This document shows positions 1 to 64,000 of a DNA stretch of 64,000 nucleotides, piece by piece (position 1 is the first letter of the stretch; the number at the start of each line of letters is the position of its first letter). The stretch spans positions 719 to 64,718 of the forward strand of contig CALVKO010000001.1 in assembly GCA_944332725.1 (NCBI GenBank), given 5' to 3'. Position numbers and translations under genes: made by a program. The DNA comes from an uncultured Bacilli bacterium (GTDB lineage: Bacteria; Bacillota_I; Bacilli_A; RF39; UBA660). The notes under the pieces were generated by a model that was not told the DNA's origin, did not search any database, and saw only the letters and a program-made list of their open reading frames with translations.

Positions 1-374
1 ATATTATCAATGGATTGCCTTATGAAACCGAAGAGATGATGTTAGATACCGTTAAATTTCTAAATAAATTAGATATTCAAGGAATTAAAATTCATATGTT
101 AAGTGTTCTTAAAAATACAAAATTAGAAAAATTGTATAATGAAAAACCTTTTAAAATTTTAACAGAAAAAGAATATATCGAAATTGTTTGTAAACAATTA
201 GAATATTTAAGACCAGAAATTGTGATTCATAGAATAGTTTCCGGACCTAAAATAGAAGACTTAATAGAGCCTAAATGGTTAACCAAAAGAATTACTTTAT
301 TTAATGAAATTGATAAATATATGAAAGAAAAAAACATTGTTCAAGGCGATAAATTATATAATTTTAAAAATTAA
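1..374 (+). CDS. Radical SAM protein, TIGR01212 (YhcC-like) family, C-terminal part. The 5' end lies outside the window.
   Basis: The frame is open from the window edge (frame from nt 3) to TAA at 372-374. The sequence IINGLPYETEEMMLDTVKFL...IHMLSVLKNT is typical of the C-terminal half of TIGR01212 radical SAM proteins. Confidence 0.55.
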   Translation, partial: IINGLPYETEEMMLDTVKFLNKLDIQGIKIHMLSVLKNTKLEKLYNEKPFKILTEKEYIEIVCKQLEYLRPEIVIHRIVSGPKIEDLIEPKWLTKRITLFNEIDKYMKEKNIVQGDKLYNFKN

Positions 375-522
375 TATGTGATTATATTAAATCTTGTATT
401 TAATTTTGAAAATTTGTCTAACCAATTTTTAAAATTAGTTAAAATAATCAATCTAATTTTTAAAATTATTCATTTGATTTTATTTTTTATTTTAAGTATA
501 ATCATATCCAAGGAGGAGTTAT

Positions 523-729
523 ATGGAAAAATTTATTCAAAAGAAAAAAAATTTAAATGAAGAAGAAATTAATGAGTTATTATATTATTATGAACAAGGA
601 ATTAACATTGGAAAAGAAGAAATAAGATTAAAAGTTATTAATAATATGATTAATTCAAAATTTGATATTGATGTTATTTCAAAAATACTAAATATTAATA
701 AAAAGAATATTAAAAAATACATAAATTAA
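523..729 (+). CDS. Small (68 aa) Lys-rich protein, possibly a helix-turn-helix DNA-binding protein.
   Basis: A strong AGGAGG RBS lies 7 nt upstream of the ATG. The C-terminal DIDVISKILNINKKNIKKYI looks HTH-like. It ends in a bidirectional terminator. Confidence 0.5.
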   Translation: MEKFIQKKKNLNEEEINELLYYYEQGINIGKEEIRLKVINNMINSKFDIDVISKILNINKKNIKKYIN

Positions 730-752
730 AAAAGACTTGAATAGTCTTTTTA
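728..752. terminator. Bidirectional rho-independent terminator shared by convergent genes.
   Basis: AAAAAGACT-TGAAT-AGTCTTTTT hairpin with A/T runs on both sides. It overlaps the stop codons of both flanking genes. Confidence 0.6.
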
Positions 753-2519
753 TTGTTTTTTTTCAACAAACCATACACCGCTAATATCGCAACTATTACT
801 AGCAGGAGCAGGATTTGGCATATCTAATTTAATCATTACTGGAACTTTAAACGCCGAACCAAATGCAATACAATTACCAGGTTGTAAAATTCTCAATCTT
901 TTTATTATTTCATTAGTAATATTAGGAACCATCTTTCTTATATATTCGACATCTGTTGGATGCAACATTTTAAATATTAAAAAATTATTACATTGCGATA
1001 AAGAGGTTTCAGATAATTCACTAGGTCTTTGCGAAATTAATCCTAACAACACACCATACTTTCTTCCTTCTTTAGTAATTCTTTCAAAAATATTATATCC
1101 TAATAATTCAACATCAATATCATTTTGAACATATCTATGTGCTTCTTCTAATATTATATGAAATGGCAAAGTTGCTCTTCTATCCATTGCTTTAGCATAG
1201 TCAAATAATAATTTTGAATATATTTTAGTTAATGTTTTAGCAAATCTGTCATCAACATAATTTATATTAAAATTAATTATTTGAGCTTTTCTACCATTAG
1301 GAGCAGTTAATAATTCTTTAATATATTGTTCTTTAGTAACAAATTTATCATATTCAAAATATTTTTTATAATCGCTGTTTACCAAAGAATGAAGTCTTAC
1401 CTTTAAAACATTAGATTCATTATAAACTTTTTCACTGTTAAGTATACCTTCACTTATTAAAGCAAATTCAAAAGCTTTTTCTAAATCTTCTAACCCATAC
1501 ATAAAATCACCTTCAGGTAATTTTAACTCTAAATCATTTTGAACAAATTTTTCTATAAATGTCGTTAACAATTCCATTTCTCTAATCTTACCAGATGCAT
1601 CAATTAACAAGCATTGCTTTAATGGCCTAGTATATCCCGGTTGAAAAATTGGTGTTTCCAAATTTAATTCTGGAGTATTATAAAATGATAGAATAGAAAA
1701 GATTTGATCCCTAATTTGTGCTGGTGGATTTCCACTTGCTAAAATATCTAATAAAGATCTAGCAATAATATCATTTTGATGTTTAACAACATCTGCTCCA
1801 TTTCTAGCAAATATATTAACTAATTTTAAGGCTTTCTCAATAATTGGTAATTGTGAAGAAGATGTAGCATTTAATAATAAGGCTAAATCATCAACTCCTA
1901 ATAACCAAGTCGGTATTCTTAAAACTTCTGTTTCACTAAAATGTGTATTAGTTGTATATGATTTAAATGAAATCTCATTACTAACTATATTCTTAAAGGC
2001 ATTATGATATTCACCATAAGCATCAAATATAAATAAACTAGCACGATATGGAATATATCTTTGCTTATCAAATACATTTTGAATAATTCTTGCTACACCA
2101 CAAGATTTACCAGATCCAGTTGAACCTAATATAGCAAAATGATTGCTAAAAAATTGATTAATATTTGCTCCTATTTTAACTCCTTGATATACAGGGCTAG
2201 TCCCCAAATAAATATCTATATTTTCTCGATAATTTTCAACACCAATTATCATTGGTATCTTTTCTTTTGATATCAATTTGACTACTGAACTAAATGAAGG
2301 CTTTATAATAACACCAAACACAAATTTATTATCAATAATCTCACCTAACAAATTAATATGAGCAACATTATTTTCTATATCAATTATCTCACCTACTAAT
2401 TTTCGATTATTATCCTCCATAATTACATGCACATTAATTAAATTTTCAAATTTATTTATATCGATAGCCAACTTTAATAAAACTTCATTTTCAACTATAC
2501 CTATAATATTACCCAACAT
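750..2519 (-). CDS. HerA/FtsK-like (DUF87) P-loop ATPase.
   Basis: Walker A ILGSTGSGKS and Walker B-like HIILEEAHRY motifs. An N-terminal barrel-like region is followed by an ATPase core typical of bacterial HerA-like DUF87 proteins (~590 aa). Confidence 0.7.
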   Translation of the reverse strand: MLGNIIGIVENEVLLKLAIDINKFENLINVHVIMEDNNRKLVGEIIDIENNVAHINLLGEIIDNKFVFGVIIKPSFSSVVKLISKEKIPMIIGVENYRENIDIYLGTSPVYQGVKIGANINQFFSNHFAILGSTGSGKSCGVARIIQNVFDKQRYIPYRASLFIFDAYGEYHNAFKNIVSNEISFKSYTTNTHFSETEVLRIPTWLLGVDDLALLLNATSSSQLPIIEKALKLVNIFARNGADVVKHQNDIIARSLLDILASGNPPAQIRDQIFSILSFYNTPELNLETPIFQPGYTRPLKQCLLIDASGKIREMELLTTFIEKFVQNDLELKLPEGDFMYGLEDLEKAFEFALISEGILNSEKVYNESNVLKVRLHSLVNSDYKKYFEYDKFVTKEQYIKELLTAPNGRKAQIINFNINYVDDRFAKTLTKIYSKLLFDYAKAMDRRATLPFHIILEEAHRYVQNDIDVELLGYNIFERITKEGRKYGVLLGLISQRPSELSETSLSQCNNFLIFKMLHPTDVEYIRKMVPNITNEIIKRLRILQPGNCIAFGSAFKVPVMIKLDMPNPAPASNSCDISGVWFVEKKQ

Positions 2520-2629
2520 TTTATCCCTCCAATTATAATATAATTATACAATTTTTTTTTTAAAAAGAAAATAGTTTTAATTAATTTGCGTTAGAATTTT
2601 TGTAAAAATATACAAAATAAAAAAGGTAA

Positions 2630-3877
2630 TTATTTTATTACAAAACTAATACCTTTTTTTTCATTGTTAACATTTATTTCATACCCTAATAAATTAAGGG
2701 TTTTTTTTACAATTGACAAACCTAAACCAAATTGTCCTTTTATCCCTTTTTTGTAAGGAGTAAATATATTATTTAGGATATCAGGATCAATATGTGGCCC
2801 ATCATTATATAGTGTAATTTTATTATTTTTAATTGTTATTTTTATTTCTTTTATAGCATATCTCATAAAGTTATTTAATAGATTATCGATTATAGCCTCC
2901 CACATGTCTAAAGTACCATTATAAATTGTTTTACCAGAAATATTAACAATAAATTCGACATCAGGTCGCTGTATTTTAAATTTACTAACACTACTTTCAA
3001 TAACCGGTTTTATATCAATTTTCTCATCTTTTTTTTCAATATCTTTGAGATATACTAATTTATTTAAGTATAAAAGGGAGTGTACTTTTATTTCGAGTTT
3101 ATTTATTTGTTCTTTAATAATACTTCCGCCTGTTTGAGGATCCATAATTCCATCCTCAATAGCTTCCATATGTGATTTTATAACAGTAAGTGGAGTTTTA
3201 AAATCATGAGAAATATTTTGATACATTTGATTTTTATATTCTTCTTGTTTTTTTAAGGTAGATTTCATATCATCGATTGCTTTATTTAAAGTACTTAATT
3301 CATCATCTACCATATATTCGTATTTATCAACATAATCATCATTATCTAAGTTATCAACTTTTTCTTTTAGATGATATATTTTAGTGACTATTTGATTAGC
3401 CCATAATATAATAATACCAATTGTTATCAACAAAGTACCAATTATTACTGGAAGCAAAGTTTTCATAATATCAGCCCTTATTTCCAATAAATAATCGTTA
3501 TTAGTAATAGCAATTTTATTAATATAATCAGTATTAATATTATAATAATAATATGTTTTACCTAAATAAGTAAATTTGCCATATTCATTATCTACTCTAT
3601 CTAATATTTGCTTAGTATCAATATTAATAATATCCTTCAAGTTTTCTGAAACTATTATTTTATCATCAACAACATATAAATAAGCTATATCATCAAATTC
3701 TACTTTATCGACATTACTTTCAATCAATTCTAATGGTTGTTTTAGATATTGATATATATTTTTTTCATAGATAGGGAGTAAAAGTTTTGGGAGGAGTAAG
3801 CCCAAACTTATAAATATAATTCCACATATAATAACTGCTAAAGAAATTAATTGTCTATATAGTGTTGTTTTAATCAT
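2630..3877 (-). CDS. Sensor histidine kinase of a two-component system.
   Basis: Two N-terminal TM segments, an HisKA H-box (ISHDFKTPLT) and a HATPase_c G-box (GQFGLGLSIVKK). Its stop overlaps the response-regulator gene by 4 nt. Confidence 0.85.
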   Translation of the reverse strand: MIKTTLYRQLISLAVIICGIIFISLGLLLPKLLLPIYEKNIYQYLKQPLELIESNVDKVEFDDIAYLYVVDDKIIVSENLKDIINIDTKQILDRVDNEYGKFTYLGKTYYYYNINTDYINKIAITNNDYLLEIRADIMKTLLPVIIGTLLITIGIIILWANQIVTKIYHLKEKVDNLDNDDYVDKYEYMVDDELSTLNKAIDDMKSTLKKQEEYKNQMYQNISHDFKTPLTVIKSHMEAIEDGIMDPQTGGSIIKEQINKLEIKVHSLLYLNKLVYLKDIEKKDEKIDIKPVIESSVSKFKIQRPDVEFIVNISGKTIYNGTLDMWEAIIDNLLNNFMRYAIKEIKITIKNNKITLYNDGPHIDPDILNNIFTPYKKGIKGQFGLGLSIVKKTLNLLGYEINVNNEKKGISFVIK

Positions 3878-4539
3878 GTTAAGCGATAACCATAGCCATA
3901 GATAGTATTAATATTTATCTTGGGCATTTTCTTTCTTAATCTTCTAATTAAATCATCAACTACACGATCACTACCGAAATAGTCTTCCCCCCAAATGATA
4001 TTTAAAATATCATCTCGACTGAATGATTTACCTTTGTTAGATAAAAACATATACAATAAATCAAATTCAAGGGTCGTTAAATTAACTTCTTTGCCATTAT
4101 GTAAAACTATTCTTTTATCAACATCAATTTCATAACATTCATACTTAATTTTATTAGAATTAGTATATACTCTTTTAAGTATGTTGTTGATTCTTAACAT
4201 TAATTCTTTTGGTGAATATGGTTTAGCGATATAATCATCACTTCCTAATTCAAGACCTAATATTTTATCCAAATCTTGATCACGTGCCGAAGTGAATATT
4301 ACAGGAACATTTTTATCTAAACTTTTTATTTTTTTAATTAAATCATATCCACTAATTGAATCACCTAGCATAATATCTAAAACCCAAAGGTCTACTTTTT
4401 CTTTGCCTATATATTCTAAAGCATCATTTCCTTTATAAAATTGGATTACATCATATCCCTCTTTTTCCATATAGGACTTTATTAAATTATTTAATGATAT
4501 TTCATCTTCTACTAAACAAATCTTATACACATTAATCAC
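3874..4539 (-). CDS. OmpR-family response regulator.
   Basis: REC domain (LVEDE...D...K) and a C-terminal winged-helix region (TIYGYGYRL). It is translationally coupled to the kinase gene. Confidence 0.9.
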   Translation of the reverse strand: MINVYKICLVEDEISLNNLIKSYMEKEGYDVIQFYKGNDALEYIGKEKVDLWVLDIMLGDSISGYDLIKKIKSLDKNVPVIFTSARDQDLDKILGLELGSDDYIAKPYSPKELMLRINNILKRVYTNSNKIKYECYEIDVDKRIVLHNGKEVNLTTLEFDLLYMFLSNKGKSFSRDDILNIIWGEDYFGSDRVVDDLIRRLRKKMPKININTIYGYGYRLT

Positions 4540-4687
4540 CTATTTTTAGTATAACATAAATTTCTTCATATACCACCTTCTTTCATCAATATTTTTTATT
4601 TTATATCTTCATCTATCACCTCCGACAAATTAAGTATATAAAATAAATGTGGTAATATTTTGATAAAAAAGTGGGAAAATATGGTAA

Positions 4688-7147
4688 TTAAATATTTTCA
4701 GTATAATTACACCCTTTATCATAATTAGTACAGCCAATAAAATCATAATTTTTCTTTTTACTATGTTTGACAACTAAATAGCCATTACACTTTGGACATT
4801 TTTTAATTTCTTTTTTATATTTTAAATTATTAGTTTTAAAATTACATAATTCTTTATCATTAGTACAAACATATAAATTATTTATTTTAAAACTACTATA
4901 TTTTTTTACTAAAGGATATCCACATTTTGGACATCTTTGTGGTTTTTTAGATAATTTTATACCTGTTTTATTATATAAATATACATTATCATATTTAATT
5001 ATCTCTAAAATAAAATCCGATGGTTTATTAACTGGTGTTAAAATATAAACTTTATTTTTAGTTCTTGTTAAAGCAACATAAAATAATCTTCTTTCTTCTG
5101 CATAAACATAAGAGTTATCAGACACATTAATAATTTTCATAATAGGATCGTCTTTTATTTGTGATGGAAATCCGTAAGTTCCATCATCCCCATTTAATAT
5201 AATTACTTGGTCATATCCTAACCCTTTAGAAGAATGTGCCGACAAAAAATCAATATCAAAATTAGGAAATTTTTTAGATTTTATTTTATCATTACTTATT
5301 TCATAAAAGTCTTCACTTAAAAGTAAAAAATATTTTTCAAAATTATATCGTCCAATAAATAATATTTTTTGCTTATTACCATATTTGTTTTCTATATCTT
5401 TTAAACATTTATTTAACATAGCAATTTTGTTTTTCAACTTGCTATTAGTGTCATCATACGCTATTACCATTACTGGATTTTTAAGTTTTTTTGGAGATAT
5501 TAATTGCTTTTTAAACTGTTTTTTATTAGTCATAACAAATCTACCAGCGATATTTATTAATTGTTGACTATTACGATAAGTATGAGTAATTTTAAGTAAA
5601 GAAGCATAGCCCATCAATTGTTCAAATTCAGTAAATAAAGATATATCACTACCAGCAAATGCAAAAATACTTTGAAAATCATCACCGACAGCAATTATCT
5701 TAGCATCACTTACTTCACTTATTTTTTTAGTTAAATTAAATCGTTGCATTGATATATCTTGATATTCATCGATAATTACATATTTATAATTTAATTTTGT
5801 ATCATCTAATTTATAATATGCTTGATTTATCATATCTTCAAAATCAATATAATTATGTATTTTTAACTGTTCTTGATAATAATCATACACCCCTTCAACA
5901 AAGTTTAAAAACAAATTAGTTCGCTCATCACTATAAATATATTTTAATTTAGCAAAATCTTCTTTTGTATATCCTTTTATTTTAAATCCTTGAATAAATT
6001 TTAAACAAAATATAATAAATCTAGCATAATAAACATCTTTCGATGTCTCAACTAATTTTGTATATATTTCATAATCATTTTTCGGTTTTAAAATAATGTT
6101 ATGTTTTAATAATTGTTCTTTTAAATCATTTAATAAATCTTTAGTCGAATAAGTTTCAATTAAGGTTGTATTATTTAATTTATGAATTTTTCTTTTATTA
6201 TTAATTTGATATTTATATTTTAAACTATTTACATAACCATATAATTTGTTATAACCTTTTTTATCTAAACTATAATGTTCTAAATAAAAAACTCTTTCTC
6301 CCTGATAAATAGTAAAATCCGGTAAATAAGTTTTACTTTTGTCTAACTTAGGGTATGGTTTTTCATATTCATAATCTATATTATTTAAATATAAAAAATT
6401 AGCTATCATAACTTCTTCATTTGACTTTAAAAATTCCCCTAAAATAGTATATCTTTTATTAGTTCTATCATCGATTACTTGTTTATTATAATCATTTAAT
6501 CTTGATTTTAATGTTATATAATCAGTTCTTTTCTTATAATTAAAATAGTCATTTAAACTATTGAAATTTAAAGCAAAAGCAGGTATATCAAAATAAAACA
6601 CAAAAAATCTTAAAAATTCTTTTAATTTTTTATTATCATTACATAATTCTTTATCAAAATAATCTTTAACTAAATTATAAGAACTAGTTAATACTTTTAA
6701 ATGTTCATCGGTATTATTTTTTAATATTTCTACACCAAATTTATGAAATGTACAAACTAAAGCTGGTATTTTAAAATCTTTATTAATTCTTTGCTTTAAT
6801 TCAGATACCGCTTTATTAGTATAAGAAATCAATATTATATCTTTAGGATCAATTTTTTTTATATCAACTAAAAATTTAACTTTAGCAGCCATAGTTGTTG
6901 TTTTACCAGCACCTGCTCCTGCTATAATTAAATTATAATCTTCATCGGTTAATATTGCTATTCTCTGCTCTTCATCTAAAATAATATTATTATCGATTCC
7001 TTTATACATATTATCAAAATAATCCTTATACTTAACTAATGCTTCTTTAATATAATTTTCATTATGTATTTTTACTTTATCATAATCTAAATTATATTTT
7101 TTTATATTCTTTATTGATATATATTCAAAAGGCATAATAATCACCAA
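4688..7147 (-). CDS. UvrD/Rep-like superfamily-1 DNA helicase with an internal insert domain and two C-terminal topoisomerase-type C4 zinc ribbons.
   Basis: Helicase motif I AGAGAGKTTTM, motif II VIIDEYQD, and FPSQIKDD...VALTRTK C-terminal helicase motifs. A ~250-aa insert contains YLPDFTIY...YLEH (REase-like). The C-terminus has CPKCGYPL...C and CPKCNGYL...C zinc ribbons. The annotated start is TTG at 7147; the ATG at 7135 preceded by a GGTGA RBS is the more likely start. Confidence 0.75.
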   Translation of the reverse strand: MVIIMPFEYISIKNIKKYNLDYDKVKIHNENYIKEALVKYKDYFDNMYKGIDNNIILDEEQRIAILTDEDYNLIIAGAGAGKTTTMAAKVKFLVDIKKIDPKDIILISYTNKAVSELKQRINKDFKIPALVCTFHKFGVEILKNNTDEHLKVLTSSYNLVKDYFDKELCNDNKKLKEFLRFFVFYFDIPAFALNFNSLNDYFNYKKRTDYITLKSRLNDYNKQVIDDRTNKRYTILGEFLKSNEEVMIANFLYLNNIDYEYEKPYPKLDKSKTYLPDFTIYQGERVFYLEHYSLDKKGYNKLYGYVNSLKYKYQINNKRKIHKLNNTTLIETYSTKDLLNDLKEQLLKHNIILKPKNDYEIYTKLVETSKDVYYARFIIFCLKFIQGFKIKGYTKEDFAKLKYIYSDERTNLFLNFVEGVYDYYQEQLKIHNYIDFEDMINQAYYKLDDTKLNYKYVIIDEYQDISMQRFNLTKKISEVSDAKIIAVGDDFQSIFAFAGSDISLFTEFEQLMGYASLLKITHTYRNSQQLINIAGRFVMTNKKQFKKQLISPKKLKNPVMVIAYDDTNSKLKNKIAMLNKCLKDIENKYGNKQKILFIGRYNFEKYFLLLSEDFYEISNDKIKSKKFPNFDIDFLSAHSSKGLGYDQVIILNGDDGTYGFPSQIKDDPIMKIINVSDNSYVYAEERRLFYVALTRTKNKVYILTPVNKPSDFILEIIKYDNVYLYNKTGIKLSKKPQRCPKCGYPLVKKYSSFKINNLYVCTNDKELCNFKTNNLKYKKEIKKCPKCNGYLVVKHSKKKNYDFIGCTNYDKGCNYTENI

Positions 7148-7189
7148 AATTATTATATATTAAATGGTTTAAAAAATCAAAACAAATAA

Positions 7190-7265
7190 AAAAATGCACA
7201 ATATTTTCAAAATACTGCGCATTTTTATGTTTTTGAAGTTCCATTTTGCACAATCATTGTGCATT
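7190..7265. promoter_or_regulatory. Operator/promoter module, copy 1, upstream of the helicase gene. It contains a perfect palindrome TGCACAATCATTGTGCA and an imperfect palindrome TGCACAATATTTTCAAAATACTGCGCA.
   Basis: Inverted repeats are visible directly. A ~40-bp block plus a ~20-bp block are repeated almost identically at 8390-8460. Confidence 0.5.
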
Positions 7266-7267
7266 TT

Positions 7268-8350
7268 TTAATTTTTTCCAACAAAAACGTCATATATTTC
7301 TTTATATCGATATCCTAACTTAGCATGAGTTGAATCACTTACTATAATACCTAAATTAATTAATTGATCAATTAAAATGGATATTGTATTTCTTGATACT
7401 CCTGTTTCTTCTTCGATTTCCTTTTTTGTAAATACAATTTGATGCATCATAGCAGGCATTATTCGATAAACAGCATTACTATTTAAAGTCTTAATTTTCT
7501 CCATATCTTTTTTATAGATTTTGTTAATCATATTTATTTTAGCAATATAATTATTACATTGTTCAATTATACATTGTAAGAAAAATTTTATAAAACCAAC
7601 AATATTACCTTTTCTACTTTCATTTAAAAATTTATGATAGCTAGGTTTATATAATTCTAAAACTTCTGACAAGAAAAGAATAGGCTCATCTTCAGTTAAT
7701 TTAGCTAATTGAATAGATATCAAAGCACGACCTAATCTTCCATTTCCATCTCGATATGCATGAATAGTTTCAAATTGATAATGTGATATTGCAAGATTAA
7801 TAAAAATAGGATCTATAAAATTATTATTCATGTATTTAAACAAATTATTAAGTAGAATTGGAACATCTTCTGGAATTGGCGGTACAAAAATTGCTTCATT
7901 GATACTACAACCTGTTGGTCCAATCCAATTTTGAATAGTTCTTATCTTGCCTGGTTCTTTTTCATTTCCTCTTACACTATCTAATAAAATTTTATGGATA
8001 GCATTAACAAAATGAATATTTATATCGTTATTTTCAACTAAATAATCTTTTGCATACTCTATAACTTTTTTTAAATTTTGTATTTCCAAATTATCATCTG
8101 TTTTAGGCATGTACTTTAAATAATACATTTCATCTTGTGAAATTTGTGTCCCTTCTATTTGTGTAGATTTTAAACTTTCACTTAATATAATAGAATCTAA
8201 AAAATATTTTGAATCAAATTCAACATTTCTTAAATATGACTTATATTCACCGTATTTATAATTTGCTTCAGCTATTAAATTTAAAAGTTCTTTATCTATA
8301 TTATATTCGATTGGTAATTCTTTAACTTTCATTGGATTCATCTTTATCAC
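7268..8350 (-). CDS. Fic family protein (Fido domain, probable AMPylase) with a C-terminal winged HTH.
   Basis: Canonical Fic motif HAYRDGNGRLGRAL (HxFx(D/E)GNGR). Confidence 0.85.
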   Translation of the reverse strand: MIKMNPMKVKELPIEYNIDKELLNLIAEANYKYGEYKSYLRNVEFDSKYFLDSIILSESLKSTQIEGTQISQDEMYYLKYMPKTDDNLEIQNLKKVIEYAKDYLVENNDINIHFVNAIHKILLDSVRGNEKEPGKIRTIQNWIGPTGCSINEAIFVPPIPEDVPILLNNLFKYMNNNFIDPIFINLAISHYQFETIHAYRDGNGRLGRALISIQLAKLTEDEPILFLSEVLELYKPSYHKFLNESRKGNIVGFIKFFLQCIIEQCNNYIAKINMINKIYKKDMEKIKTLNSNAVYRIMPAMMHQIVFTKKEIEEETGVSRNTISILIDQLINLGIIVSDSTHAKLGYRYKEIYDVFVGKN

Positions 8351-8389
8351 CTAAACTAATAATAACATATAAATGGTTACTTGTAAACG

Positions 8390-8460
8390 CAAAAATGCAC
8401 AATATTTTTAAAATACTGCACATTTTTTATACTCTACTTTGCACAATCATTATACATTCT
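8390..8460. promoter_or_regulatory. Operator/promoter module, copy 2, upstream of the Fic gene. It is a direct repeat of 7190-7265.
   Basis: AAAAATGCACAATATTTTTAAAATACTGCACATTTTTTAT...TTTGCACAATCATTATACATT matches copy 1 at roughly 37 of 39 positions in the first block. A -35/-10 pair (TTTACA-17-TATTAT) and an AGGTGA RBS follow. Confidence 0.5.
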
Positions 8461-8977
8461 TAAAATAAATGTTATTTTCTTTTTCATATCCTAAATTAGT
8501 TATTTCACCATGCCCCGGATATAATGTTATATCATTTGGATATTTTTTTATTTTATTAATTGACTTAAACATGTCAAATTCATCACTATTATCTAAGTCA
8601 ACTCTTCCTATTGAATCTTTAAATATAAAATCACCAACAAACATTATTTTTTCTTTTTCAAAATAAATTGTTATACAAGTATTATCATGGCCTTTAGTAT
8701 GAATAACTTTAAACTTAAAATTATTTATACTATATTCATTTTCATCTAATTTATAATCGTAGACTTTTATATTGTATTTTTTTATTAATTCATTTAAAGC
8801 ACCAATATGATCAAAATGATAATGAGTAATAATAATTCCAACTGGTTTTAAATTACCAATTTTATTTATTATTTTATCTATTTCATCACCCGGATCAATT
8901 ATTAAACACTCATTTTCAATACTTACAATATAACAATTTGTTTCTAAATATCCCACTTTAACTTTATCTATTTTCAT
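8450..8977 (-). CDS. MBL-fold metallo-hydrolase.
   Basis: THYHFDHIG (HxHxDH) zinc-binding motif. Size is ~175 aa. Confidence 0.8.
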   Translation of the reverse strand: MKIDKVKVGYLETNCYIVSIENECLIIDPGDEIDKIINKIGNLKPVGIIITHYHFDHIGALNELIKKYNIKVYDYKLDENEYSINNFKFKVIHTKGHDNTCITIYFEKEKIMFVGDFIFKDSIGRVDLDNSDEFDMFKSINKIKKYPNDITLYPGHGEITNLGYEKENNIYFKNV

Positions 8978-9445
8978 CTATAACTCCTTTTTCATTTTAT
9001 ATTCTTCTACTTCATATCCTATTTTTTTATATAAATTATAAGCACTAATATTATTTTTAAAAACAGATATTTCTACTATCTTTATATTATTATCTTTACA
9101 CCATTCATAAAATTTATTTATTAAATTTTTTCCTATTCCTTTGTTACGATAATCATCTATTACATATAATGCATCAATTTTAGCTACACTATTAAAAACA
9201 AAATTGCTTGCTTCATATTTTAAATATCCATAAATAAATCCAACTGCTTTTCCATCTTCATATGTTATAAATAAAACATTATTTTTTTTATTATATAAAT
9301 TTATATAGTTATTTAAAACAACAAAATCTTCTTTAATGTTTTTATCAAAATTTCTTTCTGATTGAATTAATTTAGTTAGTAATTCATCACATTCTTTAGC
9401 CATTTGTTCGTTAATTACTTTTTTTATTTCAATCATTATTATCAT
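8978..9445 (-). CDS. GNAT family N-acetyltransferase.
   Basis: Acetyl-CoA binding motif RNKGIGKNLI. Size and fold match the GNAT pattern. Confidence 0.8.
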   Translation of the reverse strand: MIIMIEIKKVINEQMAKECDELLTKLIQSERNFDKNIKEDFVVLNNYINLYNKKNNVLFITYEDGKAVGFIYGYLKYEASNFVFNSVAKIDALYVIDDYRNKGIGKNLINKFYEWCKDNNIKIVEISVFKNNISAYNLYKKIGYEVEEYKMKKEL

Positions 9446-10325
9446 CCTTTATAATAGCATTTTTAAATATTTCTTTAATTATTTTTTCTTTCAAATCAGT
9501 AGGTATTGGACTACCTGATGCATTAAAATGTCCACCACCATTATGTTGTTTTGCTATTACGCTTAAATCAACCTTGTTATTACCACGATAACTAATACTT
9601 TTATCGACATTAATTAAAATTACATAATCTAAATAATCATATTTATTGATTAAATAATTACCTAATTCACTTATATTTCGCTCAGCAAAAACAACACCTA
9701 CTTTTTTATTATCTAAAAATATTTCAATTATTTCTTTTTCTTCAACATATCTTTTTATTCTTAATTTTTCTAATTCAATTAAATTCAAATCTTCCCTACT
9801 ATATAATTCTTTATTATTTATAATTACATTATAAAATTTATCGATAAATAATTCTCGACCATATATTTTAAATAATATTACAATATTACTTGCTTCTTCT
9901 TTACTAGTAATACTGAAATCATAAGTATCCATTGTTCTTACATGTTCAACTAATTTTTTAGTTACATCTTTATTTAATAATTCATTATTATATTTTTCTA
10001 ATAGATATTTATAATATAAAGTTGTTCCCGATTGCTTAATACCATCAATATCAACCACTTTTATAAACGGATATTTATTCATATTGATATTACTTAAATG
10101 ATGATCAAATACCAAAACATTTTTATTGTTATTTAAAATATAATCTGCTGTTTCTTCACTTATATTTAAATCAACTATAATTATTTCTTTATCTATATTA
10201 TCCATTACATATTTATCAACTTCATCTATATCGGCTAAAATATATTCAAAATTATCAAATACTAATTTAGATAATATAATAGGAGTTGCACCATCTGGAT
10301 CGGCTTTATGACTAATTATTAACAT
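9429..10325 (-). CDS. DHH-family phosphoesterase (NrnA-like).
   Basis: DHH motif VFDHHLSN and DHHA1 motif GGGHFNASG. Confidence 0.75.
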   Translation of the reverse strand: MLIISHKADPDGATPIILSKLVFDNFEYILADIDEVDKYVMDNIDKEIIIVDLNISEETADYILNNNKNVLVFDHHLSNINMNKYPFIKVVDIDGIKQSGTTLYYKYLLEKYNNELLNKDVTKKLVEHVRTMDTYDFSITSKEEASNIVILFKIYGRELFIDKFYNVIINNKELYSREDLNLIELEKLRIKRYVEEKEIIEIFLDNKKVGVVFAERNISELGNYLINKYDYLDYVILINVDKSISYRGNNKVDLSVIAKQHNGGGHFNASGSPIPTDLKEKIIKEIFKNAIIKDDNND

Positions 10326-10938
10326 TTAATACCTCCTTAACTGGACCATAAGATTTTCTATATCCATCAATTAATCCATATTTATGAATCGCTTCGATAT
10401 GCTTTTTAGTGGGATATCCTTTATGGGAAGCAAAACCATACATAGGATATTTTTCATCTAATTCATACATCATACTATCACGAGTTACCTTAGCTACAAC
10501 ACTTGCAGCAGCAATAGAAATACTTTTAGCGTCACCTTTAATAATACTAGTAGTTGGAATATCTAAATTAATTGGCATAGCATCAATTAAAACGTGTTCC
10601 AAATTAATTTGTTCTCTCACCTTATTTATAGCTATTATCATTGCTTTCCTACTTGCTTCATAAATATTTATTTCATCTATTTCTTCAGGTGATACAATAC
10701 CTATACCATATGCTACACAATGATTAATTATATAATCATAAAATAAATTTCTTTTTTTCTCAGATAATTTTTTTGAATCAGTTAATCCTTCTAATATAAA
10801 ATCTTTAGGAAGTACAACACAACTAGCAACAACTGGTCCAATTAGAGGACCACGTCCTACTTCATCTACACCACCTATATATTTAATACCTTTACTATAT
10901 AATTCATTTTCGTATTCATATAAATTCATTCTTACCAC
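10312..10938 (-). CDS. rnhB: Ribonuclease HII.
   Basis: GVDEVGRGPLIGPVVASCVVL N-terminal catalytic motif. Length is ~208 aa. Confidence 0.9.
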   Translation of the reverse strand: MVRMNLYEYENELYSKGIKYIGGVDEVGRGPLIGPVVASCVVLPKDFILEGLTDSKKLSEKKRNLFYDYIINHCVAYGIGIVSPEEIDEINIYEASRKAMIIAINKVREQINLEHVLIDAMPINLDIPTTSIIKGDAKSISIAAASVVAKVTRDSMMYELDEKYPMYGFASHKGYPTKKHIEAIHKYGLIDGYRKSYGPVKEVLNVNN

Positions 10939-11092
10939 CTTTTTTATTATATCACCTAAAAATGTTTTTTTATATGTAAAAAAGTTATTTTTTTAAAATT
11001 TGCTATTACACGAAAAATTTTTTTGTGTAGATAATTGATATGATATAAGTAATTATGATATTGCAATTAATGTTGATACATTGAACGTAGAA

Positions 11093-11120
11093 AAAAACTT
11101 ACATTAATTGTAAGTTTTTC
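11093..11120 (-). terminator. Rho-independent terminator hairpin downstream of the DUF1016 pseudogene. It is nearly identical to the hairpin at 12861-12896.
   Basis: AAAAACTTACA-TTAAT-TGTAAGTTTTT. Confidence 0.5.
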
Positions 11121-11150
11121 ACTTTTTTTATTATATAATAAAGCATTACT

Positions 11151-11922
11151 TTAGTTATTTTCTAATATTTTTTCAACTTCACTAATTAATTCTTCTTTAT
11201 TTGGAATATAATATGTGTATGTTGAAGCAAATATATTATTAGATAATCCACCTAAAGCATATTCCATAGTTACACCTTTTTTACCAGTACAAAGAATAAT
11301 TCCTACTGTTTCATTATCAAATTCATCTTTAATTTCTTTATTATAATAATTAACATACATATTCATTTGCCCTGCATATTCTAGTTTCATATCATCCATT
11401 TTTAAATCTATTAAAACATATGATCTTAATATCTTATTATAAAAGCAAAGGCCAACATAATAATGTGTATAATGATGAATCAATTTGTCTTTTTAATTCT
11501 CTTTTAGACCATTTAGAATTAATGCACTCTTTTTCATAAAATTTTCTTTCATCATCATCTTCAATATAAATTAAATAACAATAATGACTCCAACTCAAAT
11601 TTCCAGCCAGTGGTTGGAAATTTTTGTACCTAATATAAAATAGTCTCATATTATATAAACCAGATAAACTAAATCCTGTTCCAAATTTATTAGTTAATTT
11701 TTTAGATAATTTTTTTAATACATCTTTTCCATAATCTGCTCTAATATTTCCGTTTTGTTCATTTTCCACAATAATTTTACCAATCATAAAATTTGTTTCA
11801 ATTAAAGTATTATTTATTTGATAAACCATTTTGGTTTTATTTTCAGTAATTACATTTGATATTTGATTATATATATTAGTTATTATTTTATCACTATTTT
11901 TTTCTACTACATTTGTTTGCAT
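11151..11922 (-). pseudogene. YhcG/DUF1016 PD-(D/E)xK nuclease family gene, decayed by an internal deletion plus frameshift.
   Basis: Two overlapping ORFs (11437-11922 and 11151-11483) align to the N- and C-terminal thirds of the intact paralogs at 36364-37398 and 47327-48382 (LSWSHY..., IDLK..., YVNYY..., GILL... blocks). The central block around the GFxFxGxQ motif, which contains motifs essential for the nuclease fold, is absent. Confidence 0.7.
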
Positions 11923-12125
11923 TTTTATTCCTCCTAAAGTTATAATATTTATTATTTTCTTACACTAATTAACATTTTTTAATGTATTATAATTTTATCA
12001 CAAATTTATAGTTCTAAAACATTTTCTTTACTTATTTTAATATGTCTTTCAATACAATATATAAATATTTTTAGTTGCAATATTGCTTATTTAATGATAA
12101 AATAATGTGCATAGGAGTTGATAAA

Positions 12126-12875
12126 ATGAATGTTTCTTACACTTATATCGATGGTAAAGCAATAATTTTTGATGAAAACGGAAATCAAGTACCAATTAAT
12201 TATTATAATAATTTAGATGATGTATTGATCCAAGAAAATGTAATAGAAACTATTGAAAATAAAATAAAAGAATTAGGCAACATAAAAATTTTACCTAAAA
12301 AGAGATTTATTCCATTTACAACAATTTGTGCCACTATTGTCATATTAGTAGCGCCTTTAATATTAGGTTTAATATTTGGAATAAATATGTATACGACTTC
12401 TGTTAGTACTGCTTTTGGAGAAATGAATTTGTTTAAAATGATAGCGATTATTTGTGGAGTTACAATTGAACCAGTTGCAATAATTACTGATATTTTAAAT
12501 CATTCAATATATAATGATTTTGTTAAACATAACAATGCAAAAGTTAGTGAATTAGAATTTTTAAAAAGTAAATTAATTAAGGAAAAAGAAAAATTAAATT
12601 CTTTAAAAAAGGAAAGCTTTGAATGTGAAGAAAAGAAAGATTTTAAAACAGTAAAAGTAAATGATATAGAAGAATTAAAACAACTTAAAAATATGTTACT
12701 TTTATATTATGATTTAGGATATAATTCTAAAAAATATTATACTTATCAACAACAAGGAAAATTAAGAAAAAAACTAGCTAAAAAATATAGTGAAGAAGAT
12801 ATTAAATTAATTGAACAATATTTAGAAGAAAAAGGACCAACATTAGTAAAAAAACAACTAAAAAACTTACATTGA
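12126..12875 (+). CDS. Hypothetical membrane protein.
   Basis: An AGGAG RBS lies 8 nt upstream of the ATG at 12126; the ORF-track TTG start at 12075 is less likely. A central hydrophobic segment is followed by a K/E-rich C-terminal coiled coil. Confidence 0.55.
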   Translation: MNVSYTYIDGKAIIFDENGNQVPINYYNNLDDVLIQENVIETIENKIKELGNIKILPKKRFIPFTTICATIVILVAPLILGLIFGINMYTTSVSTAFGEMNLFKMIAIICGVTIEPVAIITDILNHSIYNDFVKHNNAKVSELEFLKSKLIKEKEKLNSLKKESFECEEKKDFKTVKVNDIEELKQLKNMLLLYYDLGYNSKKYYTYQQQGKLRKKLAKKYSEEDIKLIEQYLEEKGPTLVKKQLKNLH

Positions 12876-12896
12876 TTTGTAAGTTTTGTTTTTATA
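12861..12896. terminator. Terminator hairpin overlapping the stop of the preceding + gene and lying 3' of tRNA-Cys.
   Basis: AAAACTTACA-TTGATT-TGTAAGTTTT followed by a T-run. Confidence 0.55.
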
Positions 12897-12897
12897 T

Positions 12898-12972
12898 TGG
12901 AGGGCCCAGCCGGACTTGAACCGACGCTCGGGGAGTTGCAGTCCCATGCCTTACCAACTTGGCTATGGACCC
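12898..12972 (-). tRNA. tRNA-Cys (anticodon GCA).
   Basis: On the minus strand: GGGTCCA acceptor stem pairing with TGGGCCC, D-arm GCCAAGTTGGTAAGGC, anticodon loop CTGCAAC (U33-GCA-A37), T-arm GGTTCAAGTCC, and an encoded 3' CCA. Local GC content is much higher than the surroundings. Confidence 0.85.
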
Positions 12973-13033
12973 ATGTAAATAAATTATAGCAAAATATTTT
13001 TACTTAATCAAGTATTTTACTATAATTTATTCA

Positions 13034-14785
13034 TTATTTAAATAAATTATACTTAATTATATTATTTGAAGTTTCAATTAATGATTTAGCATACTCTTCT
13101 TTTTCATTAATATATTCTTTTGTAACTTCACTATATTCTTTATAATCTTCAAGTTGATTATTATAATATATTTTATTAGTAACCCAATTACCATTTGGAA
13201 AAACTACTATATTATCATCCAAATTAAATATATCATTGCCTAAAGCATATTTAGTATCAACGCCAAACATATTACCAATAGTTGGCATTACATCAATAGA
13301 TCCCATTAATGTATCTATTTCTTGATGTTTGATATCTTCTCCCCAAATAATTAAAGGAACTTTTGTTAATTCTTCATATTCATAAAAATCTATTTTTTTG
13401 CCTAAATATTTTTCATATTCTTTTTTTGTAAATTTGGCATCATGATCACCATAAATTACAATTATTATATCATCTTTATTTTCTAACTTATTAATAAATT
13501 CACCTATTGCTTCATCAGCATAATGAACTAATTTAATATAATTACCTATTTTAGTGCCTTCAGCATCACCAACATCAAATTCGATTCCTTCGGTATAAAA
13601 AGGTGTATGATTAGTTAGCATAATTAAAGTACCATAAAATTTATCATATTCTAAATTGTTAATAATGTCGACTGATTGATTAAAGAACGATTTATCGGAT
13701 AATCCTAAACCTATTTTATCACTCAAATCATAGTCATCATAACAATAAAACCTATCATAACCTATTTTTTTATACATTTTATCACGATTCCAATATGAGC
13801 ACAAATTTCCATGCATACTAAATGTATAATATCCTTTTTCCTTAAAAGACTTTATCATTGAATTATATTCATTATTTTCATAATTAACAAATACTGTACC
13901 AGTAGCAATCGGTAATATTGAGTTAGTTATCGTAAATTCAGTATCACTGCTAGTTCCAACGCTTTCTTCTGAATAATAATTAGTAAAATAAATTCCTTCA
14001 TTTTTTAATTTATATAAATTAGGTGTTATAGTTTCATTTATAAACATACTTTGGATACTTTCCGCGTGAATAAATAAAACACTTTTATCTTTAAATATAT
14101 TTGTATATTCATTAGTTTCTGTTTTCTTATTACTATAAAACTGCTCTACTTCTTCTTTAGCATCTTCATAACCACAATATGGACAAATAAATTTAGAAGT
14201 CATATAAAATAAATCATTTAATTGATATGTATAAATTCCCATATTTCTTACAACATATGACTTATTCCAATCGTGTTTTAAACGGTAAATATCATTAGTA
14301 TTAAAAGTTAATAAAGATATCACTAAAATTATAAAATAAATTAAAATATTTTGCTTAAATGATTTTATATCTTTTTTATTAGAAATTTTTTTATATAATA
14401 TTATCATTAAAATTATTTGCCACAAAAATACAAAATCATTTAATTGAATAACCCCTGTTACTGCTTCACTTGGAAGAAGAAACGCTAAATAAAGAGAACT
14501 TAACAAATATATTGAAGCAAAATCACTATAATTATTATAATACATTGAATTAATTATACATAAAGATGTTAATATTATAGATGTGATTAAAAAATATAAA
14601 TTTCTTTTTTTAAATAAAAAAGAAAAAGCATAAATAAACATTAAGAAACTTAAATCAAATAACAAAAATCTTAAATCTTTAAAACCTACTGTTAAATAAA
14701 GTAAAATACAACTATTAATTAAATTTGAAATAATAAAAAATATTCCTAAATCTTTTAATGATGATGGAAGAATAAACTTACGCAT
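13034..14785 (-). CDS. LTA synthase family protein (membrane-anchored sulfatase-like phosphoglycerol transferase).
   Basis: N-terminal multi-TM region followed by an extracellular sulfatase-like domain (YFTNYYSEESVGTSSDTEFT, HTPFY). Confidence 0.8.
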   Translation of the reverse strand: MRKFILPSSLKDLGIFFIISNLINSCILLYLTVGFKDLRFLLFDLSFLMFIYAFSFLFKKRNLYFLITSIILTSLCIINSMYYNNYSDFASIYLLSSLYLAFLLPSEAVTGVIQLNDFVFLWQIILMIILYKKISNKKDIKSFKQNILIYFIILVISLLTFNTNDIYRLKHDWNKSYVVRNMGIYTYQLNDLFYMTSKFICPYCGYEDAKEEVEQFYSNKKTETNEYTNIFKDKSVLFIHAESIQSMFINETITPNLYKLKNEGIYFTNYYSEESVGTSSDTEFTITNSILPIATGTVFVNYENNEYNSMIKSFKEKGYYTFSMHGNLCSYWNRDKMYKKIGYDRFYCYDDYDLSDKIGLGLSDKSFFNQSVDIINNLEYDKFYGTLIMLTNHTPFYTEGIEFDVGDAEGTKIGNYIKLVHYADEAIGEFINKLENKDDIIIVIYGDHDAKFTKKEYEKYLGKKIDFYEYEELTKVPLIIWGEDIKHQEIDTLMGSIDVMPTIGNMFGVDTKYALGNDIFNLDDNIVVFPNGNWVTNKIYYNNQLEDYKEYSEVTKEYINEKEEYAKSLIETSNNIIKYNLFK

Positions 14786-15462
14786 ATTATCAAAGCTCCT
14801 ATTACAAATCCTATTATATTATTATTTTTATCTTGATGTTTTAAATGTTCTAACAATTCAAAAAAAACTATATATACTAACATTCCTAAGGTAATAGCAA
14901 ACATCATTCCTATAAAATACTCACTAATTTCACCTATTAAAAATAATATAAATCCACCAAAGAAAGTAGATAAAGAAATAATAAAACTAATCATAATTAT
15001 TTTTGTTTTATTATATTTTGCATCTTTTAATGTACTACCTATTACCATACCTAATGGAATATTATGTAATCCAATTCCTATTCCTAATAAAATACCTAGA
15101 TTAAAATTTTTATTTAATGTCGAATATAAAATCATTCCTTCTATTAAATTGTGAATAATTAAGGCAATTGAAGACATTAAACCAATATGAAAAACGTGTT
15201 CTTTATGATTAGAATGTTCGTGATCTGGAATAAATAAATCTAATAACTTTAATAAAATAAAACCAATTAAAGCATATATAATCATCTCAAAATAATTAAT
15301 ATGTTCTAATGTATGAGGTATTACTTCTAAAAATATTAAACAAAATAATACACTAAAAGCAATACTGATAGATAATTCAGATATTTTTTTCTTTCTTTTA
15401 AATAATAATATTATAACTGTTCCCAATAAGACAGTTAATCCAAATAAAAATGTAATAAACAT
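14755..15462 (-). CDS. ZIP family metal (zinc) transporter.
   Basis: His-rich loop HDHEHSNHKEH and the conserved HNxxEG / GLHNIPLG TM motifs. Confidence 0.8.
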   Translation of the reverse strand: MFITFLFGLTVLLGTVIILLFKRKKKISELSISIAFSVLFCLIFLEVIPHTLEHINYFEMIIYALIGFILLKLLDLFIPDHEHSNHKEHVFHIGLMSSIALIIHNLIEGMILYSTLNKNFNLGILLGIGIGLHNIPLGMVIGSTLKDAKYNKTKIIMISFIISLSTFFGGFILFLIGEISEYFIGMMFAITLGMLVYIVFFELLEHLKHQDKNNNIIGFVIGALIICVSLFFHHH

Positions 15463-15466
15463 AACA

Positions 15467-17716
15467 TCACTCCTTAAATAGTTTAGGAAATTTTTTTATT
15501 AATTTATCAACTAATAAACTCATCAGACTAAATATTATAATTGAAATGACTATTAAAATCAAGATAAAAATAAACATTTTAAAATTTAAAATAGTTAGTG
15601 AAAAAAATTCTCTAAAACCAATTATAGTTGTAATAAATCCAATTATCAGTAAAATAATTAAAGTTAAGCGCAATTTATTTAAAGGATAACAAATTTTAAA
15701 TAACAATAAAAATCCAGTAAAACCAGTCATTAAAACACATAGTGTAGATATTTGACTATCGGTTAAGTTAATAAAATTTCCTAAAATAGCCAAAACTAAA
15801 ATATTTAAAACAATAGTTAAAGAAGTAGGTAAAGATTTACTAAAAACATTGATTAAAAAATTCCCTTTAATTAAATTATCATTAGGTTCAAGCGCTAAAA
15901 CAAATGATGGAACACCAATAGTAAAGAAATTAGTTAAAGTTAATTGAATAGGCTGAAAAGGATAATTAAAATTTACTATCATAAAAATTAAAACTAACAA
16001 AAAAGCATAAGTAGTCTTAGCCAAAAATAAAGTAGCACTTCTTTCAATATTATTAATTGTTCTTCTCCCCTCTTTAATGATATTAGGAATAGAATTAAAA
16101 TCATCATCTAATAAAATTAATTGACTTACATTTCTAGCAGCATCAGTACCACCTTTAATGGTAATACTACAATCAGCTTGCTTTAAAGCAAGAACATCAT
16201 TTACTCCATCACCAGTCATCGCTACAAAATGATTTTTGCTTTGTAATTCTTCAATTAATTGTTTTTTTTGAACTGGCGTTACTCTAGAAAAAACATTATA
16301 TTTATCGATATCATCTAATTTTTTTTTAGATAAATCAATTCCTATAGGTTTTATACCTACCTCTAACATAACACGAGAAATTGTTTTTAAATTATCTCCC
16401 GAAATAATTTTAATATCAACATTTTGTTTTTGTAAATAATTTAACATTTTTTTAGCATTTTTTCTTATTTCATCTTTTAAAATAATAACACCGATTGGTT
16501 CATCATCTTTAGTTATTAATAAAGTTCTGTTATCTTGATTTTGAATAACTTCATCAATTACTTTATCACTTAAAAATTCAGGTGCTCCAATTAAAAACTT
16601 ACCCTCTTCAAACTTAACGCCACTATATTTATTAATAGGAGAAAATGGTATTTTTTTAATAACATGATAATTATTATATTTTTTAAAATAATTATTTAAA
16701 GCCTCACTAGTAGCATTATCTATATCTAAAGTATTTACTATATTACCCATTATTTCATTTAAATCATAATCTTTTAACTTTATTACATCTACTACTTCCA
16801 TTTTACCACTTGTAATAGTACCTGTTTTATCTAAACAAATTGTATCAACTCTAGCCAACATTTCAATACAATATAGTTCTTGAACTAAAACATTAATTTT
16901 GGATAATCTTATTACGGAAACTGCCAAAACGGTACTAGTTAATAATACTAATCCTTCTGGGATCATTCCTAATAAAGCCGCAACAGTATTGACAATCGAT
17001 ACTTCTAAATTTTTATCTAAATTGTACTGATTAATAAATAATAATATACCTAAAGGAATAATACATATTGAAACTAATTTAATTATTTTATTCAACGAAT
17101 TCATTAAAATAGAATTTAATGGTTTAACATATTTAGCATCTTTACTTATCACATTGACATAATTATCATTACCAACATGTTCTACTCTAGCAATCGCTTT
17201 ACCAACAACTACAAAACTTCCTGATTTTAATGACTCTCCTTCTTTATAATTTATTAAATCTGATTCTCCAGTTATAAAAGATTCATTTACATCGATATTA
17301 CCATCTAATATAACACAATCTGTTACAATTTGGTTTCCTGATTTTAAAATAATTATATCATCTAATACAATATCTTCATTATCAATAGTAAATATTTTAT
17401 TATCTCTAATAACACTAGTTTTTAAAGATGTTATAATTGACAATTTATCAACTACTCTTTTAGATCTTATTTCTTGTATCATACTTATTAAAGTATTACA
17501 TATAACAATTCCCATAAATAATAGATTTTTGTAAGAACTTACTAAAAATACTAATAATGCTAAAACAAAATTTAATAAATTAAACAAAGTAAATATATTA
17601 TCAGTAATTATTTTTAATATACTTTTGGTAGGGACAACTTTATTTTTGTTAGTTAATCCCTTTTTTATTCTTATATTTACTTCTTTACTACTTAATCCTT
17701 TATAATTATGTTCCAT
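15467..17716 (-). CDS. Cation-transporting P-type ATPase (HAD superfamily).
   Basis: DKTGTIT phosphorylation motif and TGDGVNDVLALKQA hinge motif. There are ten predicted TM segments. Confidence 0.9.
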   Translation of the reverse strand: MEHNYKGLSSKEVNIRIKKGLTNKNKVVPTKSILKIITDNIFTLFNLLNFVLALLVFLVSSYKNLLFMGIVICNTLISMIQEIRSKRVVDKLSIITSLKTSVIRDNKIFTIDNEDIVLDDIIILKSGNQIVTDCVILDGNIDVNESFITGESDLINYKEGESLKSGSFVVVGKAIARVEHVGNDNYVNVISKDAKYVKPLNSILMNSLNKIIKLVSICIIPLGILLFINQYNLDKNLEVSIVNTVAALLGMIPEGLVLLTSTVLAVSVIRLSKINVLVQELYCIEMLARVDTICLDKTGTITSGKMEVVDVIKLKDYDLNEIMGNIVNTLDIDNATSEALNNYFKKYNNYHVIKKIPFSPINKYSGVKFEEGKFLIGAPEFLSDKVIDEVIQNQDNRTLLITKDDEPIGVIILKDEIRKNAKKMLNYLQKQNVDIKIISGDNLKTISRVMLEVGIKPIGIDLSKKKLDDIDKYNVFSRVTPVQKKQLIEELQSKNHFVAMTGDGVNDVLALKQADCSITIKGGTDAARNVSQLILLDDDFNSIPNIIKEGRRTINNIERSATLFLAKTTYAFLLVLIFMIVNFNYPFQPIQLTLTNFFTIGVPSFVLALEPNDNLIKGNFLINVFSKSLPTSLTIVLNILVLAILGNFINLTDSQISTLCVLMTGFTGFLLLFKICYPLNKLRLTLIILLIIGFITTIIGFREFFSLTILNFKMFIFILILIVISIIIFSLMSLLVDKLIKKFPKLFKE

Positions 17717-17761
17717 AGTAATTACCTCTTTATTATTTTATCACAACAAACTAATTATATC

Positions 17762-17810
17762 AAAAAAAACTAATATTTTACATGACAATTTTGTAATATT
17801 AGTTTTTTTA
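17762..17810 (-). terminator. Strong rho-independent terminator after the 1261-aa gene.
   Basis: 14-bp stem AAAAAACTAATATT / AATATTAGTTTTTT followed by a T-run. Confidence 0.6.
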
Positions 17811-17812
17811 TT

Positions 17813-20800
17813 TTAATACCTACAATTATCAAAATTATTTGGATCATTATATGATCTATATCTATCATCTACGCATACTCCAGGTTGATTTTTAGCACCT
17901 GTTATATCTATTAAATAAGATAAATAATCGCTTATACAAGTTTTACCAGTTCCTGTATTACATTTAAAATCATATGTTTTTCCACTATAACTTCCATAAT
18001 ATTCAGCATAAGAATTTTCATCATTATAATTTCTTATTTCTTTAATAATCGAAGGCGTTAAGATAAATGTATACATTGGTTCTTCAGAATAAATTTCGTG
18101 TCCTTCTACATCACGATTATTTAATATAAATTCATCAACTACAGGATTAGTATTTGAGCAATTTGTTCTATCACCTAATCCATAACACCAATTTGAACCT
18201 GTTTCTCTACCACTAGCATCTATATCAGGGAATGGATCATATAAATCTATTGGTCTATATATTAAATTAATATCACCTTTATTAGGATTATTAGGATCAT
18301 TTGGATTATCTGGATTATCTGGATCATTTGGATTATCTGGATCATCTTCAGGTATTAATTCTGAAAAAACCTCAAATTGACATTGCCAATTACCATACTT
18401 TTCTTTATCTATCGCATCTAATATGCTATCAACAGCAGTTGATTTATTTGGAACTTTGTAACCTAAATTACTATATGTAATTGACAATTCACCATTACCA
18501 TATTCTTGACCATAAATACCATCTGGGGTTTTATATTCTACTGGAAAATTACTATATCCTAAATAAATGTAATTAAAAGTTTTTCCTTGTGAAATATATT
18601 GTGATTTTAATGTTTCTAGTTGTGATGCATTAAATGATATATTATCGTCTTTATTAATATATTCATATATACCAGCAGGAATATTAAAATCAATATTAGC
18701 ACCTTTGGTCATTTCAACTTTTGTACATTTTTTTATACCTAACATTTGTCTCGTACATTTATTTGTACTTGTATTACAACTTGTAAGTACTTCAATACCA
18801 CCACTTACAGTTTGGCAATCATTTTTATTCACTTTTTCTGTATATTCGATTTTTTTATCCATTTCTTCATTAACACTATATAATCCAGTAGAACCATTAA
18901 TTGTATAATTATATTTAACTATTGCACTAGGTTCGACAATATATAACCATTGATCCCACGATGAGCCTTCACCATCTGCAGTTGACATTGAACTTATCCA
19001 AGTTGCTCCATTATCTTCATTATAACATTTCTTCATTTGATCATATATATATTTAGCATCGTCTTTCATATTATCCCAAGTTTGATACTTTGAATCTCTA
19101 CCAAACCTGTCATCACTAGGATAACCACTACAAGAACAAGCACTACCTGCAGAACCATGTGCATATGTCGCTCCACTTCCATAAGTAGCAGAATCCCATT
19201 TAATACATGTTTCATCCCAGTATCTATGCCTACGACATCCTCCACCACAAGTACCCTTACCATCAGCACATGGATGTGTTGGATACCAAGATACACATTC
19301 GCTGCAACCATTCTTTACAGTATATTGTTTCACACTAGCTTGCTGATCTCTAGCAACTAAATATGTATTAAATGCTTTTTCTATTTCATTATTTTTATTT
19401 TTTAAATCAGTAGTGAATTTATTCCATTCAATTGATTTAGTTTTACATGTTCTACTACCACTAACACTATGTCCATTCCATACAAAATGTTGACCTGCTT
19501 TTACTTTAATTGTATTAGAATTAAATGCTCCAGTTAAGTTTTCTATACAATAAACTTCACAATAATCTGAAGTAATATTTTCATCATAATATGTTAATGG
19601 TTGATTCTTATCAGACCATTTATGTTCATTTATTGTATACATAGCATTTTCATCTGAAAAAACACAATATTTCCAATAATCTTCTTCATTTAATTCCTGT
19701 GATGTATCAGTGTAAAAAACATTTTCTTGATTGATACATGTTCCCACATTATAACTTGGTGTACAATTATATTTTTTCTTAATATCAACCTTTTCATCTT
19801 GAGTTATACAACCGGCAGATTGATAACTAGAAATTGTCCAATTTGTTCCGAATTGTGAATTATACAATTCAAAACATTGCTTATATAATTCTTTATTTTT
19901 ATCTAAATATTCATCAGTAAATGACGTTGAAGGGTATAAAGGTAATTTCTGACAAGATCTTATTATTTTGTTTTTCTCGTTGGTTTGTTCATTATCCGAA
20001 GTACAATTATAAAGACAATTATAAAAACGCCAAGTATTTCCCCATCCTTCTTGAGAACGACATTTTGAATAACATCCATAATATCCTAAAGTACTTTCCT
20101 CATCTAATTTATTAAAATCAACACTTTCGCAGGTTGCTGTTGCAAAACCACAATTTAGATTTTCATATTTTATATAATCCCATTGCGTAACTACACCAAC
20201 AGACGATGGATTCGTTTCCGAAATTTTATTGACTTGTTCTTTTACAGACTCAACAAATGAAACAAAGAAACTTTGTTTCTGTACAAATACACTTTTAATC
20301 TGATTTTTTACTAAATTATATAATTCAATATTATTAGAGTTTTTATATGCATCATAAACACCATAACATGTACATTCATTTATGTACCATACTTTATCAG
20401 CAACATTTGTCTTACCATTAACAGTATATTTTATACCATTGGCAACCTCTGGTAATGCATAAATACCATTTAAACCACTTCTTCTATAGGTAGATTCTAA
20501 TTTACTCATAAAACTAGAGTAATTACTAATACCACTATTTACTTCTTCACATGTCAGACTTAATTTAACAGTATCTTTAAAATACACTAAACCTATTCCT
20601 GCACCTTTATTGCCAGTAACATATTGTTCTGCTAAAATATCACTACTTTTACCACCACTAGTTTTAGCACACACATTTTGAAGCGAAACGCCACCGCTAT
20701 AAGAAGCAGATTCACTTAAATCAACAATATTCAAATTTCCATTAAAATAACTAGTACTTGATGCTCCTGGAACATTTTTATATCTTGTAATTATATCACC

Positions 20801-21598
20801 AGTGGTTAAAGCAGCACAAGGTAAAACTCTACCCATTGCTGAATTTACTGGTTTCCAGTTTACATACCCTAAAAATCCTAATTCATAACTTGTTCCAAGA
20901 TACATTTTGCCATCAAAAGTCAACATCGTAATAGGCTCAACAGTAATCCACAAATTATTAAACAAAGCATCATCAGAATTAGAAGATGGATTAACAGATT
21001 CAGCAATATTTTTTAAATCATCTGCAGATAATCCAAATAATGTTGAATACAAACTAACGATTCTTGAATCATTTATATCCAATTTATCCGTATCAGCCCA
21101 TTCCCATATTCTATCCAAATCCCAATTTTCAATATATGATTGTAATGAAACATTAAAAGGTGAAAATAAACTACTTAAACTTTCGGCAGTATAAATATAA
21201 CCCTTAAAACTTTCCCATGGATTGCCATCACCAGATTTAGTTAATTTATTATAAACATTACACCCAGATGTTCCCATTATATATTGAACTTTACTACATC
21301 CTGTCCCTAATACAACATAATTATCACTACTGCCTAATATATTATAATGTTCGTTATATGCTATTATATTAGACGAATGACCAACTTGGGTACCATCTGT
21401 TTTTAATAATGTAACTCTCATACCCCTAATATATTTTGGACCATCTGAAGTTGCAAAATTTGTCCAATAATTATACTTATCAGTATTACTACCAGAACCT
21501 GAAGGCAAACTCGTAATATCCGTTGCAGCATTAATCTTTACATAACATACTGCTATACTAATCGCTAAAATTAATAAAACAAAATACTTTTTTTTCAT
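17813..21598 (-). CDS. Large (1261 aa) secreted Cys-rich protein of unknown function with a low-complexity DPDNPN repeat.
   Basis: N-terminal signal peptide MKKKYFVLLILAISIAVCYVKINA. Roughly 50 cysteines. Imperfect tandem repeats encode PEDDPDNPNDPDNPDNPNDPNNPN (nt ~18290-18360). The single frame is uninterrupted; internal small ORFs on other frames are spurious. Confidence 0.7.
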   Translation of the reverse strand: MKKKYFVLLILAISIAVCYVKINAATDITSLPSGSGSNTDKYNYWTNFATSDGPKYIRGMRVTLLKTDGTQVGHSSNIIAYNEHYNILGSSDNYVVLGTGCSKVQYIMGTSGCNVYNKLTKSGDGNPWESFKGYIYTAESLSSLFSPFNVSLQSYIENWDLDRIWEWADTDKLDINDSRIVSLYSTLFGLSADDLKNIAESVNPSSNSDDALFNNLWITVEPITMLTFDGKMYLGTSYELGFLGYVNWKPVNSAMGRVLPCAALTTGDIITRYKNVPGASSTSYFNGNLNIVDLSESASYSGGVSLQNVCAKTSGGKSSDILAEQYVTGNKGAGIGLVYFKDTVKLSLTCEEVNSGISNYSSFMSKLESTYRRSGLNGIYALPEVANGIKYTVNGKTNVADKVWYINECTCYGVYDAYKNSNNIELYNLVKNQIKSVFVQKQSFFVSFVESVKEQVNKISETNPSSVGVVTQWDYIKYENLNCGFATATCESVDFNKLDEESTLGYYGCYSKCRSQEGWGNTWRFYNCLYNCTSDNEQTNEKNKIIRSCQKLPLYPSTSFTDEYLDKNKELYKQCFELYNSQFGTNWTISSYQSAGCITQDEKVDIKKKYNCTPSYNVGTCINQENVFYTDTSQELNEEDYWKYCVFSDENAMYTINEHKWSDKNQPLTYYDENITSDYCEVYCIENLTGAFNSNTIKVKAGQHFVWNGHSVSGSRTCKTKSIEWNKFTTDLKNKNNEIEKAFNTYLVARDQQASVKQYTVKNGCSECVSWYPTHPCADGKGTCGGGCRRHRYWDETCIKWDSATYGSGATYAHGSAGSACSCSGYPSDDRFGRDSKYQTWDNMKDDAKYIYDQMKKCYNEDNGATWISSMSTADGEGSSWDQWLYIVEPSAIVKYNYTINGSTGLYSVNEEMDKKIEYTEKVNKNDCQTVSGGIEVLTSCNTSTNKCTRQMLGIKKCTKVEMTKGANIDFNIPAGIYEYINKDDNISFNASQLETLKSQYISQGKTFNYIYLGYSNFPVEYKTPDGIYGQEYGNGELSITYSNLGYKVPNKSTAVDSILDAIDKEKYGNWQCQFEVFSELIPEDDPDNPNDPDNPDNPNDPNNPNKGDINLIYRPIDLYDPFPDIDASGRETGSNWCYGLGDRTNCSNTNPVVDEFILNNRDVEGHEIYSEEPMYTFILTPSIIKEIRNYNDENSYAEYYGSYSGKTYDFKCNTGTGKTCISDYLSYLIDITGAKNQPGVCVDDRYRSYNDPNNFDNCRY

Positions 21599-21762
21599 TT
21601 AATCACACCTAATCAATTAATATTGATTCCTTTCTATTTTATAATTATTCTAGAAATTTAATATCATTAACATGTTATATCGTTTTACCATTCATCTTTA
21701 ATAATTATACCAAATTCAAAATAAATAGTAAATAAATATTTAATATTTTTTAATAGAAAGAT

Positions 21763-22167
21763 TTATCTTATATTATAAAAATTATCTATGTAATAAGGAT
21801 TCAATAAAATAGTATGAGAAGGATTATTTTCATCTATTTCAATATAACCGATTATATTTTCTGATGAAATAATATAATAATCACTTTCTTTTTTCACTAA
21901 ATAAGGTATATCTTCTTTATAACATCCGATAATAACCATTTCATCATTATTTTTTACAAATTGATTGCCTCTTCTAATGATAAATTTATCAACATCATCT
22001 AAATTATCTAAATACAACTGATTTAAAGTGCTCGATAATTTAGAATCTTCCATAAATAAACCATTTTCCATTATATTATTTCCATTCCCCTTACCAGTTA
22101 TATGATAAAAATATGCCATATCATTAAAATCTAAATTTTCAAAAAAATCTTTAGCATCCATTTCCAT
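21763..22167 (-). CDS. Hypothetical protein (134 aa).
   Basis: Clean ORF between the prepilin peptidase gene and the giant secreted-protein gene. No motif recognised. Confidence 0.45.
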   Translation of the reverse strand: MEMDAKDFFENLDFNDMAYFYHITGKGNGNNIMENGLFMEDSKLSSTLNQLYLDNLDDVDKFIIRRGNQFVKNNDEMVIIGCYKEDIPYLVKKESDYYIISSENIIGYIEIDENNPSHTILLNPYYIDNFYNIR

Positions 22168-22182
22168 TTACTTCCACCCCTC

Positions 22183-22995
22183 TCAAAAAATTTCAATTGA
22201 TGTTATTATCGATAAAATAACATCAAAATTAATATGACTATAATATAATATTAGTGCAGCTATACTTAAAAATGGTCCATAAGGTATTTCATGATTTTTA
22301 TTAGTTTTCAATATAAAAATAGAAACAGGTAAAGCAATAAAAGCAGATAAAAATATTGAAATAATTGCTAATTTCCAACCGATTATTAAACCAAATATAG
22401 CCATCAATTTAATATCGCCACCACCCATTGATTCTCTTTTAAATATAAAATCGCCAAACAATTTTAATAGCAACATTACTACAAAAGAGATTAAGGCACT
22501 TAATAAAGAACTTAAAAGAATATCAAATCCATATATAAAATAAATTTCAATTATTAAGAGAACTCCAAATATAATTAAAACACTATCTTCAATAATCATG
22601 TAATAATAATCGCTTAATATAACTATTATCAATAATGAAGTAAAAGTTAAAGCAATTATTAAATCTAGAGAAATACCAAATGATAAATAACAAATAACAA
22701 ATAATAATCCACAAATTATTTCTGATATTGGATAAAATATAGATATTTTACACTTACAATTAAAACATTTACCTTTTTGAAATATGTAAGATAATATAGG
22801 TATTAATTCAAACCAATTTAACACATGATTACAATTTGGGCAATGACTACTTGGATAAACAATTGATTCTCCTTTTGGTAATCTATATGCTACAACATTA
22901 TAGAAGGAACCAAATATGGTTCCTAATATAAATAATCCAATTATAAAACTTATTTCCATAAATATCCCCCTACATTTGTAAAGTACCATAGACAC
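22183..22995 (-). CDS. Prepilin peptidase (A24 family, PilD/ComC-like).
   Basis: N-terminal CxxC...CxxC zinc motif (CPNCNHV...CFNCKC), multi-TM body, and GGGDIKLMAIFG around the catalytic Asp. Confidence 0.85.
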   Translation of the reverse strand: MSMVLYKCRGIFMEISFIIGLFILGTIFGSFYNVVAYRLPKGESIVYPSSHCPNCNHVLNWFELIPILSYIFQKGKCFNCKCKISIFYPISEIICGLLFVICYLSFGISLDLIIALTFTSLLIIVILSDYYYMIIEDSVLIIFGVLLIIEIYFIYGFDILLSSLLSALISFVVMLLLKLFGDFIFKRESMGGGDIKLMAIFGLIIGWKLAIISIFLSAFIALPVSIFILKTNKNHEIPYGPFLSIAALILYYSHINFDVILSIITSIEIF

Positions 22996-24934
22996 TAAAC
23001 ATTGGAATTACTATTGATAACACTATTCCTCCAACTGTAAATGTTAAAAATAAAATTAAGGCTGGTTCTATAAATGTTTTAATTCTAGTAACTGCATTCC
23101 TATGTAATTCTTGATAATAACTAGACACTTTACTCATCATTTCCGCTAATTGACCAGTTCTTTCACCTGTTATTATCATCTCATAAGCAGGTATCGGAAA
23201 TGCCCAATGATCTTTAAATGCTAGGGAAATTTTTTCTCCTTTAGCTAAATTAGTTATCGTATCAAGAATCAACATTTTATATATTTCATTATTAGTTATC
23301 TTATTTAGTATTTCCATACTATCAGTAATAAATACATTATGCGCTAAAAGCGATGCAAACGTCTTAGTAAACATGGTAACTTCATTATATATAATAACAT
23401 TACCAAAAATAGGCATATGCATTAAAAACCATTGTATTGTAGTTTTAAATGCTTTAACATTTTTATATAAGTAAACAAATATTATAATAAATAAACAAAT
23501 TCCAATTATTAAATATAAATAATATTTTTGTAAAAAACTACTTAACGACATAACAAATAAAGTTATATCCGGTATCTTTGCACCATCTATTCCTTCATAG
23601 ATTTCAACAAATTGTGGAACAACCCATACCATTATAAATACTACTGCTGCAATTGCAAAAACAAATATAATTGCAGGATATGTCATAGCGGTAATCATCT
23701 GTTTTCTTGTTTTATCTGATTCTGTAAAATAATTTGCCATATCATCTAATACCTCAGGCAATTCACCAGTCATTTCAGATGCTTTAACCATATTTATAAA
23801 TAATCTTGGAAATGCTTCTCCTTGCTTATCCATTGCTGTAGAAAAGTTATCACCCATTGTTAAATCATATATCATCATTCTAAATATTCTAACATATGAA
23901 CTTTTTTTAAATTGGTGAGATAATATTTTTAAGGCTTCTACTAATGGAATACCTGCTTTTATATAAGTAGATAATTGAGTACAGAAGAAAATCAAATCTC
24001 GTGTCTTTATTCTTTTATGATTAGTAGATGTGCCATTACCATATATTCTTTGAATCCATTTATTAGTTTCAATACTATAAACTTCATTACCTTCACTTAA
24101 TAAAAATGAATGTACTTCTACTTTTGAATAAGCAGGAAAGTATCCTTTTATTATTTTGCCATCTGGATCCTTTGCTACATATTTATACATAACTTTTTCT
24201 TCACTTTTTTCGGCATCGGCGCCTTCAAAATCTAATAAAAGTGCTTCTCTATTAATATCGTTTTTATTTTTCACATCTTTTACAAATCGATTGTTTGAAA
24301 TAGATTCTTTAATTTTTTTAGGTAAATTCCCTATTGCTATAAAAAGCGAATTAATATAATCAGACAATTTCTTTTTCTCTATTACAACATTTTCGTTGAT
24401 ATAAATGTCTGCTTTTCTTTTTTCTTTTAATTCTTCTTTTTTCTTAGCAATTTTTTCTTTTTCTTTCTTTCTATTTTCTGCTAATCTTTTCTTATTTTCT
24501 TCATCAATTTGTCTATTTCTTTCTCTAGCAAGTGCTTTTTTTTCTTGCTCCATTTGTTGTTTTTGAAGCATTTTGTTATTAATATCATTTAATTTGATAA
24601 AGCCTCTTACAATTATTACAAATGGAAAAACAAAACCAAATACTACATATTTTATGAATAAATAAACAAATCTTGATAAAACAATAAAGCCAATAAATAA
24701 ATATTTCAAAAATTTATACCAAAAATATGATAAATATAAAAATATATAACTCATCATTTTTATAAAATATAGTAAAGTTGACATAACAATATCTATAAAA
24801 ATAAATAATGTAATAAAAAATCCAACATTTATATATTTTATTAATTTAATCAAAAAAACAAACAAAAAACGCACCATTTTGTAAACATATATAAATGGCA
24901 TTAAATATACTGGTTTATTCAATAGTATCACCAC
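22970..24934 (-). CDS. Type II secretion / type IV pilus platform protein (GspF/PilC/ComGB family) with a ~235-aa N-terminal membrane plus K/E-rich coiled-coil extension.
   Basis: The canonical PilC start MYKYVAKDPDGKIIKGY and two GspF repeats (GIPLVEALKIL..., ...MPIFGNVI...) occupy the C-terminal ~415 aa. The upstream ~235 aa are in-frame TM hairpins plus a charged coiled coil. An alternative internal start is near 24217. Confidence 0.75.
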   Translation of the reverse strand: MVILLNKPVYLMPFIYVYKMVRFLFVFLIKLIKYINVGFFITLFIFIDIVMSTLLYFIKMMSYIFLYLSYFWYKFLKYLFIGFIVLSRFVYLFIKYVVFGFVFPFVIIVRGFIKLNDINNKMLQKQQMEQEKKALARERNRQIDEENKKRLAENRKKEKEKIAKKKEELKEKRKADIYINENVVIEKKKLSDYINSLFIAIGNLPKKIKESISNNRFVKDVKNKNDINREALLLDFEGADAEKSEEKVMYKYVAKDPDGKIIKGYFPAYSKVEVHSFLLSEGNEVYSIETNKWIQRIYGNGTSTNHKRIKTRDLIFFCTQLSTYIKAGIPLVEALKILSHQFKKSSYVRIFRMMIYDLTMGDNFSTAMDKQGEAFPRLFINMVKASEMTGELPEVLDDMANYFTESDKTRKQMITAMTYPAIIFVFAIAAVVFIMVWVVPQFVEIYEGIDGAKIPDITLFVMSLSSFLQKYYLYLIIGICLFIIIFVYLYKNVKAFKTTIQWFLMHMPIFGNVIIYNEVTMFTKTFASLLAHNVFITDSMEILNKITNNEIYKMLILDTITNLAKGEKISLAFKDHWAFPIPAYEMIITGERTGQLAEMMSKVSSYYQELHRNAVTRIKTFIEPALILFLTFTVGGIVLSIVIPMFSVYGTLQM

Positions 24935-25039
24935 GCATTCCCTTTTGTTATTCTTACACTATTATGATTATACCATATTTTTCTAAAAAGTAAAACTTTT
25001 TTTGTAAAATTCATATAATATTTTGAAAGGAGGAAAATC

Positions 25040-25372
25040 ATGAATTTTTATCCATATTATAATTTTCCTTACGCTTCTTTTTCTCAAATACCTAAGGCTG
25101 GAGGATTAAAATCATTATTTGGGGGTATCAAATGGAGTTCTATTTTAAGCGGAACACAAAAAACTTTAAATGTTGTTAATCAAGCAATTCCCATTATTAA
25201 ACAAGCAGGGCCTGTTATTAATAATGCTAAAACTATGTTTAGGGTTATGAATGAATTTAAAAAAGTTGATGTTCCTCAGAATAATATAATTGAAAACCCT
25301 GCTTCTCAAATTAATAGTCCCGAAACAAAAACAGAAAAAAATAATACAATTGGTCCTACTTTTTTCCAATAA
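25040..25372 (+). CDS. Hypothetical small protein (110 aa).
   Basis: A strong AAGGAGG RBS precedes the ATG. It is transcribed divergently from the PilC-like gene. No recognised motif. Confidence 0.5.
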   Translation: MNFYPYYNFPYASFSQIPKAGGLKSLFGGIKWSSILSGTQKTLNVVNQAIPIIKQAGPVINNAKTMFRVMNEFKKVDVPQNNIIENPASQINSPETKTEKNNTIGPTFFQ

Positions 25373-25398
25373 AAAAGTCGAATTTAATCGGCTTTTTT
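25372..25398. terminator. Bidirectional terminator between the 110-aa gene and typA.
   Basis: AAAAAA-GTCGA-ATTTAA-TCGGC-TTTTTT. Confidence 0.5.
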
Positions 25399-27195
25399 AC
25401 TATCTTGTTTTTTTCTTAATTCAGTATTTAAAATTTTTTTTCTTAACCTATAACTTATTGGTGTCACTTCAACTAACTCATCATTGTTAATGTAATCTAA
25501 ACATACTTCTAAACTTAACAATCTTGGTCTTTTTAAAACAACTGTATGATCACTACCACTTGCTCTAGTATTAGTTAATTTTTTACCTTTTACAACATTT
25601 ACCGCTAAATCATTATCATGATTATTTTCACCTACTATCATACCTTCATATACTTCAGCACCTGGTTCAATAAACATAACTCCTCTATCTTCTAATTGTC
25701 CTAAAGCATAAGCAGTTGCTTTACCATTTTCCATAGAAACCAATACACCTTGTTTTCTTTGCCCTACTTTAGATCCTGCTAATTTACGATATTCTTTAAA
25801 TGTATGATTAATAATACCGTAACCTTTAGTCATCGTCATAAATTCCGTCATAAAACCAATTAATCCTCGTGAAGGAACAATATAACTTAATCTTACTTGA
25901 TTATCATGACTTGTCATATTAACCATTTCCCCATCACGATTTCCTAATGCTTCTATTACTGGACCAACATATTCTTCTGGTACTTCAACTAAAACATCTT
26001 CAAAAGGTTCACATTTAATTCCGTCTATTTCTTTAATAATTACTTGTGGTTTAGATACTTGAAGTTCAAAACCTTCTCTTCGCATATTTTCAATTAAAAT
26101 AGATAAATGAAGTTCTCCTCTACCAGATACTATAAATGATTCACTATCATTAGGTTCTACTTTTAAAGATACATCTCTTTCAGTCTCTTTATATAATCTT
26201 TCTTCTATTTTTCTAGCAGTTAATAATTTTCCCTCTCTTCCACAAAATGGACTAGTATTAACCCCAAATGTCATCTGTAATGTTGGTTCATCTATTCTAA
26301 GTAAAGGCAAAGCATCTTCTTTACCTTGCGTACATACAGTTTCACCAACTTCAATATCAGGTAATCCTGCTATCGCAACTATTTCACCGGCTTTAGCTTC
26401 ATTTATTTCAATTCTTTTTAATCCTAAATATCCATACATTTTTTGAATTCTAAATTGTTTAATTGTTCCATCTCTTCTTACACAAGAAACTAATTCATTT
26501 ACTTTTGCTTTACCTCTTTTAACTCTACCAATACCAATTCTCCCAACAAAATCATTATAATCTAATAAGGCTGGTTGAAACTGAAATCCACCTTCTAAAT
26601 CGACATTAGGTGCAGGTATATAATTTACAATCGCTTCTAATATTGGTTGCATAGTGTGTTCTTGTGTTTCAATTTCTGGATGAATACTAGATGTACCATT
26701 AATAGCAGATGCATAAATTATTGGAAAATCCAATTGATCTATATCTGCACCTAAATCAATAAATAAATCTAATACCTCATCAATTACTTCTTTAGGACGA
26801 GCAGTAGGTTTATCTATTTTATTAACTACAACTATTGGCGTTACTCCTGCTTCTAAGGCTTTCTTTAAAACAAATCTAGTTTGTGGCATAGTTCCTTCAT
26901 AAGCATCAACTACTAATAAAACACCATCAACCATATTCATAATTCTTTCTACTTCACCGCCAAAATCAGCGTGTCCAGGTGTATCTAATATATTTATTCT
27001 ATAACCATCATAATTTATAGCCGTAGTTTTAGCTAAAATAGTAATTCCTCTTTCTTTTTCAATATCATTAGAATCCATAGAATATGTATTTTCATTTTCT
27101 CTAAAAGTTCCTGACATTTCTAACAATTTATCTACTAATGTTGTTTTTCCATGATCAACATGAGCAATAATTGCAATATTTCTTATTTTCTCCAT
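25384..27195 (-). CDS. typA: Translational GTPase TypA/BipA.
   Basis: G-domain motifs [15 protein letters not shown] and NKID. Length is 603 aa with an EF-G-like domain order. Confidence 0.95.
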
Positions 27196-27276
27196 AGAAT
27201 CAACTCCCTAATCAACTGTGTAATTATAACACGTTTTAAATTATTTGTAAAGAAAAATAAAAGTGTTTAACTTTTA

Positions 27277-27993
27277 TTAAAATTCTTCTTTTTTTCTAAA
27301 TTTCAAAACAATAACTACAGTAACAATTACAGCAACTACTGCAACACCAACACCAATTAATAACATATTGTTGTTTTTTTCTTCAACTACTGTTTTTTCA
27401 TTTTCAAAATCAAAACTAAATTTTATTTCACCATCATCTGGTGTTACAAGATTCCAAGTCAAAGTTTTTTTATCCTCAGATATACTAGTTGCATTGCTAC
27501 TATTAGGTACAACTGGTAATGTTACAATAAATTTAGTATCATTTTCGAAATCATCCCTTATATTTATACCTGAATATTTAAAATTAGCTATATAGGTATT
27601 TTCTTCTTTTTTAAATATTTTAAAATCTAATATACTATATGTATCGGCAATTTCAAAATTAGCATCATCACCCGTTACATTTTCTATATTATCTATTTTT
27701 GTAATAAACTTAAATCCTTTGTAATCTCCTTCTTCATATCTTTCATAAGTATAGTATGATTCAAGCTCTGAAATTCCCAATTCTTCTTCTAAAGCTTTCC
27801 ACCTTTCATCATCAGAATAAGTTTTATCAGTATTATTTTTTTCATTTAAAAATGCATCAATAAATTCATTATCATAAGATACTAACATCGAGATATCAAT
27901 TGATTTATCATCATTAATAACAAAATTAAAATTTTGCTTAGTACCACACCCAGTTACTAATAAGACTAATAAAATTACTAATATTTTTTTCAT
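27277..27993 (-). CDS. Lipoprotein with a C-terminal TM anchor (unknown function).
   Basis: Lipobox LLVTGC after a signal peptide. The C-terminus has the hydrophobic stretch LLIGVGVAVVAVIVTVVIVL followed by KFRKK. Confidence 0.6.
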   Translation of the reverse strand: MKKILVILLVLLVTGCGTKQNFNFVINDDKSIDISMLVSYDNEFIDAFLNEKNNTDKTYSDDERWKALEEELGISELESYYTYERYEEGDYKGFKFITKIDNIENVTGDDANFEIADTYSILDFKIFKKEENTYIANFKYSGINIRDDFENDTKFIVTLPVVPNSSNATSISEDKKTLTWNLVTPDDGEIKFSFDFENEKTVVEEKNNNMLLIGVGVAVVAVIVTVVIVLKFRKKEEF

Positions 27994-29642
27994 AAATCTC
28001 TTCCCTTCTTAAATCTATTAATTATTTTATTTACAAATTTATCACCAAATACTACATTAAATAAATTATTTTTGTATGATAAATAAAAATATATTATTGC
28101 TCCGATACTAGCATATATAACAATTTCAACAAATGACCATAATCTCGTTGTTGGAAAACTTCCCAAAAATAACCTTATTATCATTAAAGATAACATCATT
28201 ATCCCATTTATTAATATAATTTTTATACTTGGCTCTAAACTACTTTTATAACTTAAACTATATATTTTTCTTAATTTATATAATAAATAGATAACTGCTA
28301 ATAATTGAACAACCATTGTAGTTAATATAGTTCCATAATATGCTTCAAAGCCAATAAACTTCACAAAATACATAGATGGAATATTTAATATTGCTTTTAA
28401 AATAAAACTACCTAATAATGTGCCTAACGCTAACTTAGGATTATTTAATGCATTAGTCGTATCGACTAAAATATAGAAAAACGAGTTAATTATAGTTTGT
28501 AAAATAAAGAAACTAAATACTTTTACACTTAAACTATCATAACCATAAAATATTGTCCAAACACTACTAGATAAAAAACATAATCCTAAAGTCATCGGTA
28601 AAGAAATAAATAAAATCATTTTTAATGTTTGATTTATTTTTAACGATACATCATTATAATTTTTCAATGTTGCACTTCTTACAATATTAGGTATTATACT
28701 AACTGTTAAACCAAAAGTAACCGCTAAAATAATCATATTTAATTTAGATCCCCAAGTAGTTACAATACTTAAAACATTTTCTGCTGTATTAATATCATAT
28801 CCTAATGGAACTAATCCTCTTACAATTGTAAATACATCAACTGTATTATATACTGATCTTATTAATTCAATTAAGATAAATGGTAAAGAATATAAAACTA
28901 TTCTCTTAAAAATTATTTTATTAGTTAATTTTCTTTCTTCTTTTTTTGGTAATTCATCTCTTTTTAATATTTCTCTATTTTTATTTATTTTATTGATTAC
29001 ATATAGATACGCTGTTAAAGCACCTGCTGTTGCTCCAAAGGTTGCAACACCAACTGTTGTAGCAATTGATAAATGAAATACTTTTAAAGTTAAATAGCTA
29101 CCACCTACAATCACTATTACTCTTACTAACTGTTCAATTACATTTGCTATAGCAGGAACAACCATCATTCTATGTCCTTGAACATAACCCTTGCTTACGC
29201 TTAAAATAGGTATAAATAATAAAGCAGTTGATATAACTCTAATTACAAACGTTATATCTTCTATACTATTACCGCCTTCGATATCTCCTATTATTAAATA
29301 AGATATTTGTGGTGCGAAAACAAATAAAATGATAAAACTTATTAATCCTAAAATAACTATTAAATATTTGCCTATTTTGTATGCTCTTTCCTGTGCATCA
29401 TAGTAACCTAAAGTGTTATATTCACTAACAGTTTTAGCCATCGCACTAGGTATTCCCGTTGATGATAATGATGCGAAAACTGAATAAATTGTATAAGCAT
29501 AACTATATAAAATAGCACCCTGTGTTCCTATTATTGCTCTAAAAGGAATAACATAAATTATACCTAATACTTTACATAAAACTATTCCAATAGTTGATAT
29601 TAATGCTCCTTCAACAAAGCTGTTTTTTTTCAATATAATCAC
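27990..29642 (-). CDS. MOP-superfamily flippase / polysaccharide biosynthesis protein.
   Basis: About 14 TM helices and an N-terminal region typical of Wzx/MurJ/SpoVB-type exporters. It overlaps the upstream Fic gene and the downstream lipoprotein gene by 4 nt each. Confidence 0.7.
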   Translation of the reverse strand: MIILKKNSFVEGALISTIGIVLCKVLGIIYVIPFRAIIGTQGAILYSYAYTIYSVFASLSSTGIPSAMAKTVSEYNTLGYYDAQERAYKIGKYLIVILGLISFIILFVFAPQISYLIIGDIEGGNSIEDITFVIRVISTALLFIPILSVSKGYVQGHRMMVVPAIANVIEQLVRVIVIVGGSYLTLKVFHLSIATTVGVATFGATAGALTAYLYVINKINKNREILKRDELPKKEERKLTNKIIFKRIVLYSLPFILIELIRSVYNTVDVFTIVRGLVPLGYDINTAENVLSIVTTWGSKLNMIILAVTFGLTVSIIPNIVRSATLKNYNDVSLKINQTLKMILFISLPMTLGLCFLSSSVWTIFYGYDSLSVKVFSFFILQTIINSFFYILVDTTNALNNPKLALGTLLGSFILKAILNIPSMYFVKFIGFEAYYGTILTTMVVQLLAVIYLLYKLRKIYSLSYKSSLEPSIKIILINGIMMLSLMIIRLFLGSFPTTRLWSFVEIVIYASIGAIIYFYLSYKNNLFNVVFGDKFVNKIINRFKKGRDL

Positions 29643-30604
29643 TTCCTTATGTTCCAGTAACCACCATTATCTGAACCGATTCTTTCTATAAAATTATTAT
29701 CGATTAATTTTTTTAAATTGTACTTAACTCCATCTGGTGTAATATTTAGTTTTTTAGCTAATTCATTTCTAGTAATACTAGGATTTTCATTTATATACTC
29801 TAATATTTTAATTTGATTTTTATTTAATTTCTGGGTAGTTTTCTGGGTAGTTTTTTCTAATGAAGAATTAATAATTTTCAACATAAAACTAATAAATATA
29901 TTAGCATTTCCATTAATATGACATTGAGCAATAGAATTATAATATTCTTCTTGATTTATATAAATTTCTTCTTCGATTGGAATATATTTAAAATTTTTAT
30001 TCCAATCAGTTAAAATTAAAGTTATCCAAAACCTTGCTAATCTTCCATTTCCATCACTAAATGGATGAATAGTTATAAAATAATAATGAAAAATAGAAGC
30101 AAGTATAATTGGATGAAGATCATTACCATTGATATATTCAAATAAACTTTCCATAAGAGATGGTACAACTAAAGAATTTGGTGCCATATAAATTATTTCA
30201 TCATCTTTCTTTGTTCCTTCACCGTGATTCCGATAGTAACCATTGTCATCATCAAAATATCTCATAAGCACTGTGTGTGCTTTTAAAAAATCTTCTTCAC
30301 TTTTCCAATTATAATCATCAATATGCTCATATAATTCATTAGCATTTTTTACTTCTTGAATTTCTTTTCTACTTCCTAATACTAATTTGTTTTCGATAAT
30401 ATTTTCAATTGAATTTAATGATAAGGTATTTTCTTCAATTGCAAGTGAAGAATAAATAGACCTTACCCTAGACTTAATTTGTAAATTTTTTTTTATACTA
30501 TTTTCTATTTTTATTAAAGATAAATTTTTTTCAATGTTTTTGATAATATTTTTATTATCTTCACTTATATAAAATATTGGATTTATTTTATCAAAATCTT
30601 TCAC
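29639..30604 (-). CDS. Fic family protein with a C-terminal wHTH.
   Basis: Fic motif HPFSDGNGRLARF. GTG start. Contains a 12-bp tandem duplication encoding KTTQKTTQK. Confidence 0.85.
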   Translation of the reverse strand: MKDFDKINPIFYISEDNKNIIKNIEKNLSLIKIENSIKKNLQIKSRVRSIYSSLAIEENTLSLNSIENIIENKLVLGSRKEIQEVKNANELYEHIDDYNWKSEEDFLKAHTVLMRYFDDDNGYYRNHGEGTKKDDEIIYMAPNSLVVPSLMESLFEYINGNDLHPIILASIFHYYFITIHPFSDGNGRLARFWITLILTDWNKNFKYIPIEEEIYINQEEYYNSIAQCHINGNANIFISFMLKIINSSLEKTTQKTTQKLNKNQIKILEYINENPSITRNELAKKLNITPDGVKYNLKKLIDNNFIERIGSDNGGYWNIRK

Positions 30605-30616
30605 TGCTTCACCTCA

Positions 30617-30784
30617 TTATTTTCTATATACTATCATCGCTGAAAAACAATATAATTGTTCTTCTCCTACTATACTAATAGCCACTTGATATTTAATATC
30701 AATAATTTCTTTATCTTTAATAAATTCGTTAACACTATCTTCTAAATCTTTTTCATGTCCTTCATCAAATATTTTAACATTCAT
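30617..30784 (-). CDS. Small (55 aa) Cse60-like protein.
   Basis: ORF below the track threshold with an AGGTGA RBS. MNVKIFDEGHEKDLEDSVNEFI...IKYQVA...YCFSAMIVYRK recalls the Cse60 small-protein family. This rests on memory of the family consensus. Confidence 0.4.
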   Translation of the reverse strand: MNVKIFDEGHEKDLEDSVNEFIKDKEIIDIKYQVAISIVGEEQLYCFSAMIVYRK

Positions 30785-30830
30785 TTTTATTCACCTAAAT
30801 AATAATAACACATTAAAATATCTAAAATTG

Positions 30831-31454
30831 TCATTTTAATGATTTCCTTATTTCTTTATAATTTTTACAATATTTATTAACTAAATTCCAAAAATCTTTC
30901 GAATGATCAAAATGAATAAAATGACTTAATTCATGAATAATTACATAATCAATTTGCTCATATCCATATTTAATTAATTCACTATTTAAAGTAATACTAT
31001 TATTTTTATTACAAACACCCCATCTAGTTTTCATTTTTCTTATTTTTAACTTAGGATAAGGAATATTTTCTTCAAACAAATTATATATATAATCTAATCT
31101 TTCTTTAAATATTATTTCAGTATTCTTCTTTAACCATTTATTTAAATAATCTTCACTTTTAACAAATATTTTATTATCGTTTATTTCAATATCACAATAA
31201 TTAACAAATATAATGTCATACTCTTTATTTAAATAATAAAACTTATTACTTCTTTCTAATCTTTGATTATTCTTTTCAATCATTTTTTTTATAACATCAT
31301 AATTTTTATCTAATAAATTTTTAATATAACTTTTACTTACAAAATAATTAGTTGTTATATATATTTTATTATCTCTTATTCTAATATAAGTATTTTTATT
31401 ATTCTTTTTTTCTATTATCACTTCATATTCAATATCATTAACTACATATTTCAT
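30831..31454 (-). CDS. M48/YgjP-family zinc metallopeptidase (DUF45).
   Basis: HELSH zinc-binding motif near the C-terminus. Size is ~200 aa. Confidence 0.75.
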   Translation of the reverse strand: MKYVVNDIEYEVIIEKKNNKNTYIRIRDNKIYITTNYFVSKSYIKNLLDKNYDVIKKMIEKNNQRLERSNKFYYLNKEYDIIFVNYCDIEINDNKIFVKSEDYLNKWLKKNTEIIFKERLDYIYNLFEENIPYPKLKIRKMKTRWGVCNKNNSITLNSELIKYGYEQIDYVIIHELSHFIHFDHSKDFWNLVNKYCKNYKEIRKSLK

Positions 31455-31489
31455 AGATAAATTATATCATTTATTGATATTTTTATCAA

Positions 31490-32830
31490 CTATTCACATA
31501 AAACTGCACGGGCGGAATAGGTGGAATAACCACCACCTGCGCCGTAGTAGAAGTGGAACAAACCGGCATTCGAACCATAGATGAAGTAGCCGCCCCGAAT
31601 GAACCAGGAAGTACTAGAGTACGGAAAGTTCGCGTTATCACTATACCATCCACCATATTCATTTCCAAAAGTCTTTAATATTTCTTTTGTTGCATCTCCT
31701 AGTTTTCCTCGTCCATGAGTAGTCCAAGATGTCCCATAGGTATAACTATCGTAATATTTTGAATCTGGTGGGGTACTAAACCCTGCACTAGCTGAATAAA
31801 AATTTCCACTACTATTTACCATATTGCCCATTACATACTCCCAAGCTCCTCCACTCATATCATATACGCCATAGATATTTCCAGTTGTACTTGCTAACAT
31901 TCCTGTCGTTGTATTATATGCATTACAACTACTTGATGATGAGCTTCCAGCAGTTGCTCCACATCCTGTTACAAAATTACTATTATTATTTATATATACT
32001 TCTTCATTTATTCCATATTTACTATGGGATAGGTATGCTACTGCCCCCCATTCCATATTTTTCATCATATGGCTATCGCCGTTTAAACTATAACTTGTAT
32101 TTATATTTTGAATTGCTGTGAAAAATGACGATACTGTTTGACTTCTTAAACTTGTTACATTTGGTTTTATTGTTATCTTGCTTGTACTTCCACTTACCTC
32201 AAATTTTCCTACCCAAAATCCAGTTAATTCTTGCGTTCCTAAAGTAAATGCTGGATGTGTATACCAATTGCCATTTGTTGCATTTGTACAAGTTTCACTT
32301 GAAGTTGTTCCATCAGTTCCGCTTATATTATCAGTACAACTTACTGTTCCTGTTAAAGAAGTCCCACTTTCAAATTGTATTTGAATTTCTTGTTCGTTTA
32401 CACTTCCATTATCAGCGTTAAATAATTGATATTTATATCTTGGTATCCATACATACCATAAATCTATATCATCTTCAGTTACTACTTCACCTACGTTTTT
32501 TGTTGTATTCAAAACAACTGCATTGGCCCATTCTTTTGCATCATAATCATACCATTCTTGCAATACATCTGCTACTACCCAATTATTATTTTCATATTTA
32601 ATCGGTACCATATTATCTAATAATTCAGGCATATTGGCCCCACTATTATCCGCGTATTGTTTATTTGTATCACTATTCTCGCCATTCAATTCTTCCATTA
32701 CTTCATTTTTAAGTTTATCTAAAATCATTTTTCTAGCACCCATAATACTTAAAATACCGAATAGTAACAATAAAAATAAAATTAATAATGAATAAATAAT
32801 CCCTGATACAGCAAAACCTTTCTTATTCAA
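31490..32830 (-). CDS. Large pilin-like / prepilin-signal protein (446 aa) with a Gly/Ser/Thr-rich extracellular region.
   Basis: Probable TTG start at 32828-32830 preceded by a GAGGGTG RBS. This gives N-terminus MNKKGFAVSGIIYSLLILFLLLL, a class-III signal-like leader followed by F and a hydrophobic helix, with Gly at +5. The track start at 32884 is the TTG of a TTGATA -35 box. The last ~60 codons are GC-rich. Confidence 0.55.
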   Translation of the reverse strand: MNKKGFAVSGIIYSLLILFLLLLFGILSIMGARKMILDKLKNEVMEELNGENSDTNKQYADNSGANMPELLDNMVPIKYENNNWVVADVLQEWYDYDAKEWANAVVLNTTKNVGEVVTEDDIDLWYVWIPRYKYQLFNADNGSVNEQEIQIQFESGTSLTGTVSCTDNISGTDGTTSSETCTNATNGNWYTHPAFTLGTQELTGFWVGKFEVSGSTSKITIKPNVTSLRSQTVSSFFTAIQNINTSYSLNGDSHMMKNMEWGAVAYLSHSKYGINEEVYINNNSNFVTGCGATAGSSSSSSCNAYNTTTGMLASTTGNIYGVYDMSGGAWEYVMGNMVNSSGNFYSASAGFSTPPDSKYYDSYTYGTSWTTHGRGKLGDATKEILKTFGNEYGGWYSDNANFPYSSTSWFIRGGYFIYGSNAGLFHFYYGAGGGYSTYSARAVLCE

Positions 32831-32855
32831 TTTAAACACCCTCTTTACTATACAA

Positions 32856-32884
32856 ATTATATCAAATAAAAAATAATTTATCAA
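32856..32884 (-). promoter_or_regulatory. Sigma-70-type promoter for the pilin-like gene.
   Basis: TTGATA-17 nt-TATAAT sits ~30 nt upstream of the RBS/TTG start. Confidence 0.4.
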
Positions 32885-33006
32885 TAAAAAACAGCTAAAA
32901 ATTAGCTGTCACACATTAATACTTATAAGTTTAAAAATGAAACTTCATCGGTACTAAATGTAGTCTATGTATTTGAATATATATATTCATAATTATTATA
33001 TACATT

Positions 33007-33810
33007 TTATTCTTTATTATTCATTTCATAATAATTATGATTAATAGCAATACCTAAAACAATAATATATGAAATAAAATAAATTAATAACATTAAAATT
33101 GCAATATTGGCTAAACTACCATAAATAATGTCATAATGAGCAATATTATTTACATAAAACGAATAAAAAGTACTAACTAATATAATTGAAATAGTAGCAA
33201 ATAAACTACCATAATTTACATATTTACTTTTGATTTTTTGATCGGGCGCTAAAGTATAAAGCATTTTAATAATTAAAAATATTATAACAAATGCTACTAA
33301 AGTTTTAACTATTAAAATAATTAGATAATTAGTAGCAATAAACTCACCTAATATACCAAATTCAGATAATTTAGTTAAAATAAATGAACCAAATGCTAAA
33401 ACAATTAAAGTTACAACAAATAAAATTAATAACCAAAATGTCATAAATAAAGACTTAATCCTACGATATATATAATTTTTACTTTTAATTTTATATAACA
33501 TATTAGAGGCTGTTATTAAACTATCAGAAGCATTACTTGCCACATATAAACCGATTACAACAAACAATATATTAGTAACATTAACACCATCAAAGAAAGG
33601 TAAAATAATTTCTACTGTCTCTTCAGGAAGAACATTACTTACATAATTAATTACACTTGTAATTGATAAGGAAAATAATGACGCCACCATTCCAAATAAT
33701 GATACAAGTGGCGCTAGAGAAAGGATTAAAAAAAAGGCAAGATTACCAGGTAATATTTGCATTTCTGGTAATCTTATTACATGCCATAACCTTTTTATAA
33801 ATTTTTTCAA
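33007..33810 (-). CDS. YihY/BrkB family membrane protein.
   Basis: Six TM segments and an N-terminal region matching the YihY (formerly RNase BN) pattern. Confidence 0.7.
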   Translation of the reverse strand: MKKFIKRLWHVIRLPEMQILPGNLAFFLILSLAPLVSLFGMVASLFSLSITSVINYVSNVLPEETVEIILPFFDGVNVTNILFVVIGLYVASNASDSLITASNMLYKIKSKNYIYRRIKSLFMTFWLLILFVVTLIVLAFGSFILTKLSEFGILGEFIATNYLIILIVKTLVAFVIIFLIIKMLYTLAPDQKIKSKYVNYGSLFATISIILVSTFYSFYVNNIAHYDIIYGSLANIAILMLLIYFISYIIVLGIAINHNYYEMNNKE

Positions 33811-35840
33811 TCTTTTATTTCCTCTTTATTATTCTTCATATCTAATGTTGCTTCATTAATAGCATCATCAACTGTTTTAATTGCATCATTTATCATACTA
33901 TAACCGATAGCAGCACCAAATCCATGTTTTAAATCTTTTAATTCTTTACCTAATTTACGCATATAAGTAATTACTTGCTTTTCTTCATAACCAATTAAAT
34001 AAATTAAAAATTCATTGCCATTTGTTCTTATTATTTCACTATGTTCTATTTGATTAACAATCAATATATTAGCGGCTTGTCTAATTACGTCATCGCCTTC
34101 AGCATGGCCATAATTATCATTAATATATGCAACATTATTTAAGTCGACGATAATTATTGTTTGTGGATATGTATCACTATTATCCCATCTTTCAATTGAA
34201 TCGTTTAAATATGTTCTATTTTTTAATGAAGTTAAAGCATCAATATATCTAATTTTATCTTCTTTTGATAAAGTTTTAATTTTTTTCTTTGGTTTGATTT
34301 TTATTATAGCCAAAACTACTAACAATATACCAACTACAGTACCTAAAATTACCGCAATATTTTTTAAAATAATTGGTGTTTTATTAACTAACAACAATTC
34401 ACTTAAGCCATTAGTAATAAATGTTTTAGTATCATTAAATCTAATGTAAAAATCAAAAAATTCATTAAATATTTTATTATCAGAAATATCACGACTAATG
34501 AATGAATTATTAGTTGTGTCATATTGATAAGCAATAATAAAATCTTTTAATTTACTAGCATAATAGTTATAATTATATGTATCTAAAACAATTATACTAT
34601 TATCATCAATATTATTAATTAAATCTTCCATATTAGCATATGCAGTAACTGTAATATTATTATTTACTAAGTTTTCAGTTAAATAAGTATTTTCAATAGC
34701 TACTACATTATCTAATGATTTAATAGAATTAATAATTTTATTATTTGAAGAATGTTTTAAAACAATAACTGAATTTTCATAAACTGGTACCGTTTTATAA
34801 ACATCTAAATTATATTCTGTTGTTCCATTAATTCCATAAAATAAATCAATTTGATTAGAATTAAATGCTTCTAATAAACTAGTCATATTATTATATTTTT
34901 TATAACTTATTTCAGCATTAGTTAATTTAGAAAAACTAGACAATAATTGATAATTTATTCCTGCTAATTTATTATCTAATAAAGTATCAAAAGGAGCATT
35001 TTCAACAAATCCATAAACATATCTTTTACTTCTAAATTTAACTGTTTCTTCATCATTGATATTTTTAAAATTTAAATAATTTTTAGATAAATATTTATTA
35101 TATAATTCTTCATAATTATTACTAGCCCATTTTTTATAATATTTTATTAAAATAGTATTTAATTTTTCTGTTTCTCCTAAATCTAAAACATAATATTTTT
35201 TATAATCACTAATGTTATAAGCAATTTTATAATTATTATCGATTAATTGTTTTAAATTAGTTGTTTTAAGTAAGACTATTGCATCTAATTCAGTTTCATC
35301 ATCATTAAAATCATTTATTAAATCTGTTTCTGTTTCAAATGTTTTATATGTAACATCGGCTTTATATAAATAATTATTAATATTATTTAAATTTTCATTT
35401 AAAACACCTATTGTTAAACCAGATAATTCTTCAATAGTTAAAAATGTTTCTTTTTTAGTTACTAAAGCATAGTTATCTTCATAAATTAAAATATTATTAT
35501 CAAGAACATTATCAACTAATTTAAAAGCATAATCTGATTTTACTTCATCACCTAATTTATAAGATATTTTATTAAAAGATAAACCCGTTTCTTTATTTAA
35601 TGAGTTTAAAAAATCAACGATTATTCCTTCACCATTATAACTTAGCACAGGTATTCCATCAATTATTGACATATCAATAACATTATTTTTATTATTTTCT
35701 ATCCATTGCTTTTCAAATAAATTTAAAGTTGTTATCTTATCTTCTTTAGTTAAAAAATTATATATTAAAAATCCAATTATTAAAACTAAAACAACAATAA
35801 TACTAATTATAATTACTTTTTTATTCTTCATCAGTCTCAC
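33807..35840 (-). CDS. Membrane protein with a large extracytoplasmic domain and a C-terminal GGDEF domain whose signature is degenerate (NGNEF).
   Basis: DALTSLKNRTYL precedes the RTNGNEF site and the domain ends ...HAEGDD. There is one TM at the N-terminus and one before the GGDEF domain. Confidence 0.7.
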   Translation of the reverse strand: MRLMKNKKVIIISIIVVLVLIIGFLIYNFLTKEDKITTLNLFEKQWIENNKNNVIDMSIIDGIPVLSYNGEGIIVDFLNSLNKETGLSFNKISYKLGDEVKSDYAFKLVDNVLDNNILIYEDNYALVTKKETFLTIEELSGLTIGVLNENLNNINNYLYKADVTYKTFETETDLINDFNDDETELDAIVLLKTTNLKQLIDNNYKIAYNISDYKKYYVLDLGETEKLNTILIKYYKKWASNNYEELYNKYLSKNYLNFKNINDEETVKFRSKRYVYGFVENAPFDTLLDNKLAGINYQLLSSFSKLTNAEISYKKYNNMTSLLEAFNSNQIDLFYGINGTTEYNLDVYKTVPVYENSVIVLKHSSNNKIINSIKSLDNVVAIENTYLTENLVNNNITVTAYANMEDLINNIDDNSIIVLDTYNYNYYASKLKDFIIAYQYDTTNNSFISRDISDNKIFNEFFDFYIRFNDTKTFITNGLSELLLVNKTPIILKNIAVILGTVVGILLVVLAIIKIKPKKKIKTLSKEDKIRYIDALTSLKNRTYLNDSIERWDNSDTYPQTIIIVDLNNVAYINDNYGHAEGDDVIRQAANILIVNQIEHSEIIRTNGNEFLIYLIGYEEKQVITYMRKLGKELKDLKHGFGAAIGYSMINDAIKTVDDAINEATLDMKNNKEEIKD

Positions 35841-36282
35841 CTACATTGTTAGTCCAACTAAATGCTTCAGCATTTTTAGAATGATATCCAATTGATGGAT
35901 AAGATGTATTATTTTCATTAGTTAAATATATTTCAATATCATAAAAACTAACAATTTTTGTACTTAATGTATCTAAAATAATATCACTTAGTGCTTGAAC
36001 TTTTTCTAGTTTTGCTGAATCTTTAACTTTAATAAAAAATTTCATAGTCGTTACATTTGTATTATAATCTATCTCTTCAACTAAATCGGAATCCATTATT
36101 TTATTTTTTATTTGTTCAATTACAGCATTATCTATTTCTGGAGCATTCTCTAATCTATCACCATAAACACTTCCATTACTTGGATAAAACATTCGATAAA
36201 CTGCCACTCCCATTAATATTACTAAAACTAAACAAATTATAGCAACAATAACAATTGTCTTATTTTTCTTAATAAATTTCAT
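35821..36282 (-). CDS. Hypothetical membrane-anchored protein (153 aa).
   Basis: N-terminal TM. It overlaps the GGDEF gene by 20 nt, which suggests an operon. Confidence 0.5.
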   Translation of the reverse strand: MKFIKKNKTIVIVAIICLVLVILMGVAVYRMFYPSNGSVYGDRLENAPEIDNAVIEQIKNKIMDSDLVEEIDYNTNVTTMKFFIKVKDSAKLEKVQALSDIILDTLSTKIVSFYDIEIYLTNENNTSYPSIGYHSKNAEAFSWTNNVGETDEE

Positions 36283-36349
36283 ATCTTCACTCCTAACAAT
36301 AACATTATACTATAAATATATGATTTAATCAATATTAAAATAATTAATA

Positions 36350-36377
36350 AAAAATCCTAACAACTAGGATTTTTCAA
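36350..36377. repeat. Direct repeat copy A (about 28-30 bp) containing the stop and terminator hairpin. It is identical to 37453-37482.
   Basis: AAAAATCCTAACAACTAGGATTTTTCAA. The TAG stop of the DUF1016 gene lies inside the hairpin at the same position as the gatB TAG in copy B. Confidence 0.7.
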
Positions 36378-37398
36378 TTAAATTTAAATTTTTCTTTTCT
36401 TCTTCAATAATTTCAATTAATTGTTCTTCGGTAGGAAAATTTAATCTATATTGTGATGCAAAAATAGTTTTATTATCTTTTGGTAAAGTATATTTTACAA
36501 CTGTTTTATTTTTATCAGTTGATAATAAAATACCAATAGTTGAATTTTCATCATCTTCCTTAATTACTCGATCATAATAATTAACGTATAATTGCATTTG
36601 TCCAATATCTTGCGGAGTTATTTTAGCAGTTTTTAAATCTATTATCACAAAACATTTCATAATTCTATTATAAAATACTAAATCCGGATAAAAATGATCT
36701 TCTTCGATTGTTATTCTAACTTGAGAACCAACAAACATAAAACCACGACCTAATTCAAGTAAAAACTCTTTTAAATGTTTTAAAATGTTTTTTTCTAAAT
36801 CCGACTCTAAATAAATTGTATTTTCTTTAATGTCTAAAAATTCTAATATAAAAGGATCTTTGACCAAATCTTCTAATTTATTTATAATATGTCCTTTATT
36901 AGCCAGCTCCAAAACTTTTTCTTTATCCTTTGACAATTTTAAACGTTCATATAATAAAGAGCATATTTGCCTTTGTAATTCTCTTACACTCCACATAGAA
37001 TTAATTGCTTCATGCAAATAAAAATTTCTTTTATCATTATCATTTATTTTTAATATTTCTAAATAATGAGACCAACTTAATTTGGAAGACACTGTTGTCC
37101 AAATTGGATATGTTAAATAAAATTTTCTCATTGTTCTTAAATTTCTAGATGAAAAACCTTTCCCAAATTCTTTAGTTAATTTTAATGACAATTTTTCTAA
37201 AACTGCTTCACCATAAGTTGCCCGTTCATCACCTTTTTGAATAGTCATTATAATTTTACCGATATTCCAATAAAGATTTAACATTTCTGTATTAACGGTT
37301 GTATATAATTTCTTACGACTATTAATTACTAAGCTTTTTATTTCATTAAACGTTAATTCAAATACTTGATTATCTATTTCTTGTAACATTTTAATCAC
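36364..37398 (-). CDS. YhcG/DUF1016 family PD-(D/E)xK nuclease, intact.
   Basis: N-terminal YhcG_N-like region (LYWNIGK, KLSWSHY) and a C-terminal nuclease core (ELGRGFMFVGSQ, IDLK). It is a paralog of 47327-48382. Confidence 0.8.
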   Translation of the reverse strand: MIKMLQEIDNQVFELTFNEIKSLVINSRKKLYTTVNTEMLNLYWNIGKIIMTIQKGDERATYGEAVLEKLSLKLTKEFGKGFSSRNLRTMRKFYLTYPIWTTVSSKLSWSHYLEILKINDNDKRNFYLHEAINSMWSVRELQRQICSLLYERLKLSKDKEKVLELANKGHIINKLEDLVKDPFILEFLDIKENTIYLESDLEKNILKHLKEFLLELGRGFMFVGSQVRITIEEDHFYPDLVFYNRIMKCFVIIDLKTAKITPQDIGQMQLYVNYYDRVIKEDDENSTIGILLSTDKNKTVVKYTLPKDNKTIFASQYRLNFPTEEQLIEIIEEEKKNLNLIEKS

Positions 37399-37452
37399 CT
37401 TATATTAAGCATTATACTAAACTTATAATTAATTGTCAATTATAAATTAACA

Positions 37453-37482
37453 AAAAAATCCTAACAACTAGGATTTTTTCAA
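37453..37482. repeat. Direct repeat copy B, the native gatB stop plus terminator hairpin.
   Basis: AAAAAATCCTAACAACTAGGATTTTTTCAA. The gatB TAG stop lies within the stem. Confidence 0.7.
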
Positions 37483-38862
37483 AACATCAATCAATAATTG
37501 ATTAGCTAAACTAGGATTAACTTTTCCTTTACTTTCCTTCATTACTTGACCCATTAAATATTTAATTGCTCGATCTTTTCCTTCTTTAAAATCTTTAACA
37601 GAATCGGGATTAGAACTAACTACTTTATTAATAATTTCAATAACAAAATTATCATCACTTATTTGTTCCATATTATTTTCTTTAATAATTAAATCAACAT
37701 CTTTATCACTTTCTAAGATTATATTAATAATTTCTTTACCTTGTTTACTAGATATACTTTTAATATCTAATTTATTTACTAATTTAATAAAATTTTCTTG
37801 ATTTAATTTAGTATCTTCTATTTTAATAATATTTTTATTTAAATAAGATAATACGTCACCAGTTAATAAATTACTAGCAATAATAGGATTACATTTATCG
37901 ATTACTGATTCTAAGAAATTACAAATATTTTTGTTAGAAATAATTGTTTTAATATTATTATTATTTATGCCTAAAGAAATATATTTATTTTTAAGTTCAT
38001 CAGTTAAAATAGGCATTGAATCACTTATTTCTTTTAACCATTCATCATCAATATAAACATAAGGAATATCTGGTTCTGGAAAATATCTATAATCATTACC
38101 AGTTTCTTTATAACGCATTAAAATAGTAGTTTTAGTCTTATCATCGAATCTTCTTGTTTGTTCTACTATTTTTTCACCTTTTTTAATTAATTCTTCTTGC
38201 CTTTTAACTTCATAATCGATAGCAAGTCCAACAGCAGATATCGAACCGATATTTTTTACTTCACATTTTGTGCCTAATGTATCACTATCACTTACAGATA
38301 CATTAACGTCACATCGCATACTTCCTTCTTCCATTTTAACGTCACTTATACCTAAATATAATAATGTTTCTCTTAATTTTTCTAGATATTCCATTGCTTC
38401 TTGGCCACTATTTATACAAGGTTTAGTAACTATTTCAATTAAAGGGACTCCTGCTCTATTAAAATTTAATAAAGTATCAGTTGTATGAATACTTTTACAA
38501 GTATCTTCTTCTATATGCATTCTTTCTAAATATATTTTTTTATTAGATATAGGAATATAACCATCATAACCAATTGGTGTATCTTGCTGGGTAATTTGAT
38601 AACCTTTTGGTAAATCAGGATAAAAATAGTTTTTACGATCAAAATGCATTAATCTATTTATTTTACAATTAAATGCTAGGCAAGCCTTTAAAGCAAAATC
38701 AATAATTCCTTTATTTAATCTTGGAAGTACACCAGGATAACCCAAATCTATTACATTAATATTTGTATTAACTTCATCATTAAAATTATTTTTACTTAAG
38801 GAAAAAGCTTTAGCCATTGTTTTTAATTCTACATGGACTTCAATTCCAATTGTTGGTTTCAT
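37468..38862 (-). CDS. gatB: Asp-tRNA(Asn)/Glu-tRNA(Gln) amidotransferase subunit B.
   Basis: N-terminus IGIEVHVEL and the conserved GatB/YqeY C-terminal domain. It sits in the gatC-gatA-gatB order. Confidence 0.95.
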   Translation of the reverse strand: MKPTIGIEVHVELKTMAKAFSLSKNNFNDEVNTNINVIDLGYPGVLPRLNKGIIDFALKACLAFNCKINRLMHFDRKNYFYPDLPKGYQITQQDTPIGYDGYIPISNKKIYLERMHIEEDTCKSIHTTDTLLNFNRAGVPLIEIVTKPCINSGQEAMEYLEKLRETLLYLGISDVKMEEGSMRCDVNVSVSDSDTLGTKCEVKNIGSISAVGLAIDYEVKRQEELIKKGEKIVEQTRRFDDKTKTTILMRYKETGNDYRYFPEPDIPYVYIDDEWLKEISDSMPILTDELKNKYISLGINNNNIKTIISNKNICNFLESVIDKCNPIIASNLLTGDVLSYLNKNIIKIEDTKLNQENFIKLVNKLDIKSISSKQGKEIINIILESDKDVDLIIKENNMEQISDDNFVIEIINKVVSSNPDSVKDFKEGKDRAIKYLMGQVMKESKGKVNPSLANQLLIDVLKKS

Positions 38863-40286
38863 TATACTTCCTCCTTTAATTTATTTTCAATAAAATACGC
38901 TAATTGATAAATTTTATCTTCTTCAAAATAATTTCCGATAATATGCATACCAACTGGCAAATTGTTTTTATAACCAACTGGCAAACTTAATGCAGGAAGC
39001 CCCGCCATATTAACAGGTATAGTTAATAAATCATCATAAAAACTTTTTAATGCATCATCTTGTTTAGTTCCCAATTTATAAGCAACATCAGTATTAGTTG
39101 GTCCAATAATCAAATCATATTTACTTAAGATATTTTTAAAACTATCAGTCATTTCTTTTCTTAATTTCAATGCTTTATAATAATATGTATCAGCATTTTC
39201 ACCACTTAAAATATAAGAACCAATCATTATTCTTCTTTTTACTTCATTACCAAAACCAATAGTTCGAGTATTTTTATATAATTCATCAATATTTTTAAAA
39301 TTGTCAATTTTTAATCCATATCTAATACCATCATACCTAGCCAAATTACTACTTGCTTCACCTAAAGCAATAACTTGATATAAAGGTATAGCATATTCTA
39401 AATAATCAATATCTACATAATCAACTTGACAACCTTTTTCTTTCAATAAATTGATTATATTAGTTACTTTTTCTCGAACTATTTTATCAATTACTTCACT
39501 CATATAATAGTTAGGAACAGCAATTTTTAAATTATTTACATCTTGTCCCATTAAAGAAGTATAATCTTTAACTTCATTTAAAGAAGAAGTTAAATCATTT
39601 TTATCATAACCACTTATAACATTCAATAATAAAGCATTTTCATAGACATTTCTTGTAATTGGTCCCACTTGGTCTAGACTTGAAGCAAATGCAATAACAC
39701 CATATCTTGAAACTCTACCATATGTTGGTTTTAACCCGACTAAACCGCAAAAACTAGATGGTTGTCTAATAGATCCACCTGTATCAGTTCCTAAAGAAAA
39801 TGGCGTAATACCAGCAGCAACACAAGAAGCAGAACCAGAAGAAGAACCACCTGGAACTAAAGTTTTATCGATAGGATTTAAAGTATTACCAAAATAACTA
39901 GTTTCACCAGTAGACCCCATAGCAAATTCATCCATATTAGTTTTACCGATAATAATCATATTTTTTTCTTTTATTTTTTTAATAACTGTAGCATCATAAA
40001 TTGGAATAAAATCTTCTAAAATATGACTAGCAGCAGTTGTTCTTAAATCTTTAGTTACAATATTATCTTTAATAGCAATTGGTAATCCAAATAAAATATT
40101 ATCTACTTCTTTTTCTTCTAATTCTTTAGCCTTTTTAATAGCCTCTTCTTTATTTAAAGTTATAAAACAATTTAAATTAGTTTCATCTATTCTAGCAAAT
40201 GCTTCATTAACTAAATCAATTGGCTTTATTTCTTTATTTTTTAATTTTTCATTTATTGTTTTTATATCTAAATCTAAGTATCTCAT
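38862..40286 (-). CDS. gatA: Glutamyl-tRNA(Gln) amidotransferase subunit A (amidase signature).
   Basis: Amidase signature GGSSSGSA. Length is 474 aa. Confidence 0.95.
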   Translation of the reverse strand: MRYLDLDIKTINEKLKNKEIKPIDLVNEAFARIDETNLNCFITLNKEEAIKKAKELEEKEVDNILFGLPIAIKDNIVTKDLRTTAASHILEDFIPIYDATVIKKIKEKNMIIIGKTNMDEFAMGSTGETSYFGNTLNPIDKTLVPGGSSSGSASCVAAGITPFSLGTDTGGSIRQPSSFCGLVGLKPTYGRVSRYGVIAFASSLDQVGPITRNVYENALLLNVISGYDKNDLTSSLNEVKDYTSLMGQDVNNLKIAVPNYYMSEVIDKIVREKVTNIINLLKEKGCQVDYVDIDYLEYAIPLYQVIALGEASSNLARYDGIRYGLKIDNFKNIDELYKNTRTIGFGNEVKRRIMIGSYILSGENADTYYYKALKLRKEMTDSFKNILSKYDLIIGPTNTDVAYKLGTKQDDALKSFYDDLLTIPVNMAGLPALSLPVGYKNNLPVGMHIIGNYFEEDKIYQLAYFIENKLKEEV

Positions 40287-40567
40287 TCTATCACCTTTGG
40301 AACTACAATATAATCACCTTTTACTCTTTTAGCATTTTTGAAAGCATCATTTTTACTAATATGATTTTCAATAACATCTAAAGAATAAACATTTCTATTA
40401 TCACTTGGACTAATCATTATGTCTTCATTTTTAATATCAACTTTAAGTATTTTATCAATTTCGGTCAAAATATCTGTTAATTGTTTCTGATATTTACTCA
40501 TTTCATCATCTTCGATATTTAATTTTGCTAAATCAGCAATATGTCTTACTTTTCCTTCATCTATCAT
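40283..40567 (-). CDS. gatC: Amidotransferase subunit C.
   Basis: 94 aa. HIADLAKLNI..DE motif. Position upstream of gatA. Confidence 0.9.
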   Translation of the reverse strand: MIDEGKVRHIADLAKLNIEDDEMSKYQKQLTDILTEIDKILKVDIKNEDIMISPSDNRNVYSLDVIENHISKNDAFKNAKRVKGDYIVVPKVIE

Positions 40568-40569
40568 AT

Positions 40570-41544
40570 TTAATCCTCCAATATATATGTTTCTATTTTT
40601 GTTGCATTTCTATTTTTAGTTATAAATGCTTTGGTTATATTATTACTTTTAAAATAAACTTTAATATCAATATTATTAAAATTATTTAAATTAGTTGTTA
40701 AAATTTTACTGATATCTAATATTTCTGCTTGTTTAAAATAACTTTTGTTTAAAGTAATACTTACTTCATTTAATGTTTTATTTTGATATAAGCCATAAGC
40801 ATTCAAATATAAATTATAATCACTTAAACTATTTTTAATAGCTAATATTGTGTTATAAGTTTTATTGTCAATTTTACTGACATAATTACTTTCTAATAAT
40901 TGATAATTATAATTAACATAATTCATTTTAATATTATCATTATTAGTATAGCCTAAATATTTAAAACTACCTTTATAATCACTTTCTAAATAGATGCCAA
41001 TAACCACATCAACTTTTTTTAATTCTTCTTTACTTCTTATAAATTTAAGTAATTCCTCTACTTTATCTAATGCGTAATCTAAAACTATTTTTTCATCGAT
41101 TGTTTTATAATTATTATCATAATATTGTTTGTTATCGACAATAACAGCTAAAGAAATACCTTTTAAAACATTATTATTAGTTAAATAATTTTGCTCATAT
41201 ATTGAAGTTATATAAGTTGGTTTAATTTTTACATCATCAACTTCAATTTCTTCTGTTTCATTAAATTGATTAACTAAATTTTTAATTTCTTCACTTGTTA
41301 AATATTGTCCTTCTTGATAAAATGAATTATTAGTTTTAAAATATTCTGTCGATAAACGCATCAACATTGACTCTACTTCTTCTTTATCATAATCTGCGAT
41401 ACTATAACTACCAATACTTTCTTTATAAGGATTTGCTACTTGATAATAAGAATTATCATAATTTATTTCAATTATCTCTTCCTTTTTACCACAACCTACT
41501 AATAATATTAATAAAATTAAAAATAATTTTTTCATACACATCAC
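40570..41544 (-). CDS. camS: CamS family sex-pheromone lipoprotein.
   Basis: Lipobox LLVGC. Conserved position immediately upstream of gatCAB, as in Bacillus and Staphylococcus. Confidence 0.75.
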   Translation of the reverse strand: MMCMKKLFLILLILLVGCGKKEEIIEINYDNSYYQVANPYKESIGSYSIADYDKEEVESMLMRLSTEYFKTNNSFYQEGQYLTSEEIKNLVNQFNETEEIEVDDVKIKPTYITSIYEQNYLTNNNVLKGISLAVIVDNKQYYDNNYKTIDEKIVLDYALDKVEELLKFIRSKEELKKVDVVIGIYLESDYKGSFKYLGYTNNDNIKMNYVNYNYQLLESNYVSKIDNKTYNTILAIKNSLSDYNLYLNAYGLYQNKTLNEVSITLNKSYFKQAEILDISKILTTNLNNFNNIDIKVYFKSNNITKAFITKNRNATKIETYILED

Positions 41545-41690
41545 TAACTAATTATATCATATTTTATAAAAACTTATTGCTTTTTTTAATCAAATATGAT
41601 ATTATTTATTCGTATAAGATGTTACCTTTCGAAAAAAATACGCTAATAATTCAAGTAAAACGTTTTTTATACATATATCTTATACAAAAT

Positions 41691-41730
41691 AAAAACTAAT
41701 CAATATGGTGTTGCGTTGATTAGTTTTTTT
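41691..41730 (-). terminator. Terminator after recX.
   Basis: AAAAACTAATCAA-12 nt loop-TTGATTAGTTTTT. Confidence 0.55.
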
Positions 41731-42469
41731 GTATATTATCAATTTCTTCTTTAGTAAAACCTTTATTATATAATTTTGTATTTATTTTGTATTCTAATTC
41801 CTTACCAGAATATTTTTTACTTAATTGTCTATATAATTTATCATATTCATTAACAATTAAGTTATCATTTTTTATATCTAAACTATCATATATTTCTATT
41901 ATTGTATATTTATCATACCCTAAATTAATTAATTCATTAACAACTTTATATTTTAATTTATATCCCGTATACTTACTGTTCTTTATTTTTTTATTAATTA
42001 ATTTTTCTATTTTTTTATTAATTAAATCATTATCTATTTTAGATAGTTCTTCTTCAATTATATTTAAATCAATATTATGTTTTAATAAATCATTTTTAAT
42101 TTTATCGATACCTTCATTTGATAAATTAATTTTATCTGAAATATATGCTTTAGCAAATAATTTATCATTTATTAAATTAATACTTTTTAATTTATTAATT
42201 ATTTTATTTTTATCGACATCATACTTATCTAAAAATTCATTTATTTCCTTTTCACTTCTTATTTTTTTAGATATTAAATTTAAAACTTTATTATATACTT
42301 CATAATAAGCATTATCTTTGATTATTTTATTTAATAATATATCATCGATGTCTTTATGATAAAGTAAATTATAATTTATAATGACATCATCAAATGTTTT
42401 TATTTCAGTACCATCTTCCAAAACAATTTTATATTTTTTCCCACTTTTTTTGATTTTATCAATTTTCAA
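41720..42469 (-). CDS. recX: Recombination regulator RecX-like protein.
   Basis: N-terminus MKIDKIKKSGKKYKIVLEDGTEIKTFDDVIINYNL and a repetitive helical architecture of ~250 aa. Assigned from pattern recall, at moderate confidence. Confidence 0.55.
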   Translation of the reverse strand: MKIDKIKKSGKKYKIVLEDGTEIKTFDDVIINYNLLYHKDIDDILLNKIIKDNAYYEVYNKVLNLISKKIRSEKEINEFLDKYDVDKNKIINKLKSINLINDKLFAKAYISDKINLSNEGIDKIKNDLLKHNIDLNIIEEELSKIDNDLINKKIEKLINKKIKNSKYTGYKLKYKVVNELINLGYDKYTIIEIYDSLDIKNDNLIVNEYDKLYRQLSKKYSGKELEYKINTKLYNKGFTKEEIDNIQKN

Positions 42470-42956
42470 TTATTAAAACCTCTTCTAAATTTAATCTTGG
42501 TCTAGCAACAGGATTCTCGTTTTTATTTCCAATCGCTAAGGCGGAAACTAATTCATAATCAACATTAGCTAATTCTTTTACATAATCTTCTATTTTTTTT
42601 ATATAGCCTATCCATAAAGTACCTAATCCAATACTCTCTGCTTCTAATATCATATTTTCCATACAAGCACCAATTGATAAATGATTAAAATATCCATCAT
42701 CTTTATTATATATTAATATTAAATAAGGTACTGTTTTAATAACTTCTGCAGTTTTATTAGGGCCATATAATTCAACCATTTTATTACTTATTTTATTTTT
42801 AATTTCTTCATTTACTATAACAAAACGCCAAGGTTGATTATTTTTAGCAGAAGGTGCTTGGATACCAGATTTTAAAATATCTATTATTTTTTCTTTGGAA
42901 ACATTTTCACTTTTATAATTTCTTATACTTCTTCTATTTTGAATTTCTTTTAACAT
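42459..42956 (-). CDS. Nitroreductase family protein.
   Basis: RRSIRNY N-terminal FMN-binding motif. 165 aa. Confidence 0.8.
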   Translation of the reverse strand: MLKEIQNRRSIRNYKSENVSKEKIIDILKSGIQAPSAKNNQPWRFVIVNEEIKNKISNKMVELYGPNKTAEVIKTVPYLILIYNKDDGYFNHLSIGACMENMILEAESIGLGTLWIGYIKKIEDYVKELANVDYELVSALAIGNKNENPVARPRLNLEEVLIIEN

Positions 42957-43980
42957 TTATTTCACCTCGAAAATATTTAATTGTTGTAATAATAATTATT
43001 GAAAGTGGTAAAGATATAACAATACCAATAAATCCTAGTAATATACCGCCACCAAATACAGCAGCAATTACTATTATTGGATGAACTTGATTACTTTTTC
43101 CATATACTAATGGATTTAAAACATATGAATCTATTAATGAAGATATCAATGTTACAATTATAACTGTAATACCTAATGAAGTACTTAGAGCAAAACCTGT
43201 TAATACCCCAATTACTTGAACTAGTATTCCGCCAAAATAAGGAATAAAGTTACCTAATCCTGATAAGAAACCTAATAATAAAGCATTAGGATGACCAATT
43301 ATATAGTAAATTAAAGTATATTCAAAAAAACTGATGCATACAAGAATTAAGAATCCTTTAATATAATTTTTTATTTCATGGTCTAATAAAGCAACATAAT
43401 TATATACTTTAGTAGATTTATGAGATAAATATTTTTTTATACCATTTCTTATTTTATCCATATCTAATAAAAAGTAAATACCAGATGCTAGAGCAATAAA
43501 AACATTTGTAATAACACTTATTGAAGCATTTATAGTTTTAACTGCTCCATCAGATACATATTTTCCAACATTACTAATTATTTCATTAAATGTTTTAAAT
43601 AAAGTATCACCTAAAGTACCTAAATCAATATTAAAATCAGTTGTTATATCTTTAATAAAAATAATTAATGAGTCAATTAAACTAACTATTTGTGTTGACA
43701 AAAGTGGTATTAATAAAGTTATTAAAGTAGCAATTATACCAATTAAAATAGCAACTATTATCCCAACTCCTAAACCTTTTGGTATTTTTTTACTTTCTAA
43801 AAACTCTAATAAAGGATATAAAGCATAAGCAATAACAAACCCAGCAAATAAAGGTAATATTATTTTTAATATTTTATTTAAGATGCCCATCCACAATGGA
43901 TTAGCCTGATAAATAAAAAAACAAATTACTGCTATTAAAGCAATATTAATTAATTTAAAATCTAATTTATTTTTTATCAT
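42934..43980 (-). CDS. AI-2E family transporter (PerM-like).
   Basis: Eight TM segments. The size (~350 aa) and topology are characteristic of this family. Confidence 0.75.
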   Translation of the reverse strand: MIKNKLDFKLINIALIAVICFFIYQANPLWMGILNKILKIILPLFAGFVIAYALYPLLEFLESKKIPKGLGVGIIVAILIGIIATLITLLIPLLSTQIVSLIDSLIIFIKDITTDFNIDLGTLGDTLFKTFNEIISNVGKYVSDGAVKTINASISVITNVFIALASGIYFLLDMDKIRNGIKKYLSHKSTKVYNYVALLDHEIKNYIKGFLILVCISFFEYTLIYYIIGHPNALLLGFLSGLGNFIPYFGGILVQVIGVLTGFALSTSLGITVIIVTLISSLIDSYVLNPLVYGKSNQVHPIIVIAAVFGGGILLGFIGIVISLPLSIIIITTIKYFRGEINVKRNSK

Positions 43981-43993
43981 AAATCCTCACTTT

Positions 43994-44413
43994 CTAATTA
44001 AGTAATTTTTCTTTATTTTCAATTTTGTTTATTCCAACAATATTTTTATCATTGGATAATAATTTTAATTCTTTTATGGCAACATTATTTAATTTTTCTA
44101 ATCGTTCTTTTTGCGAAATTCCACTTTCAATCATATTGATGGACTCATAGTAAAAGATTGGTTAGCAGAATCATTTTTAAACTCGCGAGATTCCGCTAGT
44201 TTAAAATTTTCATTAAATAGTTCTTCCCATAAGCAATAAAATTCAAATGAACTTTTATTACTCATCCATTTAATTATAACATCACCAGGATTATTTGAAT
44301 TTTTATAACGTGCCAAATCAGTTAAAGATATATAATCTATTTCATTAATTCTTATAACACTTACTAAACTATCATTTACTTTTAATTCTGTTTTTATAAT
44401 TTTATTTTCGATA
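43994..44413 (-). pseudogene. KilA-N domain gene remnant. The N-terminal domain ORF has no canonical start, and a separate 46-aa C-terminal ORF overlaps it by ATGA.
   Basis: IRINEIDYISLTDLARYKNSNNPGDVIIKWMSNKSSFEFYCLWEELFNENF matches the KilA-N domain consensus. A GGAGGTG RBS lies 9 nt after the dtd stop but is followed only by ATT/ATC codons. The fragment stops at TGA at 44131-44133, overlapping the ATG of a second short ORF. Confidence 0.45.
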
Positions 44414-44434
44414 ATTTACACCTCCAATTTATAA

Positions 44435-44872
44435 TTAATCTTCCAATATGATTGTTACAGGTCCATCATTACTTATTTCAACTAACATATCTGCTTGAAA
44501 AATACCAGTTTCTAAATTAATATTATATTTTTTTATTTCTTCATTAAATAATTCATATAATTTTTTTGCTTCATCGGCTTTCATCGAATTAATATAACTA
44601 GGACGATTGCCTTTTTTACAATCGGCATATAAAGTAAATTGTGATATTGACAAAATAGAACCATTTACATCTAAAATTGATTTATTCATAATATGGTTTT
44701 CATCATCAAAAATTCTTAAATTAACTAATTTTTTAGTTAATTTTTTTATTTCTTCTATCGTATCATTATGAGTAAATCCAACTAAAACAACTAATCCATC
44801 ATCTATTTTACCAACTATCTTGTTATCTACTGTAACTTTTGATTTTTTACTTCTTTGAACCACTAATTTCAT
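44435..44872 (-). CDS. dtd: D-aminoacyl-tRNA deacylase.
   Basis: 145 aa. N-terminus MKLVVQRS and the GP motif. Conserved position downstream of relA. Confidence 0.9.
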   Translation of the reverse strand: MKLVVQRSKKSKVTVDNKIVGKIDDGLVVLVGFTHNDTIEEIKKLTKKLVNLRIFDDENHIMNKSILDVNGSILSISQFTLYADCKKGNRPSYINSMKADEAKKLYELFNEEIKKYNINLETGIFQADMLVEISNDGPVTIILED

Positions 44873-47007
44873 TTTATCAACCTTTCTACAGATAAAACAT
44901 TTGGTATCATGTTTAAATCATTCATATATTTTGTTAATCTTTCTTTATTTTCTACTAAAACAGTTATCTGATATATATAATCATTACCACTTGATAATGA
45001 TTTAATACTTTCAATTGTTATATCTGTATTAGATGTCTTAGCAACTATATTCATTAATATATTATTATCTAAAGATTTAATTAATAAACTAGTCGGATAT
45101 TTTTTATTAGTATCATTCCATTTTACTTCAATTAATCTTTCGTTTAATTCACTAACATTAGGGCAAACCATTCTGTGAACAGTTATACCATTACCTTTAG
45201 TTATATATCCCACTATTCTATCACCTTTAATTGGTTTACAGCATGATGCTATGTTTACTTTAATATCATCAATACCCTCTACTTTAATATCATTTTTAAT
45301 ATTAGGTAAAATTACTTCCTTATCTTTTGTTTTATTTAAAATTATTTCTTCTTTAGTTATATTATCATCAGTAATAATATTTACTACTTGAATAGGTGTA
45401 TATTTATTATTTCCAATATTAATATATAACTCATTAATATCTGCACATTTTAATTCTTCTAATATTTTATCGATGTTTTCTGTAAATATTGCATTAGATA
45501 GTTTTCTTTTTCTTAATTCTTTATTTAGTAAATCTTCACCTTTATTATGATTATCTTCTTTAGTAGTTTTATTAAAAAATGCTTTAATTTTATTTTTGGC
45601 TTGTGATGTTTTAACAAAATTTAACCATTCTTGACTAGGCGTAGAACTTTTATTTGTATTAATTTTAACTATATCATTATCTTTCAATTTGTAATCTAAT
45701 GGAACAATATTATTATTTACAATCGCTCCTATTGTCGTATCTCCCACTTTAGAGTGGACACGATACGCAAAATCAATCGGAGTTGAACCATTTGGTAATT
45801 CAATTACATCACCCATTGGCGTAAAAACATAAATTGTATCCTTTAAAACATCCTCTTTAACCGAATCAACAAATTGATCTTCACTTTCCTCATTTTTTAA
45901 TTCCATAATAACTCTAAAGAACTGTAATTTTTGTTCCATCTCACTTTGCATATTTGATTTGCCTTCTTTATATGACCAGTGAGATGCGATACCACATTCA
46001 GCCACCTTATCCATTTCATAAGTTCTTATTTGAATTTCAAATAATTGTCCATCTATCCCAAATACCGTTGTATGCAATGATTGATACATATTTGTTTTAG
46101 GCATTGCAATATAATCTTTAAATCGCTTAGGAATTGGTCTAAATTTCGAATGAATTAATCCTAAAGTTTGATAACACTCTGCTTCTGTGTCAACAAAAAC
46201 TCTTAGAGCTAATAAATCATATATTTCATTAAATGATTTACCTTTATCTAATTTTTTATAAATACTATAAATACTTTTACTTCTTCCTTTTATTTCATGT
46301 TTAATATTATGTTCGTTTAATAGTTTAGAAACACTTTCAATCATTTCAACAACATAATTATCTCTCTCTACTTTAGTTTTATTTAACTTTTCTACAATTT
46401 GATAATAAGCATCTGGTTTTAAATATCTTAACGATAAATCTTCTAATTCTGATTTAATACTATTAATACCTAATCTATGTGCAATTGGTGTAAATATATC
46501 TAAAGTTTCCTTAGCATTAGCCTTTTGTCTTTTTTCTGATAAAGCCCATAATGTACGCATATTATGAAGTCTATCTGCTAATTTTAAGATAATAACCCTT
46601 ACATCTTCGGTCATTCCAACTAATATTTTTCTTTGATTTGCAATCATAGCCTCTGTATCGCCACTAAAATTTAATTTATTTATTTTAGTTATACTTTCAA
46701 CTAATTTTGCAACTTCAACACCAAATAAATTTTCAATTTCTTCATAAGAAACTTCACAATCTTCAATGGTATCATGAAGAAGTGCTGCTTCTATTGTTTT
46801 ACTATCAGCATGAATGCCCGCTAAAATAAAAGCAACATTTAAAGGATGGATTATATAATCTTCTCCACTATTTCTCTTTTGACCATTATGTTTTATATTA
46901 GCAAATTCAAAAGATTTCTTTATTTCATTTAATTCTTCTTCATTTTTTATATATTTTTTTAATTTTTCTTCTAACTGTATATATTTACTTATTTTTATTA
47001 CTTTCAT
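44869..47007 (-). CDS. relA: Bifunctional (p)ppGpp synthetase/hydrolase RelA/SpoT.
   Basis: HD domain (HxxxHD...), synthetase domain, TGS and ACT regions. Length is 712 aa. Confidence 0.95.
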   Translation of the reverse strand: MKVIKISKYIQLEEKLKKYIKNEEELNEIKKSFEFANIKHNGQKRNSGEDYIIHPLNVAFILAGIHADSKTIEAALLHDTIEDCEVSYEEIENLFGVEVAKLVESITKINKLNFSGDTEAMIANQRKILVGMTEDVRVIILKLADRLHNMRTLWALSEKRQKANAKETLDIFTPIAHRLGINSIKSELEDLSLRYLKPDAYYQIVEKLNKTKVERDNYVVEMIESVSKLLNEHNIKHEIKGRSKSIYSIYKKLDKGKSFNEIYDLLALRVFVDTEAECYQTLGLIHSKFRPIPKRFKDYIAMPKTNMYQSLHTTVFGIDGQLFEIQIRTYEMDKVAECGIASHWSYKEGKSNMQSEMEQKLQFFRVIMELKNEESEDQFVDSVKEDVLKDTIYVFTPMGDVIELPNGSTPIDFAYRVHSKVGDTTIGAIVNNNIVPLDYKLKDNDIVKINTNKSSTPSQEWLNFVKTSQAKNKIKAFFNKTTKEDNHNKGEDLLNKELRKRKLSNAIFTENIDKILEELKCADINELYINIGNNKYTPIQVVNIITDDNITKEEIILNKTKDKEVILPNIKNDIKVEGIDDIKVNIASCCKPIKGDRIVGYITKGNGITVHRMVCPNVSELNERLIEVKWNDTNKKYPTSLLIKSLDNNILMNIVAKTSNTDITIESIKSLSSGNDYIYQITVLVENKERLTKYMNDLNMIPNVLSVERLIK

Positions 47008-47011
47008 TTTA

Positions 47012-47287
47012 TCACTCTTCTTTAAAATAAATTTCTCTTTTTCTTAAATTTAATTTACTTTTTAAATAATCATCAATTAATAAATCATCGACATTCAAAA
47101 CATCACTAACCATTTCGTATAATGATAAATCCTTAGCCTTTTTCCATTTAATCTCTTTTAAATAATTCCATATATCTTCTATTTCAATATATTTATAACC
47201 ACTTCGATGCATTTCTCCTTTTTTAGTTATCAACGCTGGTTTTAATCTATTATATAATTCTTCTAAACTATTAAATTCTATTTCCAT
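47012..47287 (-). CDS. comN: Post-transcriptional regulator ComN-like protein.
   Basis: 91 aa. The LKPAL...GY..I..EDIW..L....WKK pattern resembles ComN/YrzD. Lying between relA and a spoVB-like gene matches Bacillus synteny. Confidence 0.5.
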   Translation of the reverse strand: MEIEFNSLEELYNRLKPALITKKGEMHRSGYKYIEIEDIWNYLKEIKWKKAKDLSLYEMVSDVLNVDDLLIDDYLKSKLNLRKREIYFKEE

Positions 47288-47326
47288 TTTACTTCATTCC
47301 TTTTTTTACAATTATTTTAAAGAAAA

Positions 47327-48382
47327 CTATAAAAAATCATTTTCTAATCTTTTTTCGATATCTTCAATACTAGGTAATGTATTTTCTAGAAATTCTGGTA
47401 TTTCTGATAAAATTTTATATTCACTCACACCAATTGGTTTATTAATATCTTTTAGTGCTAATTCAGCAGTTACTTTCTTTTTGTCTTTACATAACAAAAT
47501 ACCAAAAGTAGGATTATCTTTTTCATCTTTAATATACTTATCTACAGCACTTAAATAAAAATTAAGTTTTCCTGCATATTCTGGTTTAAATTCAGTTGTT
47601 TTTAGTTCAATTACAACATAACTTCTAACCTTTAAATTATAAAATAATAAATCAATATAATAATCTTCATTATCTATCTCTAAATGATATTGTCTACCTA
47701 TGAATGCAAAGCCATTACCTAATTCTAATAATAATTTGGTAATATTGGATATTAATTGTCGCTCAATATCTAATTCTTTTAAATCTTTATTATTTATTAT
47801 AAAATCAAATATATAAGGATCTTTTAATAAATATGCAACTTGTTCATTATTTGGACTTGGTAGCGTATTATCAAAATTTGTAGTTTTATTCTCTAATAAT
47901 GCTTGTCTTTCATATAATTTACTTGCTATTTGATGGATTATTATAGGTCTAGACCAACCATTTTTAACAGTTTCTTCAATATACCAATTTCTAATATTTT
48001 TTTCTTTTACTTGATCCATTATCGTTGTAATAGATGACCAAGGAATTTTTGCAACATAATGTTGCAAAAATTCATCATTGTCAAATTCAGTTGCAAATTT
48101 TTGCATATACCTTAAATTCCTAGCAGACATTCCTTTAATATTAGGAAATTCTATTTTTAAATCTTTTGCTAAAGTATCTATAAATGATAATCCCCATTTA
48201 TTATTCTCTATTAATTTTAAACCAATTTTATAATACATTAATATCAAATCTTTATTAGCATTGTCAATTATTTTATTTCTTGTAGTTATTAAAGTATTTT
48301 TTATATCATTTAAAACTTCAAAATATTGATTATTATTTTCTAGCATTATTACACTTCCTTTTAAATATTTTTTAAAACTCAT
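47327..48382 (-). CDS. YhcG/DUF1016 family PD-(D/E)xK nuclease, intact (third paralog).
   Basis: ELGNGFAFIGRQ and VVIELK motifs. The N-terminal region is homologous to the other copies. Confidence 0.8.
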   Translation of the reverse strand: MSFKKYLKGSVIMLENNNQYFEVLNDIKNTLITTRNKIIDNANKDLILMYYKIGLKLIENNKWGLSFIDTLAKDLKIEFPNIKGMSARNLRYMQKFATEFDNDEFLQHYVAKIPWSSITTIMDQVKEKNIRNWYIEETVKNGWSRPIIIHQIASKLYERQALLENKTTNFDNTLPSPNNEQVAYLLKDPYIFDFIINNKDLKELDIERQLISNITKLLLELGNGFAFIGRQYHLEIDNEDYYIDLLFYNLKVRSYVVIELKTTEFKPEYAGKLNFYLSAVDKYIKDEKDNPTFGILLCKDKKKVTAELALKDINKPIGVSEYKILSEIPEFLENTLPSIEDIEKRLENDFL

Positions 48383-48425
48383 ACATATATTATATAAGAA
48401 AAATCAATATTTTTAAAGGTGATAT

Positions 48426-49715
48426 ATGAAAAAAAATAAATTTATTATGTCTACTATTATTTTAATTATTGGGGGCTTTATAACAAAAATACTAAGTATG
48501 ATAATAAAAATAGTAATGACTAGACTAGTAGGTACTGAAGGTATTGGATTATATATGTTAGTTAATCCTACATTTATGTTATTTATTGCCATATGTACTT
48601 TAGGGCTACCTACCGCCATATCAAAATTAGTATCTGAAGATAAAAGAAACAATAAAAAATTAATTTTTTCTAGTTTGTTTTTAATAATTATTATTAATTT
48701 AATAGTTATGTTGTTTATATTTTTATCTGCTAAATTTATATCTAATAATTTATTACATGAAAGTAGAACCTATTATTCCATTATTGCTATAGCATTAGTA
48801 TTACCTTTTATATCCATATCAGGTATTTTAAGGGGATATTTTTTTGGTAAACAAAGAATGTTTCCTCACGTTTTATCTAATGTTTTAGAAGATGTAACAA
48901 GATTAATAAGTATTATTTTATTTACACCTTTCTTTTTGCTTAAAGGATTAGAATTTGCAGTTTCATTTTTAATATTATCCAATATTATTAGTGAATTAAC
49001 ATCAATATTAATATTATTTTTCTTCTTACCTAAAAACTTTAAACTATATAAAAAAGATATTACTCCATCTATGAGTAATATCAAAGATATATTAGAAATA
49101 AGTCTACCTACAACTGGATCTCGCTTAATAGGTACAATTGGTATGTTTTTTGAACCAATTATATTAACTTATTTTTTAATTAAATCAGGATTTTCTAACC
49201 AATATATTTTAAATGAATATGGTATTTTAAATGGTTATGTTATGCCATTAATATTACTTCCTTCTTTTTTTACAGGAGCCATATCTCAAGCATTATTACC
49301 TATAGTAAGTAATGGTTATTCAAATAAACATTATAAATATACTAAAAATAAAATTAAACAAGCCATATTTATTTCTTTATTAATTGGTATTCCCGCAACT
49401 ATTATATTTGTTTTAATACCAGAAATACCTTTAAAATTAATATTTAATACTAATCAAGGTATTACTTATATTAAAATACTAGCCCCTATTTGTTTATTAC
49501 ATTATATTCAATCACCATTAACTGCTTCTTTACAAGCAATGGGTAAAAGTAATTCTGCTATGTTTGGAACATTTTTAGGTATGATATTAAGAACTATTGT
49601 TTTAATAATCTGTTGTTTGTTTAAATTTGGTATTTATAGTTTAATAATAGCAAGTAGTATTAATATTATATATGTTACAATACATCATATAATAAAAGTT
49701 AAAAATTTAATATAA
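48426..49715 (+). CDS. SpoVB-like MOP-superfamily flippase (polysaccharide biosynthesis protein).
   Basis: Twelve or more TM helices and an N-terminal region similar to SpoVB/MurJ-type exporters. At 429 aa it is shorter than typical SpoVB and may be C-terminally truncated. Confidence 0.65.
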   Translation: MKKNKFIMSTIILIIGGFITKILSMIIKIVMTRLVGTEGIGLYMLVNPTFMLFIAICTLGLPTAISKLVSEDKRNNKKLIFSSLFLIIIINLIVMLFIFLSAKFISNNLLHESRTYYSIIAIALVLPFISISGILRGYFFGKQRMFPHVLSNVLEDVTRLISIILFTPFFLLKGLEFAVSFLILSNIISELTSILILFFFLPKNFKLYKKDITPSMSNIKDILEISLPTTGSRLIGTIGMFFEPIILTYFLIKSGFSNQYILNEYGILNGYVMPLILLPSFFTGAISQALLPIVSNGYSNKHYKYTKNKIKQAIFISLLIGIPATIIFVLIPEIPLKLIFNTNQGITYIKILAPICLLHYIQSPLTASLQAMGKSNSAMFGTFLGMILRTIVLIICCLFKFGIYSLIIASSINIIYVTIHHIIKVKNLI

Positions 49716-49763
49716 TTTTTTTAAAATAATATTTATATTAAATTTTTTTATATATATAAATTT

Positions 49764-49808
49764 AACACCAGTATTAGATATTCAATCGTATACTGGTGTC
49801 TTTATTTG
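49764..49808 (+). terminator. Rho-independent terminator of the flippase gene.
   Basis: AACACCAGTAT-15 nt loop-ATACTGGTGT followed by CTTTATTTG. Confidence 0.6.
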
Positions 49809-50039
49809 TTTTACTTTCTTTTAGCCTTATATCACCACAAGTGTTTACTATACTATCTTACCCCTCTTTGGCCACACGACTTCGCGTGCGGCTTATAAAT
49901 CCCTTCGGGATTTTACGCAATTAGTATCCTTTACTATCTTTCTCCCACTACATCGTCTGGGGTTACGTACTCTGGCGCCTCTAATTTAGAAAGGATGTTA
50001 GATTCATAGATATGGATAACTGGGCGCACGCCAACGTAG

Positions 50040-51089
50040 TCAGAGCGAGACGGCGAAGCCGTAGCTGAGGGCGCCGACGTCATGGACATCCCACGCGAGA
50101 TCAGGAATAGACACAACACTCAAGTTTGCTGGTGTTTTTGTCCAATAACCTTTACCTGCGTTACTATCTCCTGTGGTTTCTAAATTTATTGCTGCCCATT
50201 CTGGCAGTATATACTTTTCTCCTCCTGCTGCTATTATTGCTTCTCGACATTCGCTTCCACTACTACAATTCATTACACTTTCATTTGATTGCAAAAATCC
50301 ATAAAAATCTGTAAAATATTTACTTTCCCAATTCGATGTCTCTCCGCTTGACTCTAATTCTTTGTAATATTCTGTTAACTTCAATATTTCTTCGGCTTCT
50401 GGTAAATATTTCTTTGTTACTTTGTTCCAACTACTTGTTCTTTCATTCATTGCTGCTAGGGCTGTTATTGGGCCAAATTCATATAAATTTTGATTTTTTA
50501 CTTCATCTGAATCACTAGCCCAATTTCCTCCAGCACTGCTATAATCACGTATACTTATCCACGCTACTGTTCCTCCTGGTAAATTTCTATCTAATATTCC
50601 TACTATTTCATCACCATTTACTTCTAATACATAGATATTTTGGGTTTCACTATCACTTACTTGAACTTTTAATAAATCTCCTACTGCATATTTTGCTTCA
50701 GGTTTTTCTAAATCTCCTTCTACCATTGCATTATCTTGTAAACTATATGTATGACCATTACTTTCTACTTTTAGCCAAGTTAATTTATCGCTATATTCAA
50801 TTTCTAATACTTCAGCATTTCCTAAGTTTACCATTGTTGGTACATTTTCTTTTGTCATACTTGATGTACATATTCTAGTATAATTATTATCCAATTGATA
50901 TTTTACATCCTCTGTTGCACAATAGTTATTTATTCCACTATATATCATATTTGCCTCGGATAATCCTGCACTCTTTCTTGCATCTTCTACTACATCTAAT
51001 ATTATAGGTGTGGCAATAAGGGCTACTATTGCCAAAATGATAATAACTGCTAATAACTCAATTAGCGTAAAACCACGTTTTAAATTCAT
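50040..51089 (-). CDS. Type IV pilin / pseudopilin (large, 349 aa) with a canonical prepilin N-terminus.
   Basis: MNLKRGFTLIELLAVIIILAIVALIA prepilin cleavage/methylation motif (G|FTLIE). An AAGGAGG RBS is present. The last ~30 codons are GC-rich. Confidence 0.8.
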   Translation of the reverse strand: MNLKRGFTLIELLAVIIILAIVALIATPIILDVVEDARKSAGLSEANMIYSGINNYCATEDVKYQLDNNYTRICTSSMTKENVPTMVNLGNAEVLEIEYSDKLTWLKVESNGHTYSLQDNAMVEGDLEKPEAKYAVGDLLKVQVSDSETQNIYVLEVNGDEIVGILDRNLPGGTVAWISIRDYSSAGGNWASDSDEVKNQNLYEFGPITALAAMNERTSSWNKVTKKYLPEAEEILKLTEYYKELESSGETSNWESKYFTDFYGFLQSNESVMNCSSGSECREAIIAAGGEKYILPEWAAINLETTGDSNAGKGYWTKTPANLSVVSIPDLAWDVHDVGALSYGFAVSL

Positions 51090-51173
51090 TATAATTCCTC
51101 CTTATATTTAAAACTTACCTTGTTATATATATTGTACCATAATTTTTAAAAAATAAATTTTTTTTTGTAAATT

Positions 51174-51806
51174 TTAAATAGAATCAATACAATTATTTAC
51201 AATCCATTCCTTTAATTTATTCATATTATTTGTTTCATAATAATCGATTAACAAAGTAAAATATTCGCCTATTTTTTCAACTGGAACTGATATAATACCT
51301 TGACCATTTTTTATCATTTCCTTATTTGCAACTAAGTTTGCTACTCTTTTATTACCATCTAAAAACATTTGACTTCTTTGAATCCAACAAAATAAATTTA
51401 TACATCTATCTAATTTATTAGTAATGTTTAATATTTCTTTTAATTCTTGTTCATAATTACATTCACTAGGTAGTTTAGGAAGCCAAGAAGTACCTGTTAT
51501 ACCTACAACTTTTGTTCTAAAATCACCTAAAGGATAAATATTTTGTCCTTTACATATTTCAAAATGAATTTTTTTAATATAATCAATTGTCAAATCTTCA
51601 TCTATGGTATTAAATACATATTCCCAAGCATCTTTTAAGCCCTTTAATTTAAGCATATCATCTATTGAAATTTTCCCTGTATTAACATTATTCATAAATG
51701 AATAGGTATCTGCAAATGTTACTGCTATCCCTTCTAAATTTGCACTTTTATAGATGTTATCTACTAATTTTCTTTTTGCAAAAAATATATTATCTTCTTT
51801 AGTCAT
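51174..51806 (-). CDS. Fido (Fic/Doc-like) domain protein with a non-canonical motif.
   Basis: QMFLDGNKRVANL aligns to the Fic/Doc core FxDGNKR, but the conserved His is replaced by Gln. The gene start overlaps the metG stop by 8 nt. Confidence 0.55.
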   Translation of the reverse strand: MTKEDNIFFAKRKLVDNIYKSANLEGIAVTFADTYSFMNNVNTGKISIDDMLKLKGLKDAWEYVFNTIDEDLTIDYIKKIHFEICKGQNIYPLGDFRTKVVGITGTSWLPKLPSECNYEQELKEILNITNKLDRCINLFCWIQRSQMFLDGNKRVANLVANKEMIKNGQGIISVPVEKIGEYFTLLIDYYETNNMNKLKEWIVNNCIDSI

Positions 51807-53400
51807 TATCTATCCTATTGAATAATAATTCAACATTATTTATTTTCATATCACCATTTAATTTATATTCTTCCCATTTAAATGGTTCTAAGGATAGCAT
51901 TTTTTTTATTTTATCAGCACTACTAGGTATAAATGGATTTAATAAATTAGATAAGTTAGCCATTATATAAACACAAGTATAAGTAGTTTCATTAAATAAA
52001 TTAATATCTTCTTTAACTTGGACCCAAGGTTGTCTTTCATCATAATATTTATTACCTAATGTAGCATATTCAATAACTTTATTTAATGCTTCTTTTAATT
52101 CGCCATCAGTTATCAATTTACCTACTTCATCATAGATAGCCTTAGTTCTAGCCATAATATCTTCATCAATTTCAGATTTTTTAATAATTCCATCAAATTT
52201 TTTATTAATAAATGATAAATTACGATTAATAAAATTACCAATTACACCTACTAAAAATTTATTATGGGCTAAAATTAAATCTTCAGAAGAAAAGTTAACA
52301 TCTTTTTTTTCTGGGCCATTAAATATCATATAAAATCTAACTGTATCTTTACCATACAAACTAACTAATTCATCCATTGTGATTAAATTACCTTTAGATT
52401 TACTCATTTTTTCATCATTCATATTAACATATTCACAAGATATAATTTTTTTAGGTAATTGATATTTTGGATTGATTGCTGATAAAAGTGCAGGATAAAT
52501 AATTGTATGAAAAGTAATATTATCTTTACCATGAACAAAATAAGTTATTAAATCTTTATGATCGGTTACAAATGATTCAAAATCGATATTTCTATCTTTA
52601 CATACTTTCATTGTTGCTGTTAAATAACCTAATACTGCTTCAATCCAAACATAGATTTTTTTATCTTCATAGCCACTAACTGGAACATCTACTCCCCATG
52701 TTAATTGTCTAGTAGTAGCCCTATCAATTAAACCTAAATTAAGGTATTTCATAGTTTCATTATAAGCATTTTTGCGCCAATCATCTTTATGTGATTCAAC
52801 ATATTTAGTTAATATATCTTGAAAACTAGATAATTTAAAATACAAATGTTTATTATTTTTAACTATTGTACTAGTTCCACACATTTTACATTTTTTATCT
52901 TTTAATTCTTTAGGATTAATAGGACTTAAACAATCATCACATTGTTCCCCCATTGCATGACCACCACATATAGGACAAGTACCTATTATTTCTCTATCTG
53001 ATAAATATTCATTACATTTAGGACAAAAATCTTGTTCTTCCTCTTTTTCATAAATATAGCCATTATCTAAAATAATTTTATAAAATTCTTGGACATGTTT
53101 TTTGTGTTCGTTTGTCATAGTAGCAGTATAAAAATCATAAGAAAAATCTAAAGATTTAAAAGAATTAGTAAATTCATTATGGTATTTATTTGCTATATCA
53201 ATTGGATTTATTCCTTCTTTTTTAGCCCTTACTGTAATTGGCGTACCATGACAATCAGTTCCTGATACATAAATTACATTATTACCACAACCTCTATGAT
53301 AACGAGCAATTATGTCACCAGGAAGTAATGCTGCTAAATGACCGATGTGTAATGAATTATTAGCGTATGGCCAAGCTCCACCTATTAATATATCTTTCAT
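51799..53400 (-). CDS. metG: Methionyl-tRNA synthetase (short form without the C-terminal tRNA-binding domain).
   Basis: Class I HIGH (LHIGHLA) and KMSKS motifs. Zinc knuckle CPKC...CPICG. Confidence 0.95.
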   Translation of the reverse strand: MKDILIGGAWPYANNSLHIGHLAALLPGDIIARYHRGCGNNVIYVSGTDCHGTPITVRAKKEGINPIDIANKYHNEFTNSFKSLDFSYDFYTATMTNEHKKHVQEFYKIILDNGYIYEKEEEQDFCPKCNEYLSDREIIGTCPICGGHAMGEQCDDCLSPINPKELKDKKCKMCGTSTIVKNNKHLYFKLSSFQDILTKYVESHKDDWRKNAYNETMKYLNLGLIDRATTRQLTWGVDVPVSGYEDKKIYVWIEAVLGYLTATMKVCKDRNIDFESFVTDHKDLITYFVHGKDNITFHTIIYPALLSAINPKYQLPKKIISCEYVNMNDEKMSKSKGNLITMDELVSLYGKDTVRFYMIFNGPEKKDVNFSSEDLILAHNKFLVGVIGNFINRNLSFINKKFDGIIKKSEIDEDIMARTKAIYDEVGKLITDGELKEALNKVIEYATLGNKYYDERQPWVQVKEDINLFNETTYTCVYIMANLSNLLNPFIPSSADKIKKMLSLEPFKWEEYKLNGDMKINNVELLFNRIDND

Positions 53401-53468
53401 ATTTCATCTCCTTTTTACTTATAACTCCAAAAAAGTCAATAAATTATTGATTAATTTGGAGTTATAGT

Positions 53469-55838
53469 TTATTTTATTACAATATTAACTAATTTTTTAG
53501 GTACTGTTATTACTTTAATTATCTCTTTATTTTCAATATATTTTTGAACATTTTCTAATTCTTTAGCTAACTTTTCCATTTCTTCTTTAGAAGTTTCCAT
53601 ACTAACAACTATTTTTCCTCTTACTTTACCATTTACTTGGACAACCATTTCAAATTCTTCTTCTTTAGTTTTTTCTTCATCATAAGTTGGCCATAATTCA
53701 TAAGCAATAGTTTTATCGTGACCTAACATTTGCCAAATTTCTTCGGTCATAAATGGTGCAATAGGATTTAATAATTTAACAAAATTAATTGCATATTCTA
53801 AAGGAAAAACATCTTCTTTATAAACTGCATTTATAAATATCATCATTTGTGATATAGCAGTATTAAAGTTTAAAGTTTCATAATCTAAAGTTACTTTTTT
53901 AACTGTTTGATGATATATTTTTTCTAGATTTTTATTTTCTACATCACTAACTTTTTCTTCATATAATCTATATACTCTATCTAAAAATCTTCTTGCCCCT
54001 TCAACACCTTTTTTACTCCAAGGTTTATCTGCTTCTAAAGGTCCCATAAACATTTCATATAATCTTAATGTATCTGCCCCATATTCACTAACAACATCAT
54101 TAGGATTAATAGCATATTCGGGATATCTTTTACCCATTTTTATACCATTTTCACCTAAAATCATACCTTGATGAACTAACTTTTTAAATGGCTCTTTAAC
54201 ACTTACAATTCCTTTATCATATAAATAATTATTCCACATCCTAGAATATAATAAATGCCCTACAGCGTGTTCTGGGCCACCAATATATAAATCAACTGGC
54301 ATCCAGTGTTCAATTAATTTTTTATCGGCTAATTCTTTATCATTATGTAGATCAATATATCTTAAGAAATACCAACTAGAACCAGCTGAACCAGGCATAG
54401 TTGAAGTTTCTCTTTTTCCTTTTATTCCATTAACAGTAACATTTACCCAATCAGTTGCTTTATCAAGTGGTGATGCTCCAGTTTTAGAAGGACTATAATC
54501 TTCTAATTCTGGTAAAACTAAAGGTAAATTTTCATCTAATATATCCTTACCATTTTCCAAATGAATAATTGGAATTGGTTCTCCCCAATATCTTTGACGA
54601 GCAAAAATCCACTCTCTTAAACGATAATTAATATGTTTACTACCTAATTTATTTTTTTCTAACCATTCAATCATTTTATTAATGGCATCTTCTTTGTTTA
54701 ATCCGTTTAAAAATTCTGAATTAATATGTAATCCATCACCAGTATAGGCTTCACAAGATATATCGCCACCTTCAATTACTGGAATAATATCAATATTAAA
54801 CTTTTTAGCAAATTCATAATCTCTTTCATCATGAGCAGGAACAGCCATAATAGCGCCTGTGCCATAGCTTGCTAAAACATAATCAGAAATCCAAATAGGA
54901 ATTTTTTTATTGTTAACTGGATTAATAGCGTAAGCACCTGTAAACACACCAGTTTTTTCTTTATTTAATTCTGTTCTTTCTAAATCAGATTTAGAAGCAC
55001 ATATTTTTTTATATTCTTCTACTTCTTTTTTATTAGTAGATATCTTATCTACTAATTCATGTTCTGGAGCAAGTACACAATAAGTAGCCCCAAATAAAGT
55101 ATCACATCTTGTTGTAAATACGGTAAATTCATAATCATCAACTTTAAATTTAACGTGAGCTCCAATTGATTTACCAATCCAATTTCTTTGCATTTCCTTA
55201 GTTGATTCTGGCCAATCTACTTCATTTAATCCGTCTAATAATTTTTCTGCATATTTAGGAATATCGATAACCCATTGTTTCATATTTTTTCTAATTACTG
55301 GGTATCCTCCTCTTTCACTTTTACCATCAATAACTTCATCGTTAGCCAAAACTGTTCCTAATTCTGGACACCAATTAACAGGCATATCAATTTGTTTAGC
55401 AAGTCCATCTTCATATAACCTACTAAATATCCATTGTGTCCATTTATAATAATTAGGATCACTAGTTGAAATACATAAATCCCAGTCAAAAGAAAAACCT
55501 ATTCTTTTTAATTGTTCTTTAAATGTTTCAATATTTTTATTTGTGAAAATAGCAGGATGATTACCTGTTTGGATTGCATATTGTTCCGCTGGTAATCCAA
55601 AAGAATCAAATCCCATTGGATGTAATACATTATATCCTTGCATTCGTTTCATACGACAAACAATATCAGTTGCTGTATAACCTTCTGGATGGCCTGCATG
55701 TAATCCAACTCCAGATGGATACGGAAACATATCTAAAGCATAAAATTTTGGCTTGCTAAAATCCCAAACATCAGTTTTAAAAGTATTATTATCTTCCCAA
55801 TACTTACGCCATTTTCTTTCAATATAATCTGTATTCAT
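53469..55838 (-). CDS. leuS: Leucyl-tRNA synthetase.
   Basis: HAGHPEGY (HIGH-type) and KMGKR (KMSKS-type) motifs. 789 aa. Confidence 0.95.
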
Positions 55839-56173
55839 TATTTACACTCCTTTTTTAAATAATTACCTATTAAACCATAAAATATAAAAATTAGAGGTAT
55901 TAAAACAATTAATCCAATTAATAATTGCAATATTAAATTTTCAACTAAAAATGTTGTTGTAAAAGCAATACTTATAATCAAAGAATTAGTTAATCCTAAA
56001 ATATTTGTAAATTTTTTCATATTTATTTTATTTATATTTATTTTATATCTATTAACAAAATACATAACTTGATTACTTTTTTTAAATTTATCATACCTTT
56101 TTGTTTGTAATATTACAGTAAACAAATAAAATAAATAAACAATTACAAACGATATTATAAAACCTAATAACAT
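55838..56173 (-). CDS. Hypothetical small membrane protein (111 aa).
   Basis: Three TM segments. Its stop overlaps the leuS start. Confidence 0.5.
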
Positions 56174-56241
56174 AAAATACCTCCAAACTATTTAATATTA
56201 TATTATAAAATAAGATTAATTACAAGAACAAAATAAAAAGT

Positions 56242-57114
56242 TTAATTTCTTAAACTTTCAATTTCTTCTTTAGATAAGCCAGTAACTTTACCTATCGTTT
56301 CTAAATCCATTTTTAATTCTAACATTTTCTTTGCATTAGCTATTTTATTTTGTTCGATACCTTGTGCAATTCCTTCTTGTTTGCCTTGTGCAATTCCTTC
56401 AGATAAGCCTTGTTGCTTGCCTTGGTTAAGTCCTTTTTCATACATTACTTCTTCGTATTGTTTTTGTTCTTCTTCACGACTTATCCAATCTACTACAAAC
56501 TCATCATTATTTGCTTTTATTACTTCTTCTTTAAAATTATTCACTATCTCACTCTTTTCCGATAATTCTTCTAATTCTTGTTTACCCATATCTAGCATTA
56601 TTAAAGCTTCTTCACCTTGAGTAAACTTCTTATCATTATTATAATAGTTTTTTATATATTTGTCTATACCTACATTATATATTTTGATATAATCCGTTAA
56701 TTCTATTTTATTTATCTTATCATATAATGTGTAGATACTTCTTGTATATTTACTATTATAAAAATTTAAATTTACTTGAATTATCGAATAACCTATTTTA
56801 TATTTATTTCCTCTTTCTGTATTTTCACTAGCTATTTTAAAAATATAGTGTAGATTTCTTATCTTTACTTCTTCACTATAATTAGTATTTAATTCCACAT
56901 TAATTATTTCATCTTTAGTTTTAACTAATAAATCTAATCTTTGACCACGTAATCTAAAATAATCTTGAATTAAATTTGGATTTAATATTTCTAGTTCAAT
57001 TATTTCTTTTTCTAAAATAGGCCCTAAAATAGCTTTTAAGAATTCTTTTTTAACTGCGGCATACATAAAAACGGGTTCATGTTTAGCAGTATAAAACTTT
57101 TTTATTTTTATCAC
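56242..57114 (-). CDS. Rpn-family recombination-promoting nuclease / putative transposase (PD-(D/E)xK).
   Basis: N-terminal region with LDLLVKTKDEIINVEL...IGYSIIQVNL matches the Rpn/YhgA-like pattern. The C-terminus carries repeated (Q/E)G(I/L)(A/S)QGK units. Confidence 0.7.
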   Translation of the reverse strand: MIKIKKFYTAKHEPVFMYAAVKKEFLKAILGPILEKEIIELEILNPNLIQDYFRLRGQRLDLLVKTKDEIINVELNTNYSEEVKIRNLHYIFKIASENTERGNKYKIGYSIIQVNLNFYNSKYTRSIYTLYDKINKIELTDYIKIYNVGIDKYIKNYYNNDKKFTQGEEALIMLDMGKQELEELSEKSEIVNNFKEEVIKANNDEFVVDWISREEEQKQYEEVMYEKGLNQGKQQGLSEGIAQGKQEGIAQGIEQNKIANAKKMLELKMDLETIGKVTGLSKEEIESLRN

Positions 57115-57182
57115 CTCCTATTAGTTATATTAGCCAAAAGTTGGTGATTTCCTTTTTATTTTATAAATTTTAAAAAAATACA

Positions 57183-59570
57183 TTAGACTGTACTAATGTA
57201 TTCTAATAATCTTAAGAATAATTTAATAAATTTCTTTTCTAATTTATATCTTCCTAATTTTCTTATAGCAATTCTTTTTTTCTTAATTGGTAAATCACTA
57301 AATATAATTGAGTCTATCTTTTCTTTCATCAATGTTTCAATTTGTAAATCATCTAATATACCAGCAATATCATCGTTGATTAATCTAGTTGGGTCAAATT
57401 CAATATCTTTACCTTTACAGTTTACTGTTAATTGGCTAATTGATTTTACATTATTAATTTCTACTACAAAGTCAGGACCTGATACATATGATTTACAATC
57501 AATTTGTTCTCTATTTTCATAAACAATAACATCAGTTGCTTTTTTAGCATTTCTAAATATTAATTTATAATTACGATATTCAGGAACGATACCACTTTTA
57601 CCTTCTAACGCTCTAATTATAACAGTATAATTACTTGGCATATAATTATATTCTATTTTAGTTAATAAGTAAAATCCTTTTTGATATAAACTTGATATAC
57701 CATCATCTTCATATAATAAATATTCATTACTTATACCAGGGAAAAAATGTATTTCCATATTTTTAGGAGGCGTTGTATCGTTTAAATTATCATTTGATCC
57801 TAATGGAATAATACTACCTGCTTTAGCAAATACAGGATAATTTTGATCTTTATAAAATGTAACATAATTATTATTACCCGGATATTTTTGGCCAGTAAAG
57901 AAATCATACCAAATACCTTCAGGCATATAAAATCTATGTACCACTCGATTCATAACATAATCTTTTCTTTTAGTAATAGGACAGACAAACAATTGACTAC
58001 CAAAATAGTATTCATCACTATATAATAAATCATCGTACATTTCTTTAGCAACATAATAAATTGGTTTAATTAAAGGAACGCCATCTTTAGAATATTTATA
58101 TGCTTCACTATATAAATAAGGTAATAACTTATGTCTTAATTGTAAATAATCTCTTACAATTCCTAATGTTTTAACACTCCAACGCCAAGGCTCCCTTTTA
58201 TAATATTTACCACAATCAGCACCGAATTTAAATATTGGAGAAAACACCCCTAGTTGAACATATCGAGTATATAATTCATTATCCTCAATTCCTTTAAAAT
58301 ATCCTCCAATATCATGACTAAAGAAACTAACACCTATATTAGTAGCAGCACTATTAAATTTAGGAATTTGCCTTAAAGATTCCCAACTTACTTTTGTTTT
58401 ACCTGAATATAAAACTGGATAACGATGTTGCGCCAATTGAGAACTATATGATAACATCATTGGTCTTCTTTTATAATTTCTATTCATATCATAAAATTGA
58501 TAATGTTTAAGTAAAAAGTCTTTAAGAATATTTTTTTTATCGTAATGATCTAACCAATAAAAATCAACACCTAAAGCATCTAATGGATGAATATATAGTT
58601 TTAAATAAACATCGATCCATTTAGGATCCAGAACATTATATGGTATCACACCATTTTCATCGACAGCTAAATATTTTTTTGCTTGTTCAAAATATTCATC
58701 AATATCATAAAATCCTTCAGTTGGATTAATATTTAACCCTACTCTAATACCTTGATTATGTAAATAAGATATCATTTCATATGGTGCTTTAAATAAGTCT
58801 TTATTAAATGTAAATCCTGTTTTTAAATGTTCCTTATCTTTATATGTTCTTATGTGCCAATCCTTATCTAACAAAATAACAGAAATAGGAATTTGGTATT
58901 TGTTAAAATCGTCAACTAATTCTTTTAAAGAAGAATCATTATATTCATTATTTCTACTCCACCAATTTCCTAAAGCAAATCTTGGTATTAAAGAAGGAAA
59001 ACCAGTTAAAGTAAAATAATCTTTTAAACACAAATCAAAATCATTCAAATAAACAAATAAATATATATCTATACCATCGTTATTATTATCTTTTATTGTA
59101 CCATCTTCACTAACTATTTTACTTTTAGAATCGTCGATTGAAACAAATCCATCTAATGAATATAAACTTTTAATATTTTCAATTTTACCTTTTTCAATTA
59201 AAACAGGTGTTTCATAGTTTTTAGCCTCGACATGTTTATAATACCAAACTTTATCCGTATTTAAAATTTCAACTTTAAAGTTATTATTATTTGTTATTTT
59301 TTTTTCTTTCTCGTAATATATTCTAAAATAAGGAGTTATAATTTCTAAATAATTCTTGTCTTGTTTAACTTGAAAATCCACTTTTGGAAAATTTCTATTT
59401 TTTACTAATAAAGTCGGCTCATCAGAAAATGTACCACTTTCACTATATTGAATTCTTATTAATCTATCCGATAAAACTGTAAATCGATATTTATTACCCT
59501 GTAATATACTAGCAGGATTAGGTTTGATTTTTTCATAATCAATTTTAAAGTGCTCACCTAAATCATACAT
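57183..59570 (-). CDS. Glycoside hydrolase family 31 (YicI-like alpha-xylosidase/alpha-glucosidase).
   Basis: GVDFYWLDHYD (nucleophile region) and FFSHDIGGY (acid/base region WSHDIGGF of YicI-like GH31). Confidence 0.7.
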   Translation of the reverse strand: MYDLGEHFKIDYEKIKPNPASILQGNKYRFTVLSDRLIRIQYSESGTFSDEPTLLVKNRNFPKVDFQVKQDKNYLEIITPYFRIYYEKEKKITNNNNFKVEILNTDKVWYYKHVEAKNYETPVLIEKGKIENIKSLYSLDGFVSIDDSKSKIVSEDGTIKDNNNDGIDIYLFVYLNDFDLCLKDYFTLTGFPSLIPRFALGNWWSRNNEYNDSSLKELVDDFNKYQIPISVILLDKDWHIRTYKDKEHLKTGFTFNKDLFKAPYEMISYLHNQGIRVGLNINPTEGFYDIDEYFEQAKKYLAVDENGVIPYNVLDPKWIDVYLKLYIHPLDALGVDFYWLDHYDKKNILKDFLLKHYQFYDMNRNYKRRPMMLSYSSQLAQHRYPVLYSGKTKVSWESLRQIPKFNSAATNIGVSFFSHDIGGYFKGIEDNELYTRYVQLGVFSPIFKFGADCGKYYKREPWRWSVKTLGIVRDYLQLRHKLLPYLYSEAYKYSKDGVPLIKPIYYVAKEMYDDLLYSDEYYFGSQLFVCPITKRKDYVMNRVVHRFYMPEGIWYDFFTGQKYPGNNNYVTFYKDQNYPVFAKAGSIIPLGSNDNLNDTTPPKNMEIHFFPGISNEYLLYEDDGISSLYQKGFYLLTKIEYNYMPSNYTVIIRALEGKSGIVPEYRNYKLIFRNAKKATDVIVYENREQIDCKSYVSGPDFVVEINNVKSISQLTVNCKGKDIEFDPTRLINDDIAGILDDLQIETLMKEKIDSIIFSDLPIKKKRIAIRKLGRYKLEKKFIKLFLRLLEYISTV

Positions 59571-59582
59571 ATATACCCCTCC

Positions 59583-60995
59583 TTATATTTCTTCTATCTT
59601 CATAAAATTAGTATATTTTATTTTTTTAAATGGATAGCCACCAGTAATAATAATATTATCTTTTTCTTTCAATTGTAAAACATCTTTAGCAAGTTTTTTA
59701 CTTTTTTCAATGATTGAATCTAAATTTTGTAAATCATCAATTAATATTGGATATACCCCAAAATTCAATGCTAAAGATTTAGTTGTTAACTCATTAGGAC
59801 TTGGTGCGATAATAGGACAAATTGGTCTAAATCTACTTATTTTTTTAGCAGTATAACCACTCATAGTTGGAGTAAATATTGCTTTGCAATTAAGTCTTAA
59901 AGCGCACCCTGCTACACTATATGCCAAAGATCCTGTTGCATCTCTTTTTTCAGTTTTAATCGCTTTTTCTAGCATATATTCATAGTCAATATCTTGCTCG
60001 ACAGTATTTAATATATTTTCTAATAATTTAACTGTTTCTACCGGATTTTTACCAATTGTTGTTTCATCAGATAACATAATACAGTCAGTTCCATCTAAAA
60101 CAGCGTTAGCCACATCTGACACTTCTGCTCTAGTTGGATAATCAAAACTATTTACACTCGATAATAAATCAGTAGCAATTACACTAATAATACCGCTAGC
60201 GTGACATTTAGAAATAATTCTTTTTTGAATTCCTGGAATTTTTTCTAATGGAACTTCTATTCCTAAATCTTTTCTATCAATAATAATTCCATCACTTACT
60301 TTAATAATATTATCAATATCATCAATAGCAAAATCATTTTCTATTTTAGAAATAATCTGTAAATGTTCGTTACCTATATTAATTAACAAATCATTTACTT
60401 CTAAGACATCTTCAGAACTAGAGATAAAAGATAAGGCTAAAAAATCAACATCATTATCACTAGCAAATTTAATAATTTCTTTATCTTGTAAAGACAAATA
60501 ATTTCTATTTAATTTTACATTTGGCAAACGTAACGAGAAATTATCTTTAATCTCACCTGGTTTAATAACTTTACATAATAAGCAATCATCATATTTTTCT
60601 AGTATTTTTAATTCAATATTACCGTCTATAACTAATTTTGAATTTAAAGGGATATCCTCTATTAAATTTTTATAATCGACACTAAATTTAGTACAATCAC
60701 CTAAAACAGCATCACGATAAATTCTTATTTTATCATCTTTTTTTAAATATGCTTTCCCATTTAAAATACGATTTATTTTAATCGTTGGACCTTTTATATC
60801 TAATATAATAGCAGCATGTGATTTTAATTCAATATTTAATTCATTTATTATTTTTATAATTCCACGACAAAAAGTTGGTGTTGAATAACTCATATTTATT
60901 CTAAAGGCGTCGACACCATTTTCAATTATTTGTTTTAATATATTTTTATCAGCAGTAGCCGGACCTACTGTAGCAATAATCTTAGTTTTATTCAT
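59583..60995 (-). CDS. Pyruvate kinase paralog with substitutions in conserved catalytic motifs.
   Basis: PK fold throughout, but RINMSYSTP replaces NFSHG, DIKGPTIK replaces DTKGPEIR, DRKDLGIE replaces ARGDLGVE, and ATDLLSSV replaces ATQMLESM. Confidence 0.75.
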   Translation of the reverse strand: MNKTKIIATVGPATADKNILKQIIENGVDAFRINMSYSTPTFCRGIIKIINELNIELKSHAAIILDIKGPTIKINRILNGKAYLKKDDKIRIYRDAVLGDCTKFSVDYKNLIEDIPLNSKLVIDGNIELKILEKYDDCLLCKVIKPGEIKDNFSLRLPNVKLNRNYLSLQDKEIIKFASDNDVDFLALSFISSSEDVLEVNDLLINIGNEHLQIISKIENDFAIDDIDNIIKVSDGIIIDRKDLGIEVPLEKIPGIQKRIISKCHASGIISVIATDLLSSVNSFDYPTRAEVSDVANAVLDGTDCIMLSDETTIGKNPVETVKLLENILNTVEQDIDYEYMLEKAIKTEKRDATGSLAYSVAGCALRLNCKAIFTPTMSGYTAKKISRFRPICPIIAPSPNELTTKSLALNFGVYPILIDDLQNLDSIIEKSKKLAKDVLQLKEKDNIIITGGYPFKKIKYTNFMKIEEI

Positions 60996-61062
60996 TTTAT
61001 CCCTTCTATTCTTAATAATAATTATAAATTAAATATTAATTTTAGTCAAGAAAAAAAGGAAC

Positions 61063-62469
61063 TTATATCCTTTCAATTTTCATAAAATTTGTTTTACCTT
61101 TTTTATTTTCATCATAAAATCCGCCAGTTATCAAAATTATATCATTCTTTTCTAAATTCATAAATTCTGTTGCTTTTATTTTTGCATCTTTTACTATTTC
61201 GTCTGTTGAATTAAATAATTTAGTAACTACTGGATATACCCCAAAATTTAAAGTTAACGAACGAGCAACATTATCTGTTGGACAAGTTGCTAAAACCAAA
61301 GATTTAGGTCTTAAATTGCTAACTAATGAAGCAGTCTCACCACTTATAGTAGTTGCTACAATTAATTTCACATCTAATAAATTATCAGTTTCAACAACAT
61401 TAGTAGCAATTATTCCTTCTATAGTTCTATTTACATAATTTTGATTAATAGAACATTCTAAATACTTTTCAATATTTTCACAAATTTTAGCCATACATCT
61501 AACAGTTTCAATAGGATATTTGCCAGTTGTAGTTTCTCCTGATAACATAACTGCATCCGTACCGTTTAAAACGGCATTTGCTACATCTGATACTTCGGCT
61601 CTAGTTGGTCGCATATTTTTTTTCATTGATTCTAACATTTCAGTAGCAACTATACAAAATTTACCATGTCTACGACAACATTCAATTATTTTTCTTTGTA
61701 ATATTGGTAAATCTTCCATTGCTGCTTCTACACCTAAATCTCCTCTAGCCACCATAATTCCATCTACTGCTTCTGCTATAGCATCTAGATTTTTAATACC
61801 AGTTGTACTTTCTATTTTAGCAATTATTTTCATATCTTCACGATTATGTTTTTTTAATATTTCTTTTACACTTAAAACATCTTCTTTAGTAGATACAAAA
61901 GACAATGCTAAAAAATCACCTTCATGTTCACAGGCATAAATGATATCCTCTTCATCTTGTTTACTAATAAATGGCATATTTAAGTGAACTCCTGGTACAC
62001 TCAAACTTTTTTTATTACCAAGAATTCCTCCACTTATAATTTTGCAAGTTAATCCATCATTTTCTTTTGATATAACTTCCATACTCATTAATCCGTTTTC
62101 TAATAAAATAGTGTTTCCTACATCTATTGAATCAAGTGAATCAGGATAATTTACAGTAATTCTTTTTTCATTACCTAATACATCATCTTTTACAACTCTA
62201 ATAGTATTTCCTTCAATTAATTTTATTTCATCATTTTCTAATAATCCACTTCTAAATTCAGGGCCTTTTGTATCATATAATATTGCTACATTAATTCCTG
62301 TTATACTTCTTACTTTTTTTACTGATTCAACAACTTCTTTTCTTTCTTCTAAAGTAGCATGAGAAAAGTTAATTCTTGCTACATTCATTCCATTTTTTAC
62401 CATTTCAGCCATTACATTATAATCACTACTTGCAGGTCCTATACTACAAATTATTTTTGTTTTTTTCAA
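61063..62469 (-). CDS. pyk: Pyruvate kinase (canonical).
   Basis: RINFSHA, DTKGPEFR, MVARGDLGVE and VATEMLESM motifs are all intact. Confidence 0.9.
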   Translation of the reverse strand: MKKTKIICSIGPASSDYNVMAEMVKNGMNVARINFSHATLEERKEVVESVKKVRSITGINVAILYDTKGPEFRSGLLENDEIKLIEGNTIRVVKDDVLGNEKRITVNYPDSLDSIDVGNTILLENGLMSMEVISKENDGLTCKIISGGILGNKKSLSVPGVHLNMPFISKQDEEDIIYACEHEGDFLALSFVSTKEDVLSVKEILKKHNREDMKIIAKIESTTGIKNLDAIAEAVDGIMVARGDLGVEAAMEDLPILQRKIIECCRRHGKFCIVATEMLESMKKNMRPTRAEVSDVANAVLNGTDAVMLSGETTTGKYPIETVRCMAKICENIEKYLECSINQNYVNRTIEGIIATNVVETDNLLDVKLIVATTISGETASLVSNLRPKSLVLATCPTDNVARSLTLNFGVYPVVTKLFNSTDEIVKDAKIKATEFMNLEKNDIILITGGFYDENKKGKTNFMKIERI

Positions 62470-62524
62470 ATTACATCACTCCCAACTAAATAATTATATC
62501 AAAAATATAATTAAACTCAAAATT

Positions 62525-63445
62525 TTAATTGAAAATCCTATCTAATAAATCATCAATTAATTTTTTTGATTCCATTTCATTAATGGCAAAGCATTTTTTG
62601 CCTAAATCTTTAAAAGATGCTCCACAAGAGTATAATTTTTTTCTATCTATAATTAAAAACCTATCGTGAAATATATCGATATTTTTGAATTCTATATTAG
62701 AGTATTCAATATTGTATTTTTTTACCAAAGTATCATCAATGTTTTTAGAAATAATAATTATTTTCTTATTTATATTTTTTAAAATTTTCAATAACTCTTT
62801 TCCAGCATAATTATCAATAATAATTATTTCTTCTTTTGCAGTATCGAATATATCTAATAAAAGTACATAAGCATCAAATATTTGACCATCAAAAAATATG
62901 GTGTTAATTTTTTCTTTCTCCTGCATTTTATTAAAAGTGTGTTCTAGTTTTAATATTCTATTCTCGTGATTTATTAACATTTCACTATTCATTAAACTAT
63001 TTGAAACATATCTTCTTAATTTTACAAACGCATCAATAATTTGAACATTTACTTTTACTGCTATATCACTTTTAAGTAATCCAGACAACATCATTATTCC
63101 TTGTTCTGTTAAAACATACGGCAAATATCTTACACCACCATGGTTATTTTCACTTGAGATCGCAAATTGCGACCTCAAGTTATTAAATTCATTTTCTGTT
63201 AATTGAAAACAAAAAGTATCAGGGAATCTTTTAATATTCCTTTTAATAACTTCATTAATTCTTCTTGTTTCCACTTGATAAAGCCTTGACACATCTGATG
63301 ATAGCATTACTTGAACTCCTCTTATTTCATATATCATATTTTCTACAATATTGTTCACATTAACAATATTATTTTCTTTTTCTAAAACATTGATACTTCC
63401 CATTGTTACCTCGCTTTCTAAAAAATAAATTAGTTGATTTATCAA
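62525..63445 (-). CDS. ORF6N-domain protein (phage anti-repressor-like DNA-binding family).
   Basis: IRGVQVMLSSDVSRLYQVETRRINEVIKRNIKRFPDTFCFQLT...GGVRYLPYVLTEQGIMMLSGLLKS matches the ORF6N domain consensus. Confidence 0.7.
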   Translation of the reverse strand: MINQLIYFLESEVTMGSINVLEKENNIVNVNNIVENMIYEIRGVQVMLSSDVSRLYQVETRRINEVIKRNIKRFPDTFCFQLTENEFNNLRSQFAISSENNHGGVRYLPYVLTEQGIMMLSGLLKSDIAVKVNVQIIDAFVKLRRYVSNSLMNSEMLINHENRILKLEHTFNKMQEKEKINTIFFDGQIFDAYVLLLDIFDTAKEEIIIIDNYAGKELLKILKNINKKIIIISKNIDDTLVKKYNIEYSNIEFKNIDIFHDRFLIIDRKKLYSCGASFKDLGKKCFAINEMESKKLIDDLLDRIFN

Positions 63446-63469
63446 TGAAATAATTATAACACTTCTAAT

Positions 63470-64000
63470 CTATAATTCAAAGTCATCATGATCTTTGTGT
63501 TTATCATTTTCTTTATTCCAATCATAGTCATCTTTTATGTCAGTAATTGTTTTATCACTAAATATTCCATGTTCGTATAAGTCCTTTGAAAATTCCCAAT
63601 AGTCTTCACGTTCTTTGTCTTTTCCGAGTATTTTATGTTTAATAAAATTGACTAATCTATTGAATAAATCTTTAAAATAATCTACTAATTCTTCAAGATG
63701 TTTATTATCTTTTTTTAATTCTTTAATCTCTTTATTTTTATTTTCAATATTTTTTGATAAAGTATCTACTTTAAGAAATAATGCCTCATTATTTTCAGTT
63801 AGTATTTTAATTTTTTCTCTATTTTCCTCTAGTTCAGTATCAACATTATTTAGGGTAACTGATAGTTTTTCAGTTCGTTTAAAATCAGAGTTTGTTTTAT
63901 CAACTTTATCAATATATTCTAAAATTTTATTTTTATCATCTTCGGAAATAGTATAGGTATTTTTTACTATTGGTGCTTTTTTTAGATTATTGACTGTGTC
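63470..64000 (-). CDS. Partial CDS (C-terminal 176 aa) of a K/E-rich coiled-coil protein. The 5' end lies beyond the window.
   Basis: The frame is open from the window edge to TAG at 63470-63472 (...DKHKDHDDFEL*). It is missing from the ORF track because no start codon falls inside the window. Confidence 0.5.
   Translation of the reverse strand, partial: DTVNNLKKAPIVKNTYTISEDDKNKILEYIDKVDKTNSDFKRTEKLSVTLNNVDTELEENREKIKILTENNEALFLKVDTLSKNIENKNKEIKELKKDNKHLEELVDYFKDLFNRLVNFIKHKILGKDKEREDYWEFSKDLYEHGIFSDKTITDIKDDYDWNKENDKHKDHDDFEL

Follow-up and report, generated by a model that had tools for sequence, protein, structure and literature searches.

The stretch of DNA considered here (64,000 nucleotides, referred to below as the window) comes from an uncultured gut lineage of the Bacilli or 'Tenericutes', and the host genome has a GC content of about 24%. 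As the initial annotation indicated, four open reading frames (ORFs) are located on the minus strand between positions 17813 and 24934 (Table 1). The first two in the direction of transcription, pilC and pilD, form a pair at 22183-24934 of the minus strand in which 10 nt separate the pilC stop codon from the pilD ATG at 22959. Reading of the sequence places AAAGGGA between the promoter-like site upstream of pilC and the GTG codon, and the start of pilC is ambiguous among GTG 24934, GTG 24931 and TTG 24922.

Table 1. Positions of the genes and features discussed in the text, numbered from the first nucleotide of the window.
Feature	Position	Strand	Remarks
pilC, T2SSF-family platform protein with N-terminal extension	22970..24934	-	654 aa from GTG 24934
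pilC extension, part 1 (residues 1-118)	24581..24934	-	strongly hydrophobic helix; narrow Lys/Arg stripe repeating at 11/3 (3.65 residues)
pilC extension, part 2 (residues 119-176)	24407..24580	-	K/E/R-rich helical linker, sequence unconserved, length variable
pilC extension, part 3 (residues 177-248)	24191..24406	-	conserved segment directly before the canonical PilC start
pilC canonical core (residues 249-654 and stop codon)	22970..24190	-	Pfam, NCBIfam models, M. xanthus PilC
Promoter-like site 5' of pilC (TTTACT, 16 nt, TG-TATAAT)	24967..24994	-	consensus match only
pilD, prepilin peptidase/N-methyltransferase	22183..22959	-	258 aa, ATG 22959
yqfQ-like gene, divergent from pilC	25040..25372	+	Pfam YqfQ, E 2e-9
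134-aa predicted cytoplasmic protein	21763..22167	-	begins 15 nt after pilD
1261-aa secreted Cys-rich protein, small orphan family	17813..21598	-	family of 23 homologue clusters
Pilin-like protein with large C-terminal module	31490..32830	-	start, RBS and promoter by sequence reading
Modular type IV prepilin, 349 aa	50040..51089	-	N_methyl profile and motif scan

Assignment of pilC to the GspF/PilC family, which was made at the outset, is well founded. Its product contains two T2SSF domains (PF00482 in Pfam; E 4.5e-48, 162.8 bits against a cutoff of 25.2), and residues 249-653 align end to end with residues 18-417 of M. xanthus PilC in the PDB (E 2.4e-50). The GspF and PilC models likewise align end to end from about residue 249, and positions 1-397 of the 401 in the GspF model are covered. 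The conserved part had been placed from about residue 240, with an internal ATG near 24217; the Met of the MYKYVAKD motif is in fact residue 249 and is encoded by ATG 24190. Within the family the protein is a member of the T2SSF superfamily only, beneath all NCBIfam equivalog cutoffs: it scores 276 for GspF (TIGR02120, cutoff 424), 242 and 211 for the two PilC equivalogs (NF052607 and NF052606, cutoff 700 for each) and 130 for ComGB (NF041012, cutoff 240), the last of which aligns only from residue 315. More than 100 clusters of full-length homologues share 63-99% identity with it. Members of the clade are abundant in gut metagenomes of animals and humans, and no cultured representative was present among the matches found. 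The ORF after pilC encodes a prepilin peptidase, again as annotated, given that both A24 domains are found above their Pfam cutoffs (A24_N_bact, E 4.4e-33; Peptidase_A24, E 2e-14). Its translation contains GGGDIK, a GxGD-type catalytic Asp motif, and a four-Cys motif (CPNC...CFNC).

Solved and curated PilC/GspF proteins are collinear with residues 249-654 of the window protein and share with it the two T2SSF repeats, an N-terminal beta-beta-alpha-beta element, and helical cytoplasmic domains and hydrophobic spans located where expected. Pairing with a prepilin peptidase and, in relatives of the window, with a T2SSE ATPase is also alike. The solved and curated proteins lack, however, the approximately 248 residues that precede the canonical core in the window (167-494 in relatives). 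The extension has no counterpart in the family members compared, which bears out its description as no known PilC feature.

Part 1 of the extension had been interpreted as four to five transmembrane (TM) helices, and a single amphipathic periodicity is found in their place. The AF2 model, which is of one monomer and was built from a shallow alignment of sequences with 63% identity or more, has one helix over residues 8-168 with pLDDT of 80-89 at residues 20-100. The spectrum of part 1 peaks at 3.65 residues at a height 11 times that of shuffles; over 61 homologues the mean is 5.6 times, and in 46 of them the global maximum is located there. The Lys/Arg stripe in the window protein keeps a steady phase of 262-295 degrees across the three thirds of part 1 (R 0.83), such that 12 Lys/Arg residues share one helical phase over 118 residues. 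The K/R resultant length is 0.75 versus 0.32 for shuffles. Relative to this stripe, Tyr/Trp occupy 30-90 degrees, Gly 60-120 degrees, and Ile/Val/Phe/Pro the opposite side. K plus R outnumber D plus E by 481 to 54. A helix of about 85-118 residues with Tyr/Trp flanking the stripe is conserved across the clade. Part 1 is proposed to be an in-plane membrane-binding amphipathic helix, a prediction drawn from sequence and from the structural model. In some homologues it is possible that the segment spans the membrane.

Several TM spans of about 20 residues are not supported in the window protein because of this coherent periodicity and because the longest uncharged run in part 1 is 14 aa, whereas genuine TM proteins encoded in the window have runs of 18-63 aa. 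It is nevertheless conceivable, if unlikely, that the extension consists of two to five ordinary TM helices that give PilC a larger membrane domain, with a cytoplasmic coiled coil after them. In mean hydrophobicity residues 1-118 are on a par with TM regions, 33 of 82 homologues contain 20 or more consecutive uncharged residues, and residues 34-58 could cross the bilayer if D48 is tolerated. The conserved Gly38, Gly100 and Pro104 could be turns, and archaeal FlaJ-type platforms have been given as a parallel for a larger membrane domain. Hairpin turns, however, would break the Lys/Arg phase, which is single throughout part 1, and the helix in the AF2 model is uninterrupted. The ordered Tyr/Trp, Gly and Ile/Val zones suit an interfacial helix.

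Lipid-binding amphipathic helices with 11/3 periodicity occur in alpha-synuclein, apolipoproteins and perilipins. Long in-plane membrane anchors are also represented by Erns of pestiviruses (PMC8002126). A coherent periodicity of about 3.67 residues, a basic stripe and an interfacial aromatic belt are common to these helices and PilC part 1. There is no sequence kinship between them, and the polar face of part 1 is much narrower, with about one in ten residues charged. Part 1 also differs in being fused to a polytopic membrane protein, and its membrane binding is predicted only.

The linker that forms part 2 is 51-397 aa long from the hydrophobic block to the conserved segment in 81 homologues and is composed of 20% K, 14% E and 7% R. 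The AF2 helix continues through residue 168 at low confidence. Salt-bridge pairs at i/i+4 are modestly enriched (0.155 versus 0.118) and Leu/Ile are present, so that the linker could be a coiled coil instead of a single stable helix. Sequence conservation begins at about residue 177, ahead of the canonical PilC start. Part 3 has the consensus YxNENVxxEK ... PxxIK ... NxxFVKxxxNKxDxxRxALLIxFEGxDAxKSxxK and has no counterpart in the aligned PDB entry of M. xanthus PilC. Mean column conservation over residues 226-248 is 0.72; F236 is invariant, and at least 77 of 82 sequences retain D240, A241, K243, S244 and K247. The dN/dS of part 3 is 0.08-0.17. Structure prediction of the extension, recommended in the initial annotation, delivered the long helix but not this conserved segment of about 70 residues, which AF2 did not fold (pLDDT below 50).

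The two genes that follow pilD were initially grouped with pilC and pilD as one cluster. The 134-aa and 1261-aa proteins have no match in Pfam, NCBIfam or PHROGs, and no phage match was found for the 134-aa protein. The larger protein was correctly described as secreted and Cys-rich, having a Sec-type leader (MKKKYFVLLILAISIAVCYVKINA) and no prepilin leader; its Cys residues number 43 rather than about 50. These make up 3.4% of the protein, compared with about 1% in neighbouring proteins, and 27 are retained by 90% or more of the family. The DPDNPN repeat reported earlier is present as a run at residues 1086-1106. None of the 23 homologue clusters has a Pfam domain, and structure prediction, which had also been recommended, gave a poor AF2 model with no fold match. 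Co-transcription of pilCD and the 134-aa gene is likely in the species of the window because of the short distance between pilD and that gene, and a functional link is conceivable. A consensus scan places a promoter-like site at 21732-21704, ahead of the 1261-aa gene, which is probably under its own promoter.

It is very unlikely that the four genes form a functional unit in which the 1261-aa protein is an adhesin or a T2SS-like substrate of PilC/PilD and the 134-aa protein a chaperone or adaptor. The genes are indeed adjacent on one strand with only 15 nt from pilD to the 134-aa gene, the same arrangement recurs in locus L039 at 85% identity, and in every other context that is long enough a pilin gene lies within about 4 kb of the 1261-aa homologue. 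The two genes, however, follow pilD only in the species group of the window (L039 and L088-L090). In close relatives the genes next after pilD are instead lspA-rluD, a sigma factor gene or two modular pilin genes. In five other contexts homologues of the 1261-aa gene are found beside rpmB, far from pilCD, and the 142-aa gene ahead of the homologue in L005 is unrelated to the 134-aa gene. The Sec-type leader and the lack of any fold or family tie to adhesins also argue against the role of pilus-tip adhesin or secreted substrate suggested at first. The 134-aa and 1261-aa genes are lineage-specific and most probably chance neighbours of pilD.

A T2SSE ATPase gene was not found in the 64-kb window by motif scan or tblastn, the window being the part of this genome that was covered. 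The initial annotation was accurate on this point, but the absence does not extend to the pilus system as such. The pilC-pilD pair is located beside a divergent yqfQ in all of some 85 related loci of uncultured gut Bacilli with low GC content; yqfQ is upstream of pilC in nearly all related loci and forms a conserved left border, and pilD follows pilC in all of them. In about 35 related loci a PilB/GspE-type T2SSE ATPase gene (Pfam, E 1e-124) lies immediately past pilD in convergent orientation, and two pilin genes usually come after it. In most of the sufficiently long loci the ATPase gene is flanked by two divergent pilin genes, Gate and Lon_C. In other lineages this half lies elsewhere, as it probably does in that of the window; on one related contig with the same flank the ATPase gene is about 19 kb from pilCD. 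Of the metagenome loci centred on the ATPase gene, 38 extend far enough to judge, and linkage to pilCD is seen in 17 of these but not in the other 21. The ancestral order in the wider clade is [pilin, pilin] <- -> [pilB ATPase] -> <- [pilD, pilC] <- -> [yqfQ]. The window has no ATPase or flanking pilin genes nearby because the chromosome of its sub-clade was rearranged directly after pilD, and the missing ATPase is a lineage-specific rearrangement rather than a property of the pilus system.

A decaying remnant, in which the ATPase has been lost and pilC-pilD are becoming pseudogenes or a separate comG operon is active, might also account for 64 kb without an ATPase gene and for the failure of PilC to reach any of the GspF, PilC or ComGB cutoffs. 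That explanation is highly improbable, since the ORFs are intact and the dN/dS of the PilC core is 0.03-0.10 against eight close relatives from the sub-clade that also lacks an adjacent ATPase. Strong purifying selection persists on both PilC and PilD. The window also contains an intact prepilin gene, close relatives have further modular pilin genes, and related genomes hold unlinked loci with ATPase and pilin genes.

Pilin genes had been noted away from the cluster, and one of the two is canonical. The 349-aa prepilin begins MNLKRG/FTLIELLAVIIILAIVALIATP... and scores 31.2 bits for N_methyl (cutoff 21.2). Its N-terminus (MNLKRG/FTLIELLAVIIILAIV) is a class III signal peptide, in which a short basic leader ends in Gly (-1) and is followed by Phe (+1), Glu (+5) and a hydrophobic helix, and the first 130 or so residues are 65% identical to the pilin encoded directly after pilD in L010. 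The product of 31490-32830 (MNKKG/FAVSG...) is pilin-like only, having Gly in place of Glu at +5 and no match to the N_methyl profile. Its C-terminal module shares 78% identity with the one in a canonical modular pilin of L010 and recurs in an 892-aa pilin of L072; a match to FGE-sulfatase is weak and below cutoff. Modular pilin genes are scattered in the window. Type IV pilins of Streptococcus sanguinis are also modular, with a pilin N-terminal module and large, varied C-terminal modules (PMC8179133). The same fusion plan is seen in the 349-aa prepilin, in pilins of 573 and 562 aa in L010 and in the 892-aa pilin of L072, although the C-terminal modules are others and the genes are scattered rather than gathered in a pil locus.

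The Com pilus of monoderms (ComGA/ComGB/ComC with ComGC-GG) has the same minimal apparent parts, namely ATPase, platform, peptidase and pilins, and is likewise of Gram-positive lineage; a ComEC gene was found in one relative. The order of the comG operon is missing here, however, and the genes in the clade of the window are dispersed or convergent. No contiguous comGA-comGB-comGC operon was found in the window, nor in any of about 170 related loci, in keeping with the first impression that the arrangement is not a standard ComG operon. The platform protein is nearer to full-length PilC/GspF than to ComGB, and the pilins, at 349-573 aa and up to 892 aa in a single relative, are large and modular and do not resemble ComGC.

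The N-terminal extension of PilC is genuine, lineage-wide and previously undescribed. All 82 distinct homologues carry it in frame and uninterrupted by stops, with a length of 167-494 aa, and dN/dS is 0.06-0.39 across its three parts, which indicates purifying selection. It is not a separately translated membrane protein upstream, one of the cases named earlier as a refutation. At the position of the canonical Met the homologues have Leu (34), Met (24), Val (13), Thr (7) or Pro (3), and the long form is the protein because this Met is not conserved. It is hardly credible that the long ORF is an annotation artefact, with translation from ATG 24190 and untranslated AT-rich DNA upstream: T-rich and then A-rich DNA would encode hydrophobic and then Lys-rich residues, and a purine-rich stretch precedes ATG 24190, but stop codons are frequent at this GC content and the frame is nonetheless open throughout, base composition cannot yield the 3.65-residue periodicity, the upstream stretch is under purifying selection, and the long ORF has an RBS and a promoter-like site (consensus match only) ahead of it. 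A phmmer search with the extension against 1.84 billion representatives returned 35 matches; of the nine inspected, one matched in the coiled coil only and the others were truncated PilC-extension genes, and no homologue of the extension beyond these PilC proteins was found among them. PilC relatives occur in at least 173 species-level genomes, and the extension is present in all of the best 80 loci, which were those examined. The platform protein of this clade has therefore acquired and kept a three-part N-terminal module.

The region is probably one half, pilC-pilD, of a type IV pilus gene set that has been split and whose platform protein carries this clade-wide three-part extension. The pilus machine would still be in use, with its ATPase encoded elsewhere in the genome. 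Part 1 may serve as an in-plane membrane anchor that lies flat within the cytoplasmic leaflet, part 2 may act as a spacer or coiled coil, and part 3 may provide a docking motif for some partner, for instance the ATPase or adjacent PilC subunits. Jointly the three parts would tether the cytoplasmic face of the platform and keep it in position. No PilM/N/O-type scaffold was seen at the loci examined. A more speculative scheme, which is doubtful at present, is that a PilC trimer with three in-plane helices of about 16 nm and stiff charged spacers forms an outrigger or stator, with FEGxDAxKS positioning the interface between ATPase and platform in place of a PilM/PilN/PilO-type scaffold.

The 'missing ATPase' and the giant Cys-rich neighbour are products of genome rearrangement and not a new secretion system. 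The large modular pilins could be the main adhesins of the clade. If the more speculative scheme holds, type IV filament machines in a large group of gut Bacilli with reduced genomes would have a new architecture. How the platform couples the cytoplasmic ATPase to pilin extraction, and which accessory scaffolds are needed, notably in monoderms, are matters of debate, and the PilC proteins of this clade would provide a natural experiment on platform tethering.

The four minus-strand ORFs of the locus lie in DNA whose GC content is about 24% throughout the window (see table). The product of pilC carries two T2SSF domains (Pfam, E 4.5e-48), and both prepilin-peptidase domains are present in the product of the 270-aa ORF (pilD). 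The GspF and PilC models, as well as M. xanthus PilC (PDB 3jc8, residues 18-417), align to the 654-aa protein only from residue ~249 on, which leaves about 248 additional residues at its N-terminus. The protein reaches none of the NCBIfam equivalog cutoffs and is filed here as a T2SSF superfamily member nearest to PilC/GspF and not to ComGB. Ahead of the long pilC ORF are a promoter-like site with an extended -10 element and a purine-rich RBS. The most likely start of pilD is the ATG at 22959, 10 nt past the pilC stop, and 15 nt separate pilD from the start of the 134-aa gene. The gap between the 134-aa and 1261-aa genes measures 164 nt and contains a promoter-like site.

Features of the pilus locus, other genes of the window and selected genes of related loci
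Feature	Location	Strand	Remarks
ORFs of 654, 270, 134 and 1261 aa	window 17.8-25.4 kb	-	
YqfQ-like ORF, 110 aa	window 25040-25372	+	upstream of pilC, divergent pairing
PilC extension, part 1	residues 1-118		hydrophobic helix with Lys/Arg stripe
PilC extension, part 2	residues 119-176		K/E/R-rich helical linker
PilC extension, part 3	residues 177-248		clade-wide conserved segment
Pilin-like gene	window 31490-32830	-	own promoter-like site and RBS
Canonical prepilin, 349 aa	window 50040-51089		
HerA-type ATPase, 589 aa	window 750-2519	-	DUF87, E 4e-21
Fic-type or related ORFs	window 7268-8350, 29639-30604, 51174-51806	-	
YhcG/DUF1016-like paralogues	window 36364-37398, 47327-48382	-	full-length, alike; WSHY..., DLVFYN / DLLFYN motifs
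Third YhcG/DUF1016-like copy	window 11151-11922	-	apparently split, two overlapping ORFs of 161 and 110 aa
Tandem paralogous genes	window 59583-60995, 61063-62469	-	~470 aa each
Modular pilins, 573 and 562 aa	L010 4243-7918		close relative
Modular pilin, 892 aa	L072 6704-9379		close relative
Thioredoxin_3 (63 aa) and DUF1003 genes, 1261-aa homologue, rpmB	L007 9196-13408		same positions in L096 and L097
ComEC-type gene	L093 12243-14138		DUF4131, Competence and Lactamase_B domains

The N-terminal extension of PilC, which the initial annotation had proposed, is genuine. An in-frame extension of 167-494 aa lies ahead of the core in all 82 distinct PilC sequences extracted, and more than 100 homologue clusters with 63-99% identity span all 654 aa. 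When a single genome was scanned for each GTDB species, a PilC relative turned up in 173 species; the best 80 loci bear the titles of uncultured Bacilli, Tenericutes, Mollicutes or Bacillota MAGs, the majority of them from the gut. At the position of the canonical-start Met (residue 249, ATG 24190) the homologues have Leu (34), Met (24), Val (13), Thr (7) or Pro (3). Since Met249 is replaced in most sequences, internal initiation cannot hold as a general rule, and it is very unlikely that translation of PilC truly begins at the internal ATG. Comparison with eight close relatives gave low dN/dS values of 0.18-0.37 for residues 2-120, 0.06-0.39 for residues 121-176 and 0.08-0.17 for residues 177-248, with 0.03-0.10 for the PilC core. 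A phmmer search with residues 1-248 against 1.84 billion representative proteins returned only 35 matches, and the nine that were inspected are truncated PilC-extension genes save for one match to the coiled coil only. Neither a stand-alone family nor a fusion partner of the extension was seen among these nine, and the search found no homologue outside these PilC proteins. Pfam gave nothing above threshold for the extension alone, the sub-threshold matches being composition-driven, and no description of the extension was found in the literature searched on PilC N-terminal extensions and the pili of RF39-type gut Bacilli.

The extension has three parts. A hydrophobic-window scan gave overlapping blocks and serves here as the basis for the hydrophobic-then-charged layout and the core spans only, not for a helix count. 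Part 1 is as hydrophobic as a transmembrane region, yet its longest run free of Lys, Arg, Asp and Glu is 14 residues, compared with 18-63 residues in genuine polytopic proteins encoded in this window. All 12 of its Lys/Arg residues fall on a single helical face, and the spectrum of charged positions has a sharp peak at 3.65 residues which is 11 times that of shuffles for the window protein and 5.6 times when averaged over 61 homologues, in 46 of which it is the global maximum. The stripe keeps the same phase through the three thirds of part 1 (281, 295 and 262 degrees; R 0.83). Across the homologues, Tyr and Trp lie 30-90 degrees and Gly 60-120 degrees from the stripe, Ile, Val, Phe and Pro lie opposite it, and Lys plus Arg outnumber Asp plus Glu by 481 to 54. 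The AlphaFold2 model of PilC (57-sequence alignment, mean pLDDT 70) has one unbroken helix over residues 8-168, with pLDDT 80-89 over residues 20-100. Based on the short uncharged run, the coherent stripe phase, the residue zones and the single predicted helix, part 1 is best explained as a single long helix, amphipathic and of 11/3 periodicity, that would lie in the plane of the cytoplasmic leaflet. The same uncharged run, single stripe phase and single modelled helix do not bear out the four to five transmembrane helices originally assigned to the extension. In 33 of the 82 homologues an uncharged run reaches 20 or more residues, and a real membrane span is therefore possible in some of them.

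Part 2, measured up to the conserved segment, varies from 51 to 397 aa among homologues and is not conserved in sequence. It is mildly enriched in i/i+4 pairs of opposite charge and contains Leu and Ile, and it could be a coiled coil or else a single stable helix. A coiled coil would perhaps be trimeric, because a trimer is reported for the related PulF (PMC10790770). Part 3 includes the motifs YxNENVxxEK, PxxIK and NxxFVKxxxNKxDxxRxALLIxFEGxDAxKSxxK, in which several residues are nearly invariant. Despite this conservation it is unstructured in the AlphaFold2 model (pLDDT <50), a combination from which we infer a putative linear docking motif.

The four minus-strand genes, described initially as one cluster, are not a unit, as the 134-aa and 1261-aa genes follow pilD only in the window and the related loci L039 and L088-L090. 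The genes downstream of pilD differ even between close relatives: L001 has lspA-rluD-rhomboid there, L003 has a 106-aa gene with a sigma factor, and L010 has the two modular pilin genes followed by lspA. The yqfQ / pilC-pilD block is present in all PilC-centred loci, and the YqfQ-like gene of about 110 aa keeps its divergent place beside pilC in essentially every related genome, even where the remaining surroundings are rearranged. The reported lack of a nearby ATPase gene is correct for the window, but it is not a trait of the system: in about 35 PilC-centred loci a convergent ORF with GATGSGKST and GEIRD motifs immediately past pilD encodes a T2SSE ATPase (Pfam, E about 1e-124). Where the locus is long enough, the ATPase gene has two divergent prepilin genes beyond it, in most cases with Gate and Lon_C genes next in line. 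In the L034 genome, one contig carries both pilCD and, about 19 kb away, the ATPase gene with its prepilin/Gate/Lon_C flank. Linkage to pilCD is seen in 17 of the 38 ATPase-centred metagenome loci that have sufficient downstream sequence and is absent from the other 21; the sub-clade of the window (L001, L008-L019, L039) groups with the unlinked loci. The 64-kb window contains no gene of the ATPase side, and in a search for the ATPase of this sub-clade among ATPase homologues and metagenome contigs, no match fell on a contig from which a near relative of this PilC is known. That PilC is under strong constraint in precisely the unlinked sub-clade argues that the pilus machine is in use, with an ATPase probably encoded elsewhere in the genome. 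The sole large P-loop ATPase near the pilus genes of the window, the HerA-type protein, is not a T2SSE protein and by sequence is unrelated to pilus assembly.

Pfam, NCBIfam and PHROGs gave no match to the 134-aa and 1261-aa proteins. Since tblastn against phage genomes likewise gave no match to either, a prophage insertion is ruled out as the origin of their genes. The 1261-aa protein carries a Sec-type signal peptide and lacks a C-terminal anchor. It contains 43 Cys (3.4%, versus about 1% in neighbouring proteins), 27 of which are each kept by 90% or more of the family. Its most conserved C-terminal domain is preceded by a DPDNPN linker (residues 1086-1106). The family is small, consisting of 23 clusters, none with Pfam domains, and in five other contexts its gene adjoins rpmB and is preceded either by trmD or by a polysaccharide cluster plus Thioredoxin_3 and DUF1003 genes. 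The order Thioredoxin_3/DUF1003, homologue, rpmB occurs in at least three contigs and hints at a redox partner for the conserved cysteines. A 142-aa gene upstream of an rpmB-linked homologue is unrelated to the 134-aa gene. A PDB sequence search with the 1261-aa protein gave nothing below E 0.26. AlphaFold2 modelling of residues 62-1261 (23-sequence alignment) gave a mean pLDDT of 55.8 with the conserved C-terminal domain unfolded, and a Foldseek search of this model against the PDB gave nothing below E 0.04. The proposal that this protein is a pilus adhesin or substrate was not borne out; it is an unexplained secreted protein which nothing ties to the pilus.

If the window encodes a tip adhesin, the pilin-like product of 31490-32830 would be the better candidate. 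Pilins without Glu5, such as GspK, are located at the filament tip, and the leader of this protein (MNKKG/FAVSG) has Gly at +5 in place of the usual Glu, so that it is possibly a tip pilin or adhesin. Its C-terminal module of about 400 aa, for which an FGE-sulfatase match is weak and sub-threshold, is 78% identical to the module of a canonical modular pilin of L010 and recurs in the 892-aa pilin of L072; in both relatives it is joined to a canonical FTLIELL pilin module. The very large modular pilins of these relatives share a near-identical N-terminal pilin module and differ in their C-terminal modules, and those of L010 are encoded directly past pilD.

Elsewhere in the window there is what looks like a set of Fic/Doc-like genes inside 64 kb, two of whose translations contain a Fic-type motif (HAYRDGNGRLGR and HPFSDGNGRLAR) and the third a related stretch, FLDGNKRVANL. 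The two full-length YhcG/DUF1016-like paralogues look like nuclease genes of that type, and the split of the third copy is perhaps due to a frameshift. The tandem paralogous genes presumably encode pyruvate kinases, judging from their translations read by eye.

At its core, the machinery of this clade is a type IV filament set of the ordinary monoderm kind, comprising an ATPase, a platform protein, a peptidase and pilins. Like Com pili, it has an apparently minimal list of parts, but it lacks the comG operon layout and a ComGB-type platform; in having modular pilins it is similar to the type IV pili of S. sanguinis (PMC8179133). What is new in the system is the three-part module at the N-terminus of PilC, with a well-supported architecture and a function that we infer. 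The pilus may serve DNA uptake in this clade, given that in L093 the ComEC-type gene lies past the yqfQ end of the pilB-pilD-pilC-yqfQ locus, at a distance of about 4 kb.

Follow-up and report, generated by a model that had tools for sequence, protein, structure and literature searches.

How a solitary nuclease gene came to lie directly behind gatB is the question raised by the locus studied here, which forms part of a 64-kb stretch of DNA (hereafter the window). The gene, a member of the DUF1016/YhcG family, is bounded on both sides by copies of one hairpin. The preliminary description of this DNA had proposed that a single-gene cassette of ~1.1 kb was inserted at the gatB terminator hairpin with duplication of its target, and that the nuclease itself might be a selfish, hairpin-targeting gene. 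The first of these proposals is borne out by related genomes that carry an empty site; the second is weighed below against other explanations.

The duplicated hairpin and the inserted segment

All genes at the gatB/DUF1016 locus lie on the minus strand (Table 1). A repeat search revealed a 26-nt direct repeat, AAAAAATCCTAACAACTAGGATTTTT, whose two copies are 100% identical and have a spacing of 1104. When a one-base difference in the A/T run is allowed, the match reaches CAA (TTG on the coding strand), at about 30 nt. The perfect duplication of ~30 bp described earlier is therefore real as a duplication of ~30 nt with a slip, but its perfect part comprises 26 nt. Each copy forms a hairpin with a stem of 10-12 bp, a loop of 5 nt and a U-run, and the RNA folding energies of the two copies were -11.1 and -11.6 kcal/mol (z = -3.9 and -3.3, respectively). 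Both hairpins, with a stem-loop followed by 6-7 U, are predicted to be intrinsic (Rho-independent) terminators; a simple terminator scan missed the gatB hairpin because it demands three G-C pairs.

The stop codons TAG of gatB (37468-37470) and of the DUF1016 gene (36364-36366) stand at equal offset within the two copies, and therefore ...KKS* and ...EKS*, the ends of both proteins, are encoded by the duplicated DNA, just as the preliminary description had read them. The last three gatB codons and the stop fall within the hairpin, and the distal copy provides the stop codon and the terminator of the DUF1016 gene, the tail ...IEKS* of whose product is read from duplicated gatB sequence.

Table 1. 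Coordinates of the features at the gatB/DUF1016 and SoFic loci of the window.
Feature	Position	Strand	Remarks
Downstream target copy, SoFic cassette	7190..7271	-	SoFic stop codon to T-run before helicase promoter
SoFic (Fic/DOC) gene, second cassette of same architecture	7268..8341	-	Own promoter TTTACA-17-TATTAT
Upstream target copy, SoFic cassette	8391..8464	-	Last codons of MBL-fold gene, small hairpin, terminator hairpin with T-run
Gene for 153-aa membrane-anchored protein	35821..36282	-	Native downstream neighbour of gatB; without Pfam match
Distal hairpin copy, attR-like	36349..36374	-	Followed by native intergenic region
DUF1016/YhcG PD-(D/E)xK nuclease gene (putative)	36364..37389	-	341 aa from ATG; RBS AAGGTGAT at 37394-37401
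Inserted segment	36375..37452	-	1,078 bp; promoter, RBS, DUF1016 ORF without own stop codon
Cassette promoter	37411..37439	-	TTGACA 37434-37439, 17 nt, TATAAT 37411-37416
gatB-proximal hairpin copy, attL-like	37453..37478	-	Native gatB intrinsic terminator (predicted); similarity to 37482 with 1-nt slip
gatB	37468..38862	-	464 aa, ends ...VLKKS*; Pfam GatB_N and GatB_Yqey

Only these two copies of the repeat were found in the window with up to 3 mismatches (0 expected from 100 shuffles), and the looser stem pattern AAATCCTA-N2-7-TAGGATTT also matched at the gatB locus only. Across 191 loci, corresponding to ~1.6 Mb of related DNA, the hairpin was confined to the gatB locus, occurring once in empty sites and twice in filled ones. 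A chance repeat and a common genome-wide terminator, the latter put forward earlier as an outcome that would overturn the proposal, were thus ruled out. An assembly artefact was discarded as well, on the basis of identical junctions in independent ENA and Logan assemblies.

The segment between the hairpins has a GC content of 22-25%, like its flanks, with no compositional difference. It is best read as a cassette of one gene that was acquired horizontally and brought a sigma-70-type promoter, the sole 12/12 consensus match in the region 30-45 kb. The 41 nt GTTAATTTATAATTGACAATTAATTATAAGTTTAGTATAAT are identical between clades A and B. Translation likely starts at the ATG at 37389, giving 341 aa, rather than at the GTG at 37398 chosen in the preliminary description. 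Analysis of the protein revealed matches to DUF1016_N (7.9e-48) and YhcG_C (2.5e-55), with scores for PF17761 (162.5 bits, cut-off 32.8) and PF06250 (187.1, cut-off 32.5) that place it in the YhcG/DUF1016 family. The translation contains FYPDLVF and VIIDLKT, matching the catalytic PD...(D/E)xK motif of a putative nuclease, and residues 5-336 matched the PADLOC PDC-S02 profile PDLC04807 (E = 6.3e-136), so that the product is, as judged from its sequence, a candidate single-gene anti-phage protein.

The dN/dS value of the DUF1016 gene between clades (~0.08) indicates purifying selection. The dS of the cassette between clades was 0.36 vs 0.47-0.91 in all four flanking genes, with identical junctions, and the tail ...LIEKS was present in 15 of the 15 members read from a cluster of 55. 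Neither a transposase nor a second ORF was found in the 1,078 bp, where DUF1016_N and YhcG_C are the only domains, and the segment is thus not an autonomous IS or transposon; nor does it behave as a homing endonuclease gene, since its insertion left two intact copies of the target.

Empty, filled and doubly filled sites

The predicted empty site, with gatB, one hairpin and the 153-aa gene, was observed in six contigs of close relatives (L097-L102; gatB 93.5-94.6% identical at the amino acid level), in which gatB ends in KKS* and the single hairpin is followed directly by the promoter and the 153-aa gene. In the window, the distal copy has ATTAATTATTTTAATATTGATTAAATC... as its right flank, and a matching flank adjoins the lone hairpin of these sites. 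The hairpin is therefore native, and the duplication derives from the target. The same conclusion follows from the gatB proteins of relatives, which mostly end in ...ELKKK or ...ELKKL, so that the Lys-Lys A-run is ancestral coding sequence. The segment was absent in L097-L102 and L007-L013, in all of which the 153-aa gene directly follows gatB, and present in L001, L002 and L103-L111. Filled sites, present in samples such as SRR14630141, SRR26926522 and ERZ24773253, belong to two clades whose gatB DNA is ~90% identical; comparison of L001 with the window revealed a mosaic inside DUF1016.

The hairpin loops co-vary within genomes and differ between lineages: both copies have GTTGT in the window and AAATT in L103, L104 carries AATTT and AAATT, and the empty sites have AATTT or ATTATT. 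A three-hairpin array, gatB-H1-[213-aa gene]-H2-[DUF1016]-H3-153aa, was found in L192 and L110, where H1 has the native right flank and H2 that of the cassette leader. To obtain these flanks, either hairpin-by-hairpin recombination must have taken place or one cassette must have integrated at a hairpin belonging to another; the hairpin has been reused by a second cassette, and hairpin copies have recombined. The 213-aa gene matched no Pfam or PADLOC family. Related gut bacteria carry no cassette, one cassette or two different ones at the gatB hairpin, which for this reason looks like an insertion site open to reuse; the nuclease gene, accordingly, looks like cargo. Two features of att-flanked, CIME-like elements (tyrosine or serine recombinase) are present: each end has a direct repeat of which the empty site shows one copy, and different elements have used one site, as in the L192/L110 array.

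The same architecture is present in the window at an unrelated gene, SoFic (Pfam Fic and Fic_N; PADLOC SoFic 4e-84). Here, the target duplication measures 74-82 nt, with 62 matching bases between copies, and includes a 37-nt terminator hairpin that is 95% identical between them. In L112-L114 SoFic is absent and the MBL-fold gene is directly followed by the helicase gene; the target is single in L112.

Leader and intergenic sequences were compared to ask whether the duplication originally covered the promoter of the 153-aa gene. The similarity between the cassette leader and the intergenic region of the 153-aa gene ranked 2nd among 44 upstream regions with window sequences, and with L104 sequences it scored 24.5, above all 43 controls (maximum 21.5); the SoFic leader ranked 2nd in the equivalent comparison. 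A donor search revealed no DNA homology to the cassette leader in 80 genome loci, and viral contigs gave 0 matches to the leader and only protein relatives at 52-57%.

A Smith-Waterman flank test detected flanking repeats of 22-589 nt at 12 of 92 DUF1016 genes vs 6 of 897 other genes; an exact-match scan of all loci for hairpin-containing repeats proved too strict and returned 6 close pairs only. The repeats at other loci are made of the 3' end or the terminator of the upstream gene, as exemplified by a class II aaRS terminator in L021 and a histidine-kinase terminator in L074, and comEC 3' ends flank DUF1016 modules in L081/L082, forming arrays. Of the DUF1016 genes tested, ~87% have no flanking repeat, including the second full copy in the window (47327-48382). 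The genome holds three DUF1016 copies.

The lengths of the repeats (22, 26, 27, 41, 74-82, 104-204 and 589 nt) do not correspond to a target-site duplication of fixed length, and repeats at distinct loci share no sequence, each matching the local upstream gene. No conserved ends or terminal inverted repeats were found, as DNA homology with 80 other DUF1016 loci was confined to the ORF; the leaders (12, 57, 62 and ~190 nt) are unrelated in sequence and the 3' ends differ. Pairs of loci are 90-97% identical only across the DUF1016 gene, which would delimit a mobile unit but is equally compatible with gene conversion inside the ORF. The lineage of the window cassette was found at the gatB site only, and a well-documented mobile DUF1016 lineage (L034/L036/L042/L045/L048/L053) has no long flanking repeat.

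Routes of insertion

These observations are best explained by a cargo cassette with a true duplication of its target, a reading to which we assign a probability of about 0.9. The cassette lies immediately after the U-run of the predicted native gatB terminator, and its insertion duplicated 26-30 bp of target, comprising the Lys-Lys A-run, the stem-loop and the T-run. With the hairpin duplicated, gatB retains a stop and a terminator, and the ORF that came in takes its last codons, stop and terminator from the second copy. The nuclease is cargo and not agent. The mechanism is less firm, and an att-like, Campbell-type insertion is put forward tentatively, at slightly less than even odds. According to this model, the hairpin copies would act as attL/attR-like sites of a non-autonomous element. 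Movement would most likely occur by single-crossover (Campbell-type) recombination between the hairpin of an excised circular cassette and the chromosomal hairpin, at which further cassettes could be added; some recombinase, or the short-homology recombination of the host, would act in trans. What we infer here is the circular intermediate, the enzyme and the manner in which a hairpin was first captured. The long repeats, at only 75-84% identity, fit a target copy borne by the element better than a staggered cut.

Of the 49 window ORFs with 120 aa or more, 38 were scanned with Pfam and another seven were assigned through homologous loci. The ORFs surveyed in this way include no integrase, resolvase or classical transposase, and the sole candidate for a recombination enzyme in the window is a PDDEXK_2/Rpn-like gene (56242-57114). 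Since the repeats of different loci have no sequence in common, no single sequence-specific recombinase serves all of them. It has to be noted that the Campbell-type model leaves unexplained how a hairpin was first captured, an event required at every distinct site, and that a homology of 26 bp is marginal for RecA. An exchange by a tyrosine recombinase with unequal overlaps would leave one loop of each kind, so that even then loops of identical sequence call for identical partners or for conversion at a later stage.

Chief among the alternatives, and a real if lesser possibility, is a one-off template-switch insertion at the hairpin with no dedicated machinery. The replication fork would stall or break at the terminator hairpin, where it may have met an RNA polymerase that had paused on the U-run; the nascent end would move by microhomology to foreign DNA, copy a gene-sized piece and re-enter upstream of the hairpin, thereby creating the duplication. 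Later spread, loss and arrays would arise via homologous recombination and via deletion or conversion between repeats. The unconserved cassette ends among DUF1016 loci, the variable repeat length, the lack of compositional difference between cassette and flanks and the absence of a recombinase from the surveyed window ORFs nearby are all in agreement with such an event. So is the position of the 5' junction, which in the window cassette, SoFic, L021 and L074 coincides precisely with the end of the T-run of the terminator. A/T-run microhomology is possible at both junctions, and an origin event of this type is needed at every new site anyway. On the other hand, template switching would have had to occur twice, independently, at one hairpin (for DUF1016 and for the 213-aa gene) unless further recombination steps are added, and it demands gene conversion to account for the identical loops of the window and of L103. 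Identical junctions in two clades, even though the cassette is less diverged than its flanks, also count against it, and a staggered break would hardly yield repeats that measure 190-589 nt and are only 75-84% identical.

A more speculative and rather improbable view is that gut Mycoplasmatota/Bacilli possess an undescribed structure-directed system that would place single-gene defence cassettes (DUF1016, SoFic, RhuM-type and unknown genes) into housekeeping terminator hairpins. The hairpin would be duplicated at each insertion and arrays would build up, in an integron-like manner without a known integrase, and a PD-(D/E)xK protein (YhcG or the Rpn-like PDDEXK_2) might cut the hairpin.

The tyrosine integrases of ICEs, IMEs and prophages are typically recognised by direct repeats that copy a housekeeping-gene 3' end. 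The gatB repeats could accordingly be what is left of a larger element of this kind whose integrase targeted the gatB 3' end and whose internal deletions left only attL, cargo and attR, much as in the CIMEs next to fda described below. The accretion arrays at L192 and L081/L082 and the conjugative coupling protein that adjoins DUF1016 in L030 point in the same direction, and DUF1016 is a known cargo of ICEs and RAGEs (PMC4316617). We nevertheless consider such a relic unlikely. The cassette is minimal, with a promoter that abuts the left repeat, an ORF that enters the right repeat and no remnants of another element. The same minimal layout is found independently at the SoFic cassette, L021, L074 and L030, which repeated exact decay would not yield, and no integrase-bearing version was seen at gatB in the 20-odd contigs of the locus.

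The selfish, hairpin-targeting gene of the preliminary description would mean that the YhcG nuclease itself drives the insertion, as an autonomous element that would cut the base of the hairpin or cruciform through a staggered or homing-type break. The ~20-fold enrichment of flanking repeats at DUF1016 genes over neighbouring genes would agree with such a role, although it may only reflect the recent arrival of DUF1016 compared with its core-gene neighbours. The repeat boundaries coincide with the palindrome base in the window and with complementary outer arms, AAAAATGCACAAT...ATTGTGCATTTTT, at SoFic; the active-site motifs are intact in a gene under purifying selection, and the three genomic copies could act in trans. 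On the contrary, SoFic and the 213-aa gene share the architecture without encoding a nuclease: the former was inserted in the same way behind another terminator, with its own longer duplication and an empty site in L112, and the latter uses the same gatB hairpin in L192. Other DUF1016 cassettes share no terminal sequences, their repeats span 22-589 nt, and the great majority of DUF1016 genes, the second window copy among them, lack such repeats. Several of the repeats are not hairpins and are too long for a stagger defined by structure, and the two hairpins of the filled allele are intact, so that no homing-type immunity would result. An autonomous, hairpin-targeting YhcG is thus very unlikely, and the nuclease may have a role in trans.

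The idea that the cassette brought the hairpins, the one in the 'empty' site being an excision scar, would agree with the lack of this hairpin at the gatB end in more distant relatives (gatB ending in SKY* in L007-L013, KRM* in L014/L003 and KKK* in L016) and with the resemblance of the sequence after the hairpin to the L007 gatB 3' end, but was rejected as scarcely credible because the A-run arm consists of conserved gatB Lys-Lys codons, the duplicated SoFic block includes 3'-terminal coding sequence of the MBL-fold gene and occurs once in L112, which is only 86-89% identical, and the repeats differ wholly between sites, each in accordance with its local upstream gene.

Relation to known systems and biological meaning

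A literature search returned nothing on DUF1016 mobility and one real parallel for terminator duplication at gene insertions (PMC13617665). In this Photorhabdus case, the ParE/RelE 26 toxin-antitoxin operon lies between duplicated 24-bp palindromes that are single in the empty site, and the authors read the palindrome as a hotspot of site-specific integration and excision (PMC13617665). Both there and at gatB, a small module without mobility genes is bounded by two palindromes (~24 bp in Photorhabdus), and a closely related genome has one palindrome and no cassette. The Photorhabdus palindrome resembles the Tn3 res-I site, which points to a resolvase; in contrast, the gatB repeat consists of a housekeeping terminator plus last codons, the ORF is fused to the repeat, and no res-like or recombinase link was found.

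The CIMEs beside ICESt1/ICESt3 at fda in Streptococcus thermophilus are cis-mobilisable elements of several kb, derived from ICEs with a known integrase. They share with the gatB cassette the short repeats of a core-gene 3' end, the lack of an integrase of their own and tandem accretion, and their cargo often consists of restriction or defence genes. The gatB unit differs in that it comprises just one gene in 1.1 kb, and the contigs of the locus revealed neither a cognate integrase nor a parent element.

Integron cassettes are also compact single-ORF units with a hairpin that overlaps or follows the stop codon, hairpin-separated arrays and defence cargo. However, an attC site measures at least ~57 nt and has R''/L''/L'/R' boxes and a GTT crossover triplet, whereas the gatB hairpin has 26 nt, and the loops of clade B and of the empty sites lack the GTT seen in the window. 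No Phage_integrase match indicative of an IntI integrase/attI platform was found in the window ORFs surveyed, and, unlike in integrons, the gatB cassette has its own promoter and its site is part of a housekeeping gene. Xer dif/pdif modules resemble the gatB locus in their 11-5-11 palindrome and in single-gene modules bounded by sites, there with a host enzyme acting in trans; at gatB, the arms resemble known dif arms only in TCCTAG, the direct repeats are locus-specific, and one L002 copy has a 2-nt spacer. Size and the absence of conserved boxes ruled out reading the hairpin as an integron attC or a dif site.

CRISPR spacer and casposon (Cas1) integration also takes place beside a palindromic repeat and duplicates the whole repeat, there by staggered attacks at its borders, but the surveyed window ORFs revealed no Cas1, what was inserted is a gene of 1.1 kb, and repeat length varies by site. 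Phage morons likewise place a self-contained promoter, one gene and a terminator between two resident genes; in our case the setting is chromosomal and it is the terminator of the neighbour that was duplicated, a feature with which morons are not described. DUF1016/YhcG genes are described as companions of restriction-modification and BREX loci (PMC9881135). The gene behind gatB is of the same family as defence-island DUF1016/YhcG (PDC-S02), with both domains and intact motifs, but it stands alone between gatB and a membrane-protein gene and not in a restriction-modification locus.

Solitary defence genes between core genes are common in small genomes, and their arrival without integrases or transposases is largely unexplained. 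The gatB locus offers a clean and testable case, with filled, empty and doubly filled alleles and exact junctions; a second, unrelated defence gene shows the same architecture within the same 64 kb, and the signal is family-wide. If the duplicated terminators are recombination sites, housekeeping terminators would serve as landing pads for defence cassettes, and an incoming ORF would gain a stop codon and a terminator at once. If they are instead the product of template switches at hairpins, they would represent a route of gene gain with a recognisable scar, and a genome-wide search for such scars could then serve to date and to count recent gains.

Duplicated gatB terminator around the DUF1016 gene

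The preliminary description had reported the stop codon and terminator hairpin of gatB on both sides of the DUF1016 (YhcG) gene, and this duplication proved to be real. A repeat search revealed two perfect direct copies of 26 nt at a spacing of 1104 nt, a match that grows to about 30 nt if a one-base difference in run length is allowed, with the stop codons of gatB and of the DUF1016 gene at equal offset within their respective copies. At up to three mismatches, these were the only two copies in the 64 kb, and none was found in 100 shuffles. RNA folding of each copy resulted in a stem of 10-12 bp, a 5-nt loop and 6-7 U, with energies of -11.1 and -11.6 kcal/mol (z = -3.9 and -3.3). The repeat hairpin is a predicted intrinsic terminator, weak and rich in A/T as would be expected at the local GC content of 22-25%.

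Between the copies lie 1,078 bp (the cassette), with a promoter, a ribosome-binding site and the DUF1016 ORF. The promoter is the sole 12-of-12 match to the sigma-70 consensus in the scanned 30-45 kb stretch, and the ORF, with no stop codon of its own, runs on into the distal repeat. The encoded protein contains the Pfam domains DUF1016_N (7.9e-48) and YhcG_C (2.5e-55) with readable PD...DxK motifs, matches the candidate single-gene defence family PDC-S02 of PADLOC (6e-136), and is itself a typical representative of a known family.

Coordinates of features in the window and, for the 213-aa gene, in two related loci
Feature	Position	Strand	Remarks
gatA	38862-40286	minus
gatB	37468-38862	minus	C-terminus ...VLKKS*
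Repeat, gatB-proximal copy	37453-37478
Cassette promoter	37439-37411		TTGACA-17-TATAAT
DUF1016/YhcG gene	36364-37389	minus	from ATG; C-terminus ...LIEKS*
Repeat, distal copy	36349-36374
153-aa gene	35821-36282	minus	no Pfam match
GGDEF gene		minus	after 153-aa gene in gene order
Fic/DOC gene (SoFic)	7268-8341		between MBL-fold and UvrD-like helicase genes
SoFic direct repeat	8464-8391; 7271-7190
Second full DUF1016/YhcG gene	47327-48382		351 aa; adjoins divergently transcribed polysaccharide-biosynthesis gene
Third DUF1016 copy, degraded	~10940-11922		ORF is DUF1016_N only (161 aa)
Fic gene	29639-30604		Fic and winged-helix; 4-nt overlap with next gene downstream (27990-29642)
Short Fic gene	51174-51806		start overlaps metG stop by 8 nt
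PDDEXK_2 gene	56242-57114		Rpn/YhgA-like, 'transposase_31'
ORF6N-domain gene	62525-63445		solitary among core genes
YgjP-like metallopeptidase gene	30831-31454		solitary among core genes
HerA-like (DUF87) gene	750-2519		solitary among core genes
213-aa gene	L192 652-1293; L110 1-477		own cassette between two gatB-hairpin copies

Empty sites, clades and a three-hairpin array

Among named relatives, Candidatus Faecisoma merdavium (Mycoplasmatota incertae sedis) is the nearest. The gatB cluster holds KKS-ending alleles whose proteins are 93.5-98.9% identical to that of the window, and in two of them (loci L097-L100 and L101/L102) gatB(KKS*) is followed by a single hairpin, the native intergenic region and, directly, the 153-aa gene, which is the empty site that the preliminary description had predicted. 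The hairpin was absent from the gatB end in the more distant relatives examined, with gatB proteins 85-86% identical and ending in SKY* (L007-L013), 92-93% identical and ending in KRM*, with different downstream genes (L014/L003), or 87% identical and ending in KKK* (L016). Since most gatB relatives have the C-terminus ...ELKKK or ...ELKKL, the A-run arm of the hairpin corresponds to conserved Lys-Lys codons. A common genome-wide terminator had been raised as an objection, and this was not borne out: in about 1.6 Mb of DNA from 191 fetched loci, the motif was confined to the gatB locus. Metagenomes that contain this locus include SRR14630141, SRR26926522, SRR14630122, ERZ24773253 and ERZ28614569. 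KRM-type alleles have a unit of about 386 nt behind gatB, with a promoter and a structured leader, and an FtsX-type ABC permease gene lies downstream of it; this unit is single in L014 (5400-5650) and tandemly duplicated in L003 (6400-7200), where it also has an antisense 28-codon ORF (MEIKTIERFINAINCSICYDCILYNSSP).

The filled allele was present in clades A (window, L001 and L002) and B (L103-L111), about 90% identical to each other in gatB DNA. Within clade B, whose gatB genes are 94-98% identical, filled alleles are intermixed with empty and KRM-type ones. All DUF1016 cluster members read end in ...LIEKS and therefore share the same 3' junction. The dS values between clades were 0.36 for the DUF1016 cassette, 0.47-0.50 for gatA, 0.49-0.54 for gatB, 0.64-0.69 for GGDEF and 0.87-0.91 for the 153-aa gene, indicating that the cassette is somewhat younger than its flanks, with a gap to gatAB of only about 2 standard errors on a rough estimate. 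The dN/dS of the cassette between clades was about 0.08, and the DUF1016 gene appears to be functional and old. In L001 (7870-8110, compared with window 36780-37020), the gatB protein and the first 570 nt of DUF1016 are identical to those of the window and are followed by clear divergence, which suggests mosaic recombination within the gene.

Hairpin stems are conserved everywhere, and loops vary among lineages and tend to match within one genome. The gatB-proximal and distal loops are, respectively, GTTGT and GTTGT in the window, AAATT and AAATT in L103, AATTT and AAATT in the L104 group, and AT and GTTGT in L002; the single hairpin of empty sites has AATTT or ATTATT. Neutral 26-nt copies of such age should show several differences, and the conserved stems and matching loops thus indicate that the two copies interact, through conversion or repeated recombination.

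In L110 the cassette has a different upstream gene, whose wider context was read in L192: gatB(KKS*), a first hairpin (H1), a 213-aa gene with its own terminator, a second hairpin (H2) and the DUF1016 cassette, after which L110 continues with a third hairpin (H3) and the 153-aa gene. With this array, related strains are seen to have no cassette, one cassette or two different ones bounded by the gatB hairpin. The 213-aa protein matched no Pfam or PADLOC family and has few homologues (12 matches). The right flank of H1 is native (TTTTTTTGAAATTATT...) and that of H2 is the DUF1016 leader (TTTTATTTTGTTAATTT...), ruling out simple insertion into a filled allele; the array would need either a crossover, at the hairpin, between two alleles that hold different cassettes, or the integration of a cassette at a hairpin adjoining another cassette.

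Flanking repeats at other loci

The Fic/DOC gene of the window matches PADLOC SoFic (4e-84) and, in a window-wide repeat search, was found to be flanked by a direct repeat of 74-82 nt with 62 matching bases. The repeat takes in the last MBL codons and two hairpins, one small and the other a strong terminator with a T-run. In the related locus L112 (MBL and helicase proteins 86 and 89% identical, respectively) the block is single, with the helicase gene directly next to it, as in an empty site. Like the DUF1016 cassette, the SoFic cassette begins directly after the T-run, carries its own promoter (TTTACA-17-TATTAT) and has its stop codon at the start of the duplicated block.

A scan of DUF1016 loci with one genome per species yielded 80 loci (proteins 61-79% identical), which come from MAGs classed as gut Bacilli, Mollicutes-like or "Clostridia". 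Smith-Waterman comparison of 300 nt upstream with 250 nt downstream of each gene (null maximum 16) revealed significant repeats at about 11 of 67 DUF1016 loci. Among these examples, the repeated block in L021 is the hairpin (27 nt) that terminates a class II aaRS gene, and in L074 it is a 22-nt hairpin terminating a histidine-kinase gene and overlapping the DUF1016 stop. L030 has a 41-nt block that takes in a -10 box and likewise overlaps the stop. Longer blocks are present in L046/L038, L025, L020, L044, L078 and L093, and L081/L082 contain arrays of comEC 3' ends of 190-589 nt with 75-84% identity. Among all 989 genes in the fetched DNA, a score of at least 19 was reached by 12 of 92 DUF1016 genes vs 6 of 897 others, SoFic and a RhuM-type gene among the latter (odds ratio 22, p = 2.5e-9, a value that ignores kinship of loci). 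Three observations point the other way: no shared repeat sequence was found between sites; cassette leaders at different loci are unrelated and differ in length; and no long flanking repeat was found in a well-documented mobile lineage (L034/L036/L042/L045/L048/L053), which occupies at least four contexts and whose members share 90-97% identity between about -162 and +55.

The comEC copies (L081 4820-5009, 6734-6923 and 8288-8389; L082 2184-2770 and 4399-4985) separate successive accessory genes, namely two DUF1016 paralogues and DinD/Bro-like genes, and look like an accretion array at the comEC end. In L063, 34-nt terminator hairpin copies (about 3480-3510 and 6230-6260) flank a 788-aa glycoside-hydrolase-like gene and differ by compensatory stem changes (GTGTTATCA...TGGTAACAC vs GTGCTATCA...TGATAGCAC). 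The repeats flanking the DUF1016 gene of L025 resemble the 3' end of a PDDEXK_2-type gene.

Within the window, no flanking repeats above background were detected at the second and third DUF1016 genes, the two further Fic genes or the PDDEXK_2, ORF6N and YgjP-like genes. The short Fic gene is placed as if translationally coupled to the housekeeping gene metG. An out-of-frame part of the nuclease domain (...IDLK...QMNMYVNYY...) follows the DUF1016_N ORF of the third copy. The window also contains tandem pyruvate kinase paralogues (59583-60995 and 61063-62469) and 9-nt coding repeats (18279-18341) in a 1261-aa ORF without Pfam family (17813-21598).

Mechanism of insertion and role of the cargo

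It is firmly established that a promoter-bearing one-gene cassette was inserted directly behind the gatB terminator, that this terminator was duplicated from the target, that the hairpin copies recombine at a site used by at least two different cassettes, and that the same architecture occurs with unrelated cargo. As for the mechanism, we favour an att-like, Campbell-type model, at a probability of about 0.45. The cassette would be excised as a circle that retains a single hairpin copy, and the chromosomal hairpin would be its recombination partner, in a reaction presumably catalysed in trans; the predicted circle junction is ...AAATTTAATTGAAAAATCCTA-loop-TAGGATTTTTTTGTTAATTTATAATTGACA. This model fits the repeated use of the site and the arrays, the junctions that are the same in both clades even though the cassette is younger, the co-variation of the loops and the long diverged repeats at other loci, and a 24-bp palindrome provides a published parallel (PMC13617665). 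Its weaknesses are that no enzyme, among the ORFs surveyed in the window, and no circle were seen, that the sites are unrelated in sequence, and that the first capture at each site is left unexplained.

The main rival is a real possibility: a single template switch or staggered break at the hairpin, with ordinary recombination afterwards. It accounts for the lack of conservation at cassette ends, for repeats of variable length and for a junction placed where the T-run stops; for the array and the loops it needs extra steps. A cassette system that resembles integrons, is guided by structure to terminators and may use a PD-(D/E)xK enzyme is unlikely. The PDDEXK_2 gene is the sole recombination-related nuclease candidate in the window. 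Descent from a decayed integrase-bearing element is improbable. No integrase, resolvase or classical transposase was found in the 38 of 49 window ORFs of at least 120 aa surveyed with Pfam, and no recombinase among seven more identified via homologous loci. The preliminary description had raised the idea of a selfish, hairpin-targeting gene; the SoFic gene, within the same architecture, encodes no nuclease, so that the architecture is independent of the DUF1016 gene in cis, and self-mobilisation by YhcG is very improbable. That the cassette brought the repeats is scarcely credible; judged from the gatB alleles compared, the hairpin arose in place, the repeat being a target duplication.

Architecturally, the insertion can be classed with known att-flanked non-autonomous cassettes, as a variant of them; examples are CIMEs, integron cassettes, dif modules and toxin-antitoxin modules flanked by palindromes. 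Four features of the insertion are unusual: its site combines an intrinsic terminator with the final codons of a housekeeping gene, it consists of one gene, the duplicated target completes the incoming ORF, and no recombinase is in sight among the surveyed window ORFs.

DUF1016, treated in the literature as a predicted nuclease, has been reported as cargo of conjugative elements (PMC4316617) and is often a neighbour of restriction-modification and BREX loci (PMC9881135); no description of it as a mobile agent was found in the literature. The density of solitary defence-island-type genes among the housekeeping genes of the window is unusually high. The most plausible role for the DUF1016 nuclease is that of cargo, encoded by a candidate defence gene that is under purifying selection.

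Follow-up and report, generated by a model that had tools for sequence, protein, structure and literature searches.

The GC-rich island at the 3' end of a type IV pilin-like gene in an uncultured Bacilli bacterium is very probably the variable region (VR) of a gene that is a remote target of a diversity-generating retroelement (DGR). DGRs are a known kind of targeted hypermutation. The island was found in a contiguous stretch of 64,000 nucleotides (the window), and the VR within it is a segment of 101 nt on the minus strand (50020-50120), running from AGTGTTGTGTCT to CGCCCAG and delimited by alignment to a 103-nt template repeat (TR) in a related genome. Judged by its sequence, this segment is the recipient of adenine-mutagenised cDNA. 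The copy in the window has lost two template adenines and is frameshifted, and a retroelement cassette of the kind that would write it is encoded in relatives, and not in the window.

Composition of the island

The island is genuine, and no other in the window is as extreme: of all 100-nt segments in the 64 kb, 50020-50119 is the richest in GC, with 62% compared with 24.4% overall. A preliminary description had assigned 55-60% GC to all of 49850-50130. That figure suits the coding part, with a GC fraction of 0.59 at 50000-50099 and 0.53 at 50050-50149, and does not suit the interval as a whole, the profile being 0.38-0.48 across 49800-50049. The same description had called the GC-ending codons at the end of the gene essentially unused elsewhere, and the count agrees: the codons it named occur at 0.4-4.4 per 1000 elsewhere, and GC3 reaches 0.70 over the final 27 codons, compared with 0.16 for the remaining gene and 0.114 for a set of 19 long ORFs. 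Coding-strand A declines at the island from 42% to 11%, C increases from 11% to 34%, and T stays steady.

Searches for known RNA elements were negative at this position. With Rfam 15, both strands of 48500-51500 were free of matches at E<=1, and with the whole window searched nothing reached the gathering score at the island, the sole match in the window being a tRNA-Cys. ARAGORN found no tmRNA. A group II intron or retron, suggested by a GTGCG motif together with the hairpins, was considered and rejected: the segment is ~200 nt long, is coding in homologues and is without an RT.

Variable region and template repeat

The invariant scaffold was inferred from five VRs, and the degenerate VR pattern was then scanned against genome contigs. 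A first, all-adenine TR pattern had no match in the genome contigs; one of its codons had been given as GAY where the true codon is GGC. The degenerate scaffold gave five matches, all in MAGs named "uncultured Bacilli bacterium." The TR was found in MAG contig CALVYO010000002.1 (locus L013) as an untranslated sequence of 103 nt rich in AAC codons. Its first half reads AGTGTTGTGTCT AAC CCT GAT AAC GCG TGG AAC GTG AAT GAC AAC GGC AAC CTC AAC AAC, and its second half GGC AAC AAC GTC AAT AAC TCT GAC AAC GCG GGT GTT CGC CCA G. A TTGACA promoter precedes it, and a paralogous pilin-like gene follows ~190 nt downstream.

Differences between TR and VR fall on the adenines of the TR, which was taken from this sister genome rather than from the window. 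The window VR has 18 of the 31 adenine sites changed, 2 deleted and 11 kept, compared with changes at 7/72 non-adenine sites (Fisher p = 2.7e-8). The paralogue's own VR (L013a) has 19 adenine sites changed and 2 deleted of 31, and 0/72 changes elsewhere (Fisher p = 1e-14). When nine VRs are compared with the TR, 62% of adenine-site cells differ versus 10.5% of non-adenine cells. The TR has 51% GC and the VRs 54-69%, with 61% in the window VR, and the composition of the island is thereby accounted for.

Five of the seven non-adenine changes in the window VR are within the last block ahead of CGCCCAG (GTTGGCGTG in the VR, GCGGGTGTT in the TR). This GC-rich 3' block of the VR (GTTGGCGTGCGCCCAG; 50020-50035, minus strand) corresponds to GCGGGTGTTCGCCCAG in the TR, and TR/VR homology ends after CGCCCAG. 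The VR type of the block is common to the window and loci L003, L011 and L014; the TR version is found in L013a and L009, and a hybrid in L008. From its sequence the block resembles the IMH of a VR differing from the IMH* of its TR, and TR-type and hybrid copies would be expected from a variable 3' crossover. Six of the nine VRs are one codon shorter than the L013 TR, which implies that a second TR variant exists. At least three VRs and the TR are present in the single MAG BRZ_DM__bin25. Repeat and BLAST searches of the 64-kb window found no TR copy, and a lineage-specific TR pattern had no match in JGI metagenomes or IMG/VR.

The preliminary description had proposed a horizontally acquired or recombined 3' module. 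Horizontal acquisition is not supported, given the presence of the same gene family, with its GC-rich stretch, at several chromosomal sites in sister genomes. Recombination was correct in spirit, as the segment appears to be overwritten from a separate donor, a DGR template repeat of 51% GC whose adenines are randomised. Without a retroelement, acquisition or gene conversion between paralogues is extremely improbable as the source of the module: the VR, tail and UTR are indeed nearly unchanged among paralogues at different loci, and the whole gene is a little GC-richer than the genome, but the differences fall on template adenines with p from 1e-8 to 1e-14, a pattern that gene conversion does not predict, and an untranslated, AAC-rich template copy exists. 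The preliminary description had also reasoned that the same GC-rich codons in orthologous pilins of AT-rich relatives would signify a constrained structured region and speak against recent acquisition. GC-rich codons are present here in the relatives, but their bases differ exactly at template-adenine positions.

Hypervariability among homologues

In more than 70 homologues, variation is confined to the segment S.P..AW.V...G.L....GVRPV, and the flanks are conserved. Between the conserved SVVS and GVRPV motifs the residues are scrambled within the fixed pattern S.P..AW.V...G.L...., and in the DNA of the VR it is codon positions 1 and 2 that vary while position 3 stays C or T. This is the opposite of neutral drift and, at the level of sequence, the hallmark that AAC-codon mutagenesis leaves. 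Identity between the window and its syntenic orthologue L009 is 94-96% across relA and adjacent genes, and for that reason the MAGs are regarded as sister strains or species; the VR of L009 is different. Hypervariability among close relatives is thus limited to the VR.

Identical VRs also occur in proteins that differ elsewhere (window/P0001, P0003/P0004 and P0008/P0030), so at some loci VR turnover would lag behind the divergence of strains or have stopped, or else recombination moves the VRs. Contigs L008, L015, L020 and L021 end inside or beside a VR, a TR or the shared 3'UTR. Because these repeats break assemblies, RT-TR-VR linkage is hard to recover.

The pilin-like protein and its frameshift

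The target gene in its current form occupies 50040-51089 on the minus strand of the ORF list and encodes 349 aa, truncated by a frameshift in the VR. The protein has a class III signal peptide with an N-methylation motif (PF07963 N_methyl, the type IV pilin N-terminal methylation motif; E = 1.4e-7) followed by a hydrophobic N-terminal helix, and when the homologue profile was compared with solved type IV pilins (PilE1, MshA and PilA) the N-terminal helix was the sole part matched. The homologues number 3114; most of the close ones have 384-390 aa, in contrast to the 349 aa of the window protein, and the full-length ones end ...GVRPVIHIYESNILSKLEAPEYV(N/T)PDDV... Exact look-up of the window protein and of P0004 gave no match.

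The missing end is still encoded in the window. The tail that closes full-length homologues (...GVRPVIHIYESNILSKLEAPEYVTPDDVVGER) is found out of frame with the gene as far as 49934; it reads IHIYESNILSKLEAPEYVTPDDVVGER followed by a stop (49934-50019, minus strand) and today belongs to the ORF 49934-50119. The frameshift site is at 50045-50049 (minus strand), where AAT AAC of the TR is replaced by TCGC: GTC AAT AAC TCT aligns with GTC TCGC TCT, and the absence of two adenines creates a TGA at 50040-50042. The current gene ends 35 codons early. The TGA, taken in the preliminary description for the normal stop, is therefore a premature one made by the frameshift, the ancestral frame running on to the TAG at 49934-49936. 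The window allele is probably non-functional. P0001 has the identical frameshifted C-terminus in a protein that is different elsewhere, which indicates that the allele was inherited and is not an assembly slip. L013a has suffered an independent 2-nt loss in its VR, and P0006 and P0060 are also frameshifted inside the VR; the frameshifted alleles observed are those of window/P0001, P0006, P0028 and P0060.

The C-terminal part of the protein is best explained as a predicted DUF1566/DUF6273-type ligand-binding domain. The VR of a DGR target is expected in a C-type-lectin-like fold (DUF1566 or FGE-sulfatase type) or an Ig fold. In BFVD, the full-length AF2 model (pLDDT 86) matched DUF6273 proteins with E values of 1e-4 to 1e-2 and a DUF1566 protein with E = 0.011 and TMt 0.51. 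Pfam Lcl_C gave a weak match (E = 0.018) in 1/19 members, and DUF6273 was also weakly matched. Foldseek of the full-length model against the PDB returned no C-type lectin fold, and an AF2 model of the domain by itself was poor (pLDDT 65). The protein is presumably displayed on a pilus, and the likely purpose of its diversification is a varying binding surface shown on a pilus-like fibre. The window also encodes, at 22183-22995 on the minus strand, a prepilin peptidase (Peptidase_A24 with A24_N_bact), consistent with the processing of pilin-like DGR targets.

Other genes of the neighbourhood include two that encode DUF1016/YhcG PDDEXK nucleases (47327-48382 and 36364-37398) and at least two Fic/DOC genes (51174-51806 and 7268-8350); a further gene at 29639-30604 is Fic-like by eye. 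The interval from metG to the MurJ-like gene varies among sister genomes: here it holds the pilin-like target and a Fic gene, and in L010 a DUF6273 protein.

Hairpins and terminator downstream of the target

Both hairpins reported in the preliminary description exist, on the minus strand. Hairpin 1 (AAATCCC-GAAG-GGATTT; 49897-49913) has a 7-bp stem and a GAAG loop; hairpin 2 (GCCGCACG-CGAAGT-CGTGTGGC; 49871-49892) has an 8-bp stem, including a G-U pair, and a CGAAGU loop. They sit in the 3'UTR, past the ancestral stop, and are common to paralogues at different chromosomal sites. Further downstream, a terminator stem-loop (ACACCAGTA...TACTGGTGT; 49765-49799) lies between the target gene and a converging MurJ/Polysacc_synt-type gene (48426-49715); its stem is 89% paired and includes four compensatory pairs. 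Across eight loci the pairing of hairpin 1 stands at 96%, with a single compensatory switch from C-G to U-A (L012), and that of hairpin 2 at 100%, two of its pairs being altered on both sides and three kept through wobble. The G-U pairs of the hairpins suit the sense strand only. The 3'UTR of L003 has been interrupted just past hairpin 2 by an IS256-type transposase (PF00872, two ORFs; L003 11240-13440), and the remaining UTR and terminator continue beyond the insertion.

That a structured noncoding RNA gene, or a cis-regulatory RNA overlapping the end of the gene, explains the GC richness is very unlikely. It draws on the stability of the 3' region, whose 181 nt fold at -44.9 kcal/mol, much better than shuffled sequence (z = -4.7), on the compensatory and wobble substitutions by which both hairpins keep their pairing on the sense strand, and on the structured 3'UTR of the related target L036 (z = -6.5). 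Set against this are the Rfam and tmRNA results given above and the nature of the GC peak itself, since 50020-50120 is coding and hypervariable in homologues and the reading could apply to 49871-49913 only. The structured RNA that the preliminary description had envisaged is therefore not supported for the coding island; the idea stays viable for the hairpins at 49871-49913, which are conserved structures.

With respect to the VR, the hairpins are unusually placed. The hairpins that accompany DGR targets have GC stems of 7-10 bp with GRNA loops, 4-34 bp after the VR (PMC3240598, Guo et al. 2011). No such canonical hairpin (GRNA loop, 4-34 bp past the VR) is present here, nor any within ~100 nt of 50020, and the distance from VR to hairpins is 107-150 nt. 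The two lineages with AT-rich, invariant VRs either are without hairpins (L004) or have degraded ones (L001), and L036 likewise has GC hairpins, ~95 nt after its VR. This association is suggestive, in a comparison that is confounded by phylogeny. The hairpins could be a distal element of homing or a 3' structure of the mRNA.

Retroelement cassettes in related genomes

No RT, Avd or TR was detected within the 64-kb window, where RTs were sought by scanning for YxDD and by running ten ORFs of 270-460 aa against Pfam, and no RT or TR was detected in the first 21 related loci. The contig that bears the L013 TR ends 145 nt upstream of it, so the linkage of RT and TR in that genome is deduced from L036 and L041. 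A walk from the RNase J gene neighbouring the TR locus did not reach an RT: the target is absent there in one strain, and two contigs end in the shared 3'UTR.

A generic TR motif, GCNTGGAAYGTNAAYNAYAAYGGNAAY, matched 19 loci, and all motif loci with at least ~0.8 kb of flank on the RT side have an adjoining RT (IGNxxSQ and YxDD). In the relatives L036 and L041/L042 the order is MutS_I, bAvd, RVT_1, promoter, TR and pilin-like target. L036, of 23% GC, encodes a target with the same pilin-like N-terminus and the end ..AW.V...G.V...GVRPVI; on its opposite strand are an ORF of 139 aa, an Avd-like ORF, an RT of 398 aa, a promoter and a TR that ends in GGGGTGCGCCCAGCTTCC. The RT homologue P0355 has the chromosomal context MutS_I, bAvd, RVT_1, terminator, promoter, TR, spacer and pilin-like gene.

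The three TR units (L013, L036 and L041/L042) can be aligned, including the TR end CGCCCAG(C/A)TT and the spacer GGAAACAAG..TTCC. The conserved spacer 3' of the TR (L013 3700-3855, L036 3760-3915 and L041 11410-11560) consists of GGAAACAAG..TTATTCC..CTTG, which forms a small hairpin, and then AGAAATAC. By analogy it may be the counterpart of the Sp region of BPP-1 that primes cDNA synthesis. Between the TR spacer and the target 3'UTR there are only short collinear matches, at a nonsignificant E of 0.05-0.2.

Remote targets and the MSL architecture are both documented for DGRs (PMC5758913). We infer that an RT and a TR are present in the genome from which the window derives, and that homing is still active. 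It is somewhat unlikely that the window copy is instead a fossil, written formerly by a DGR that has since been lost or inactivated, and now a frameshifted, decaying pseudogene. Such a history would accord with the lack of RT and TR in the window, with the identity of the frameshifted VR to that of P0001 despite differences elsewhere in the proteins, and with the AT-rich, invariant VRs and reduced or absent hairpins of the distant relatives L004 and L001. However, the VR has kept 61% GC in a genome of 24% GC with its flanks and IMH-like block intact, which points to recent writing, and sister MAGs at ~95% identity have the TR and several distinct VRs.

Proposed mechanism

We propose that a DGR writes the island in the following way. 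A cassette elsewhere in the genome, comprising a MutS-like protein, Avd, RT and a separately promoted TR, would transcribe the 103-nt TR, whose AAC, AAT and GAC codons are set on a G/C-rich scaffold for an overall 51% GC. The RT would copy the TR into cDNA with misincorporation opposite template adenines, and the cDNA would take the place of the homologous VR in pilin-like genes dispersed over the chromosome, at their 3' end, with the GC-rich ...CGCCCAG block as its limit. Changes from A to N in a GC-rich template, placed within a 24% GC genome, would leave an A-poor patch of 61% GC with NNC codons. In the window copy, two template adenines were lost rather than substituted, giving the frameshift.

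The model can be extended into a larger proposal, which we offer as speculation and judge unlikely to be right in all of its parts at once: that one chromosomal DGR diversifies many type IV pilin-like loci; that VR frameshifts by adenine loss act as a reversible off switch, repairable by the next homing event; and that the double hairpin 107-150 nt downstream is a distal, noncanonical cis element of target recognition.

Comparison with known DGRs

The arrangement has a parallel in the Treponema denticola DGR (TvpA and remote targets) and in other nonphage DGRs, in which one TR serves several scattered VRs (PMC5758913). As in T. denticola, the VR is at the C-terminus of surface proteins, and the 64 kb that hold the window copy contain no cassette. 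The targets described here differ from those of T. denticola in their type IV pilin leader and N-terminal helix and in a conserved 29-aa tail between the VR and the protein end; the host, too, is different, an uncultured Bacilli lineage of 24% GC.

The cassettes of L036 and L041/L042 resemble Architecture D, that is, the MSL-containing DGRs, which include the Legionella pneumophila DGR (PMC5758913, Wu et al. 2018), in having a small MutS_I-domain protein, bAvd, RT and TR in that order. They depart from it in that the TR has its own promoter past the RT terminator and is followed directly by the pilin-like target; the cassette is, moreover, absent from the window. With the DGR of Bordetella phage BPP-1 (Mtd; PMC3240598) the system shares adenine-specific mutagenesis, a GC-rich 3' block with VR/TR differences at non-adenine positions, and variable crossover points within that block, as in the L008 hybrid. 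It differs from BPP-1 in lacking a GC hairpin with GRNA loop 4-34 bp past the VR, the hairpins here being at 107-150 nt, with GAAG loops and G-U pairs that suit one strand. The type V pilus adhesin DGRs of Bacteroides (bioRxiv 10.1101/2024.11.15.621889) are similar in belonging to a gut bacterium and in diversifying what is probably a pilus-displayed protein; they differ in phylum and target domain, and the prepilin signal here is type IV-like rather than type V.

A second island

The window has a second GC island at 31509-31608, with 55% GC and 18% A compared with 39% A upstream. It falls at the C-terminus (31490-31650) of a protein of 464 aa that weakly matches FGE-sulfatase (gene 31490-32884, minus strand) and ends SWFIRGGYFIYGSNAGLFHFYYGAGGGYSTYSARAVLCE. 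The homologue P0118 is 66% identical to this protein overall and differs most in that same C-terminal stretch. There are no hairpins 3' of this island, and no TR for it was found. The second island is probably a second DGR target family.

Implications

A known mechanism here explains a striking compositional anomaly, and islands of this sort can serve as flags for remote DGR targets, which RT-centred surveys of fragmented metagenomes report missing (PMC8144416). The recurrent frameshifts in VRs and the conserved distal hairpins are small leads on the error spectrum of DGRs and on their recognition of targets. Our literature search found no paper tying DGRs to prepilin-type proteins. With the targets described here, the pilin-like proteins of uncultured, very AT-rich gut Bacilli join the surface structures that are diversified by DGRs.
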